Source: Candidatus Saccharimonadota bacterium (GTDB lineage: Bacteria > Patescibacteriota > Patescibacteriia > 2-12-FULL-60-25). Taken from it: a stretch of 32,000 bases of DNA. The stretch is from assembly GCA_022843095.1 (NCBI GenBank), contig JALHOH010000002.1, positions 1 through 32,000 on the forward strand. Reading direction: 5' to 3'. Below, in pieces: positions 1 through 32,000 of this stretch. Below the pieces are notes generated by a model. That model was not told the origin of the DNA. It saw only the letters and a list, made by a program, of their open reading frames with translations, and made no database searches. The number at the start of each line of letters is the position of its first letter. Within the stretch, counting starts at the first letter, position 1. The position numbers and the translations under genes are program-made.

Positions 1-143
1 CCGACCGAGCTGGTCAGCGACGTCACACGGGGAAGACACGCGGCAACGCGACCTGTTCGCGGAAATTCGTCGCGCCGCTCCGCGAGGTCAGCGCGTTGCG
101 GCAGAGCGATGCGGCGGGATCGGCGAGGGCCGATTCGCGATCT

Positions 144-1568
144 CTATCGCGGCTTTGCCGTTCGTTCGCAGGCTTCGACAAACCCGCACGGCGGATCCTC
201 GTCCAGAGTCATGAGGTTGTGAAAAAAAGACGAGATGTCGGAGCGTCGCGGAGAAGAAAGCAACTCCGCTCGTGCGCTGCGCCGTTCGTTGGCATCAGGG
301 TGGCAGAACGCATTGCAGCAGAGGAGCGTGAGTCGGTCGTGTTCGGCGTATGGCGTGTTGGAGACGCTGCTTTGTTCTACGAGCGCGCGCAATCGATCGA
401 GGCACGCTTGAACCTGCGGGTGCTGTTCTCGGGAGGCAGAGAACCAGAGCTGCGCCTTCTCCACTCGCTCGCCGGAGTTGCCTTGGGGCTCCATTCCCTC
501 TGATTCGCATTCGCGCAGAGATGCTTCTAACTGCATACGCCACGAACTTTCGCGGACGAGATCTTCAATCTGCGTGAGGTTTCGAGCAAACGACGCGCTT
601 GCGACAACAACCTCTTGCCACCGTACGAGCGCCCACTTTCCGTATGAGCCGAGGCGCCGGTCTCGCTGTAGCTCGGCCAACTGGTTCCAACGGTCGCGAA
701 GGGACAACATGAGCTCGAGGTCTGCTTCATACTCGTGACGAAACCGGTGATCGAGCGCCGCTTCGATCCCGAGCACGAGCTCAATCGCGCCTGCGAGCGG
801 ATCGACGTCCACCAGTCGTTCGCCGCGCTCTTCCGGCCGAGAGCTCGGCGGCATTGTGTCCGTATCCAGGCGAAGCTCGCAGAGTTCACGCCGTGCGCGT
901 GCGAGCATGGCTGCGTTGTTGGGGTCCCGAGCCGCAGATTTGCGCCGAACACGGTGTGCCTCACGCGCCACGCGTGCGGCACTCAGCAGCGTGAGCTGGC
1001 GCGGCTTTGGAACACTCGCGAGTTCGTCGATCGTTGGGACCGGAAGCGGGTGTCTCTGTGTTTCGATCGGAAACGCAGGTGGCGAGGAAAGGTGGATCCA
1101 TCGCCAGATTTCTTCGATTTGCGCGATCGGTTCAATTGCCACTTCGATGTCGAATCGGTCGGCCCACTGCACGCGATTCCCCTGAACTGAGATTAGGCTG
1201 TTCTGTTTTCTCGCGACCTGCCTCAACCGATTCGGTACATTGTCGATGGAGACGCTCCCATTCCAGAAACGAAGGAGTTCCACGTCCGTCGTCTCGATCG
1301 CGACGCCTCTGGAACGTCTGCTGCTCGATGCCAACTGCGCGAACGCGAGGCGCAGCAATACGACGCCAACCTGATTGGAGAATGGGGAGGATGAAGATCC
1401 GATCACGGGCGGCTCAAAGTGCCCCGAGCCGCGTCTCCCCACGGTTGGCGCAGTCATCACCAGATGGGTCGACGTGCTGTGGTCACTGACCAGCAGGTGC
1501 GTGTCTCGCTGCTCCGGTCCCGCTGCTGTGCACCAGAAGTTGAGCTGGAGGCGTTGGGTATCGCCCAT
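144..1568 (-). CDS. hypothetical protein (474 aa), no domain recognised
   Basis: Longest ORF in the region with balanced, helix-rich composition. Overlapping frames (96..503, 735..1190, 1007..1489) are Arg/Ser/Ala-rich shadow frames typical of high-GC DNA. Start codon uncertain. Confidence 0.5.
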   Translation of the reverse strand: MGDTQRLQLNFWCTAAGPEQRDTHLLVSDHSTSTHLVMTAPTVGRRGSGHFEPPVIGSSSSPFSNQVGVVLLRLAFAQLASSSRRSRGVAIETTDVELLRFWNGSVSIDNVPNRLRQVARKQNSLISVQGNRVQWADRFDIEVAIEPIAQIEEIWRWIHLSSPPAFPIETQRHPLPVPTIDELASVPKPRQLTLLSAARVAREAHRVRRKSAARDPNNAAMLARARRELCELRLDTDTMPPSSRPEERGERLVDVDPLAGAIELVLGIEAALDHRFRHEYEADLELMLSLRDRWNQLAELQRDRRLGSYGKWALVRWQEVVVASASFARNLTQIEDLVRESSWRMQLEASLRECESEGMEPQGNSGERVEKAQLWFSASREQHPQVQACLDRLRALVEQSSVSNTPYAEHDRLTLLCCNAFCHPDANERRSARAELLSSPRRSDISSFFHNLMTLDEDPPCGFVEACERTAKPR

Positions 1569-1600
1569 GGAAGGGGAGTGTACCAGTCGGTCGGCGGAAC

Positions 1601-1640
1601 TTCTCCGATCTCCTCCGATCTCCTCCGATCTCCTCCGAAC
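1601..1640. repeat. 4 tandem copies of a 10-bp unit (TCCTCCGATC; outer copies have 1 mismatch each)
   Basis: Read directly: ttctccgatc tcctccgatc tcctccgatc tcctccgaac. Three GATC sites at exactly 10-bp spacing. Lies in the divergent intergenic region between 144..1568(-) and 1883..2623(+). Confidence 0.9.
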
Positions 1641-1882
1641 GTGTCCGGCGAACAGAGGGGGGGTTCGTGACGAAACGCCAACTCATCCAAAACAATGAAT
1701 ATTGCCGCGCGATCCGAGAGTCGCACTCTCGAACCACCACAAAAAACCACGCAGAACGCGTGGTGTGGGCGGAGCCCTCGGCTGTGCAGAAGAGGGGTCT
1801 CCGCGGGTGCGGTTCGGGCGATTGGCGTCGCTCGAACTGCCGAGCACGCACGAAACGAACCATCCATCATGGAAAACACAAC

Positions 1883-2623
1883 ATGACGAACAATCGGAAA
1901 TCGCACACGCGCCCCAGCGGAGCCCCAGGATCGCCCCCCTCCAACGAGCCGTCCCGGATTCCTCTGAGGTTTTCAGATGTTAGGAACAGAGACACTGAAC
2001 AGCATACTGAACAGGCTGTCAAGGCCCCGCCCGACGAGGCCCTACAAGCAGCCCACGCGCTGTGCCTCTGCGTCGCGGAAGTCGCCAACCGCGTCGTTCG
2101 TGCCCGCGTTCCGCGATCCCGGGCCGAAGCGCTCGCGGAGGACGTGCGGCAGGACGCGTGCGTGCGAGTCCTCGAGCGTGCCCATTCCGGAGTCTTCTCG
2201 ATTCCGCAGCTCCCCACTGCGTATGCGGTCGCGACCGTGTCCAGAACGCTCTCGAATGCACTCCGTGCTCCCGCCGAGCGGCATGCGCATGCGGAATTCG
2301 ATGAAACTCACGATGCAACCGAAACCGATGTTGGCGACCTGCCGGACCACGCGCTCGACGCGCGCGAGCGAGCGAATCAGCTCGCAGCAATGATCGCTCG
2401 CCTCGACCAGTTGGCCGAGGAGCCATCTGCTCGCGGCAGTGTGGCGCGTGCGCTGCGAGCCAAGATCGCCGCTGGCCTCGACCCGACGCTTTCGACGTCG
2501 GATGCACGAACGATCGGGTGTGGCCGCACGAGGCTGTTCGCGCTGCGCGACGAGGTGTTGCGCGATCTTCGCGACCACCTCTTGCTGGCGTCGCTCGACC
2601 CCGCGAACGACAACGCGCGATAG
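1883..2623 (+). CDS. possible ECF/sigma-70-like or HTH regulatory protein (weak)
   Basis: The ORF is open from 1667; the first ATG is at 1883. The segment AEDVRQDACVRVLER...YAVATVSRTLSNALR resembles sigma-70 region 2. The C-terminal RTIGCGRTRLFALRDEVLRDLRDHL resembles a region-4-type HTH. Similarity judged by eye only. Confidence 0.4.
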   Translation: MTNNRKSHTRPSGAPGSPPSNEPSRIPLRFSDVRNRDTEQHTEQAVKAPPDEALQAAHALCLCVAEVANRVVRARVPRSRAEALAEDVRQDACVRVLERAHSGVFSIPQLPTAYAVATVSRTLSNALRAPAERHAHAEFDETHDATETDVGDLPDHALDARERANQLAAMIARLDQLAEEPSARGSVARALRAKIAAGLDPTLSTSDARTIGCGRTRLFALRDEVLRDLRDHLLLASLDPANDNAR

Positions 2624-2641
2624 CTCGCGCCCCGCGGCGCG

Positions 2642-3793
2642 CTATCTCGTCGGGATCAGCATGAGCACTTGCTCGCGGATTTCCGTGAACATCATCACGG
2701 CATAGGCCTCCGGTCGAAAGCCCCACCGCGTCCGATACGGAGACGACTCGGACCGTGTCGCCTCGTCGCGAATGCACGCGTGCCAGTCCTCGATCACCTC
2801 GTCTGGCAACGAGCGGATCGCGCTCGGGGGCAGACGCACGAGATAGAGTCCGTCCCGATGGGCGAAGCCCTCGCCCACACGGAGCGCGAGGCGCGCAATG
2901 TCCGGACGTTCGACCGAGGCCTTGCTCATCGTGAGCGCGATCATCGGCGTTTTCCCAAGAAATCCTGCGCTCGCGACGTACTTGTTCCCGACCGTGACGC
3001 TTGCGATGTAGTGCGGGTCGCTCGCAGAGATGTTCACAAAGAGTCGCGGGTCTTCTGGACCGAGCTGCGACGCGACAACTGCTTCTCGCAACACATCGAG
3101 CGTGGTTTCGATCTGCTCGCGCGTCGAGCCAAGTCGACGCAGTCGCTTTCCGATCCGAACGAGCGTCGTGTGGTCGAGCGGGCCAAGCACTGCGAGCGCG
3201 GTGCTCGACTCGTCGATCGTTGGATCGGCGCGGACACATGGCCCAGCGGCCGGGAGCTGGACACGCTCGATTACGGCGTTTAGCTCGTCGCTCGCCGCCC
3301 TCGCTTGCGCGCCGCCAAGGGCATTGGCAAGCGCTCGTGCGGCAGAGACATCCACGAAGGCAGACGATTTCCATAGTGCTTCGAACCAGGCGGCGAGCTC
3401 AGTGATCGTCGCTGCGGTGTCGATGAGCACCGCCATCTCGGTCCGGCGCCCCAAGCCCGCGTTGGTCAGGTTCGCCGATCCAACGAGCGCCTCTTCCGTG
3501 CCGATCACGACCTTGGCGTGTACCCCGCGACAGTCCTGCACCCGCTCATGGTGTGCTTCAATGAAGTCCGCCGCTCTCTGCGCCTCGTACCCCTCCGCGC
3601 GCAGCCACTCCTGCACGTCCGTCACGAGCCGCCACGAACTCGCACGCGAGGTCACCTCGAGCAATCGCTTAACCGAGAGGTAGGGGCCGACGATGTCGAC
3701 CTTCCCTCCTCGCGTGATCTTCGCGATGGCTCGCGCGAACGGCGACGTTCGCGAAGGCGCATCGAGCGAGTGATACACGAGCTTCTCCGCCAC
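2642..3793 (-). CDS. PLD-superfamily (single HKD motif) nuclease-like protein with an unknown ~230-aa C-terminal domain
   Basis: The motif HAKVVIGTEEALVGSANLTNAGL fits HxK(x4)D/E(x6)GSxN of phospholipase D/Nuc-type enzymes. Only one HKD copy is present, as in Nuc, which dimerises. The overlapping 2019..3374(-) and 2669..3283(+) frames are Arg-rich shadows. Confidence 0.75.
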   Translation of the reverse strand: MAEKLVYHSLDAPSRTSPFARAIAKITRGGKVDIVGPYLSVKRLLEVTSRASSWRLVTDVQEWLRAEGYEAQRAADFIEAHHERVQDCRGVHAKVVIGTEEALVGSANLTNAGLGRRTEMAVLIDTAATITELAAWFEALWKSSAFVDVSAARALANALGGAQARAASDELNAVIERVQLPAAGPCVRADPTIDESSTALAVLGPLDHTTLVRIGKRLRRLGSTREQIETTLDVLREAVVASQLGPEDPRLFVNISASDPHYIASVTVGNKYVASAGFLGKTPMIALTMSKASVERPDIARLALRVGEGFAHRDGLYLVRLPPSAIRSLPDEVIEDWHACIRDEATRSESSPYRTRWGFRPEAYAVMMFTEIREQVLMLIPTR

Positions 3794-3981
3794 ACGCGGA
3801 GCATACGTCAGCGACCTGAAACAGTGCGCGTCAGCAAGCCGAGTCCTGCGTCGTCTCTGTGCCTGATCGCGTTGCTCCTGACGCTCGCATGGCGCTAGCG
3901 TTCAGGTGGTCACAGCGGGGGCCGCCATCGCCCTCGTCGAACTTGTCCCTCTCCCTGTCTGTTCACTTGGAGCTGTCCCGC

Positions 3982-4038
3982 ATGTCCAACCTGCCGAACG
4001 ACTTCGTCCTTCGATACGCCCGCCCGCCCGCGGAGAGC
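3982..4038 (+). pseudogene. displaced 5' fragment (19 codons, MSNLPNDFVLRYARPPAES) of the CBASS CD-NTase gene, cut off by the IS insertion
   Basis: The fragment ends exactly at the left target-site duplication copy. Deleting 4039..5621 joins it in frame to codon ACC at 5622 of the CD-NTase body. Confidence 0.65.
4031..4038. repeat. left copy of the 8-bp target-site duplication CGGAGAGC
   Basis: Identical octamer abuts the outer side of both IS termini (4031..4038 and 5614..5621). Confidence 0.8.
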
Positions 4039-5613
4039 GGGTGTGATTGCGGTTAGTCATGCGACGACCGGGACAGCAGATTGCTCACTGTGGATGAGGA
4101 GAAGTGTGTCGATGACGAGTTGCCAGCGACCGCTGCGAGCGGCGGCGCGAAGCCGAATGAAACGGGCTGCGTTCTTGTGCTTCCACCGCGTTCCACAGCG
4201 CTTCATTCGAACCTCGACCACGGTCTTGCAGGTTGCCTCCACCGGGCCGCTCCCAACTGGGCGTCCCTCGCGCCGCGCTTTTGCGTAGTCCAAACGCCCG
4301 GCCTCTCCGTGATTTCGTAGGTACGTGATGGCGTCGTGGACGGGGCGCTCCTTGCTTCCAGGCGGCTCTTCTCGACGCCATCGCGTGATGTGATCCAGCA
4401 GGATTTTCCACGCAGAACTGTCGTTCAACAGCCGCAGCCGCCAGTACCCAATCTCGCGCGCACCGCGGTCCTTGCCCCAGCGCGAGACCATTGCGCGACC
4501 CAGCTTTTCAAGAAGGTGCCAGAAGTCCACCAGCTTCTTCACGGCGGACGCGATGTTGTCCGCAGAAAACGCACGCTCTGCGGCGTTCCAGAACTCGTGC
4601 GCCCCGTCGCACACGACGCTCACCACGAGCTCTGGACGCTGCGCCAGCGCCGCCTTGCAGTCGTCTCGAAGCGCGTCACACAGCTCATCGATCGACTCGT
4701 TGGGCATGCGGGCGTAGCGGATGGTTCCCAGTGTTTTGCCTTGTGAATCGTGCCAGCTCATGGTTGCGCAGTACGCCATCTCGAACACGCGCTCGATCGG
4801 TCGCTTCGCCGCGTTCTTCTTCGGTCGCCCTGCAGGACGCTTGCGCGGATACTCGACCGGCAGGCTCACGCGATCGATCGACAGCACGATTCCTGCGGTC
4901 TTCTCGGGCACAGAGACGGCGCGAACGCACTGCTCTTCGACGGCCTCTTGATGCTCCATGTAGAGCTTTCCGATGGCCTGCGTTTGCTTCCAGAAGGACG
5001 AAGCTGCATAGGGCAGCAGTCGCAATTGCGAGGAAATTTCCTGCGCTTCTCGCTGTGGAACATGCTCGACGAGCATGGCCATCGCAGCGCTCGTCGCAGG
5101 GAGCCAGTGCTTGATCGCGCCGCATCGAGCGCTCACGGGGTCGTAGGTCTTGGCGTTGGGCAACCCATCGGGCGCGTAAATCGAGCGGACGACGGTGATG
5201 GGTCCCGAGCGAGAGAAGAGCGTGACGGGGCGGCGGCAGCGCACGCGCAGAGTGCGTCCGTCCTGTGTTTTCAGGGGCGAAGTGCGATCACACGCGGTCA
5301 CGATCGTGGTGAGGATCGCCCGCTCGAACGCAGCCGAGAGGTCGGCGACCAGCGATTCGACCGCGGGGAAGTAAAGGGGCTCGTCGCTGCGTGCGTGGCG
5401 GACCGCTTGGGCGATCAACGGAAGAACATCGGCGAGAACACCGAGAAGGGGCTCGACCTCTGAGTCGAGTTGAAGCATCGTAGGCATGGGGCATCCGTGC
5501 AGTGGTTGATGTGGTAATTGCCTGCTGCCACGGCTCTGCCCCGCTGTCGCGCACCTTCTCGCCGGCGTTTGTCAGCTCACGTCGGAGCTCCCGCACGATC
5601 TGCAATCACACCC
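4039..5613 (-). mobile_element. insertion sequence, ISKra4-like family, 1575 bp
   Basis: Terminal inverted repeats GGGTGTGATTGC (4039..4050) and GCAATCACACCC (5602..5613) are 12/12 identical, with about 16/19 identity when extended inward. They are flanked by the perfect 8-bp direct repeat CGGAGAGC. The element contains a single transposase ORF. Confidence 0.8.
4057..5487 (-). CDS. DDE transposase, ISKra4-like
   Basis: 476 aa. The C-terminal pattern VCDGAHEFWN...VDFWHLLEKL...YLRNHGEAGRLDYAKARREGRPVGSGPVEATCKTVVEVRMKRCGTRWKHKNAARFIRLRAAARSGRW matches, from memory, the conserved DG..W / DxxH..E / Y..N...M.Y / G.PIGSG.VES.CK / R.K.SGMRW / LR signature of ISKra4-family transposases. Confidence 0.85.
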   Translation of the reverse strand: MPTMLQLDSEVEPLLGVLADVLPLIAQAVRHARSDEPLYFPAVESLVADLSAAFERAILTTIVTACDRTSPLKTQDGRTLRVRCRRPVTLFSRSGPITVVRSIYAPDGLPNAKTYDPVSARCGAIKHWLPATSAAMAMLVEHVPQREAQEISSQLRLLPYAASSFWKQTQAIGKLYMEHQEAVEEQCVRAVSVPEKTAGIVLSIDRVSLPVEYPRKRPAGRPKKNAAKRPIERVFEMAYCATMSWHDSQGKTLGTIRYARMPNESIDELCDALRDDCKAALAQRPELVVSVVCDGAHEFWNAAERAFSADNIASAVKKLVDFWHLLEKLGRAMVSRWGKDRGAREIGYWRLRLLNDSSAWKILLDHITRWRREEPPGSKERPVHDAITYLRNHGEAGRLDYAKARREGRPVGSGPVEATCKTVVEVRMKRCGTRWKHKNAARFIRLRAAARSGRWQLVIDTLLLIHSEQSAVPVVA

Positions 5614-6446
5614 CGGAGAGCACCGTCGCCCGAGCCGTGTCCCTCCATCAAAACGTCCGAGCCGCGCTGGGCGAAGGCTACGCGACGCTCCTCCAGGGCA
5701 GCTACAAGAACGACACGTCGCTCTGGGACATGAATGACGTCGATCTTGTCGCGGTCTCGTACGGGCTCGTGAGCAACGCGTTTGGGCGGGTCCCGTCCGG
5801 GGGCACGACCGTCTCGTGGGACGAGATCTTCGCGCGCATCGAGCGCAAGCTGCAGGCGGACAGTCGGAATGCCGGGAAGTGGCAGCGGAAGGACAAGTGC
5901 ATCCAGTTGAACACGGGCGTCACGATCGACGTCGTTCCTGCGGTCTACGTCACGAGCCCCGAGAGCGACCCTGTCGCGATCTTCTCGTTTCGCGAAAGGC
6001 GGGAGCGCTGCAATTGGCCGCGCAACCACTACGAAGCAGGAGCGGAGAAGAGTCGCCGCACAGACGGCGCGTTCAAGCAGACGGTGCGTCTTTTCAAGGC
6101 GTGGCGACGTGCGGTCACGACGGACAGCAAGATGGCGCCCTCGTTCTACATCGAGTGCCTGCTCCATGCGGTGCCCGACGGATGCTTCTCGAACGTCGGT
6201 GCAGACGCCTTCGTCTCGGTCGGGCGCGAGATCGTTGCCTGGAACTACCACACGCGCCCCGTGCTTCGCCCCGGAGGAGGGGACAGCATCTTCACGAACA
6301 CCGAGTGGGACGCCCCACAATTCAAGTCCTTTCAGCAGAAGCTCGGTGAGGCGCTCGTGCACGCCGACTACGCCCGACGTGCCGCGAACGAGCAGCTCGC
6401 ACGGGGGGCGTGGATCCGCGCGTTCAACGGGCAGTCGCCGTCATGA
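5502..6446 (+). CDS. CBASS cyclic-oligonucleotide synthase (CD-NTase / SMODS-type nucleotidyltransferase); native 5' end displaced by the IS, and codons 1-37 of this ORF are IS-derived
   Basis: GSYKNDTSLWDMNDVDLV supplies the GS plus DxD motifs of the Pol-beta nucleotidyltransferase fold. A third acidic residue lies in GVTIDVVPA. The gene forms an operon with a 2TM/beta effector. The ORF opens at GTG 5502, inside the IS right end. Native sequence starts at 5614. Confidence 0.75.
   Translation: MVDVVIACCHGSAPLSRTFSPAFVSSRRSSRTICNHTPESTVARAVSLHQNVRAALGEGYATLLQGSYKNDTSLWDMNDVDLVAVSYGLVSNAFGRVPSGGTTVSWDEIFARIERKLQADSRNAGKWQRKDKCIQLNTGVTIDVVPAVYVTSPESDPVAIFSFRERRERCNWPRNHYEAGAEKSRRTDGAFKQTVRLFKAWRRAVTTDSKMAPSFYIECLLHAVPDGCFSNVGADAFVSVGREIVAWNYHTRPVLRPGGGDSIFTNTEWDAPQFKSFQQKLGEALVHADYARRAANEQLARGAWIRAFNGQSPS
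5614..5621. repeat. right copy of the 8-bp target-site duplication CGGAGAGC
   Basis: See the left copy at 4031..4038. Confidence 0.8.
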
Positions 6447-7099
6447 GCACGGGCATTCACCCGTATGCCCACGACAAGCAGGAAGAGGCGCAGCGGTGGC
6501 TCTTCGTTCCCGCGCTCGTGCTCGCGTTCGGTTTGGGGAAGATCTTGGAGGTGGTGCATGCGCCGTGGTGGATCGACACGCCCGCGCCCTTCGGGTTCCT
6601 CGCGGGCCTTGCGTGGTTCTTCAACAAGTGGGGCTGGCATGCGTTTCGATGGCTGCACGGCATCCCCGACCTGCGCGGCACGTACGAGCTGGAAATTCTC
6701 TCGTCGAACGATCAGCACGCGAAGCCCATCCAGGGGACGCTCACGATCGCGCAGGAGTGGACCCGCATCCTCGTGACCGTGAAGACCGCGACATCGAGCT
6801 CGTCGAGCATCGGGGCGTGGCTCACGGACGATCCAACGCAGGGCGCCGTGCTCACCTACGCGTACCGCAACGAGCCAGATCCCGCGGCGAAGAACGACCT
6901 CCACGCGCATGCGGGCACGGCGAAGATCACGTTCGCCGCCGACGGTACGGCGCGAGGTCGCTACTACAACGACCGCGATCGCCAGACGTTCGGGTCGCTG
7001 GCGCTCACAAAGCGCGTCGCAGCGAGAACGTCATCACAGCCCGCAGCCACAGGCGCGACGGCGCCGGCTTCGACTCCGACCGACGCGGATGGGGCTTGA
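6443..7099 (+). CDS. cap15: Cap15-like CBASS effector (two N-terminal TM helices plus a beta-strand-rich C-terminal domain)
   Basis: ATG 6443 overlaps the CD-NTase stop (ATGA, TGA at 6444..6446). Two hydrophobic helices are present (WLFVPALVLAFGLGKIL and PFGFLAGLAWFFNKWGW). They are followed by the beta-rich DLRGTYELEILS...GTLTIAQEWTRILVTVKTATSSSSSIGAWL...LTYAYRNEP...HAGTAKITF...GRYYNDRDRQTFGSLAL, which fits the S-2TMbeta/Cap15 pattern recalled from the literature. Confidence 0.65.
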   Translation: MSTGIHPYAHDKQEEAQRWLFVPALVLAFGLGKILEVVHAPWWIDTPAPFGFLAGLAWFFNKWGWHAFRWLHGIPDLRGTYELEILSSNDQHAKPIQGTLTIAQEWTRILVTVKTATSSSSSIGAWLTDDPTQGAVLTYAYRNEPDPAAKNDLHAHAGTAKITFAADGTARGRYYNDRDRQTFGSLALTKRVAARTSSQPAATGATAPASTPTDADGA

Positions 7100-7145
7100 G
7101 GATGGTTGCACACGGGCAGTTCATTCTGCGTCCGCGAGGGCCGTC

Positions 7146-8429
7146 ATGCTGACCATCGCCGAGACGACCGAAGGCGCACTCGTGCGGATCGCAGAGATCG
7201 CGGCCATCGTTCCCGCCCACGTCCGGCCTCGCGTGCGGTGCGTCCTTTGCGAGCATGCACTCGTGCCAAAGCTCGGCACAAAGCTCCGCCACCACTTCGC
7301 TCATCTCCCCGGCTCCAGCTGTCCGGCTGCTGGTGGCGAAGGTGAGGTCCATCTCGCCGCCAAGCTCCACATGACGCTTCTGCTCCGCGAGCTCATCGCC
7401 GCCCGACTGCACCTTCCGGCGCCAAGCGCGTGCGGTTTGTGCGGCGAACCGTACACGCAGGCGCTCCTCACATTCGAGAGCACGGATCAGGTTCAGATCG
7501 AACGCTCTGTCGGCAGCCGTCGTCCCGATCTCATCGTGCGTCGTGGAGATCGCGTGATCGCCGCGATCGAAATCGTCGTGAGCAACCCCTGCACCGACGA
7601 ACGATGGGCAGACCTCCTCTCGACGAATGCGGTTGTCGTCGAGGTACGTGGCGAAGATGTTCTCGCATTGCCGGACACGCAAACGTGGCTGGACGACCCC
7701 ATCGAATACTCGCGCGTGAGCCTCCTCCAGCAAGATCCTGCGTGCCCAAGCTGTCTCGCCGCGCTGGACGAAGAGCACCGTCGCCCACGAGCGGAAGCCA
7801 TCACGCGCTGTGCACTCGACGTGCGCTTTCCAGACGGCCGTCGCACACAGGATACCTTCGAGGTGTGGCGCGAATGGGACGGAACACGTTGGGTACGCGC
7901 GTTCATCCAGAGCGCGTTGCGCGGTCGGCTTTGGGAACTCGAAGGTACCTGCGACGACATCGAGGAGCTTCGCGTCCGCGGGCGGGAAGTGTTTCGCTCG
8001 TATCGAGCAGAGCTTGTGCGCGGCGCAGCAGCGTACAGTTGCGACACGTTTGCTGAAGATGCGCTGCCGGGCACGATTCTCGCGGAGCTTGCGTCGTCGT
8101 GGTGGTGGCAACCTGCGCGCACGCGGTGGGTGCAGGTCTACTCGTTCCAGGAGGCCGCCGCGCGACTGCAGATCCGGCGAACCACGTTCGGGCGCTGGGT
8201 GAAGGAGCGACGCGTTCGAGCGATCTACGTTCGGCGCGATCGCGATGCCCAGGAAGACACGCGCTGCTTCGATGCCGAGGATATCGACGAGCGCACGCGT
8301 CGGCTCGAGAATTGGCGAAGAACCGCGCCGACACTCACGAGCCAGCAGTTTTTCGCGCTGCGCGTAAGGAACACCATGGACGCAATCCGCGCAGGAGAGG
8401 CAGTCTGGGACGAAGAGCGCTCTGGTTGA
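7146..8429 (+). CDS. CoiA-like PD-(D/E)xK nuclease-fold protein with a C-terminal MerR/excisionase-type HTH
   Basis: The N-terminus reads CVLCEHALVPKLGTKLRHHFAH...C...GEGEVHLAAKLHM...IERSVGSRRPDLIVRRGDRVIAAIEIVVSNP. This matches the Zn-ribbon, HFAH, E..H..K and RRPD...E.xxS layout of the CoiA family. The C-terminal YSFQEAAARLQIRRTTFGRWVKERRVRA is HTH-like. The ORF is open from 6909, but that extension is Arg-rich and overlaps cap15, so ATG 7146 is preferred. Confidence 0.65.
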   Translation: MLTIAETTEGALVRIAEIAAIVPAHVRPRVRCVLCEHALVPKLGTKLRHHFAHLPGSSCPAAGGEGEVHLAAKLHMTLLLRELIAARLHLPAPSACGLCGEPYTQALLTFESTDQVQIERSVGSRRPDLIVRRGDRVIAAIEIVVSNPCTDERWADLLSTNAVVVEVRGEDVLALPDTQTWLDDPIEYSRVSLLQQDPACPSCLAALDEEHRRPRAEAITRCALDVRFPDGRRTQDTFEVWREWDGTRWVRAFIQSALRGRLWELEGTCDDIEELRVRGREVFRSYRAELVRGAAAYSCDTFAEDALPGTILAELASSWWWQPARTRWVQVYSFQEAAARLQIRRTTFGRWVKERRVRAIYVRRDRDAQEDTRCFDAEDIDERTRRLENWRRTAPTLTSQQFFALRVRNTMDAIRAGEAVWDEERSG

Positions 8430-8455
8430 TGGACAGAGACCGCTCACTCGCTGGT

Positions 8456-8812
8456 TCAGCGGTGTACGCCGCAGAAGCCGTAGTTTCCGGGAAGTGCGGA
8501 GTGCATACACGGTGAGCCATTCTGCAATGCGCTCTTGCACCGCGCGCCAACGCGTCCGCCACCACCGCCCGCGCGCTCGTTTCGAGGTGGAAGTCGCCCG
8601 GTCTTCCGCTCATAGCTCTCGATCAAGCGCTTCTCTTCCTTGAACGCGGCGGACTCCGAGCTGTGCACTTGGTAGTCGAAGTGTGTGAAGTGGCTGTACC
8701 CACGCGCACGAAGATACTGCTTGATCGCTTCGGGACTGCCCTCTGAAACTGTGCCTTTGCCGATGCGGACGATCCTATTCGCGCGAAACAATCGATACGA
8801 CACAAACGCCAT
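8456..8812 (-). CDS. GIY-YIG-like nuclease domain protein with a Cys/His-rich tail
   Basis: MAFVSYRLFRANRIVRIGKGT...YLRARGYSHF...EEKRLIESYERKTGRLPPRNE follows the GIY...YIG...R...E...N spacing. The tail is CKSALQNGSPCMHSALPGNYGFCGVHR. Start chosen at the internal Met (codon 19 of ORF 8456..8866). Confidence 0.5.
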   Translation of the reverse strand: MAFVSYRLFRANRIVRIGKGTVSEGSPEAIKQYLRARGYSHFTHFDYQVHSSESAAFKEEKRLIESYERKTGRLPPRNERAGGGGGRVGARCKSALQNGSPCMHSALPGNYGFCGVHR

Positions 8813-8919
8813 GGGTCGCTCCAGTTGATGGGGGGATGAACATTTTCCGTGTGTCGCGAGATACACAAGCGCAACCCCCCGAGTCGAAGCGGCCAGCTCA
8901 TCCCGGCCTCACGCCGCTT

Positions 8920-8939
8920 CGCCCAAGTTCCCTTCGACG
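8920..8939. repeat. left arm of a perfect 20-bp inverted repeat (CGCCCAAGTTCCCTTCGACG)
   Basis: Its reverse complement CGTCGAAGGGAACTTGGGCG occurs at 9984..10003. The two arms bracket the catalytic core of the tyrosine recombinase gene. Confidence 0.9.
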
Positions 8940-9012
8940 AAGCGCACGGCTCCTGTCGCCCTCGTCAACGGCCTCGCCCGCCAGGTACCCTGCGTGGTGA
9001 ACCGTCGCGCAT

Positions 9013-10113
9013 ATGCGTGAACACCTCGACGACTTTCGCCGCTTTCTCTCCGCCAGAAACCACGCCCCACGAACCCAATCCACGTACGCACGGATCGTGG
9101 AGACGTTCTTCGCGTTCCGCGATCTGCCTGTGAAAACAGAGCCAAGTCTCGCAGACGTCGAAGCCTTCCTCGTACGCCCAAAGCAGACCGGCGCCGTGCG
9201 AGCCCCGCGAGCCCGAAACCTCGACCTTGCCGCATTGCGCGTGTTTTTCCGCTTCGCCGTAGAGCACGGCCTCCTCGCGCGGGACCCCACGAAAGGCATC
9301 CGGCTCTTGCGTGAGCCCGCACACGAGCCCGCTGTTCCAACGCTCGGAGAGATCCGCGCGATGTTCTCCGCGGCAGCCCAAGAGCCGGACCCCGTCGCGC
9401 GGAGCCGCAGCATCGCGCTCCTCGCGGTTTTGTCGCAGACCGCACTGCGTGTGCACGAGGTGGTTGGGCTCGACGTCTCGCAACTCGAGCCGGTCAGCGC
9501 GTCGCTCCTCGACGTGCACGGGAAAGGCGCGACCCGCCACAGCGTCGCGCTGAACCCCGATGCCCTCGCGTTGCTCACAGCGTGGGTCGAGACCCGCAGC
9601 GCGATCGCCAAAGCAGGGGAGACCGCGCTCTTCGTCGGGCTGCAGACGGGCACGCGGCTCTCGGTCCGCGCCGTGCAGCACGTGATCGCAGTCCTGCGCG
9701 CAAAGGCAGGCATCACGCGCAAAGTGAGCCCGCACAGCTTCCGTCACGCAGCCGCGACACACATGCTGACCGCCGGCGCCGACGTAGCGGTTGTCGCGGG
9801 CGCGCTCAGACACGCCTCCGTCACGACGACCATGCAGTACCTGCACCTCGTGGACACGCACCGCAGGCGCGCGATCGCGACGCTTGCCGCCGCAATTCCA
9901 CCAGAGCTGCGCGCGTCATCCGCCGAAGCCTCCGTCCCACCGACGCGCGAACAGCCAGTCACTTTCCGGCCCGAACGGACTTGCGTCGAAGGGAACTTGG
10001 GCGCAACGTCGAGCGGTCCATTCGGGCTGGTTTTCCCCACGCAGATGTCGCGTTCGGCGAGGTCTGCGTGTCCCGCGATCGCCGCGCGCTGCGCCACTTC
10101 GAGCTGCGCGTAG
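9013..10113 (+). CDS. tyrosine site-specific recombinase (XerC/XerD / phage-integrase family)
   Basis: The N-terminal SAM-like core-binding region reads FRRFLSARNHAPRTQSTYARIVETFF. The catalytic region reads ALRVHEVVGLDV...GKGATRH...HSFRHAAATHMLTAGADVAVVAGALRHASVTTTMQYLHL, giving the R..H-x-x-R..H..Y signature. About 65 extra C-terminal codons run through the right IR arm. Confidence 0.88.
   Translation: MREHLDDFRRFLSARNHAPRTQSTYARIVETFFAFRDLPVKTEPSLADVEAFLVRPKQTGAVRAPRARNLDLAALRVFFRFAVEHGLLARDPTKGIRLLREPAHEPAVPTLGEIRAMFSAAAQEPDPVARSRSIALLAVLSQTALRVHEVVGLDVSQLEPVSASLLDVHGKGATRHSVALNPDALALLTAWVETRSAIAKAGETALFVGLQTGTRLSVRAVQHVIAVLRAKAGITRKVSPHSFRHAAATHMLTAGADVAVVAGALRHASVTTTMQYLHLVDTHRRRAIATLAAAIPPELRASSAEASVPPTREQPVTFRPERTCVEGNLGATSSGPFGLVFPTQMSRSARSACPAIAARCATSSCA
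9984..10003. repeat. right arm of the perfect 20-bp inverted repeat
   Basis: CGTCGAAGGGAACTTGGGCG is the exact reverse complement of 8920..8939. Confidence 0.9.
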
Positions 10114-10156
10114 CTGAGCGAGGAGGACCGAGCCCCTCAACCGCAGGAGTCCCTCC

Positions 10157-11554
10157 GTGTCGCGCTTAGCTCTGCTCGTTGTGTTGTTCGTCTTCGGCTG
10201 TACGTCGCCGCCGCCTCCTGGACCCGATGGAGGCGGCCGAGACGGTGCCGTCGCGGTGATGGATGGCGCGGTCGTGGATGGCAGCGCCGTCGGCTGCGCC
10301 TCTGCGGCGGAGTGCGACGACGGCATCGATTGCACGGTCGATCGCTGCGATCTTGGCCGCTGCGTCCACCCTGTGGTCGCGGCACGCTGCACCGGCGGCG
10401 CGTATTGTGACCCACGGCGCGGTTGTGTGATGGGGCGCGTGTGCGGAGGCGATAGCGACTGCGCCGACATGGATCCTTGCACGCGAATGGAGCGCTGTGA
10501 CGCGTCCTCACGAACGTGTCGCTCCGAGCCGCTCGACGGGGACCAGGACGGATACCCGCCACTGGTTTGCGGGGGCTCGGACTGCGACGACGCTGATCCG
10601 CTCGTGCACCCGGCAGCGTCCGAACGCTGCAATGTGCGCGACGACAACTGCGACGGCCGCGTCGACGACGGCGTTCAGATGTGTGGCTCCTCGTGTCTCC
10701 CCGAGACGGGCAACGGTGGCTGCGGGCTCGGCTGTGATCGCGCGGTGCTCTGCTACGACTTCCTCGGCTACCGGAGCTCGATCAACGTGCCGAACGGCGC
10801 AGACTGCGTCGCGGGAGCTTGCCGTTGCGCCGCAGGAAGCGGGGCGCGCTGCGACACTACAATCGAGTACCTGGGCAGCAGTCAGTCCGGGGATCTCCGC
10901 ATCACGGGCGTTACCGCGTGCAACGTGGACTTCATGACGAACCCGTTCTTCTGCGGGAACTGCACGACAAACTGCACGCGCATGTTCGGCCGGGACGGCG
11001 TCTGCGAAGCGGGGATGTGCCGTTGTCCAGCGGATCGCCCCACGCTGTGTGGGACGGCGATGAGTCCGATCTGCGTCAATACGCAGAACGACACCCGTAA
11101 CTGCGGGCGCTGCGGAAACGCCTGCGGCGCCGGGCAGCACTGCGTTGCGGGCATGTGCTCCGACTGCATGACGGCCGGCGAGATCTACTGCCCTGGCCCT
11201 GGCTGCGTGAACCCGCAGACCAACCCGTTCAACTGCGGGCGCTGCGGAAGTGTGTGCCCGAGCGGCGTGAGCTGCGTGAGCGGGCGTTGCGCGTGCCCAG
11301 CGGGCACAGAGCTTTGCGGTGGGACGTGCATCAGCGTTTCGGACGACCCAATGAACTGCGGCGGCTGTGGGCGGCGCTGCGGCTGCGGCGAAGGCTGCGC
11401 GGCAGGCGCGTGTACGCCGTCTCCGAGCTGCTCCGGCGGAACCACGATCTGCGCTGGCGCGACGGTCTGCCCGTTCAACTCGAACCAGCACTGCGGCCGC
11501 TGCGGGAACGCGTGCGGGGTGGGTCAGTCCTGCTGCCGGGGGACGTGCGTGTGA
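10157..11554 (+). CDS. secreted Cys-rich lipoprotein with a MopE-like metal-binding motif and NCGxCGxxC repeats
   Basis: The signal peptide carries a lipobox (LLVVLFVFGC). DQDGYPPLVCGGSDCDDADPLVHPAASERCNVRDDNCDGRVDDG matches the putative metal-binding motif common in Myxococcota. There are at least 5 repeats of N/FxCGxCGxxCxxGxxCxxGxC. The antisense 10508..11614 ORF is an Ala/Arg shadow. Confidence 0.8.
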   Translation: MSRLALLVVLFVFGCTSPPPPGPDGGGRDGAVAVMDGAVVDGSAVGCASAAECDDGIDCTVDRCDLGRCVHPVVAARCTGGAYCDPRRGCVMGRVCGGDSDCADMDPCTRMERCDASSRTCRSEPLDGDQDGYPPLVCGGSDCDDADPLVHPAASERCNVRDDNCDGRVDDGVQMCGSSCLPETGNGGCGLGCDRAVLCYDFLGYRSSINVPNGADCVAGACRCAAGSGARCDTTIEYLGSSQSGDLRITGVTACNVDFMTNPFFCGNCTTNCTRMFGRDGVCEAGMCRCPADRPTLCGTAMSPICVNTQNDTRNCGRCGNACGAGQHCVAGMCSDCMTAGEIYCPGPGCVNPQTNPFNCGRCGSVCPSGVSCVSGRCACPAGTELCGGTCISVSDDPMNCGGCGRRCGCGEGCAAGACTPSPSCSGGTTICAGATVCPFNSNQHCGRCGNACGVGQSCCRGTCV

Positions 11555-11696
11555 GGTGTGAGGTTCGCGAGGACCGCGCTGCATACCCGTCGCTCGGTTC
11601 GTCGTGAGGGCCACTTCACCGCTGAAAGACCTAAGGTATTCACGGCTCCGTCCGCCTTGACGGCTGTGCTCGCAGGCGGTTCGCTGGTGTCAGAAT

Positions 11697-11972
11697 ATGA
11701 CAGTATTGAACAAGAGCCAGGAGATTGTGCTTGCCTCGCTCGCGCAGCTCGCAGTCGTGCGGCGACAGGGAGGCGCTGATACGTTCGGGCCTCGCAGCCG
11801 TGAACTCTTCGAGCGTCTCGAAGCCGTGTTCCGCGGCGCGGGCGTCGACCTCGAGCCGCTCCTCGACGGCATCCTTGCCTCGCAGGAGGTGGAACCGCCC
11901 TCGCTCAGCGCCGCGCAGATCGGCGAGCTCGTCCAGGCGATCCAAGCCTCGGGGATCGCGACGAACCTGTAG
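11697..11972 (+). CDS. small hypothetical protein (91 aa)
   Basis: G/C at the third codon position is clearly enriched in this frame and the composition is helix-like. Competing minus-strand ORFs look like shadows. No SD sequence seen. Confidence 0.5.
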   Translation: MTVLNKSQEIVLASLAQLAVVRRQGGADTFGPRSRELFERLEAVFRGAGVDLEPLLDGILASQEVEPPSLSAAQIGELVQAIQASGIATNL

Positions 11973-12320
11973 CGACTCAACTTACGTCTCGGTCCCATGC
12001 GAAACAGTCGGTAAAGAGGGCGCGAACCTCGATCCATCCCGGAGCTCCAGCAGAAACACGCATGAACTGCGCAAAAAGGCAGTTATCTAGAGCCGCCGAG
12101 TTGCATGACGATATATGGCTATGGCACTATGCGAATAGTGATGTTATGCGCTTCGTCCGCTATGCGCGGTGGACAGAATCGCGTATCGTTGTGCCCTTTT
12201 CAAAGGAATCGCTGGAATCTTACATCATACTACTTGTGCTTGCTCGGTTCGTTCCTACGAATCAAGCGAACACTATCGCCCTCTAGGTTGTGACCGACTG
12301 AAGAACAAGGAGAAGCTCAA

Positions 12321-12509
12321 ATGTCAGGTCGACCTCCTATCATTTTCAAACGCGAATCGCTGGTGAGCATGATGCAGCCGAAGCAGCCAGAAGCTGCCAA
12401 GGCCCCATCTTCGCCATGTTCACCAACTAACCCGATCGCGGCTCCGAGCAGCACGCTGGTGTCGCCAGTGATTCCATCCGCGGGAGATCCTCCTTCCGAC
12501 TCGAAGTGA
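12321..12509 (+). CDS. small protein sORF-A (62 aa), paralog of 17834..18025
   Basis: AAGGAG sits 8 nt upstream of the ATG. The N-terminal 20 aa (MSGRPPIIFKRESLVSMMQP) are 15/20 identical to sORF-B, with 9 synonymous codon differences among the conserved residues. The shared C-terminal pattern is VSP..P.SA..P.SDSK. Confidence 0.75.
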   Translation: MSGRPPIIFKRESLVSMMQPKQPEAAKAPSSPCSPTNPIAAPSSTLVSPVIPSAGDPPSDSK

Positions 12510-12554
12510 CGTTAGCTCTTCTCAAGCTACTCCTTCGAGTTTTATTGTTGGGGG
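12499..12554 (+). promoter_or_regulatory. conserved hairpin plus U-tract plus G-rich SD-like box between sORF-A and the CHAT gene (putative attenuator/terminator)
   Basis: ACTCGAAG (12499..12506, the last codons of sORF-A) pairs with CTTCGAGT (12533..12540) across a 26-nt loop. TTTATTGTTGGGGG follows. The same architecture and loop length occur after sORF-B. Confidence 0.5.
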
Positions 12555-12561
12555 TGCATCC

Positions 12562-14520
12562 GTGAGCAAGAGTGGGCCAGGTCAGCGTGGGCAGCAGCGC
12601 AAGCGGTCGAAACGCAGCGAATTTCGCAAGCAAGCAAAGGGGGTGCGGGTAGACTTAAGTCGAGTGCTGAGCATTCGAACCGCAAACGAGCTCGTCGAGA
12701 TGTTTCGAGCGTTCAGTTGCGCGTGTGGCTCGGCGGATGGTCTCCTCGACTCGTTTGAGCGATACCGCACGGAGTTTTTGGCGCGGCTTCGAGTTCCTCA
12801 CGGAGAGCGCCAGCACAAGCTCGACGCAGACATCCTGCTTATTGACAGTTCCGGGCAGTTGCAGCAGGCAGGAACGACGCGTCCCGAGTATGACCTATAT
12901 CTGCCCAATCTTCGGCTGAGGTTCACCGACGGCGTCATCGATGAGCCCCAAAACGGCGAGGGGCTCGCGCCGTACGTCGTTTGGGCGAATTCGGTACGCC
13001 GGGTCGGTGTGGGCGTCGTACGAGAAGTGAACGCGGTGGCTCGAAACGCTGAGTTTTGGAAAGAGCGTCGGAGCGAACGTGGCGAGATAGACTACGAAAG
13101 CGAGTCTGTCGGAGATCGCTATAAACCGCCCCCCAGCAATCGCACGCCGCCTTATCAGACAATTTTGAGTGCCCCCATTGCCATCCTGAAGACGAACACC
13201 GCGAACGATCCGTTGCAACGTGATGCTCTCGAGTTCGAGTGCATTGGAGTGTTGAATATTACGCACGATGAGTCTGTGCGGTTTTCTGTGTCGGACTGTC
13301 ACTGGGCTCAAACCTGTGCAGGACTGCTGGGTGTCATGCACGACTTGCTGCGAATCGCGCTCGCGCGACTTGGCTCGACGGGGGACTGTAACGACCTGTT
13401 GCTTCGCCGAATGCGGAAGCCTCAATCAAGCACGACGGAATCGCGTCTCCCCTCAAGGTCCACCCCAACCATAAGGGTATCCCCAATGAAGATTCTCTTT
13501 CTGTCGGCCAATCCTATCGATGCACTTCAGCCACTGGATCTCGAACAGGAGCTTCGGCAAGTGCAAGGCGTTCTTGAGGGAGTGAGATATCGGGATCGTA
13601 TCAGCGTGATCCATCAACCCGCAGCGACTTCCGACGACGTCGTGAAAGCAATGCGCGCACATGCTCCATCGGTAGTGCACTTTAGTGGGCACGGCAGTAA
13701 AAGCGGAATCGCCCTGCGTGCGGAAAATGGGAAACCGTTTCAATCCGTCAGCGCAGAGGCGCTTGCGTTTCTGTTCGAAGATCGTGGAGTGCAGCTTGTT
13801 GTCTTCAACTCTTGCTACTCTGTCGCACAGACGATGAAACTGTCGGCAGTTGTAGGGGCCACCATTGGTACAACGTCTGCGGTTGCCGACTCAGCGGCCT
13901 TGAACTTTTCGAGAGCATTCTACAGAACAATCGGCGATGGGTATTCTGTGAAGGACGCTCTACGAGATGGCCAATCTGCAGTAATACTAGGTGCCGATGC
14001 AAACGTATTCCACTCCCACGGCAATCTCGAGCAACGGTTGGTTAGCGATTCTTCCCTTGACCAGCGGCCGATCGATCTCCGCGGTGAGGTGAGAGGTCGA
14101 GAAACGCTTGAAACCACGGAAGATCTCGAGTTGCGGGATGCTCAGTCAAGGATCTCGTCAATTTCGCAAACACCCGTTCCTCCTTCACCTAGATTCAAAA
14201 TTCCGGTCGGTACCGCGCTCATCGTCACTACGCCAGTCATCTTCACGCGGCAAGAAACTCTTGAAGAATACGTGCGTCGAGTGGGATTGACAAATTTCCC
14301 TCAACTGGGTGCACGAGAGATTCCGTTGACGGGTCCTCCAGCGATCGTGCGGAGGTGCGATGCGTCTCTCCTGGAGTTGGCAGTGACAACGCCGGCTGGA
14401 CTGCTAACCGTTGACGTTCCTCAAGATCGAATTGACGCGTTCTCCCCAGATGCAAACCCGCGAACGCTTCGACTTAAGGGCCGCATGGTGCTATCTGCTG
14501 AGCGGGCGTTCGTCGAGTAA
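12562..14520 (+). CDS. CHAT-domain (caspase-like) protease with an unknown ~290-aa N-terminal region and a ~150-aa beta-rich C-terminal region
   Basis: The central region reads MKILFLSANPIDALQPLDLEQELRQV...APSVVHFSGHGSKSGIAL...VQLVVFNSCYSVAQ...ATIGTTSAVADSAALNFSRAFYRTIGDGYSV. This is the canonical CHAT layout with the His (HFSGHG) and Cys (NSCYS) dyad. GTG start lies 7 nt after GGGGGTG. Confidence 0.85.
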   Translation: MSKSGPGQRGQQRKRSKRSEFRKQAKGVRVDLSRVLSIRTANELVEMFRAFSCACGSADGLLDSFERYRTEFLARLRVPHGERQHKLDADILLIDSSGQLQQAGTTRPEYDLYLPNLRLRFTDGVIDEPQNGEGLAPYVVWANSVRRVGVGVVREVNAVARNAEFWKERRSERGEIDYESESVGDRYKPPPSNRTPPYQTILSAPIAILKTNTANDPLQRDALEFECIGVLNITHDESVRFSVSDCHWAQTCAGLLGVMHDLLRIALARLGSTGDCNDLLLRRMRKPQSSTTESRLPSRSTPTIRVSPMKILFLSANPIDALQPLDLEQELRQVQGVLEGVRYRDRISVIHQPAATSDDVVKAMRAHAPSVVHFSGHGSKSGIALRAENGKPFQSVSAEALAFLFEDRGVQLVVFNSCYSVAQTMKLSAVVGATIGTTSAVADSAALNFSRAFYRTIGDGYSVKDALRDGQSAVILGADANVFHSHGNLEQRLVSDSSLDQRPIDLRGEVRGRETLETTEDLELRDAQSRISSISQTPVPPSPRFKIPVGTALIVTTPVIFTRQETLEEYVRRVGLTNFPQLGAREIPLTGPPAIVRRCDASLLELAVTTPAGLLTVDVPQDRIDAFSPDANPRTLRLKGRMVLSAERAFVE

Positions 14521-14607
14521 TACTCCGCCGAAGGGGGACGGTTTTCCGTTTTGTCCGTCCGTTATCCCCGGTTCTGTACCCAATACCACACGGCGTTCAA
14601 GCGGCTC

Positions 14608-14651
14608 TACCAATACAAAAATCTCCCAACCGGGAGGTTTTTGTATTGGTA
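14608..14651. terminator. strong hairpin (20-bp stem with one G-U pair, 4-nt loop), A-run and U-run arms, potentially a bidirectional terminator
   Basis: TACCAATACAAAAATCTCCC-aacc-GGGAGGTTTTTGTATTGGTA, about 90 nt downstream of the CHAT gene stop. Confidence 0.7.
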
Positions 14652-15027
14652 TTTCATGAAGGAATCGAAGGGTATCGAGGCGAGCCAATGATTTGGCTGG
14701 ACGAGAACCCCGGCTGCGGATGAGTGCCGAGGTAGTTGCTGATTCCCCGAGGCACGAGGGAGCAGGATTCCCCTTGGGGCTGCCATGTTGAAGACCGCGC
14801 TATTCCAGTCGAAACCATCCATCATACTCTGCTGCAACCATTGACAAATTCATCGATTTTAGGTATGTTGCTATATCGGATATCCGGTAGTCGAAGGGGG
14901 TGCTGGGGAGCGTTCGCGTGATCTCTTCCAATGGGAGGCCGCGCGAAAGCTCCCCAGGACCGCGTGAAGTTTCTCGAATGGTCGAGTAAACTGACGCTAT
15001 TCCCCTAGGGCTGCGACAGGTGTTTCG

Positions 15028-15450
15028 ATGAACGCAACTGATCGTTCGATCTACCTCGGTGACCCGTCCTCCGATCCGCCCCCTGTGTGGCGCGAGGACG
15101 CGCCTGACGCGTTCAAGTGGCCGGAAGGAGCCGTGTTCGCGGTTGTCTTCGTCCGGCCGGACCCCGTGACCTTCTGGTGGAACTCCCACTACGGCGACGT
15201 TGCGTCGTTCACAGAGTTCTTTGGCGAAGACGGTTGGCCGGTCGCGTTTCCGGCCGACAAGCGGGACCTCGCTGAACGACTCCGACGCGAACTGCAAGCG
15301 GCCATCCACGATTGGAGAGGATGGGAGCAGCACGAGTGGGAAAGCGTCCGAAATCACCCGCACTTGTGTGGACGCTTTCGGAAGCTCAAGCACGTGCTGA
15401 CGGGACTCGCTGAACACACGAGTGCGCTCGCCAATGCCGCAACTCGCTAA
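15028..15450 (+). CDS. hypothetical protein (140 aa), Trp/acidic-rich
   Basis: Protein-like composition and AGGTG 5 nt upstream of the ATG. Followed by a 10-bp-stem hairpin. The overlapping 14800..15519(-) ORF looks like a shadow frame. Confidence 0.55.
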   Translation: MNATDRSIYLGDPSSDPPPVWREDAPDAFKWPEGAVFAVVFVRPDPVTFWWNSHYGDVASFTEFFGEDGWPVAFPADKRDLAERLRRELQAAIHDWRGWEQHEWESVRNHPHLCGRFRKLKHVLTGLAEHTSALANAATR

Positions 15451-15477
15451 CCTACTACACTCGCAAACCAACCAACT

Positions 15478-15509
15478 ACACCCCGTCTTCGATACTGAGG
15501 ACGGGGTGT
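15478..15509 (+). terminator. hairpin ACACCCCGTC-12nt-GACGGGGTGT after the 140-aa ORF
   Basis: Perfect 10-bp stem read directly. The trailing U-tract is weak. Confidence 0.45.
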
Positions 15510-15534
15510 TCACTTTCACAAAGCGCAGAAACCG

Positions 15535-16158
15535 ATGGCGCCTCCAACGCTCAAACGAGATCAGATCCGATACCTACAAGTGCGTCCTGAAGCACGTGGG
15601 AGCGAGATTCGGGCCAATCCGCATAGCGAAGAGCCTGTGCGCCCCGCGATGGTATTGAGCGACTACAAACAACACGAACTCGAGTTGTTTGTGACCGCGT
15701 TCTCAACCAGTGCGGCAACGGGCCGAGCGAACTCTCGTGCGCTACTCGAGGAGTACGACACGCGACCGGCGCGCGTGCGAGGTCATATCGATGTCCAACA
15801 ATTGTGGACGTTCCCAACGTCACGGGATCGTTCGTACCATTCTACGCTACCAGTGGTGCGCAACGCGGACGTGGTTCGATCACGCGTGAAATCGTATCTT
15901 GCGAAGTCTCGACTGGCCGCTGGTAACGTGGTCTGGGTTGCGCTGCGCGCATCTGATAGGGCCCCCGTATTTCGGACACGCAACGTCACTTCTGCAGTAA
16001 CACGTTCAATTTCTTGGTTTTCTCCTTCTCTTTTTCCTAAGTACTTTCTTTTTCATGTCATGGAAGTCTCGTGGTGGCATCCTCAACGCGCTGTTTATTG
16101 CATAAGCGTCATCGATTACATCAGATCCTTGCTTTACTGTTTGTTTTTCATAGCATGA
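15535..16158 (+). CDS. doubtful hypothetical ORF (207 aa)
   Basis: Only an ORF-length argument supports it. No SD is present, and the C-terminal third runs into an AT-rich pyrimidine tract and looks non-coding. The true gene may be shorter (Met at 15649). Confidence 0.25.
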   Translation: MAPPTLKRDQIRYLQVRPEARGSEIRANPHSEEPVRPAMVLSDYKQHELELFVTAFSTSAATGRANSRALLEEYDTRPARVRGHIDVQQLWTFPTSRDRSYHSTLPVVRNADVVRSRVKSYLAKSRLAAGNVVWVALRASDRAPVFRTRNVTSAVTRSISWFSPSLFPKYFLFHVMEVSWWHPQRAVYCISVIDYIRSLLYCLFFIA

Positions 16159-16570
16159 ACATTTTTCCGATTCGCAGCGTATTAAAACGTATTGCGACAA
16201 CAATTTGCTTGACGATTCGGGTCTTGATGGTAAAAATGTAATCACCCTGACCATGTTCGCGAAAATGGCGTAATACCGCGTGATTGTTCGCGATTAATAG
16301 GGGAGCAGGGCCTTTGGGAAGGAGGTGTGTATATGTTGATCGGAGTGGATGGAGTGTTCGGCATCAGTGCAGACTGACTCCGGGCCCGCTGTCGCGTTCG
16401 TCGACACTTCTGTATCTCTACAATGCGCTCGCGCCCGTCATCTCGGTCTTGAGGTGCGGGTGCGTTTTAATTTGCGGGAATCAGGTATCTTCATCGAAAA
16501 GAGCCGTTTTTGTATAGCGCGTATCGTGAGCGTGGATGGGTGTGATCGCGATATGTATTTCCGGAATTTT

Positions 16571-16930
16571 CTACTCGGCGCAAGCGGCTGAAAGCTGTGA
16601 GCATCTCATTTGTTTATTGGAATAGTTACGTCTTACGGGAGATGCCTCAAACTGTTTGATGCTTGATATTGCGCGAATTTCAACAGTGCCGAGTCTTTTG
16701 CTCATTCCGGCGCAGCATTGCTGTTCCAGGCTTTGCGCATCGTTAAATTCGATCGTTCGGTGATTAGTTGCGCCAGTATTTGAGGTTTTTCCACGAATAT
16801 TTGATTTTGATGAATTTTGTTCAGTACGCGTTTGTCCGGATGAAGGGCTTATTAGTCTCCACTTGTTTGAAAAACGAGGTTCTGGATGATGACCGAGGTT
16901 ATCACCAGGCCCCCGAAGTGCATGCTTCAA
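16571..16930 (-). CDS. hypothetical low-complexity protein (119 aa) immediately downstream of the ATPase
   Basis: Starts 8 nt after the ATPase stop on the same strand and is the only long ORF in an AT-richer stretch. No recognisable motifs. Confidence 0.3.
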   Translation of the reverse strand: MKHALRGPGDNLGHHPEPRFSNKWRLISPSSGQTRTEQNSSKSNIRGKTSNTGATNHRTIEFNDAQSLEQQCCAGMSKRLGTVEIRAISSIKQFEASPVRRNYSNKQMRCSQLSAACAE

Positions 16931-16937
16931 CTACATT

Positions 16938-17705
16938 TTAGCCAAGCAGGTGCCGAAGATATGCCTCTGGATTTGCTGTAAAACTGCTCGTGATCTTGAA
17001 CGCCTCGGTCTCGCGGTACGTGGTGCGGCGGATCGTGTTGCCGTCGAAGGACAAGATGTCCGCGCCGGGGAGCGCGAGCAGGATGGGCGAGTGCGTCGCG
17101 ATGATGAACTGCGTGTCGCGCGCCCGAAGCGCACGGGCAAGCAGGACGAGAAACGCGAGCTGACGTTGGGGTGAGAGCGCCGCCTCAGGTTCATCGAGCA
17201 GATAGATCCCCGCGCGATCGAAGCGGGCCTCAGCGAGCGCGAGAAACGCCTCGCCGTGCGAGCGCTTGTGTAGCGAGGTTCCCCCATATGCGAGGAGGGT
17301 TCGTGCGTCGTCGCGTTGCAGCTCGTCGAGCTTCGTCGCGACGTTGTAGAAACTCTCGGCGCGGAGGAAGAACCCGGTGTTCAGCTTCTTTTTCCAAGAC
17401 AACCGAAGCGTCTCCGCGAGTCGTCCTGCAGGCGTTTCCTCGCCCACTCCGGACGACAGTCCATGAATGTTCTCGCTCCCACCCATGGCGTTGAAGCCAC
17501 ACGCTCGGGCGATGCCTTCGAGGAGCGTTGATTTGCCCGTGCCGTTCTCACCCACGAAGAACGTCAGGCGCGACCGCAGCTCGAGTGTGTCCAAGGTTGC
17601 GATTGTGGGGACCGTGAACGGGTAGCGATCGGGTACACGAATCCGCTCGCGAAGGATCGCGAGCGAGCGGAGCAATGGTGTGTCCTCGAGGTTCGTCTTG
17701 CGCAT
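16938..17705 (-). CDS. P-loop ATPase, COG3910-like (ABC/SMC-type AAA_21-like fold)
   Basis: Walker A is in FFVGENGTGKSTLLEGIA. It is followed by GFFLRAESFYN, SLHKRSHGEAFLAL, Walker B IYLLDEPEAALSP and the H-loop FIIATHSPILLALP. Size and motif order match the stand-alone ~250-aa predicted-ATPase family. Confidence 0.85.
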   Translation of the reverse strand: MRKTNLEDTPLLRSLAILRERIRVPDRYPFTVPTIATLDTLELRSRLTFFVGENGTGKSTLLEGIARACGFNAMGGSENIHGLSSGVGEETPAGRLAETLRLSWKKKLNTGFFLRAESFYNVATKLDELQRDDARTLLAYGGTSLHKRSHGEAFLALAEARFDRAGIYLLDEPEAALSPQRQLAFLVLLARALRARDTQFIIATHSPILLALPGADILSFDGNTIRRTTYRETEAFKITSSFTANPEAYLRHLLG

Positions 17706-17833
17706 AATAATTATTTGGGTTTAACCCCGAATCTTTTTTATGTATCCAGAATTCAGCTATTGCGCAATAAGTCACAGTATGCGATTCTAAATTTTAGGCG
17801 CAGATCGTATTCGCATTCCAAGGAGTACATCAA

Positions 17834-18025
17834 ATGTCGAATCGACCCCGGATTATCTTCCGACATAGTTCCTTGGTCAGTATGATGCAGCCAGCATCAG
17901 TGAAGGCGCCGAAATCCGCCGAGTCTTCTTCGGAAGGTTCGCTCACGGATTCAGGTGACGCGAAAGTCTCTCCGGATGCTCCCGCTTCAGCCGAGATCCC
18001 TTCTTCTGACTCGAAGGCGCGTTAA
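17834..18025 (+). CDS. small protein sORF-B (63 aa), paralog of 12321..12509
   Basis: AAGGAG sits 8 nt upstream of the ATG, the same spacing as sORF-A. N-terminus MSNRPRIIFRHSSLVSMMQP and C-terminus VSPDAPASAEIPSSDSKAR. Confidence 0.75.
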   Translation: MSNRPRIIFRHSSLVSMMQPASVKAPKSAESSSEGSLTDSGDAKVSPDAPASAEIPSSDSKAR

Positions 18026-18065
18026 CTTTATCTTAAGTCACAGCCTCGAGTTTTTTTGTTGAGGG
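18009..18065 (+). promoter_or_regulatory. conserved hairpin plus U-tract plus G-rich box after sORF-B (counterpart of 12499..12554)
   Basis: ACTCGA(A)GG (18009..18017) pairs with CCTCGAGT (18044..18051) with one bulge and a 26-nt loop. TTTTTTGTTGAGGG follows. The 23-nt core is 19/23 identical to module A. Confidence 0.5.
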
Positions 18066-18076
18066 TATTTCATAAA

Positions 18077-19174
18077 ATGTTGTATGTCGAGCATGGGGGG
18101 GCGGGGGAACGAAAGAATATTGATAGCCGAACAGTAATGTTAACATTGAGTCATGTGGAAACGGGATGGATAAATACGATCGCAATCGTGTTCTCTTTGA
18201 AACTCGGAAGACTCTCTGAACCCAAAGATCAGCGTGGAATACTGGATGCGTTGGCTGAGCTTCTTCGCCGGCAAGTTCCATCCGCGAAAGACCGGTCAGT
18301 CGTGAATGTCGGTTCGTTTTGGGACGTGGATGTCACCGATGATCGTTTCCGTATCATCGCCGTCGCGCGTGATCAAGACATTGATGCGCTCATTGGTCAG
18401 TTGCATGCGATAGACTCTGGGCAATTCCCTTCCGGAGTATTGGCTGGATCCCACGTCGCGACATCGGGACTTCAGTTGCGAGACGACTATGTACTGGTCA
18501 CGTCGCTCATTCGACGAGCGCTCTGGGGATACGTGTCCCAAGACACGATGGCTTTTTCGAGCGCTCAACTCGCGGAGTACTGGCGTCGCTTCAGTTCCTC
18601 GGCATCGAAAAGTCTCCTCCTCCTCGGATCACGGCAGAGTATCTCCAAGATCGAGCGCGGGTTTGGGGGTCGACAGCGGCTGACGGCTCATGGATCTCGC
18701 GTTTGGAGACCAATCGAGGCGTATACAATTGGCGGTTCGGGTTGGAATGGGTGGGGATTTCGAAGTACCGCCTGGCACCTTCTGACGGCGATGCTTGACG
18801 GAATCTATTACGAGCGTGCCGCGGCGCAGGGGATCCCATATGAGTTCATCGATTCGCGTGATTTCGTAGGATTTTTAGCGCGTGGTACGGCGCATTCGGT
18901 GTGTGACGGCTTGTTCTCCACGCCTCCGACTGAAAATGAGTTTAGGGTCGTCCAATCCTTTATAGTGAGCCGCTTCGCCGACCTCGTGTCCGGAAAATCG
19001 CGTTGCTCGCGGCTTGCTGGATTTGATGACTTTGATGGAGCGTCGTACGGACATCTGGGTGTTGATTCGATTGGCTCCGCTGAACGCTATTTTCGAGACG
19101 TTGGGCTCGATGAGCTGGTGCGTTTTTATGGTTTGGTAAGAGCGCTGCCGAGGACGTCATTGGTTCTTGGGTAA
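18077..19174 (+). CDS. hypothetical protein (365 aa from ATG 18077; ORF open from TTG 18056), no domain recognised
   Basis: Long ORF with protein-like composition directly after the sORF-B module. GAGGG lies 11 nt upstream of ATG 18077. No similarity to the CHAT protein is visible by eye. Confidence 0.65.
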   Translation: MLYVEHGGAGERKNIDSRTVMLTLSHVETGWINTIAIVFSLKLGRLSEPKDQRGILDALAELLRRQVPSAKDRSVVNVGSFWDVDVTDDRFRIIAVARDQDIDALIGQLHAIDSGQFPSGVLAGSHVATSGLQLRDDYVLVTSLIRRALWGYVSQDTMAFSSAQLAEYWRRFSSSASKSLLLLGSRQSISKIERGFGGRQRLTAHGSRVWRPIEAYTIGGSGWNGWGFRSTAWHLLTAMLDGIYYERAAAQGIPYEFIDSRDFVGFLARGTAHSVCDGLFSTPPTENEFRVVQSFIVSRFADLVSGKSRCSRLAGFDDFDGASYGHLGVDSIGSAERYFRDVGLDELVRFYGLVRALPRTSLVLG

Positions 19175-19265
19175 AAGGAATTCGGTTTTCTAGTGAATTT
19201 ACGTTGAGTGATTCCATTCTGGATATTTCTTGCTCATTTTGCCATCCCTCCGTACCATTCCTTCC

Positions 19266-20297
19266 ATGATCGATTCCCTTCGTGCGGAAGCGGCGGCGCA
19301 TCTTCGGGATGTGGTGACGCAGGCGCTTTGCTATGCCCCGCCGGCGGATGCGGTGCTTGTGTTTGATCGTCGCTCTGCACTTGCGTCGTTGCTCACGGAT
19401 GCGTACATCGACGCGGTGCCAGGCATCGAACAGGTGGATTTTGATGCGACGCCGGCGGATGCGGTGCTTGCGCGGTTTGAGACGTTGTCGCCGGGTGATT
19501 TGGTGATTCTTGTGCAAACAGAGAACTTTCGGCTGAACGAGTTTCGGTTGCGTATCGAACTGTTCAAGCGAGGGCTCAAGACCATCGAACATCATCACCT
19601 GATCCGCCAAACGCCGGAGCAGTATCAGACATTTGTGGATGCGCTTGCCTATGATGCCGCTTATTTTCGCAACACGGGCGCAGCGCTGCGGGATCGGCTG
19701 AAGGATGCCAAGTCTATTACCGTCGAAAGTCCGGCGGGTGTTTTGACCTTTGCGGGGCCATTCGAGGAACCTAAGTTGAATGTTGGGGATTACACGGGGA
19801 TGGAGAATGTGGGGGGTATGTATCCCATTGGTGAAGTGTTTACGGAATGCGTGGATCTCTCGCGTGCGCAGGGAGAGGTGACGCTGTTTGCCTTTGCGGA
19901 TCGGGAGTTCCAGGTGCAGATGCCGACACCTTTTTCAGTGACGATCCGCGAGGGTCTGTTGGAGGCAGGGGAGGATGCGCCCGCGGCGTTTCATGATTTG
20001 CTTGCGATGATCCGCGAAGCCGAGCCGGTGCGCGTGCGTGAGATCGGTTTTGGATTGAATCGCGCGATGCGGAAAGGGCGTTGGGTAAATGATATCGGGA
20101 CGTTTGAGCGCCAATGTGGCCTCCATCTTTCGCTGGGGGAAAAACATGCGGTATACAAAAAACCGGGGTTGAATCCAAAAAATACGCGGTATCATGTGGA
20201 TGTATTTGTGGATGTGACGCGGATGTTGATTGACGACGAAGTGGTGTACCAAGACGGGCGCTACACAGTGCCGGCGGCGGCGCGCACGGGGGCGTAG
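19266..20297 (+). CDS. M29 (aminopeptidase T/S)-like metallopeptidase family protein
   Basis: The pattern GGMYPIGEVFTE...REIGFGLNRAM...ERQCGLHLSLGEKH...RYHVDVFVD...DGRY resembles the conserved PxGExFT / EIGxGxN / E.x.G.HxAxG / HxD blocks of the M29 family. Recognition is by eye only. Confidence 0.55.
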   Translation: MIDSLRAEAAAHLRDVVTQALCYAPPADAVLVFDRRSALASLLTDAYIDAVPGIEQVDFDATPADAVLARFETLSPGDLVILVQTENFRLNEFRLRIELFKRGLKTIEHHHLIRQTPEQYQTFVDALAYDAAYFRNTGAALRDRLKDAKSITVESPAGVLTFAGPFEEPKLNVGDYTGMENVGGMYPIGEVFTECVDLSRAQGEVTLFAFADREFQVQMPTPFSVTIREGLLEAGEDAPAAFHDLLAMIREAEPVRVREIGFGLNRAMRKGRWVNDIGTFERQCGLHLSLGEKHAVYKKPGLNPKNTRYHVDVFVDVTRMLIDDEVVYQDGRYTVPAAARTGA

Positions 20298-20887
20298 CTC
20301 ATCCGATGGGCGGGGGAGGGCCCAAGGCGAGCAAGCGCTTCTTGATGCGCTTTGGTGCCATAGCCTTTGTGGAGAGCGAATCCATAGCCAGGAAACGCGG
20401 CATCCAGTTCGACGCAGAGTGCATCACGATGTGTTTTTGCCAGGATGGACGCGGCAGCGATGGATTTGACCCGCGCATCGCCTTTGATCAGGTTTTTGCA
20501 GGGCATCGAAAGTCCTTCCACGAAAAACGCGTCGGTGAGGACATAGTCGGGAGGGATGGCGAGTCCTTCGATGGCACGTCGCATGGCGAGGGCGCCGGCG
20601 CGACGGATATTGAGCGCGTCGATTTCTTGTACGCTTGCCTCGCCGATTGCCCAGGCGATGGCGATGGATTTGATGACCTCCGCGACCGCGATGCGCCGTT
20701 CGGCGGAAAGTTGTTTGGAATCCCGCATCCATTTGTTGCGGACGCGTTCCGGAAGGATGACGGCCGCGGCAACCACTGGCCCCGCGAGACAGCCGCACCC
20801 CGCTTCATCGACGCCGGCCACGCGCGCAAAGCCTGCACGCGCAAGGGCGCGTTCTTCGTGTTGGGTTGTGCGTGCGACGGGGGACAT
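20261..20887 (-). CDS. rnhB: ribonuclease HII
   Basis: Signature VAGVDEAGCGCLAGPVVAAAVIL...RDSKQLSAERR...ASILAKTHRD...GYGFALHKGYGT is typical of RNase HII. Confidence 0.9.
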   Translation of the reverse strand: MSPVARTTQHEERALARAGFARVAGVDEAGCGCLAGPVVAAAVILPERVRNKWMRDSKQLSAERRIAVAEVIKSIAIAWAIGEASVQEIDALNIRRAGALAMRRAIEGLAIPPDYVLTDAFFVEGLSMPCKNLIKGDARVKSIAAASILAKTHRDALCVELDAAFPGYGFALHKGYGTKAHQEALARLGPSPAHRMSYAPVRAAAGTV

Positions 20888-20962
20888 GGGTCGAAGTGTA
20901 CGGAACGGGAAGAGGATTTGCCACCCATATGGGCTTTTCGGTATGCTAAGAAGTACCGACCT

Positions 20963-21460
20963 ATGTCATTCAAGATTGTGCGTATTTCTACGGGAATCTT
21001 GCTGTCCTTGGCGATTGCGGGCGGGTTGCTTCCAGCATCGAACGCCTATGCGCTCGATTTGTATAATCCTCGCATTCGTTACAAGGACGAGAAAATGGTC
21101 ATCGAAAACCCGGCTTCCAAGTGTAATACCAAGGCAACGCGCGCGCGGCATGTGGCCGTGCTTGCGCTTGCGGAGAAGGATGGAGAAAAATACGGGCTGA
21201 ATGCGTCTTCAACGGGGGATTTGGCGGATGCATATGCGCGGTATTTGATGGGTCTGGATATCGTGTGGGACGCCATGAATGAAGAATATTGCGGATACGG
21301 AGCCTTTGGGTTGAAGGCAGCGGTAAAATCGTACGAAAAAAGCGTCACGCGATTGCGCCAGCGTTTTTTGACGGCGGCAAAAGAATTGAATGCGGTCCCG
21401 GTTGCCAAGGAATTCCCACTCAAAGCGGTAACCACGGGAACGACGGCGATCGTCAAATAA
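20963..21460 (+). CDS. secreted hypothetical protein (165 aa)
   Basis: Signal peptide MSFKIVRISTGILLSLAIAGGLLPASNAYA. The 5' part of ORF 20306..21460 is antisense to rnhB and is rejected. Confidence 0.6.
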   Translation: MSFKIVRISTGILLSLAIAGGLLPASNAYALDLYNPRIRYKDEKMVIENPASKCNTKATRARHVAVLALAEKDGEKYGLNASSTGDLADAYARYLMGLDIVWDAMNEEYCGYGAFGLKAAVKSYEKSVTRLRQRFLTAAKELNAVPVAKEFPLKAVTTGTTAIVK

Positions 21461-21464
21461 GTGT

Positions 21465-21863
21465 ATGCGTCTCCTAGGCGTGGATTACGGCCGGGCGCGC
21501 ATCGGCCTCGCGCTTGGGGATACGGACACCGGTCTTGCCGGTGTCTTTGCGGTTCTGGATGCGCACGGGACGGCGGAGGAGCGTGTGACGCGTGTGGCGG
21601 ATGTAGCGACGCGCGAGGGGATTGCAACGCTTGTCGTCGGGGTTCCACGTCCGTTGGGGAGTATGGACGGCGCCTCTGCGCAGACGGAAGAGGTGCTTGG
21701 ATTCATCGCCGCACTTCGCGCCCGAGGATTTGAGGTGTACGAAGAAAATGAAATGCTCTCCAGTCAGCTCGCGGCGCGGCAGGTGCAGGATCGTGGGCAA
21801 AAAGGGAAGCGCGATGATCTTGCGGCAGCGGCGATTTTGCAGACGTGGCTGGATCGGCGGTAA
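21465..21863 (+). CDS. ruvX: Holliday junction resolvase-like / pre-16S rRNA nuclease YqgF
   Basis: N-terminus MRLLGVDYGRARIGLALGD, followed by LVVGVPRPLGSMDGASAQ and a C-terminal DDLAAAAILQTWLD. These are canonical YqgF/RuvX blocks. Confidence 0.88.
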   Translation: MRLLGVDYGRARIGLALGDTDTGLAGVFAVLDAHGTAEERVTRVADVATREGIATLVVGVPRPLGSMDGASAQTEEVLGFIAALRARGFEVYEENEMLSSQLAARQVQDRGQKGKRDDLAAAAILQTWLDRR

Positions 21864-21901
21864 CCGTTGCCAAATGCGCGTCCATCGCAAACACTTTGGA
21901 C

Positions 21902-22570
21902 ATGGCATACGTGCGTGATCGGGCCATCATCCTAAAAACCACTCCGTTTCGGGAGGAGGACGCGTGGATCGTTGCCTATGGCCACACGCAGGGAAAAATG
22001 GAAGCGATTGCGCGTGGGGTGCGTCGGTTGTCGGCAAAGCACGTGGGACATTTGCAGCCGTTTGCCGAAGTGGAGCTCATGATCGCGAAAGGGGCGGAGT
22101 ACGACAAGGTGGCGGTGGCGCGCATGGTGCATCCACGGCCGGCGATTCGGCAGTCGCTTTCGGCGATGGGGACGCTGGGGGCGTCCGTGAGTTTGATTGA
22201 ACGGTTGACGAAGCCGGGTGTGGCAGATGACCGAATTTTTTCCCTGTGTCGACAATTGGCGGATGCGCTTGTGGCGTGTGGAACGGAATTCACGGTCTCG
22301 CGCGCGCGATTGCTTCATGCGGGTTTTGCGTTGCAATGTTTGGATGCGCTTGGATTTGCGCCGGAGCTGGATCGGCTGCCGGAGGTATCGGGAGAGGCGG
22401 TCCGCGTCCTGACTTTTTTACGCGAACGCTCATTTCCAGAGGTGTTGCGATTGACCTTGGATCGGTCGGTGTTGTTGCAAGCAACGGAGGCGATTGAACG
22501 TCATGCGCTGGCAGCGGCGCTCGAAAAGGAGCCGCCTGGTTCTCGCTCGCTTTTGGGGTTGCTTTCTTGA
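21902..22570 (+). CDS. recO: DNA repair protein RecO
   Basis: N-terminal OB-fold pattern RAIILKTTPFREEDAWIVAYGHTQGKMEAIARGVRRLSAKHVGHLQPFAEVELMI, with length about 222 aa. Confidence 0.82.
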   Translation: MAYVRDRAIILKTTPFREEDAWIVAYGHTQGKMEAIARGVRRLSAKHVGHLQPFAEVELMIAKGAEYDKVAVARMVHPRPAIRQSLSAMGTLGASVSLIERLTKPGVADDRIFSLCRQLADALVACGTEFTVSRARLLHAGFALQCLDALGFAPELDRLPEVSGEAVRVLTFLRERSFPEVLRLTLDRSVLLQATEAIERHALAAALEKEPPGSRSLLGLLS

Positions 22571-22657
22571 TTTTGACCGCATGCGGACCCCGTGGTCTCA
22601 TGTGCGTGGCCCTGCTTAGGGCAAGCGGGATGTCCGCATCCTGCGGAGGAGTGGTGC

Positions 22658-23536
22658 ATGAAGGTTCCTGTCTATCATGGTCCAGATGGAGTCGTCGTGG
22701 TCGTGCGGTGGCGTGGAGAGGATGCTCCGCGGTTTATCCGAGGGTTGCGCGAGGTGATCGAAGCGCGCGAGTCTGCTCTGGATGAGGCGCCGAAGAAGCC
22801 GAAAAAGGCGCATACGGTGCCGCCGGCGACGACGGCCGAAGCGGTCGCGCGGGAAGAGGTCGGGATCGTCATCCCGAACACGGTGCCGCCCCCGGCTCCG
22901 CCTTCCGTGCATCCGCCGCGTTTGAACGTGCACCCCGCGATTCCGGATCTGTCCGATCCGTACGCGTTCGAGGTGCTTCTCGACAAGGTGCCGCAGATCG
23001 TGGATCCGACGGAGGTGGTGCCGCCGGTGCCTGTGCGCGCTCGGCGTCGTGCGCCGGTCCGCCGGACGTATCCGGATCGCGATAAGATGTTGAGAGTTCG
23101 GTGGCCGCTTCTGGTCGAAGGTCGCGTCCTCGCGGATTTCATGCGCTACAAGACGGACAATCGTTCCGGGTACAGTCAGCACATGCGCAAGGAGGCGAAA
23201 GCGCTGCTTGCGCGAGAGAAGCACCGGAAGTACAAGGGGATCAATCGGTTGGTCCGCGACGAGGTGCGCGACGGACTCGTGCGCGAGATCAACAACGACT
23301 GGCTGACCCATCCGTTGGCCTTTTGGAAGGATGAGCCGACGCCGAAGGGGTATCTCATCCGCGTCGTGCCGTGTCCGAACCAGCATCGTTTCCTGTTCTT
23401 TCTGCTGGATTTCGCGAACCGAGTGATCGTCGGGGTACATACGCCGGGATCGCTGAATCGGTCGCGAGAGGGTCGTGGAGCACGACGCCGCGAGTACCTG
23501 AACGACCCCGGCTGCCGCCGTCGGTCGCGTCGCTAG
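22658..23536 (+). CDS. hypothetical protein with a Pro-rich central region
   Basis: GGAGGAG lies 7 nt upstream of ATG 22658. The gene is followed by a terminator. The opposite-strand ORF 22616..23566 is an Arg/His-rich shadow. Confidence 0.55.
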   Translation: MKVPVYHGPDGVVVVVRWRGEDAPRFIRGLREVIEARESALDEAPKKPKKAHTVPPATTAEAVAREEVGIVIPNTVPPPAPPSVHPPRLNVHPAIPDLSDPYAFEVLLDKVPQIVDPTEVVPPVPVRARRRAPVRRTYPDRDKMLRVRWPLLVEGRVLADFMRYKTDNRSGYSQHMRKEAKALLAREKHRKYKGINRLVRDEVRDGLVREINNDWLTHPLAFWKDEPTPKGYLIRVVPCPNQHRFLFFLLDFANRVIVGVHTPGSLNRSREGRGARRREYLNDPGCRRRSRR

Positions 23537-23554
23537 ACACCCGTGACTCCGGGT

Positions 23555-23583
23555 CACGCATTCCATCAGGGTGCGTGTTTTTT
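23555..23583 (+). terminator. rho-independent terminator (CACGCA-loop-TGCGTG plus T7)
   Basis: Read directly downstream of the stop at 23536. Confidence 0.6.
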
Positions 23584-23625
23584 GTTGACCCTTTTCGGCA
23601 TTCGCCGCATCATACCCCCATTCGT

Positions 23626-24918
23626 ATGCAGCACTTCATTTCGCAGTTTCCTGGACTGGTCGGACAAACGGTTACGATCAAGGGATGGGCATATAACGTG
23701 CGATCCAGTGGATCGATCGCGTTTTTACAGATCCGCGATGGGTCTGGGTTCACACAAGCCGTCGTCGCCAAAACCGCCGTGGACGAGGCGTCGTGGTCCG
23801 CCGCAACGGACGCAACGATTGAATCCGCCGTGGAGATTACCGGCACCGTGAGCGCGCATCCAAAACAGGCGGGGGTCTTTGAGGTACAAGCAACGGCAGT
23901 CGTATTGATTCAAAAGGCGGAGGAATATCCGATTGGGAAAAAAGAGCATGGACCGGATTTTTTGCTGGATCAGCGTCATCTGTGGTTGCGCGCCCCAACG
24001 CAGTGGGCCATTCAAAAAGTGCGCAACGAAGTGATCTACGCGACCTACGATTGGATGCGTGACCATGGCTTTACCAAAATCGATTCGCCGATTTTTACGC
24101 CAAGCGCCTGTGAAGGAACCACGGAATTATTCGAGATCGATTATTTTGGCGAGCGCAAAGCCTACCTTTCGCAATCCGGGCAGTTGTATTTGGAGGCGGC
24201 GATTGGATCGGTGGGGCGGTGTTTTGACTTTGGTCCCGTGTTTCGTGCGGAGAAGTCGAAAACGCGTCGCCATTTGATTGAGTTCTGGATGATGGATGCG
24301 GAAGCGGCGTTTGTGGAGCACAAAGAAAACTTGGAAATCCAGGAACAATTGGTGTGTTGTATTGTGGAGCGCGTGCTCAAAAACTGCCAGGCGGAATTGA
24401 AGATTTTGGAACGCAACCAGGAGCCATTGAAGCAGGTCCAGGCACCGTTCCCGCGGTTAACGCACGCCGAAGCGATCGCGAAACTGCGGACGCTCGGCTC
24501 GGACATCGGCGAAATGGATGACCTTGGCGCAGACGATGAGACGTTGCTGACACAGCAATATGATCGTCCGATTTTCATCGAAAAGTATCCGGCCGCGGTG
24601 AAAGCGTTTTACATGAAGCGTGATCCAAACGATCCGACGCGCGTGTTGAATGCGGATTTGCTGGCGCCGGAGGGGTATGGGGAGATCATCGGCGGATCGC
24701 AACGTGAAGAGAACTACGACGCGCTGTTGGAGCGTATTCGCGAGCACAAATTGCCGGAAGAGGCGTTCAAGTGGTATCTCGATCTGCGTAAATACGGTGG
24801 CGTACCTCATTCCGGATTTGGCTATGGTCTGGAACGCATCGTGACCTGGATTTGCGGTATCCACCATGTGCGCGAAACCATTCCGTTTCCACGTTTGCTC
24901 AATCGATTGGAACCATAA
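23626..24918 (+). CDS. asnS: asparagine--tRNA ligase
   Basis: 430 aa. OB-fold VTIKGWAYNVRSSGSIAFLQIRDGSGFTQAVV, class II motifs FRAEKSKTRRHLIEFWMMDAE and GGSQRE...GFGYGLERIVTWICG, and a C-terminal FPR...L.P typical of AsnRS. Confidence 0.92.
   Translation: MQHFISQFPGLVGQTVTIKGWAYNVRSSGSIAFLQIRDGSGFTQAVVAKTAVDEASWSAATDATIESAVEITGTVSAHPKQAGVFEVQATAVVLIQKAEEYPIGKKEHGPDFLLDQRHLWLRAPTQWAIQKVRNEVIYATYDWMRDHGFTKIDSPIFTPSACEGTTELFEIDYFGERKAYLSQSGQLYLEAAIGSVGRCFDFGPVFRAEKSKTRRHLIEFWMMDAEAAFVEHKENLEIQEQLVCCIVERVLKNCQAELKILERNQEPLKQVQAPFPRLTHAEAIAKLRTLGSDIGEMDDLGADDETLLTQQYDRPIFIEKYPAAVKAFYMKRDPNDPTRVLNADLLAPEGYGEIIGGSQREENYDALLERIREHKLPEEAFKWYLDLRKYGGVPHSGFGYGLERIVTWICGIHHVRETIPFPRLLNRLEP
24886..24918. 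repeat. 33-bp direct repeat copy 1 (last 10 codons plus stop of asnS)
   Basis: TTTCCACGTTTGCTCAATCGATTGGAACCATAA is repeated exactly at 26411..26443. Confidence 0.95.
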
Positions 24919-24942
24919 TGGTCCAAGCGTTCATCGCAAAAC

Positions 24943-24971
24943 AAAAACACCCAAGAAAAGGGGTGTTTTTT
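24943..24971 (+). terminator. rho-independent terminator (AAAAACACCC-8nt-GGGTGTTTTT)
   Basis: 10-bp stem plus U-run, 25 nt after the asnS stop. Confidence 0.8.
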
Positions 24972-24981
24972 GGTCTTAGGA

Positions 24982-25010
24982 TTGACAAAAGTGCGTTTCC
25001 AGTTTAGATT
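24982..25010 (+). promoter_or_regulatory. sigma-70-like promoter TTGACA-17nt-TAGATT for the island gene
   Basis: Hexamers and 17-nt spacing read directly. About 130 nt of leader follows, then GAGGTG 6 nt before ATG 25143. Confidence 0.5.
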
Positions 25011-25142
25011 TTGTCGTTCGGACTACGGTTCTGAACCTTACATTTGAAGCGCTTGTTTACGCAGAGAAACGAACGGAACGGTAAGCCCGGGGTCCCGCAA
25101 TTCTGCTGGGATGAGGGGCAAGCCAAACCAACGAGGTGTGTC

Positions 25143-26318
25143 ATGGCGAAGCGAAACGTTACCGAGATCGAGACCGGCGCAGGGTTCTTCATGGGGTTCG
25201 TAAACGCGATGATGGACGTGGTCCGTGAGAAGGCGATTCCCTTCGCGGCCGTCTACCGGCTCGCGACCGCGGGCGGCCGGAAGACGCTCGGTTCGATGAT
25301 CGACCTGGCCTACGCCGACTGGCAGGCCGAGCAGCCGAAGCCCGTCGAGCAGCAGCCGCAGGACGGTCACCCGTACCAGGGCGGCGCGCAGACGAACGGT
25401 TCGCCGTTTTCGGCCCCGATCACCTACGTCCAGCCCGAGTTCGAGGAGTTGAAGCGCCGGTTCCCGGCCTACGTCAACCCCGACTACAAGGGCAAGCGGT
25501 TCGATCCGATCGAGCGCTGCAAGGCCGTCTCTAAGGAGAACCGCGTGGTCGCCTTCGAGTACGTCCACATGGACCGCGCCGCGTCGACGGACGAGGTGCT
25601 CGCCGAGATGGATAACCGCGGCCTCCGGCCCGCGCTCTACGAGGAGCTCCTCGGTTTCGCCGAGAAGTACCCCGACGAGCAGCGGAAGTATCCGATCGTC
25701 GCTCTCGGATCCGAGGCGGACGTGCACGGTAACCGCCACGTCGCGTTTCTGTGGAACGATGACCTTGGCCGGCGCCTTGGCCTGGGCTGGATTGGCCTTG
25801 GTTGGGGAGTCTACTACTGGTTCCTCGCCGTCCCGGTCGGCTCGGCGGTCGAGCGACCGCTCGTCGACGGCGAGTACCGCGTGCCGGTCAGCTACAGCAT
25901 GCCGCGCGACAAGGCGACGCTCGAGAGCGAGTTCTCGAAGGACGGCGTGTCCGATCTGTTCACCGGCAACTACGAGTGGCAGCCCCACTCGTCGTGCTCC
26001 GAGATCGACCAGACGCCGGGCGAGCGCATCATGCTCGTCAAGTACTTCGGGCGCGACACGACGAGCGAGGCGAATATCGCCGAGATGGACAAGCTGGGCT
26101 ACCGCCCCGCGACCCACCTCGAGGCGTACGCGTTCGCCAAGGCCAACCCCGAGCTGCAACGTCAGTTCTGGATCGTGGCTCTCGGCTCGTCCGCGATGCA
26201 TGGCGATGACCGGCGCGTCGCGGTATTGGACAGCGGTTCCGACGGGCGCATACTCGGCAGCAACTGGTTCGACATCGGGTGGAGTTCCGAGGGCCGATTC
26301 CTGTTCGTGCGCAAGTAG
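25143..26318 (+). CDS. hypothetical protein with an internally duplicated ~100-aa domain (GC-rich island cargo)
   Basis: The two repeats share AEMD..G.RPA...E...FA...P..QR...IVALGS....G.R.VA.L......R.LG..W...GW.....FL.V. The opposite-strand ORF 25038..26417 is an Arg/Ala/Val shadow. Confidence 0.7.
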   Translation: MAKRNVTEIETGAGFFMGFVNAMMDVVREKAIPFAAVYRLATAGGRKTLGSMIDLAYADWQAEQPKPVEQQPQDGHPYQGGAQTNGSPFSAPITYVQPEFEELKRRFPAYVNPDYKGKRFDPIERCKAVSKENRVVAFEYVHMDRAASTDEVLAEMDNRGLRPALYEELLGFAEKYPDEQRKYPIVALGSEADVHGNRHVAFLWNDDLGRRLGLGWIGLGWGVYYWFLAVPVGSAVERPLVDGEYRVPVSYSMPRDKATLESEFSKDGVSDLFTGNYEWQPHSSCSEIDQTPGERIMLVKYFGRDTTSEANIAEMDKLGYRPATHLEAYAFAKANPELQRQFWIVALGSSAMHGDDRRVAVLDSGSDGRILGSNWFDIGWSSEGRFLFVRK

Positions 26319-26410
26319 CATTGAACCCTCTGCGCTACGGACCCTGTCCGGTGCACGAAATCCCAAAAATGGATTTTCGTGCGCTGGGCGGGGTCGTTTT
26401 TTTGATAAAA

Positions 26411-26443
26411 TTTCCACGTTTGCTCAATCGATTGGAACCATAA
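26411..26443. repeat. 33-bp direct repeat copy 2 (orphan copy of the asnS 3' end)
   Basis: Exact copy of 24886..24918, followed by its own terminator. Confidence 0.95.
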
Positions 26444-26447
26444 GTTC

Positions 26448-26474
26448 AAAACGACGCGGTATCGCGTCGTTTTT
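26448..26474 (+). terminator. rho-independent terminator (AAAACGACGCG-gtat-CGCGTCGTTTT)
   Basis: 11-bp stem including the A/U extension, tetraloop and U-run. Probably the ancestral asnS terminator. Confidence 0.8.
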
Positions 26475-26496
26475 GGTCGTGGCGTACAATGCGGAT

Positions 26497-27411
26497 ATGT
26501 TTGGCCATCATATTGGTTGGATGCGGACGCTCTTGCTTGCGGGGGCGCTTGGCGGGGTGGCGTATTTTGGGATTCCGGCGGTCGAGCAGGGTGGGGCATC
26601 ACAGACGCCCACTTCAACGCTCCCGACCGTGGCGACAGCTCCGGCAACGGTGGGAGAGCAAGAGCGTTCGGTGCGTTTGGGGGTTCCGGTGCCTGCGATG
26701 ATGCAGGATCGTGCATTTTTGCTAGCGCTTCCAAAAGGAACGATCACGGAGGCGCGTGTGCCTGCGGGGTGGCGTACGGCGGCGCTCGAACGAGAAGGCG
26801 GGACGTTGACGTCACTGCAAGATGGGGCGTTTAAGCTCACGACGACAGAGGGGTGGTCTGCGGTACTGCGTCAAAAGAATGGTGAACCGTATCGCGAGGC
26901 AAGTGTGCTGTGTCACCTGAATGAAACGCAGGTCGCCGTTCTAGCGGTTGCGGATACGCGAGTGGTGCTTTCGGTTGGGAAAACGGGGGAAGTGCGATCG
27001 CTTGGGGCGCTCACGGAATTTATGGAACCGGTCGGATGTTCCGGGGGATCTGTCTGGCTCGCCACGTTTCAGCCGGGCGAGGGACTTGAATCTCCTCCGA
27101 CGGGTCCGTCAAACCTCCATCGATTGGGATTGGATGCTCAAATGGCCCCTGTCCTGTCGGATTCCGATGTGATCGTACGCGTGGTGGCGCGATCATCGAC
27201 GGTGTTTGCCTATCGGATGGAATCTGGTGGCTTTGTGGCGCGCACCGCGGATGCGCGGTTTCGTGCCGAGGGCATCCCTCTTGTCTGGTTGGATGACCAG
27301 CGGTTGTTGTTTGCGCAGGGCGTGACGCTTTCGGTTGCAGATGTCCCGCGCGCGACCTCAACGCAGGTGGGAACCATGCCTCTTTCGCCAGGCGTTGCTG
27401 TGCTAGAATGA
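26497..27411 (+). CDS. membrane-anchored/secreted hypothetical protein (304 aa)
   Basis: N-terminal hydrophobic segment MRTLLLAGALGGVAYFGIPAV. TACAAT ends 6 nt upstream of the ATG. The 5' part of ORF 25759..27411 is out-of-frame read-through of the island gene and is rejected. Confidence 0.6.
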   Translation: MFGHHIGWMRTLLLAGALGGVAYFGIPAVEQGGASQTPTSTLPTVATAPATVGEQERSVRLGVPVPAMMQDRAFLLALPKGTITEARVPAGWRTAALEREGGTLTSLQDGAFKLTTTEGWSAVLRQKNGEPYREASVLCHLNETQVAVLAVADTRVVLSVGKTGEVRSLGALTEFMEPVGCSGGSVWLATFQPGEGLESPPTGPSNLHRLGLDAQMAPVLSDSDVIVRVVARSSTVFAYRMESGGFVARTADARFRAEGIPLVWLDDQRLLFAQGVTLSVADVPRATSTQVGTMPLSPGVAVLE

Positions 27412-27418
27412 GGGTCAT

Positions 27419-27634
27419 ATGTCCACGTCTTCTGGTGCATCCGCGCCTCTCTGGTTGAAGGTATTCATCGCTCTCGGGGTGCTGGTTGCGATCTATCTCA
27501 TGGCGGCGCCGTTTATGTTTCGTGAATTAGAAAAAAAGGAAGAACAACGTTTTTCTGGATGCAAGGCTGGTCAACGCGTGGATTGTGAACCGTCTTTGTT
27601 TTGGGAGCGGAATGGCTGGTCGCTGTCTCGTTAG
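27419..27634 (+). CDS. small single-pass membrane protein (71 aa)
   Basis: TM segment LWLKVFIALGVLVAIYLMAAPFMF. GAGGG lies just upstream. Tightly packed after the preceding gene. Confidence 0.5.
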   Translation: MSTSSGASAPLWLKVFIALGVLVAIYLMAAPFMFRELEKKEEQRFSGCKAGQRVDCEPSLFWERNGWSLSR

Positions 27635-27688
27635 TACGCGCGTCGGTTGACGACTTTCCTACGCACGCCGCATGATACGCGAGCAACT

Positions 27689-29083
27689 ATGCCACGCGTC
27701 ATGCATACCGACACCGTCGGAAAAGTGGGGGAAACGGTCACGATCAAGGGGTGGGTCAATACCCGTCGCGACATGGGGAAAATCACCTTCCTCGACATGC
27801 GCGATCGATCCGGGTTGGTTCAGGTCGTGTGCGTGCCACAAGAACTCTCCGAGCGCGCGCAGACCGCCGTGCCGGATCTGCGTTCCGAATATTGTCTTGC
27901 TATCACGGGAGTGGTGCAAAAACGAGGAGAAAAACAGATCAATCCGAACCTCGCGACCGGAACCGTCGAGATTCTTGCAAAAGATATTGAGGTGCTGAAT
28001 ACGGCAAAAACGCCGCCGTTTGAATTGGAGGATACTTCGAAGGTGAACGAAGAATTGCGTCTCAAGTATCGTTACTTGGACATGCGTTCGCCGCGGATGT
28101 TGCGGAACATGGTGTTGCGCGACAAGGTGATCGCGTTCTTCCGAAATTATCTTCGCAATCAAGGGTTCCTCGAAATTGAGACGCCGATTTTGACCAAGGG
28201 GACGCCGGAAGGGGCGCGTGAGTTTTTGGTGCCGTCTCGCATGCATCCAGGGCAATTTTACGTGTTGCCGCAATCGCCGCAGCAGTTCAAGCAGTTGCTG
28301 ATGGTCGGGGGCTTGGAAAAGTATTTCCAGATCGCGCGGTGTTTCCGCGATGAAGACCAGCGTGGCGACCGTCAACCGGAATTCACCCAGCTCGACATGG
28401 AGATGTCGTTTGTCGAGCAGGAAGACGTGCTCGAGCTCATCGAAGCGATGATGATCGAGCTGGTGAAAACGGTGTCGCCAGAAAAGCGCATCCAACAGAT
28501 CCCGTTCCCGCGCCTGACCTACAAAGAGGCGATGGAAAAATACAACTCGGATAAGCCGGACCTCCGCGAAGACAAGAACGATCCGAACCTGCTCGCGTTC
28601 TGCTGGGTGTTGGATTTCCCGTTCTTCGAGAAGACGGAAGAAGGGGGGTGGACGTTTAGTCACAATCCTTTTAGTGCTGCCAAGCCGGAGCATCGCGAAT
28701 GGTTGATGAAGAAAGAGAACATCGGCGAGATTCTGACCACACAGTACGATATCGCCTTGAACGGGTATGAAGTTGGCGGGGGAAGTATCCGTAACCACAC
28801 GCCAGAGGCGTTGAAAAAGGTGTTTGAGATCCTTGGCTTTAGCGAAGAGGAGATCCAAGCGCAGTTCGGGCACATGCTTGAGGCGTTCTCCTACGGCGCG
28901 CCTCCACACGGAGGGATTGCTCCAGGTGTGGATCGCTTGGTGATGCTCCTCGCGGGCGAACCGAACATCCGCGAAGTGATCCCGATTCCAAAAACGGGGG
29001 ATGCGCGTGACCTGCTTATGGGCGCACCAAGCCCGATGCCGGCAAAGCGTTTGGATGAGGTGCACATCACGACCAAGAAATAG
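27689..29083 (+). CDS. aspS: aspartate--tRNA ligase, bacterial-type motifs but lacking the GAD insertion domain
   Basis: VTIKGWVNTRRDMGKITFLDMRDRSG, FRDEDQRGDRQPEFTQLDMEMSF, GGGSIRNH and PPHGGIAPGVDRLVMLL. Only about 464 aa. DKPDLR is followed within about 15 residues by WVLDFPFFE. Confidence 0.92.
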   Translation: MPRVMHTDTVGKVGETVTIKGWVNTRRDMGKITFLDMRDRSGLVQVVCVPQELSERAQTAVPDLRSEYCLAITGVVQKRGEKQINPNLATGTVEILAKDIEVLNTAKTPPFELEDTSKVNEELRLKYRYLDMRSPRMLRNMVLRDKVIAFFRNYLRNQGFLEIETPILTKGTPEGAREFLVPSRMHPGQFYVLPQSPQQFKQLLMVGGLEKYFQIARCFRDEDQRGDRQPEFTQLDMEMSFVEQEDVLELIEAMMIELVKTVSPEKRIQQIPFPRLTYKEAMEKYNSDKPDLREDKNDPNLLAFCWVLDFPFFEKTEEGGWTFSHNPFSAAKPEHREWLMKKENIGEILTTQYDIALNGYEVGGGSIRNHTPEALKKVFEILGFSEEEIQAQFGHMLEAFSYGAPPHGGIAPGVDRLVMLLAGEPNIREVIPIPKTGDARDLLMGAPSPMPAKRLDEVHITTKK

Positions 29084-29089
29084 ACACAG

Positions 29090-29114
29090 AACCCCCCTTT
29101 CATACGGGGGTTTT
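29090..29114 (+). terminator. rho-independent terminator (AACCCCC-loop-GGGGGTT plus TT)
   Basis: Read directly, 7 nt after the aspS stop. Confidence 0.7.
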
Positions 29115-29177
29115 GCTTGTGAACGAGGGGAAAGCGCTTGCCAGGACTCGATTCTTCTGATTTACTTTCGCTCTTTT

Positions 29178-30644
29178 ATGGAGCACGGAAACGTCATCGT
29201 TCGGTTCAGCGACGTCACCTTTGGGTACGACGAAGATAAGCCTCTGTTGGACGAGGTGAATTTTTCCGTCCGTGAGGGGGCGAAGGTCACCTTGATGGGG
29301 CAAAATGGTGCAGGAAAAAGCACCATCTTTAAGCTGCTCATGGGGGATTTGCATCCACAATCTGGCGCCGTCCACATGGCGCAGGGAGCAACGATCGCCA
29401 TCGCAAAACAGGTGATGGCGCGCGAGTTTTTGGATCTTTCGGTGCGTGCGTTTTTTGCTCGGGCGTTTCCGGAACCGTTGTATGATTTGGATGGACGCAT
29501 TCGTACGGTGTTGGAAACGGTGCAGTTAACGACCTCTCTGGAAAAACCCATCAAGGAGCACTCCGGGGGGCAGCAAGCCCGCCTGCTTCTTGCGTTTGCG
29601 TTGATCCAAGAGCCGGACGTGTTGTTGTTGGATGAGCCGACAAACAATTTGGATAAAGAGGGGATCGCGCATCTGACGTCGTTTCTCATCATGTATCCGA
29701 AGACGGTACTCGTAATCTCGCACGATGCGGATTTCTTGAACCTCTTTACCGAAGGGGTGCTACACCTCGACGTGTTTACACGGAAAATGGAGCAGTACGT
29801 TGGGAACTATTTTGATGTGGTCGAGGAGATTGCGGCACGTCTCGAGCGCGAGCGCATGCAAAACGCGCGGATGTTGAAAGAGATTCAGGATCGTAAAGAC
29901 AAGATCAACTTTTTCGCGAACAAAGGGGGAAAGATGCGCAAACTCGCAAGCAAGCTGCGCGATCAGGTTGAAGAGGCGGAAGAAAATATGGTGGATGTCC
30001 GTCGTGAGGATCGTACAATTCGCGATTTTTTGATCCCGAATCAAGATCTGTTGGGACCGCTCGTGACCATCACGGAGATTTCGCTTTTGAAAGCGGGTGA
30101 GCCCATTCGTGTTCCAGTGGATATCACTATTCGAAAACGCCATCGCTTGCTGATCACCGGGCCGAATGGGATCGGAAAGACGACGCTTTTGCGTACCATT
30201 GCGGAGAATATGGATCCCGGCTCTGTGCTTGGGAAGGACGTCTCTCTCGGGTACTATCGTCAGGATTTTTCCGGGCTGGATGTGGAGGCGCTTGTGTATG
30301 ATGCACTCGCCGAGGTCATGGTTGTGCCATCCAATGAAACGTTGCGCGCCGTTGCCTCGGAGTTTTTGCTGACCTCTGACTTGCTTAAAAATAAGGTAGG
30401 ATCGTTATCCGAAGGGCAAAAAGGGTTGCTCTGCTTTGCGCGATTTGTGCTGCAGGCACCGGGGTTATTGATCCTGGATGAACCGACGAATCACATCAAC
30501 TTTCGTCATTTGCCGGTGATTGCGCGTGCGATCGAGGCGTATAAGGGCGGGCTTATCATGGTGAGTCACGCACCGGAGTTTGTGGAGCAAATCAAATTCG
30601 ACGAGACACTGGATGTAGGATTGCTTGCGTCCCGATCCTCGTAA
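29178..30644 (+). CDS. ABC-F family ATPase (two tandem ABC domains, no TM domain)
   Basis: NBD1 has GQNGAGKST, HSGGQQARLLLA and VLLLDEPTNNLD. A charged linker follows. NBD2 has GPNGIGKTT, LSEGQKGLLCFA and LLILDEPTNHIN. Confidence 0.9.
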   Translation: MEHGNVIVRFSDVTFGYDEDKPLLDEVNFSVREGAKVTLMGQNGAGKSTIFKLLMGDLHPQSGAVHMAQGATIAIAKQVMAREFLDLSVRAFFARAFPEPLYDLDGRIRTVLETVQLTTSLEKPIKEHSGGQQARLLLAFALIQEPDVLLLDEPTNNLDKEGIAHLTSFLIMYPKTVLVISHDADFLNLFTEGVLHLDVFTRKMEQYVGNYFDVVEEIAARLERERMQNARMLKEIQDRKDKINFFANKGGKMRKLASKLRDQVEEAEENMVDVRREDRTIRDFLIPNQDLLGPLVTITEISLLKAGEPIRVPVDITIRKRHRLLITGPNGIGKTTLLRTIAENMDPGSVLGKDVSLGYYRQDFSGLDVEALVYDALAEVMVVPSNETLRAVASEFLLTSDLLKNKVGSLSEGQKGLLCFARFVLQAPGLLILDEPTNHINFRHLPVIARAIEAYKGGLIMVSHAPEFVEQIKFDETLDVGLLASRSS

Positions 30645-30679
30645 GGGAAGCGGTTTGGTATGCGTGCTATACTCCGTGC

Positions 30680-31804
30680 ATGGGTGTAGAACAAACGCGC
30701 GCACTTCGTCATGCAACACTCGCCATGATCGGGACGATCATTGGCGCGGGGTTGTTTGGTCTGCCGGCTATGTTTCGCGAGGTGGGGTTTTGGCCGGGGA
30801 CATTGCTGTTTTGGGGGGTCGTGACCCTAGTGACGCTTACGCACGCCTTGTTTGTCGAGGTGATTTTGGCGACGCCGGAAAAAATGCGGTTGACCGGCTA
30901 TGTGAAGCGGTGGGTCGGGGTCGGTGCATCGCGCGTGACGGCTGTAACCTATCCATTGCAAGTCATCGGCGTGAATCTGATTTATCTGTTGTTTGGAGGG
31001 GAGTTTTTGGCGGCGCTTGCGCGATTGATCGGCTTGCCAGATTGGTTACTTGGGTGGCAGATCCTGTTTTGGCTTGGGGGTGCGACGACCGTGTTTGTGG
31101 GGCTTAAATTGGTGGCAAAGGTGGAAGCGGCGGCAACCTGGATGCTCATGGGGACGCTTGCGTTGTCCGCGGTTCTGGTTGGCTTTCGTATCAATACCAC
31201 TACGCTGTCTGAAGGGAATTGGAGCGCCTTTATGGTGCCGTACGGGGTGTTTCTTTTTAGCGTCTCCGGGATGAACGTGATCGCGGAGGTCGCGGACATG
31301 GTGCAGCGCCGACGCACGGACGTCCTACGTGCATCGCTTGTGGGAACGCTTGCGGCTGCGGTATTGTCGTGGGTCTTTGGTGTTGCAATGGCGTTTACCG
31401 CAGGCGGAACGGATCGAGCGCCTGCGACACTTGGTGCATTGCTTCCCGGAGGATTCGCCTGGCTGATTCCAACGATCGGTTTTTTGGCGGTTGCGACCAG
31501 TTACATTACGACAGCACAGGATCTCAAAGCGTCGCTTCACCTCGATTTTCGTCTTCCAAAAGTTGCGGCATGGAGCATTGCGCTTTTCGTTCCTTTGGTG
31601 CTGTTGCTATTTTTCAAGACCAACGCACTTGCGGCACTTGATGTGGTGGGAACATTGTTTACAGGGATGAATGGGATTTTTATTGCGTTAACCGCGCTTG
31701 TGGTCGCCAAGCTCGCACGCCGTCCGGCTTGGGTGACGGTCGGCGGCTATGTGGTCATCGCGGCATTCGGATTTGGGCTGATTCAACGGTATTTGCTACG
31801 CTAA
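30680..31804 (+). CDS. polytopic membrane transporter, amino-acid permease-like
   Basis: About 11 hydrophobic segments. The N-terminal ATLAMIGTIIGAGLFGLPAMF resembles the G-x-G helix-1 motif of the APC/aromatic amino-acid permease fold. Family assignment is tentative. Confidence 0.6.
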   Translation: MGVEQTRALRHATLAMIGTIIGAGLFGLPAMFREVGFWPGTLLFWGVVTLVTLTHALFVEVILATPEKMRLTGYVKRWVGVGASRVTAVTYPLQVIGVNLIYLLFGGEFLAALARLIGLPDWLLGWQILFWLGGATTVFVGLKLVAKVEAAATWMLMGTLALSAVLVGFRINTTTLSEGNWSAFMVPYGVFLFSVSGMNVIAEVADMVQRRRTDVLRASLVGTLAAAVLSWVFGVAMAFTAGGTDRAPATLGALLPGGFAWLIPTIGFLAVATSYITTAQDLKASLHLDFRLPKVAAWSIALFVPLVLLLFFKTNALAALDVVGTLFTGMNGIFIALTALVVAKLARRPAWVTVGGYVVIAAFGFGLIQRYLLR

Positions 31805-31814
31805 CGCAAAGACT

Positions 31815-32000
31815 ATGTGGTACCTCCGCCTCGCGTTTCTTTCGATCATCCGTTGTGTGATGATTTTTGCACTGATCATTTTTTCCCAGCGTTTTGAGGT
31901 CAGTCCGTTGCCCGCATGGACACTGACTGCGTTCGTCTTTTTGATGGAAGGGGTTGCAACCTATCTGGTTGCGATGTGGGCATTTGCCCGCGTGGACGCG
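31815..32000 (+). CDS. partial membrane protein (5' end only, runs off the window)
   Basis: ATG 31815 opens a frame that stays open to the window end (62 codons) with hydrophobic segments (LAFLSIIRCVMIFALIIF, LTAFVFLMEGVATYLVAMWAF). Confidence 0.4.
   Translation, partial: MWYLRLAFLSIIRCVMIFALIIFSQRFEVSPLPAWTLTAFVFLMEGVATYLVAMWAFARVDA

What the first reader, a model, noticed from the sequence alone, without database searches (positions are those of the whole stretch)
4031..5621. ISKra4-like IS inserted at codon 19 of the CBASS cyclase, with a precise TSD, an exact in-frame reconstruction and a possible IS-derived replacement N-terminus
Terminal inverted repeats GGGTGTGATTGC/GCAATCACACCC (4039..4050, 5602..5613) are flanked by identical CGGAGAGC octamers. 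Removing 4039..5621 fuses ATG 3982 (MSNLPNDFVLRYARPPAES) in frame to TVARAVSLHQNV..., giving a 293-codon gene of typical CD-NTase size. The perfect TSD and IRs suggest a recent event.

The IS right end contributes an in-frame GTG at 5502 and 37 codons that read straight into the cyclase. A chimeric, possibly IS-promoter-driven cyclase is therefore conceivable, rather than simple inactivation. IS-mediated silencing or rewiring of an abortive-infection system is biologically meaningful because such systems carry autoimmunity costs.
Basis: seen in the sequence. Interest (0 to 1): 0.7.

Follow-up and report, generated by a model that had tools for sequence, protein, structure and literature searches.

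The report
Jumping gene splits a CBASS cyclase
A 1.6-kb insertion sequence (a small mobile "jumping gene") has recently landed inside the signal-making enzyme of a two-gene bacterial anti-phage system and almost certainly switched it off, which is a real but ordinary kind of event.

Summary
A 1575-bp IS lies at 4039-5613. It has perfect 12-bp termini (19 nt at 84%) and is flanked by an exact 8-bp duplication, CGGAGAGC. It sits after codon 19 of a CdnE-like CD-NTase that is followed by an intact Cap15 effector gene.

Three uninterrupted alleles from other samples (L001, L008, L002; 95%, 93% and 85% nt identity) carry a single CGGAGAGC at that site and encode 293-aa proteins. Independent copies of the IS, and metagenome unitigs that break exactly at GGGTGTGAT…ATCACACCC, confirm the ends.

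The 476-aa transposase is intact, with an invariant D205/D294/E417 triad. Its only family match is ISKra4 (NF033572, E 6e-42), which falls below NCBI's cut-off, so it is a divergent, uncatalogued member.

The cyclase remnant shows no decay (pN/pS 0.15, the same as intact versus intact), so the event is recent.

The "replacement N-terminus" idea is not supported:
- All three frames leaving that IS end are open for 35-46 codons.
- There is no promoter consensus and no Shine-Dalgarno motif.
- The lost residues form a conserved, confidently modelled helix.

Verdict: an ordinary IS knock-out of a type I CBASS. Interest is low.

The parts
3982..4038 (+). 5' fragment of the CD-NTase gene (codons 1-19, MSNLPNDFVLRYARPPAES). 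As it stands it reads into the IS and stops at 4054-4056, giving a 24-aa peptide.
   Evidence: 18 of 19 residues are identical to the N-terminus of the intact homologue P0001.
4031..4038 (.). Left copy of the 8-bp target-site duplication CGGAGAGC.
   Evidence: It is single-copy in the empty-site alleles L001, L002 and L008.
4039..5613 (-). 1575-bp insertion sequence, a divergent member of the ISKra4 / p-MULT 4 family. The transposase is on the minus strand.
   Evidence: The related full-length copy L004 (87.7% nt) aligns 1-1575, and unitig L014 is exactly 1575 bp from GGGTGTGATTGC to GCAATCACACCC.
4039..4057 (.). Terminal inverted repeat at the transposase-distal end of the IS.
   Evidence: I23: 19 nt, 84% complementary, first 12 perfect. 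The end is conserved in L003, L004, L005/6, L007, L011, L013 and L014.
4057..5487 (-). Transposase gene: 476 aa, intact, with a D205/D294/E417 triad.
5595..5613 (.). Terminal inverted repeat at the transposase-proximal end of the IS.
5614..5621 (.). Right copy of the 8-bp target-site duplication CGGAGAGC.
5502..5621 (+). In-frame open stretch running out of the IS end from GTG 5502 (also GTG 5511). This is the hypothetical foreign N-terminus, judged a chance feature.
   Evidence: all three outward frames are open for 35-46 codons, and there is no SD-like motif; no promoter consensus.
5622..6446 (+). 3' part of the CD-NTase gene (codons 20-293 plus stop). It carries the catalytic G45-S46 and D58/D60/D122 residues and has no frameshift or stop.
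6443..7099 (+). cap15 effector gene (two TM helices plus a cyclic-dinucleotide-receptor beta-barrel). It is intact, and its ATG overlaps the cyclase stop (ATGA).
   Evidence: PF18153, E 5.8e-31; PF23471. (PADLOC 2TM effector, E 4.6e-70). (96% identical to the L001 Cap15).
3794..3981 (+). Intergenic region upstream of the cyclase, the presumed native CBASS promoter region, with GGAG 11-14 nt before ATG 3982.
   Evidence: Inferred from gene layout. The simple scan found no promoter consensus here.

Best explanation
A two-gene type I CBASS operon (a CdnE-like cyclase plus the Cap15 membrane effector) in a Myxococcota genome has been knocked out by a recent transposition.

The element is an autonomous 1575-bp DDE insertion sequence of the Mutator-like ISKra4 / p-MULT 4 family. 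It inserted after codon 19 of the cyclase and duplicated 8 bp of target, CGGAGAGC.

The native start now yields a 24-aa peptide that terminates inside the IS. The remaining 274 codons have lost their start codon and ribosome-binding site. They lie 1.6 kb from their promoter, behind untranslated DNA that is antisense to the transposase gene.

No cyclic-nucleotide signal is therefore made (inferred). Cap15 is translationally coupled to the cyclase and, without its ligand, is silent or harmless (inferred).

The IS, its ends, the duplication and the pre-insertion allele are shown. Loss of function and polarity on cap15 are inferred.
For: Anatomy: perfect 12-bp termini within a 19-nt IR, an exact 8-bp duplication, and a 1575-bp element.

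Empty sites:
- L001 (95.4% nt), L008 (92.8%) and L002 (84.9%) read straight through with one CGGAGAGC and encode 293-aa cyclases followed by cap15.

IS identity:
- The only NCBIfam hit is ISKra4 (E 6.1e-42).
- tblastn finds PGAP-annotated 'ISKra4 family transposase' genes.
- D205, D294 and E417 are invariant in 70 homologues and conserved in two annotated ISKra4 transposases.
- The AF2 model (pLDDT 91.5) places them on strand 1, just after strand 4, and on a later helix of a beta1-2-3-alpha-beta4-alpha-beta5 unit.
- GGG…CCC ends and an 8-bp duplication fit the published family features: IR 18-39 bp, terminal C, direct repeats of 8-9 bp (PMC3942029).

Ends confirmed independently:
- L004 aligns 1-1575.
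- Unitigs L014 (1575 bp), L011 (1576 bp) and L013 start or stop exactly at the termini.
- Defective copies L003, L005/6 and L007 share the end.

Cyclase identity:
- PADLOC cyclase models down to E 2.6e-26.
- AF2 pLDDT 91; the best PDB matches are CdnE enzymes (6E0K, E 2e-16, 291 of 293 columns).

Recency:
- 3 lineage-unique substitutions, against 2-12 in intact relatives.
- pN/pS 0.15 versus L001, equal to 0.149 for intact versus intact.
- Transposase and cap15 are intact.
Against: - No expression or activity data exist, so loss of function is inferred from gene structure.
- No intrinsic terminator is predicted on the + strand inside the IS, so read-through RNA could reach the 3' part. In-frame GTGs at 5502, 5511 and 5637 could in principle allow some translation.
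- None of the other copies recovered shows a clean duplication. The 8-bp length therefore rests on this one insertion plus the three empty sites.
- Whether the insertion is fixed or polymorphic in the source population is unknown, because no reads are available.
Confidence: 0.86

Rival explanations
1. Rewiring rather than silencing. The IS end supplies a start codon (GTG 5502 or 5511) and 38 foreign residues. Outward or read-through transcription then produces an active chimeric cyclase under new control.
For: The frame is open from 5484 and has two in-frame GTGs. All catalytic residues (G45, S46, D58, D60, D122) lie downstream of the junction. No + strand terminator is predicted in the IS. 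The cyclase remnant is undecayed.
Against: - All three frames leaving this IS end are open for 35-46 codons, so an in-frame fusion is expected by chance.
- No sigma-70-type promoter is found in 3700-7200.
- No SD-like motif precedes GTG 5502 or 5511, unlike GGAG before the native ATG. This is weak evidence, since the transposase and cap15 starts also lack a clear SD.
- The transposase promoter points the other way.
- The replaced segment contains helix 6-13 at pLDDT about 94 and residues conserved across 73 homologues down to 25% identity (Y12 and P16 at 90% or more).
- An undecayed remnant is equally explained by recency.
Confidence: 0.04
2. Reversible off-switch. The insertion is one state of a phase-variable locus. 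Precise excision between the two 8-bp duplication copies restores the 293-codon gene, as described for IS256 in the staphylococcal ica operon (own knowledge). The population then keeps CBASS-ON and CBASS-OFF cells.
For: Perfect duplication copies and an exactly restorable ORF. The IS belongs to the same Mutator-like superfamily as IS256, whose members use circular intermediates (PMC3942029). Nothing has decayed.
Against: No read-level evidence for mixed filled and empty sites. The empty sites found are from other samples and differ by 5-15% in sequence, so they are different strains, not revertants. Precise excision of such ISs is rare. Every recent IS insertion looks like this.
Confidence: 0.07
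3. Partial function by internal restart. Translation begins at GTG 5637 (codon 25) or later, giving an N-terminally truncated cyclase with residual activity.
For: GTG at codon 25 is in frame, and the catalytic residues are downstream.
Against: The truncation would remove helix 6-13 and a third of the long helix 18-38 that leads into the G45-S46 strand. There is no SD-like motif. All 76 homologues except two fragments keep the full N-terminus.
Confidence: 0.02
4. Assembly artefact: a repeat-induced chimeric join placed an IS contig inside the cyclase gene.
For: Relatives of this IS are multi-copy and break assemblies at their ends (L011, L013, L014). The contig L004 has unrelated flanks and no duplication.
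Against: A misjoin would not create an exact 8-bp duplication of target sequence on both sides while keeping both flanks collinear and in frame with the empty-site alleles.
Confidence: 0.01

Closest known systems
ISKra4 family of insertion sequences (p-MULT 4 Mutator-like DDE transposases; Guerillot et al. 2014, PMC3942029)
   Same: - A single transposase ORF of about 440-480 aa with a DDE triad.
- Element length about 1.5 kb, with GGG…CCC termini and imperfect IRs.
- 8-9-bp target duplication.
- The only IS-family profile matched.
   Different: - The score is below the curated family cut-off (144 versus 205 bits).
- Only 23-28% identical to annotated members.
- The duplication is 8 bp, not the 9 bp listed for ISKra4-group elements.
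- One ORF, not the two-ORF frameshift layout of the ISMich2 group.
- Inserted inside a coding region with no promoter nearby, unlike the promoter-proximal targeting of some ISKra4-group members.
- Not placed in any subgroup here.
Type I CBASS with a CdnE-type CD-NTase and a Cap15 effector (Cap15: Duncan-Lowey et al. 2021, own knowledge; RmCdnE structure PDB 6E0K)
   Same: - Two overlapping genes, cyclase then Cap15.
- The Cap15 TM and beta-barrel receptor domains are present.
- The cyclase model aligns over 291 of 293 columns with RmCdnE.
- The G-S and D-x-D…D catalytic residues are invariant.
   Different: - The cyclase is only about 26% identical to RmCdnE.
- It belongs to a Myxococcota-centred subfamily that falls below NCBIfam's CBASS cut-offs.
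- Here the cyclase is split by the IS. The nucleotide product is unknown.
IS256 insertion and excision in the Staphylococcus epidermidis ica operon (phase-variable biofilm; own knowledge)
   Same: An IS of the Mutator-like superfamily with an 8-bp duplication interrupts a costly, dispensable operon. The gene is exactly restorable.
   Different: Reversibility is documented for ica and untested here. The family is different (p-MULT 1 versus p-MULT 4).
Pseudogenised or IS-disrupted defence systems in general (R-M and CRISPR-Cas pseudogenes, reviewed in Rocha & Bikard 2022, PMC8791490)
   Same: Loss of a costly defence system by simple mutation. It fits the rapid gain-and-loss dynamics of defence islands.
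   Different: That review does not describe a CBASS cyclase split by an ISKra4-family element. My two literature searches found no such case either, but this is a difference of instance, not of kind.

Membership tests
ISKra4 family IS (p-MULT 4) | Transposase homologous to the family profile (NCBIfam NF033572) | tested here: inconclusive
   It is the only family hit, at E 6.1e-42 and covering 394 of 422 profile positions. The score is 144.2 bits against a curated cut-off of 205. Identity to PGAP-annotated ISKra4 transposases is 23-28%.
ISKra4 family IS (p-MULT 4) | DDE catalytic triad on an RNase-H-like core | tested here: met
   D205, D294 and E417 are invariant in 70 homologues and aligned in two annotated ISKra4 transposases. 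The AF2 topology is beta(199-214)-beta-beta-alpha-beta(288-293)-alpha-beta, with E417 on helix 414-428. Foldseek gave only weak, non-significant RNase-H-fold hits such as Mos1 and retroviral integrase cores.
ISKra4 family IS (p-MULT 4) | Terminal inverted repeats of 18-39 bp ending in C (GGG…CCC in the ISKra4 group) | tested here: met
   The IR is 19 nt at 84%, with the first 12 perfect, and the ends are GGG…CCC.
ISKra4 family IS (p-MULT 4) | Target-site duplication of 8 or 9 bp | tested here: met
   The 8-bp CGGAGAGC is present twice here and once in three empty-site alleles. Examples from the ISKra4 group proper list 9 bp.
ISKra4 family IS (p-MULT 4) | Placement in a subgroup (ISKra4, ISMich2 or ISAzba1) and naming by ISfinder BLAST or phylogeny | not testable with these tools
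   ISfinder is not available. The single-ORF layout argues against ISMich2 (two ORFs with a frameshift), and the 8-bp duplication argues against ISAzba1 (no duplication).
ISKra4 group (subset with promoter targeting) | Insertion 13-17 bp upstream of a sigma-A promoter | tested here: not met
   The insertion is 57 nt inside a coding sequence, and no promoter-like site lies on either side. This is a trait of some members only, not a family requirement.
CBASS, type I | CD-NTase with the conserved G-S … D-x-D … D active site and a CD-NTase fold | tested here: met
   G45, S46, D58, D60 and D122 are invariant in 73 sequences. Twenty-two PADLOC cyclase models hit. The precomputed Pfam annotation of the homologues is PF26305. 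Foldseek's top hits are CdnE structures, E 2e-16. The hits fall below NCBIfam's CBASS cut-offs.
CBASS, type I | Adjacent Cap effector gene in the same operon | tested here: met
   Cap15 at 6443-7099 overlaps the cyclase stop. Pfam PF18153 at E 5.8e-31; PADLOC 2TM effector at E 4.6e-70.
CBASS, type I | No Cap2/Cap3 or HORMA/TRIP13 ancillary genes | tested here: met
   The neighbouring ORFs are a PLD-like nuclease, a CoiA-like/HTH protein and a tyrosine recombinase. None hits CBASS ancillary models. The same two-gene layout is seen in L001 and L002.
CBASS, type I | Cyclic-nucleotide synthesis and phage defence | not testable with these tools
   This needs biochemistry and phage assays.

The most novel reading that the evidence does not exclude
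The insertion is not a plain knock-out. One version: read-through or outward transcription, with initiation at GTG 5502/5511, makes a 314-aa cyclase whose conserved N-terminal helix is swapped for 38 IS-encoded residues, changing how the CBASS sensor is regulated. Another version: precise excision between the 8-bp repeats lets the IS act as a reversible ON/OFF switch for an abortive-infection system.
Probability: 0.05. Interest if true: 0.55.

Novelty: new member of a known kind. Interest (0 to 1): 0.2.

Why it matters
This is a clean, fully documented example of a defence system lost by transposition: filled site, three empty sites, intact IS, undecayed target. It fits the accepted picture of fast turnover of costly abortive-infection systems.

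It also defines the exact ends, length and target duplication of an uncatalogued, apparently multi-copy ISKra4-family element from Myxococcota. That helps IS annotation and explains contig breaks in soil and sediment metagenomes.

It opens no new question. It would become interesting only if the chimera were expressed and active, or if the insertion proved reversible.

Tried and rejected
- Exact-sequence look-ups of the window's transposase and Cap15 found nothing on record. The source contig and identical IS copies are therefore not in the collection, and no population-level comparison was possible.
- Pfam and PHROGs give no hit for the transposase. A PDB sequence search with the family profile gives nothing. 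A Foldseek search of the good AF2 model gives no significant match, only weak RNase-H-fold hits.
- I looked for target duplications around the related IS copies L003, L004, L005/6 and L007 and found none. These copies are defective or sit on short, probably chimeric contigs, so I could not derive a target preference or confirm 8 bp independently.
- The sigma-70 promoter scan of 3700-7200 found no sites, including the native upstream region. It therefore cannot discriminate strongly, and Myxococcota promoters may differ.
- A test for relaxed selection on the cyclase remnant (unique substitutions, pN/pS) found none.
- Literature searches for a described IS-split CBASS cyclase found none. The top hit was a CBASS carried on a transposon, not one disrupted by it.
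- No second copy of the IS exists in the window. The one-mismatch 12-mer at 16538 is a lone match.
Full report
**Observation**

The region was read directly and checked by script.
- CGGAGAGC occurs at 4031-4038 and at 5614-5621.
- GGGTGTGATTGC at 4039-4050 is the exact reverse complement of 5602-5613.
- The element between the repeats is 1575 bp.
- The repeat finder extends the inverted repeat to 19 nt at 84% (4039-4057 / 5595-5613).
- The 12-mer with up to one mismatch occurs three times in the window, against 0.14 expected. Two of the three are the IS ends.
- Removing 4039-5621 joins ATG 3982 in frame to 5622-6446, giving 293 codons.

**What the interrupted gene is**

The reconstructed protein hits 22 PADLOC oligonucleotide-cyclase models, the best at E 2.6e-26. 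It hits NCBIfam CBASS cyclase models only weakly, below their cut-offs.

It has 76 homologues, nearly all 285-298 aa, annotated PF26305 (CD_NTase_C). An AlphaFold model built on 73 sequences has pLDDT 91. Its best PDB matches are CdnE enzymes: Rhodothermus marinus CdnE 6E0K at E 2e-16, with 291 aligned columns. G45, S46, D58, D60 and D122 are invariant.

The next gene, 6443-7099, overlaps the cyclase stop (ATGA). It is Cap15: PF18153 at E 5.8e-31, the PF23471 TM helices, and a PADLOC 2TM effector at E 4.6e-70.

No Cap2/3 or HORMA/TRIP13 genes are nearby. This is therefore a two-gene type I CBASS. Named relatives come from Myxococcales, Polyangia and Sorangium.

**Comparative proof of the insertion**

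- The closest homologue, P0001, is 293 aa and 96% identical over the full length. Its N-terminus, MSNLPNDFVLRYARPPSES, matches the 57-nt upstream fragment at 18 of 19 residues.
- Its contig L001 aligns to window 3692-4038 (92%) and to 5611-7111 (95.4%). The site reads …CCCTCGGAGAGCACCGTCGCCC… with one CGGAGAGC.
- A degenerate left-flank pattern scanned across metagenome contigs found L008, a third uninterrupted allele at 92.8%.
- L002, from a Myxococcales MAG, is a more distant empty site at 85%.

**What the inserted element is**

ORF 4057-5487 on the minus strand encodes a 476-aa protein. Its only NCBIfam match is the ISKra4 family transposase NF033572: E 6.1e-42, profile positions 29-422 of 422, but 144 bits against a cut-off of 205. 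It has no Pfam or PHROGs hit.

tblastn against plasmids finds only genes annotated 'ISKra4 family transposase', at 23-28% identity.

More than 850 homologues exist. Most sit on contigs of 1.5-1.9 kb, the usual signature of a multi-copy repeat.

D205, D294 and E417 are invariant in 70 homologues and aligned in two annotated ISKra4 transposases. In the AlphaFold model (pLDDT 91.5) they lie on strand 1, just after strand 4, and on a later helix of an RNase-H-like unit. Foldseek gave no significant PDB match; the weak hits were Mos1, integrase cores and RAG1.

Guerillot et al. 2014 define this group as p-MULT 4. It has IRs of 18-39 bp ending in C and direct repeats of 8-9 bp. ISKra4-group examples end in …CCC with 9-bp repeats (PMC3942029).

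The element meets these features with an 8-bp duplication. I file it as a divergent, uncatalogued ISKra4-family member with the subgroup unassigned.

**Ends confirmed independently**

- A related full-length copy, L004 (87.7% nt), aligns 1-1575.
- Unitig L014 is exactly 1575 bp, from GGGTGTGATTGC to GCAATCACACCC.
- L011 is 1576 bp, and L013 begins at the terminus.
- Defective copies L003, L005/6 and L007 share the end.
- None of these shows a clean duplication.

**Age of the insertion**

- The window's cyclase has 3 substitutions at positions invariant in its 7 closest relatives. Intact alleles have 2-12.
- pN/pS is 0.15 against L001 and 0.149 for L001 against L002.
- The transposase, the IRs, the duplication and cap15 (96% to L001) are all intact.

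The insertion is recent relative to the roughly 5% divergence between strains.

**The chimera hypothesis**

GTG 5502 (and 5511) is in frame with the cyclase. However:
- All three frames leaving this IS end are open for 35-46 codons, so any insertion here would give a fusion ORF.
- No sigma-70-like promoter is found in 3700-7200.
- The native ATG has GGAG upstream and GTG 5502 has nothing comparable. This is weak evidence, because the transposase and cap15 starts lack a clear SD too.
- The transposase is transcribed away from the remnant. A driving promoter would therefore have to sit antisense inside the transposase coding region.
- The chimera would replace residues 1-17. These include helix 6-13 (pLDDT about 94) and Y12 and P16, conserved in at least 90% of 73 homologues.

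I rate an active chimera at about 4%. Read-through from the native promoter is not excluded, since no + strand terminator is predicted. But 1.45 kb of untranslated RNA would be prone to Rho-dependent polarity (inference from established knowledge).

**Mechanism**

Shown: transposition with an 8-bp duplication after codon 19, and the existence of the pre-insertion allele.

Inferred:
- The cyclase is truncated to a 24-aa peptide.
- No signal is synthesised.
- Cap15 is unliganded and probably under-expressed.
- The system is OFF.

Reversal by precise excision between the duplication copies is possible in principle, by analogy with IS256 in ica (own knowledge), but it is untested.

**Novelty**

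Defence-system pseudogenes are well known (PMC8791490). I found no report of an IS-split CBASS cyclase, but that is a new instance, not a new kind. Interest is low, about 0.2.

Noticed in passing
window 8907-10016 (IRs 8907-8939 and 9984-10016); L008 353-1462; L001 2592-2750: A 1.1-kb segment is bounded by 33-nt inverted repeats with the core GCCCAAGTTCCCTTCGACG. It carries most of a XerC/D-like tyrosine recombinase gene (9013-10113, +). Its orientation in L001 and L008 is opposite to that in the window, and the breakpoints fall in the repeat core. The recombinase C-terminal tail differs between the two orientations (366 aa here, 333 aa in L008). It looks like a self-encoded invertible segment, Hin-like in logic but using a tyrosine recombinase, placed right next to the CBASS operon.
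   Followed up: partly
window 7112-8906: About 1.8 kb lies between the cap15 stop and the recombinase repeat. It is absent from L001 and L008, which have only 13 bp there (GCCGAGATGCCCG). It encodes a roughly 427-aa protein starting at ATG 7146. That protein has a CoiA-like N-terminal zinc-finger motif (Pfam CoiA_N at threshold), a PD…E-type nuclease-like stretch that I saw only by eye, and a sub-threshold C-terminal HTH_17 match. No flanking IR or duplication was seen. It may be cargo exchanged at the recombinase site.
   Followed up: partly
window 24886-24918 and 26411-26443: A perfect 33-nt direct repeat flanks a 1.49-kb segment that is richer in GC than its surroundings. The segment carries a 459-aa ORF (25038-26417, minus strand) with no NCBIfam or PHROGs hit. 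The first repeat copy is the last 33 nt, including the stop, of ORF 23371-24918. This looks like an element integrated at a gene's 3' end that regenerates that end (att-like).
   Followed up: no
window ~12000: GC content drops sharply from about 0.67 (9-12 kb) to about 0.55 (12-32 kb), with a strongly positive GC skew from 18 kb on. The CBASS, IS and recombinase part and the rest of the window differ in composition, which suggests an island boundary or a mosaic.
   Followed up: no
window 2642-3793 (-): A PLD-family nuclease-like gene is transcribed divergently from the CBASS operon. It has weak DrmC, DpdK and NgoFVII-like hits, and its 5' part is shared with L008. It may be another defence gene in the same island.
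   Followed up: no
L003 6027-6951; L006 2873-4107: Relatives of the IS occur as decayed copies. L003 has a 5'-truncated copy that abuts a 138-aa Ser/Thr kinase fragment. L005/L006 have a copy with a 326-bp internal deletion. The family therefore leaves dead copies in Myxococcota genomes as well as active-looking ones.
   Followed up: partly
window 12306-12379 and 17819-17892: A 74-nt direct repeat at 70% identity covers the ribosome-binding sites and first codons of two genes 5.5 kb apart, which are probably paralogues.
   Followed up: no

Follow-up and report, generated by a model that had tools for sequence, protein, structure and literature searches.

Two unannotated genes of 62 and 63 codons (sORF-A and sORF-B), each upstream of a different large gene, are present in the window, a stretch of 32,000 nucleotides from a Candidatus Saccharimonadota bacterium. 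The pattern of codon differences clearly points to real protein-coding genes that are translated and under purifying selection, and a conserved hairpin at the 3' end of each probably couples expression of the large gene to translation of the small one. The preferred reading, to which a probability of about 40% is given, is that each module is a portable, translation-coupled leader cassette whose product acts on the protein encoded next downstream in the manner of an inhibitor or antitoxin.

Table 1. Features of modules A and B (coordinates of the window)
Feature	Position	Strand	Details
Shine-Dalgarno (SD) AAGGAG of sORF-A	12307..12312	+	8 nt 5' of ATG; paralogous unit begins here
sORF-A	12321..12509	+	62 codons + TGA; 62 aa; product MSGRPPIIFKRESLVSMMQPKQPEAAKAPSSPCSPTNPIAAPSSTLVSPVIPSAGDPPSDSK
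N-terminal 20-codon motif MSxRPxIIFxxxSLVSMMQP of sORF-A	12321..12380	+	conserved as peptide
Anti-SD CCUCC in Pro-Pro codons of sORF-A	12489..12493	+	pairs with downstream SD
Terminator-like hairpin A	12498..12541	+	dG -17.1 kcal/mol; 5' arm GAC UCG AAG
U-run A UUUUAUUGUU	12540..12549	+	directly 3' of hairpin; in conserved 22-nt block
SD GGGGGU of CHAT gene	12550..12555	+	pairs with anti-SD; right edge of the paralogous unit
Partner A, CHAT protein	12562..14520	+	652 aa; Pfam CHAT E 7e-13
Inverted repeat	14608..14651	.	20 bp, one mismatch, 4-nt loop, A/T-run flanks; from sequence
SD AAGGAG of sORF-B	17820..17825	+	8 nt 5' of ATG
sORF-B	17834..18025	+	63 codons + TAA; 63 aa; product MSNRPRIIFRHSSLVSMMQPASVKAPKSAESSSEGSLTDSGDAKVSPDAPASAEIPSSDSKAR
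Anti-SD CCCUUC in Ile-Pro-Ser codons of sORF-B	17998..18003	+	fold prediction
Terminator-like hairpin B	18008..18052	+	dG -15.5 kcal/mol; 5' arm GAC UCG AAG
U-run B UUUUUUUGUU	18051..18060	+	read from sequence; within post-stop block
SD GAGGGU of partner B	18061..18066	+	fold and sequence
Partner B	18077..19174	+	365 aa; annotated ATG at 18077

Two paralogous small genes

sORF-A and sORF-B are paralogs (BLASTP E 5e-11; identity 44-47% overall), and theirs are the only two copies of the module in the window. The description given in the earlier note was reproduced throughout: both genes have the same AAGGAG-8nt-ATG context, and 15 of their first 20 residues are identical, nine of these being encoded by codons that differ synonymously only. 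Differences within these 20 codons are distributed 4/5/11 over codon positions 1/2/3, with pS 0.88 (synonymous sites are saturated) and pN 0.18. After the N-terminus comes a middle of some 24 residues that are not conserved: the amino-acid sequences agree no better than by chance (p 0.23), and nucleotide identity, at 0.52, compares with 0.49 +/- 0.04 for random 60-mers. The last third, some 18 residues at the C-terminus, is conserved, with 11 of them identical (p 0.001, exceeding the expectation from composition), or 7 of 14 (p 0.02) when SDSK is left out. The distance from the N-terminal motif to SDSK varies by no more than two residues (62 in sORF-A, 63 in its ortholog and 61 in sORF-B).

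An ortholog of sORF-A is found in a close relative (L001:835-1026), where the order of sORF and CHAT gene is kept. Relative to sORF-A it has six synonymous and two non-synonymous substitutions, plus a single codon inserted in frame (pS 0.126, pN 0.014, p 0.004-0.005), giving a dN/dS of ~0.11 that rests on very few events because just three sequences are available (sORF-A, this near-identical ortholog and sORF-B); the corresponding values for the neighbouring CHAT gene are pS 0.105, pN 0.017 and dN/dS 0.17. All eight substitutions in the sORF are located in the variable middle and six are synonymous, a share whose expectation is inflated since all eight are transitions; the middle is thus constrained within the A lineage, though the middles of sORF-A and sORF-B are unrelated. 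Purifying selection on a translated peptide, as the earlier note had proposed, is supported by both the paralog and the ortholog comparison.

sORF-A is absent from public protein sets as an annotated protein. The products of both genes are small, Ser/Pro/Ala-rich and probably disordered; their longest hydrophobic run is 3 residues, their best 9-residue Kyte-Doolittle average is 1.2-1.5, and hydropathy analysis detected no signal peptide or transmembrane segment in either. Twenty conserved N-terminal residues do not suffice to form a folded domain, and a helix-forming binding peptide is disfavoured for sORF-A because of its 21% proline content.

A conserved RNA element at the end of each small gene

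Similarity between the modules is confined to ~250 nt, from the SD of the sORF to the SD of the downstream gene; identity to module B is at chance both in the 60 nt upstream of the sORF-A SD (0.49) and in the 60 nt downstream of the CHAT gene SD (0.48). Nucleotide conservation peaks in the 3' element (0.76). In both modules the 5' arm of the terminator-like hairpin begins with the last three sense codons of the sORF, and the stop codon (TGA in module A, TAA in module B) is contained in the stem. Comparison of folding with that of shuffles gave z -3.3 for the 86-nt segment around the hairpin of module A and z -3.0 for module B. An outer helix is predicted in both modules between a CCUCC-like stretch in the last sORF codons, a kind of string that Pro/Ser-rich codons would be expected to yield by chance, and the SD of the downstream gene.

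The consensus fold has 30 pairs, with 92% of cells paired versus 34-46% when the partners are slid, and four pairs are altered on both sides, a covariation signal that, from just three sequences, rests on very few events. One of these is a C:G to U:A compensatory change between A and B in the anti-SD:SD helix (helix 2, 100% of cells paired), which is also part of the minimum-free-energy fold of the entire module A leader, and two are in the hairpin (helix 3, 94% paired). The GAC UCG AAG codons are nucleotide-identical in A and B despite saturated synonymous sites elsewhere, and therefore the SDSK part of the C-terminal conservation is explicable by RNA alone. In the block after the stop codon, 21 of 22 positions match between the modules, its only occurrences in the window, and no such match was reproduced in 100 shuffles. 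The alignable C-terminus and the post-stop block, both recorded in the earlier note, appear to be conserved largely as an RNA element, made up of a terminator-like hairpin and a predicted SD-masking helix; what is new is that the block is, by fold prediction, one arm of this element. The finding gives more weight to the regulatory leader or coupling role that was among the options previously listed. The inverted repeat downstream of the CHAT gene is likely a bidirectional terminator that closes module A.

Downstream genes and genomic setting

The two large genes are unrelated by BLASTP, as had been judged by eye. Partner A, identical to P0001 (652 aa, NCBI), was correctly recognised as a CHAT protease, and consists of an unknown N-terminal region (residues 1-300), the CHAT region (~305-490) and an unknown, fast-diverging C-terminal region; its AF2 model is confident for residues 305-497 only, and its N-terminal 300 and C-terminal 150 residues have no relatives beyond the lineage. 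It matches PDB 8tl0 (E 8.5e-19), and the PADLOC SAVED_CHAT model matches its CHAT part alone. Its His/Cys dyad is intact (H377 and C418, invariant among 15 sequences compared), as in the SAVED-CHAT/CHAT defence proteases (PDB 8tl0; PADLOC SAVED_CHAT), a likeness that applies only to the partner in module A; unlike SAVED-CHAT, partner A has no SAVED or other recognisable sensor domain. Partner B has the 372 residues originally assigned to it if read from an upstream TTG, and 365 from the annotated ATG. It is identical to P0024, the sole match of its homology search, has no match in Pfam, PADLOC, NCBIfam, PHROGs or PDB, and yields an AF2 mean pLDDT of 33; the label of effector for this protein is an assumption.

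A syntenic homolog of sORF-A was found in the close relative, and searches of very large collections of proteins, genomes, metagenomes, viruses, plasmids and phages gave no other; in the collections searched, no member of the family was seen outside this bacterial lineage. The earlier picture of a widespread modular family with swappable effectors was not upheld, and because no further homolog was found, the evidence that partners are swappable consists of two modules in one lineage. Nor was the suggested resemblance to defence systems supported, as no defence-system model matched except the CHAT domain itself; no known antitoxin or inhibitor family was found to match the sORFs. Both modules are within a variable island of ~7 kb, a mosaic of unrelated fragments. 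The island also contains toxin-antitoxin and defence-like genes (PemK/MazF-like and AAA_21/PtuA-like).

Interpretations of the cassette

It is possible, if doubtful, that the sORF product is a purely cis-acting sensory leader peptide, functionless once released, with ribosome dwell gating the downstream gene. A factor from the cell or from a phage would recognise the N-terminal 20-mer during translation, this part being out of the exit tunnel at the last codons, or alternatively the N- and C-terminal motifs would modulate ribosome progress; ribosome time over the 5' arm of the hairpin would decide whether the terminator or SD mask forms, and hence downstream expression, and one sensor before two unrelated genes would place both under one signal, by the logic of SecM, MifM, VemP and the toiL uORF. 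The duplicated unit coincides with the leader, up to and including the downstream SD, as would come naturally to a regulatory cassette, and the conserved termini around a non-conserved middle, the kept spacing and the stop codon in the SD-masking hairpin argue for it as well. With its conserved C-terminal third beside that hairpin, the sORF is at least as compatible with an arrest or sensor peptide working in cis as with a partner protein acting in trans.

Known systems agree with this in outline. In monitoring-substrate arrest peptides (SecM-secA, MifM-yidC2, VemP-secDF2 and ApcA/ApdA/ApdP; PMC7897499), the 3' end of the upstream ORF and the spacer likewise form a stem-loop sequestering the downstream SD, a hydrophilic linker separates functional N-terminal from conserved C-terminal elements, and the structure would open with a ribosome at the end of the upstream ORF. 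The toiL uORF, which controls the TopAI-YjhQ toxin-antitoxin transcript in E. coli (PMC12121999), is also translated 5' of a potentially toxic gene, with an RNA structure that occludes the downstream ribosome-binding site and that is proposed to be remodelled by ribosome position on the uORF. Unlike monitoring substrates, however, the sORF products have no signal or transmembrane sequence, are 62-63 aa rather than 80-200, show no sequence similarity and no RAPP-type motif, and precede genes for a CHAT protease and for a protein that lacks relatives rather than Sec/YidC components of a monitored machinery; any arrest on them is putative. Unlike toiL, to which they have no homology, the sORFs are much longer and conserved in peptide sequence, and a hairpin and U-run of the intrinsic type are predicted, whereas termination is Rho-dependent and inside the gene downstream of toiL; a response of the sORFs to translation stress would be hypothetical. 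Purifying selection on the middle in the A lineage, needless for a mere spacer, SDSK codons explicable by RNA alone, and a length of 62 codons, which exceeds that usual for classical leaders yet falls short of monitoring substrates, also speak against a solely cis-acting peptide. Classical ribosome-mediated attenuators (trpL, hisL, pheL) consist of a leader ORF with an SD, then a hairpin and U-run, and the structural gene. The modules have the same layout, but a search for a conserved antiterminator pairing alternative to the hairpin found none, the sORFs have no obvious regulatory codon run, and they are three to four times longer, with a peptide under selection that trp-type leaders do not need.

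It is unlikely that the sORFs are stand-alone small-protein genes, or dual-function small RNAs with their own terminator, whose adjacency to the large genes is meaningless, the latter being expressed independently or through trivial read-through. Each sORF does have its own strong SD and a hairpin and U-run at its end, next to unrelated genes in a mosaic island, but paralog similarity extends beyond the U-run to the downstream SD and ends there, and the anti-SD:SD helix, with its compensatory change, is predicted in both modules. The downstream genes have SD-to-start gaps of 6-10 nt and begin ~50 nt after the sORF stop, no sigma-70-like promoter was detected between sORF start and downstream start (a weak test, with a stop-to-start gap of only ~50 nt), and the sORF-then-large-gene arrangement occurs twice in the window and again in L001. 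A role as the precursor peptide for a natural product of ribosomal origin, or as a pro-substrate that the neighbouring CHAT protease would process, is very improbable: the peptide is small, with a leader-like conserved N-terminus, a variable remainder and a protease neighbour in module A, but module B has no protease or recognisable modifying enzyme, there is no Cys/Ser/Thr-pattern core, transporter and modification genes are absent nearby, and it is the C-terminus that is conserved, in place of a variable core. Least credible of all are N-terminal remnants of a larger family, or the start of the downstream gene severed through a stop codon, frameshift or programmed recoding; sORF-B and the 365-aa ORF share a frame with a single TAA between them, but the frames of sORF-A and the CHAT ORF differ, with a second in-frame stop after sORF-A, the reading frame of the post-stop block differs between the modules, so that it is not a coding extension, the sORFs have kept their length and the position of their stop, the ortholog frame survives an indel under selection, and the motif is in no larger protein among 1.84 billion cluster representatives. 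One match in that collection was rejected as a repeat artefact.

The preferred reading, a two-gene unit on a portable ~250-nt leader cassette with a product acting in trans, resembles the small, intrinsically disordered antitoxins or immunity proteins of type II toxin-antitoxin systems, whose genes lie 5' of the toxin gene and are translationally coupled to it; PaaA2, with 63 aa, is an example. Like these, the sORFs are small upstream genes with an SD stronger than that of the partner, have a conserved N-terminus and a remainder that varies among paralogs with different partners, and share their island with further genes of toxin-antitoxin and defence-like type; their 62-63 aa are a size typical of small partner proteins. 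Unlike these, they have no detected antitoxin family or DNA-binding fold, and their partners are not catalogued as toxins; whereas toxin and antitoxin genes normally overlap or abut, a 52-nt spacer with a terminator-like hairpin intervenes here, and neutralisation is putative. By default, the hairpin would end or attenuate transcription and the downstream SD would be masked, so that the small protein would be made in excess. Translation of the large gene would be limited to read-through transcripts and would also require a ribosome to open the structure as it completes the sORF, a step of translational coupling by unmasking. The small disordered product may then act on its own downstream partner, with the variable middle as its partner-specific part and the shared N-terminal 20-mer as a common docking or turnover motif.

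The sORF pair and the bounds of the cassette

Two related small ORFs, sORF-A and sORF-B, head modules A and B, and a six-frame motif scan together with a repeat search found only these two copies in the window. Their predicted proteins align over the full length (BLASTP E 5e-11; 47% identity by MAFFT), and 15/20 residues encoded by the first 20 codons are identical, with 9 of these codons differing only synonymously. Differences in this stretch fall at codon positions 1/2/3 in the proportion 4/5/11, and the Nei-Gojobori values are pS 0.88, which is saturated, and pN 0.18, so a recent duplication of DNA is excluded and long-term selection on the peptide must be assumed. A block following the stop codon is identical at 21/22 positions between the modules; it is unique to these two sites in the window, and 0/100 shuffles matched it. 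Stretches of 52 nt (A) and 51 nt (B) separate the sORF stops from the starts of the partner genes, which share the sORFs' strand.

Positions of the two modules and of the genes between them
Feature	Position	Strand	Remarks
sORF-A	12321..12509	+	62 aa; AAGGAG exactly 8 nt 5' of ATG
Partner A	12562..14520		CHAT protease gene; product identical to a 652-aa NCBI protein
PemK/MazF-like gene	15535..16158		between the modules
AAA_21/PtuA/AriA-like ATPase gene	16938..17705	minus	between the modules, 128 nt from sORF-B
sORF-B	17834..18025	+	63 aa; AAGGAG exactly 8 nt 5' of ATG
Partner B	18077..19174		from ATG; 365 aa

The modules were compared piece by piece against the background identity of random 60-mers from the window (0.49 +/- 0.04). 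Nucleotide identity is 0.49 in the 60 nt upstream of the SD, 0.82 from the SD to the ATG, 0.65 in the N-terminal codons (75% at the amino-acid level), 0.52 in the middle of the sORF, 0.62 in the last codons before the hairpin, 0.76 in the hairpin, U-run and downstream SD, and 0.48 in the 60 nt past the downstream SD. This delimits the paralogous unit as a cassette of ~250 nt bounded by two SDs (12307-12555 and 17820-18066). Within it, the amino-acid identity of the sORF middles is at chance (p 0.23), and the C-terminal third is conserved at 11/18 residues (p 0.001), or 7/14 (p 0.02) when the final SDSK, the last four residues common to both C-termini, is left out; RNA-level constraint may account for the conservation of the SDSK codons. 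Serine makes up 19-25% and proline 10-21% of the codons, dispersed and without a tandem run at a defined site.

An ortholog of sORF-A was found on L001, a Logan contig of 3.3 kb from sample SRR30545106; this contig has the same gene arrangement and encodes a CHAT protein 96% identical to partner A. The ortholog differs by 6 synonymous and 2 non-synonymous substitutions (P23S, A40T) and by one inserted Pro codon, with the frame kept (pS 0.126, pN 0.014). Six synonymous changes out of 8 give p 0.004-0.005 under neutrality, in a test somewhat weakened by all 8 being transitions. As the neighbouring CHAT gene gives similar values between the window and L001 (pS 0.105, pN 0.017), sORF-A evolves in the manner of an ordinary protein-coding gene of its genome. 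All 8 substitutions fall in the "variable" middle, which is thus constrained within the A lineage although it is unrelated to the middle of sORF-B. Coding on the opposite strand, which is open in the wobble-sharing frame, was rejected because its conservation is weaker (10/19 versus 15/20) and because module B has no start giving an ORF of at least 50 aa. These sequence comparisons indicate that the sORFs are translated and under selection. The earlier note had described a shared 15/20 N-terminus, start context and post-stop block, all of which were reproduced and sharpened; its proposal of purifying selection without recent duplication was borne out, and the conserved synteny and dN/dS below 1 that it asked of further homologs are seen for sORF-A and its ortholog.

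The exact sequences of the sORFs are absent from a collection of 15 billion proteins, and for that reason they are called unannotated. Neither matches Pfam, NCBIfam, PADLOC, PHROGs or PDB, and a PDB profile search was also negative. A profile built from the two sequences found no homolog among 5.8 billion proteins in a word-indexed search, and a full HMMER scan of 1.84 billion cluster representatives gave one match, P0023, which is a repeat artefact with SLISLLQPQ units and no true homolog. Scanning GTDB genomes, JGI metagenomes and IMG/VR with back-translated motifs gave nothing, and neither did tblastn against plasmids and phages; a scan of metagenomes and viral contigs for the conserved RNA block gave 12 chance matches, none with the hairpin or an sORF. 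No sORF lies upstream of the CHAT genes in six loci with distant homologs (L002-L007), and a RecO scan identified no close relative among GTDB species-representative genomes, the lineage being poorly sampled; samples SRR30545106 and DRR545329 do contain relatives. The further homologs that the earlier note proposed to look for by profile searches were not found in the collections searched. Because all searches for further members failed, its family of small proteins coupled to swappable effectors rests on two modules in one lineage and is not borne out beyond them; the part of its interpretation that stood is that the sORFs are translated and selected.

The predicted RNA element at the sORF 3' end

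The 3' end of each sORF and the spacer that follows share the same predicted fold, with z-scores of -3.3 and -3.0 relative to dinucleotide shuffles. The last three sense codons, GAC UCG AAG, are nucleotide-identical in both modules and form the 5' arm of a long predicted hairpin, the stop codon lies inside the stem, and the conserved post-stop block begins with the 3' arm, after which come UUUUAUUGUU in module A and UUUUUUUGUU in module B. The predicted hairpins alone have free energies of -17.1 kcal/mol (A) and -15.5 kcal/mol (B); a simple scan for terminators missed them, since their stems are interrupted and it allows loops of no more than 8. In a predicted outer helix, an anti-SD in the last sORF codons, CCUCC in A (12489-12493) and CCCUUC in B (17998-18003), pairs with the downstream SD (GGGGGU or GAGGGU).

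The consensus fold of the two modules and L001 has 30 pairs, with 92% of cells paired versus 34-46% when the partners are slid (n=3 sequences). Both members have changed in four pairs, of which two belong to the inner stem (G:C to A:U and G:C to C:G), one to the anti-SD:SD helix (C:G to U:A), which is 100% paired in the predicted consensus, and one to the outermost helix (G:C to A:U); three sequences are far below what statistical proof of covariation needs. The only change in the L001 hairpin turns a U:A pair into U:G, and when each leader is folded whole, the hairpin and anti-SD:SD structure persist in the minimum-free-energy fold. This gives a coherent picture in which the constraint on the C-terminal codons would act at the RNA level and that on the N-terminus at the peptide level. 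No Rfam family matches the element. A C-rich Rho-loading site in the sORF middle was rejected (C/G ratio 1.6 in A but 1.0 in B), as was an integron attC-like site, for which no R''/R' core match was seen by eye and the integrase context is wrong.

By default, this RNA element would terminate or attenuate transcription and mask the downstream SD, and the large gene would be made only from read-through transcripts, and only once a ribosome completing the sORF had melted the structure. The coupling step, in which a ribosome finishing the sORF opens the hairpin and the SD mask, is common to both leading models of the peptide's role and is probable.

The partner genes and the variable island

The CHAT domain of partner A (residues ~305-490) matches Pfam PF12770 (E 7e-13) and PDB 8tl0 (E 8.5e-19), and its catalytic dyad, His377/Cys418, is invariant in 15 aligned sequences; by sequence, partner A is assigned to the CHAT-domain caspase-like proteases, having the domain with both His and Cys. 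The structural model has pLDDT 64-95 over residues 305-497 and below 50 in the flanks of the domain, and neither the first 300 nor the last 150 residues have relatives outside the lineage. SAVED-CHAT effectors of cyclic-oligonucleotide signalling carry an N-terminal SAVED sensor domain, whereas none was found in partner A by Pfam, and the PADLOC SAVED_CHAT match spans only profile positions 272-451, the CHAT part. Compared with L001, the N-terminal region (pS 0.063, pN 0.003) and the CHAT domain (pS 0.027, pN 0) of the protein are little diverged; the C-terminal domain (residues 495-652, window 14044-14520) has pS 0.27 and pN 0.069, which points to recombination or to diversification of what may be a recognition domain.

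Partner B has only its own sequence as a match among 5.8 billion proteins and matches neither a known domain nor a PDB entry. Its model (pLDDT 33), like that of the CHAT flanks, is too poor to support a fold search. Partners A and B share no domain by BLASTP.

Between the modules, at 15028-16158, a 140-aa ORF without a family match is followed by a hairpin and then by a 207-aa protein whose first 113 residues match PemK/MazF exactly at the Pfam threshold and which has a 90-aa extension; the two are a possible atypical toxin-antitoxin pair. In the apparently non-coding stretch of 46% G+C at 16160-16930, an ORF of 14 codons (ATG 16334, MLIGVDGVFGISAD, stop 16376-16378) has a strong AAGGAGG 8 nt upstream and a terminator-like hairpin at 16390-16406 (window 16319-16410), and could be another leader or mini-ORF. 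The AAA_21/PtuA/AriA-like ATPase gene has 92.5-93.6% nucleotide identity (16939-17703) to a gene in three conjugative-element-like loci (L020-L022), which carry TrwB/DUF87, Replic_Relax, an integrase and an HTH_17 protein. The homology is confined to the gene, the flanks being unrelated, a pattern indicating transfer or capture of this one gene, with sharp edges.

The left 12 kb of the window (1-11974) has 63-68% G+C versus ~55% in the remainder, and encodes a tyrosine recombinase (9013..10113), a PLD-family nuclease (2642..3793, minus strand), a CoiA_N/HTH protein and a Cys-rich MopE/Stig1-repeat protein (10157..11554); at 1597-1636, four tandem copies of the 10-nt unit GATCTCCTCC lie between two divergently oriented ORFs. 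Two relatives (L023 and L024) share this left element with homology stopping exactly at 11974, just past a 91-aa ORF, and have different DNA beyond, with no sORF and no CHAT gene past the junction. The junction beside the sORF-A module looks like a mobile-element end or a recombination hotspot. Cluster mates exist for the genes on the ruvX side but not for partner B or the PemK-like gene; this contrast, together with the stop of homology at 11974, places both modules in a variable island of ~7 kb (roughly 11975-19200). Upstream of sORF-A, the non-coding stretch 12110-12300 has 2 changes in ~167 nt compared with L001, versus ~4-6% divergence elsewhere, and may hold the module's promoter, operator or a small RNA; nothing corresponding to it lies upstream in module B.

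To the right of the modules are core genes, namely ruvX, recO and class II aminoacyl-tRNA synthetases. Two synthetase genes of class II (Asp/Lys/Asn-type; 23371-24918 and 27647-29083), both with an OB anticodon-binding domain, lie on the same strand 2.7 kb apart. An exact 33-nt direct repeat, TTTCCACGTTTGCTCAATCGATTGGAACCATAA, is found at 24886-24918, where it closes the first synthetase gene and contains its stop, and again at 26411-26443. The repeats bracket ~1.5 kb of higher-G+C DNA with long ORFs lacking a family match, and look like att-type repeats of a small insertion into a gene end.

Possible roles of the peptide and comparison with known systems

The preferred reading, with a probability of about 0.4, is that the sORF peptide is a small partner acting in trans, as an inhibitor or antitoxin might. 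The size of the peptide, the toxin-antitoxin or defence-like setting, and a middle that is constrained in the A lineage yet totally diverged between A and B, as if partner-specific, favour this reading. The sORFs agree by gene order and spacing with type II toxin-antitoxin systems, in which a small gene lies upstream of the toxin gene and is co-expressed with it, and their SD is stronger than that of the partner. Such systems, whose antitoxin neutralises the toxin by binding it directly, belong to recognised families, however, and the sORFs match none, while the partners match CHAT alone or nothing; the modules are therefore not assignable to a known toxin-antitoxin family, and the only clear family assignment is that of the CHAT domain of partner A. 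A terminator-like hairpin in a 52-nt spacer is also unusual for toxin-antitoxin pairs.

That hairpin argues instead for the sORF as a sensory leader acting in cis, as do the order of the parts, with a free linker between a conserved N-terminus and an equally conserved C-terminal part, the duplicated unit being exactly the leader, and a spacing that would put the N-terminal 20-mer just outside the exit tunnel with the ribosome at the hairpin. This reading is doubtful, but it is compatible with the preferred trans-acting partner, the two not being mutually exclusive. The predicted working principle resembles SD unmasking by uORFs, as in SecM-secA, MifM-yidC2 and VemP (PMC7897499) and in toiL, which precedes the TopAI-YjhQ toxin-antitoxin transcript (PMC12121999). 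Monitoring substrates are defined by an upstream ORF, an N-terminal topogenic sequence, a C-terminal arrest sequence, an SD-sequestering stem-loop and a target in the localisation machinery (PMC7897499). The sORFs agree in lying immediately upstream of the putatively regulated gene, and an intergenic stem-loop sequestering the SD is predicted in both modules and in the consensus. They differ in having neither a signal peptide nor a membrane-spanning segment (hydrophobic residues occur in runs of at most 3, IIF, and the best 15-residue Kyte-Doolittle average is 0.7-1.1), in their targets, a CHAT protease and a protein without a family match, and in a size outside the range. With no topogenic N-terminus, targets unrelated to localisation and a size off range, they are not members of this class. 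In trpL-type attenuators, a G+C-rich hairpin and a U-run between leader ORF and structural gene form an intrinsic terminator; the predicted hairpins of the modules, with their U-runs, are candidates for such a terminator. No conserved antiterminator was found: upstream sequence pairs more weakly with the 5' arm, the best duplexes reaching -9 to -13.5 kcal/mol at positions not conserved between A and B. With no mutually exclusive antiterminator found and no obvious run of regulatory codons, Ser and Pro codons being frequent but dispersed, the modules do not qualify as trp-type attenuators.

The sORF is unlikely to be a stand-alone small gene with its own terminator; no sigma-70-like promoter match was found between the sORF stop and the downstream start (~50 nt) or inside the sORFs, although this is a weak test. 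A role as a precursor or pro-substrate is very improbable. Least probable is debris or a split gene, since the frames are inconsistent between the modules, which rejects a split or recoded gene, and the single cluster-representative match is an artefact; in this respect too the earlier note was upheld.

A more specific proposal, quite unlikely at present, is that the cassette is a portable co-translational sensor by which a cytosolic cue controls the CHAT protease and a second, unrelated effector. The conserved N-terminal 20-mer, with its basic-flanked hydrophobic core RPxIIF[KR], would emerge as the ribosome reached the C-terminal hairpin codons; a factor from the cell or from a phage (chaperone, protease or viral protein) that engaged it would set the ribosome dwell time, and an altered dwell time would switch on both effectors together.

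The sORFs are a new peptide family on a putative coupling device of a familiar kind, seen so far in one lineage, and the importance of the finding is limited by its distribution, that lineage alone and a poorly sampled one, and by the familiarity of the mechanism. ORFs of this size escape annotation, and in this case one seems to be the regulator or partner of a caspase-like protease. If the coupling is true, a reusable leader, consisting of a peptide and an RNA gate, has been moved as a unit before unrelated genes, placing a protease and an uncharacterised protein under one control logic and offering a compact, easily testable system of ~250 nt for the silencing of potentially toxic effectors in bacteria. 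If the sensor reading is true, the "monitoring substrate" principle of SecM and MifM would extend from protein export to conflict or defence effectors.
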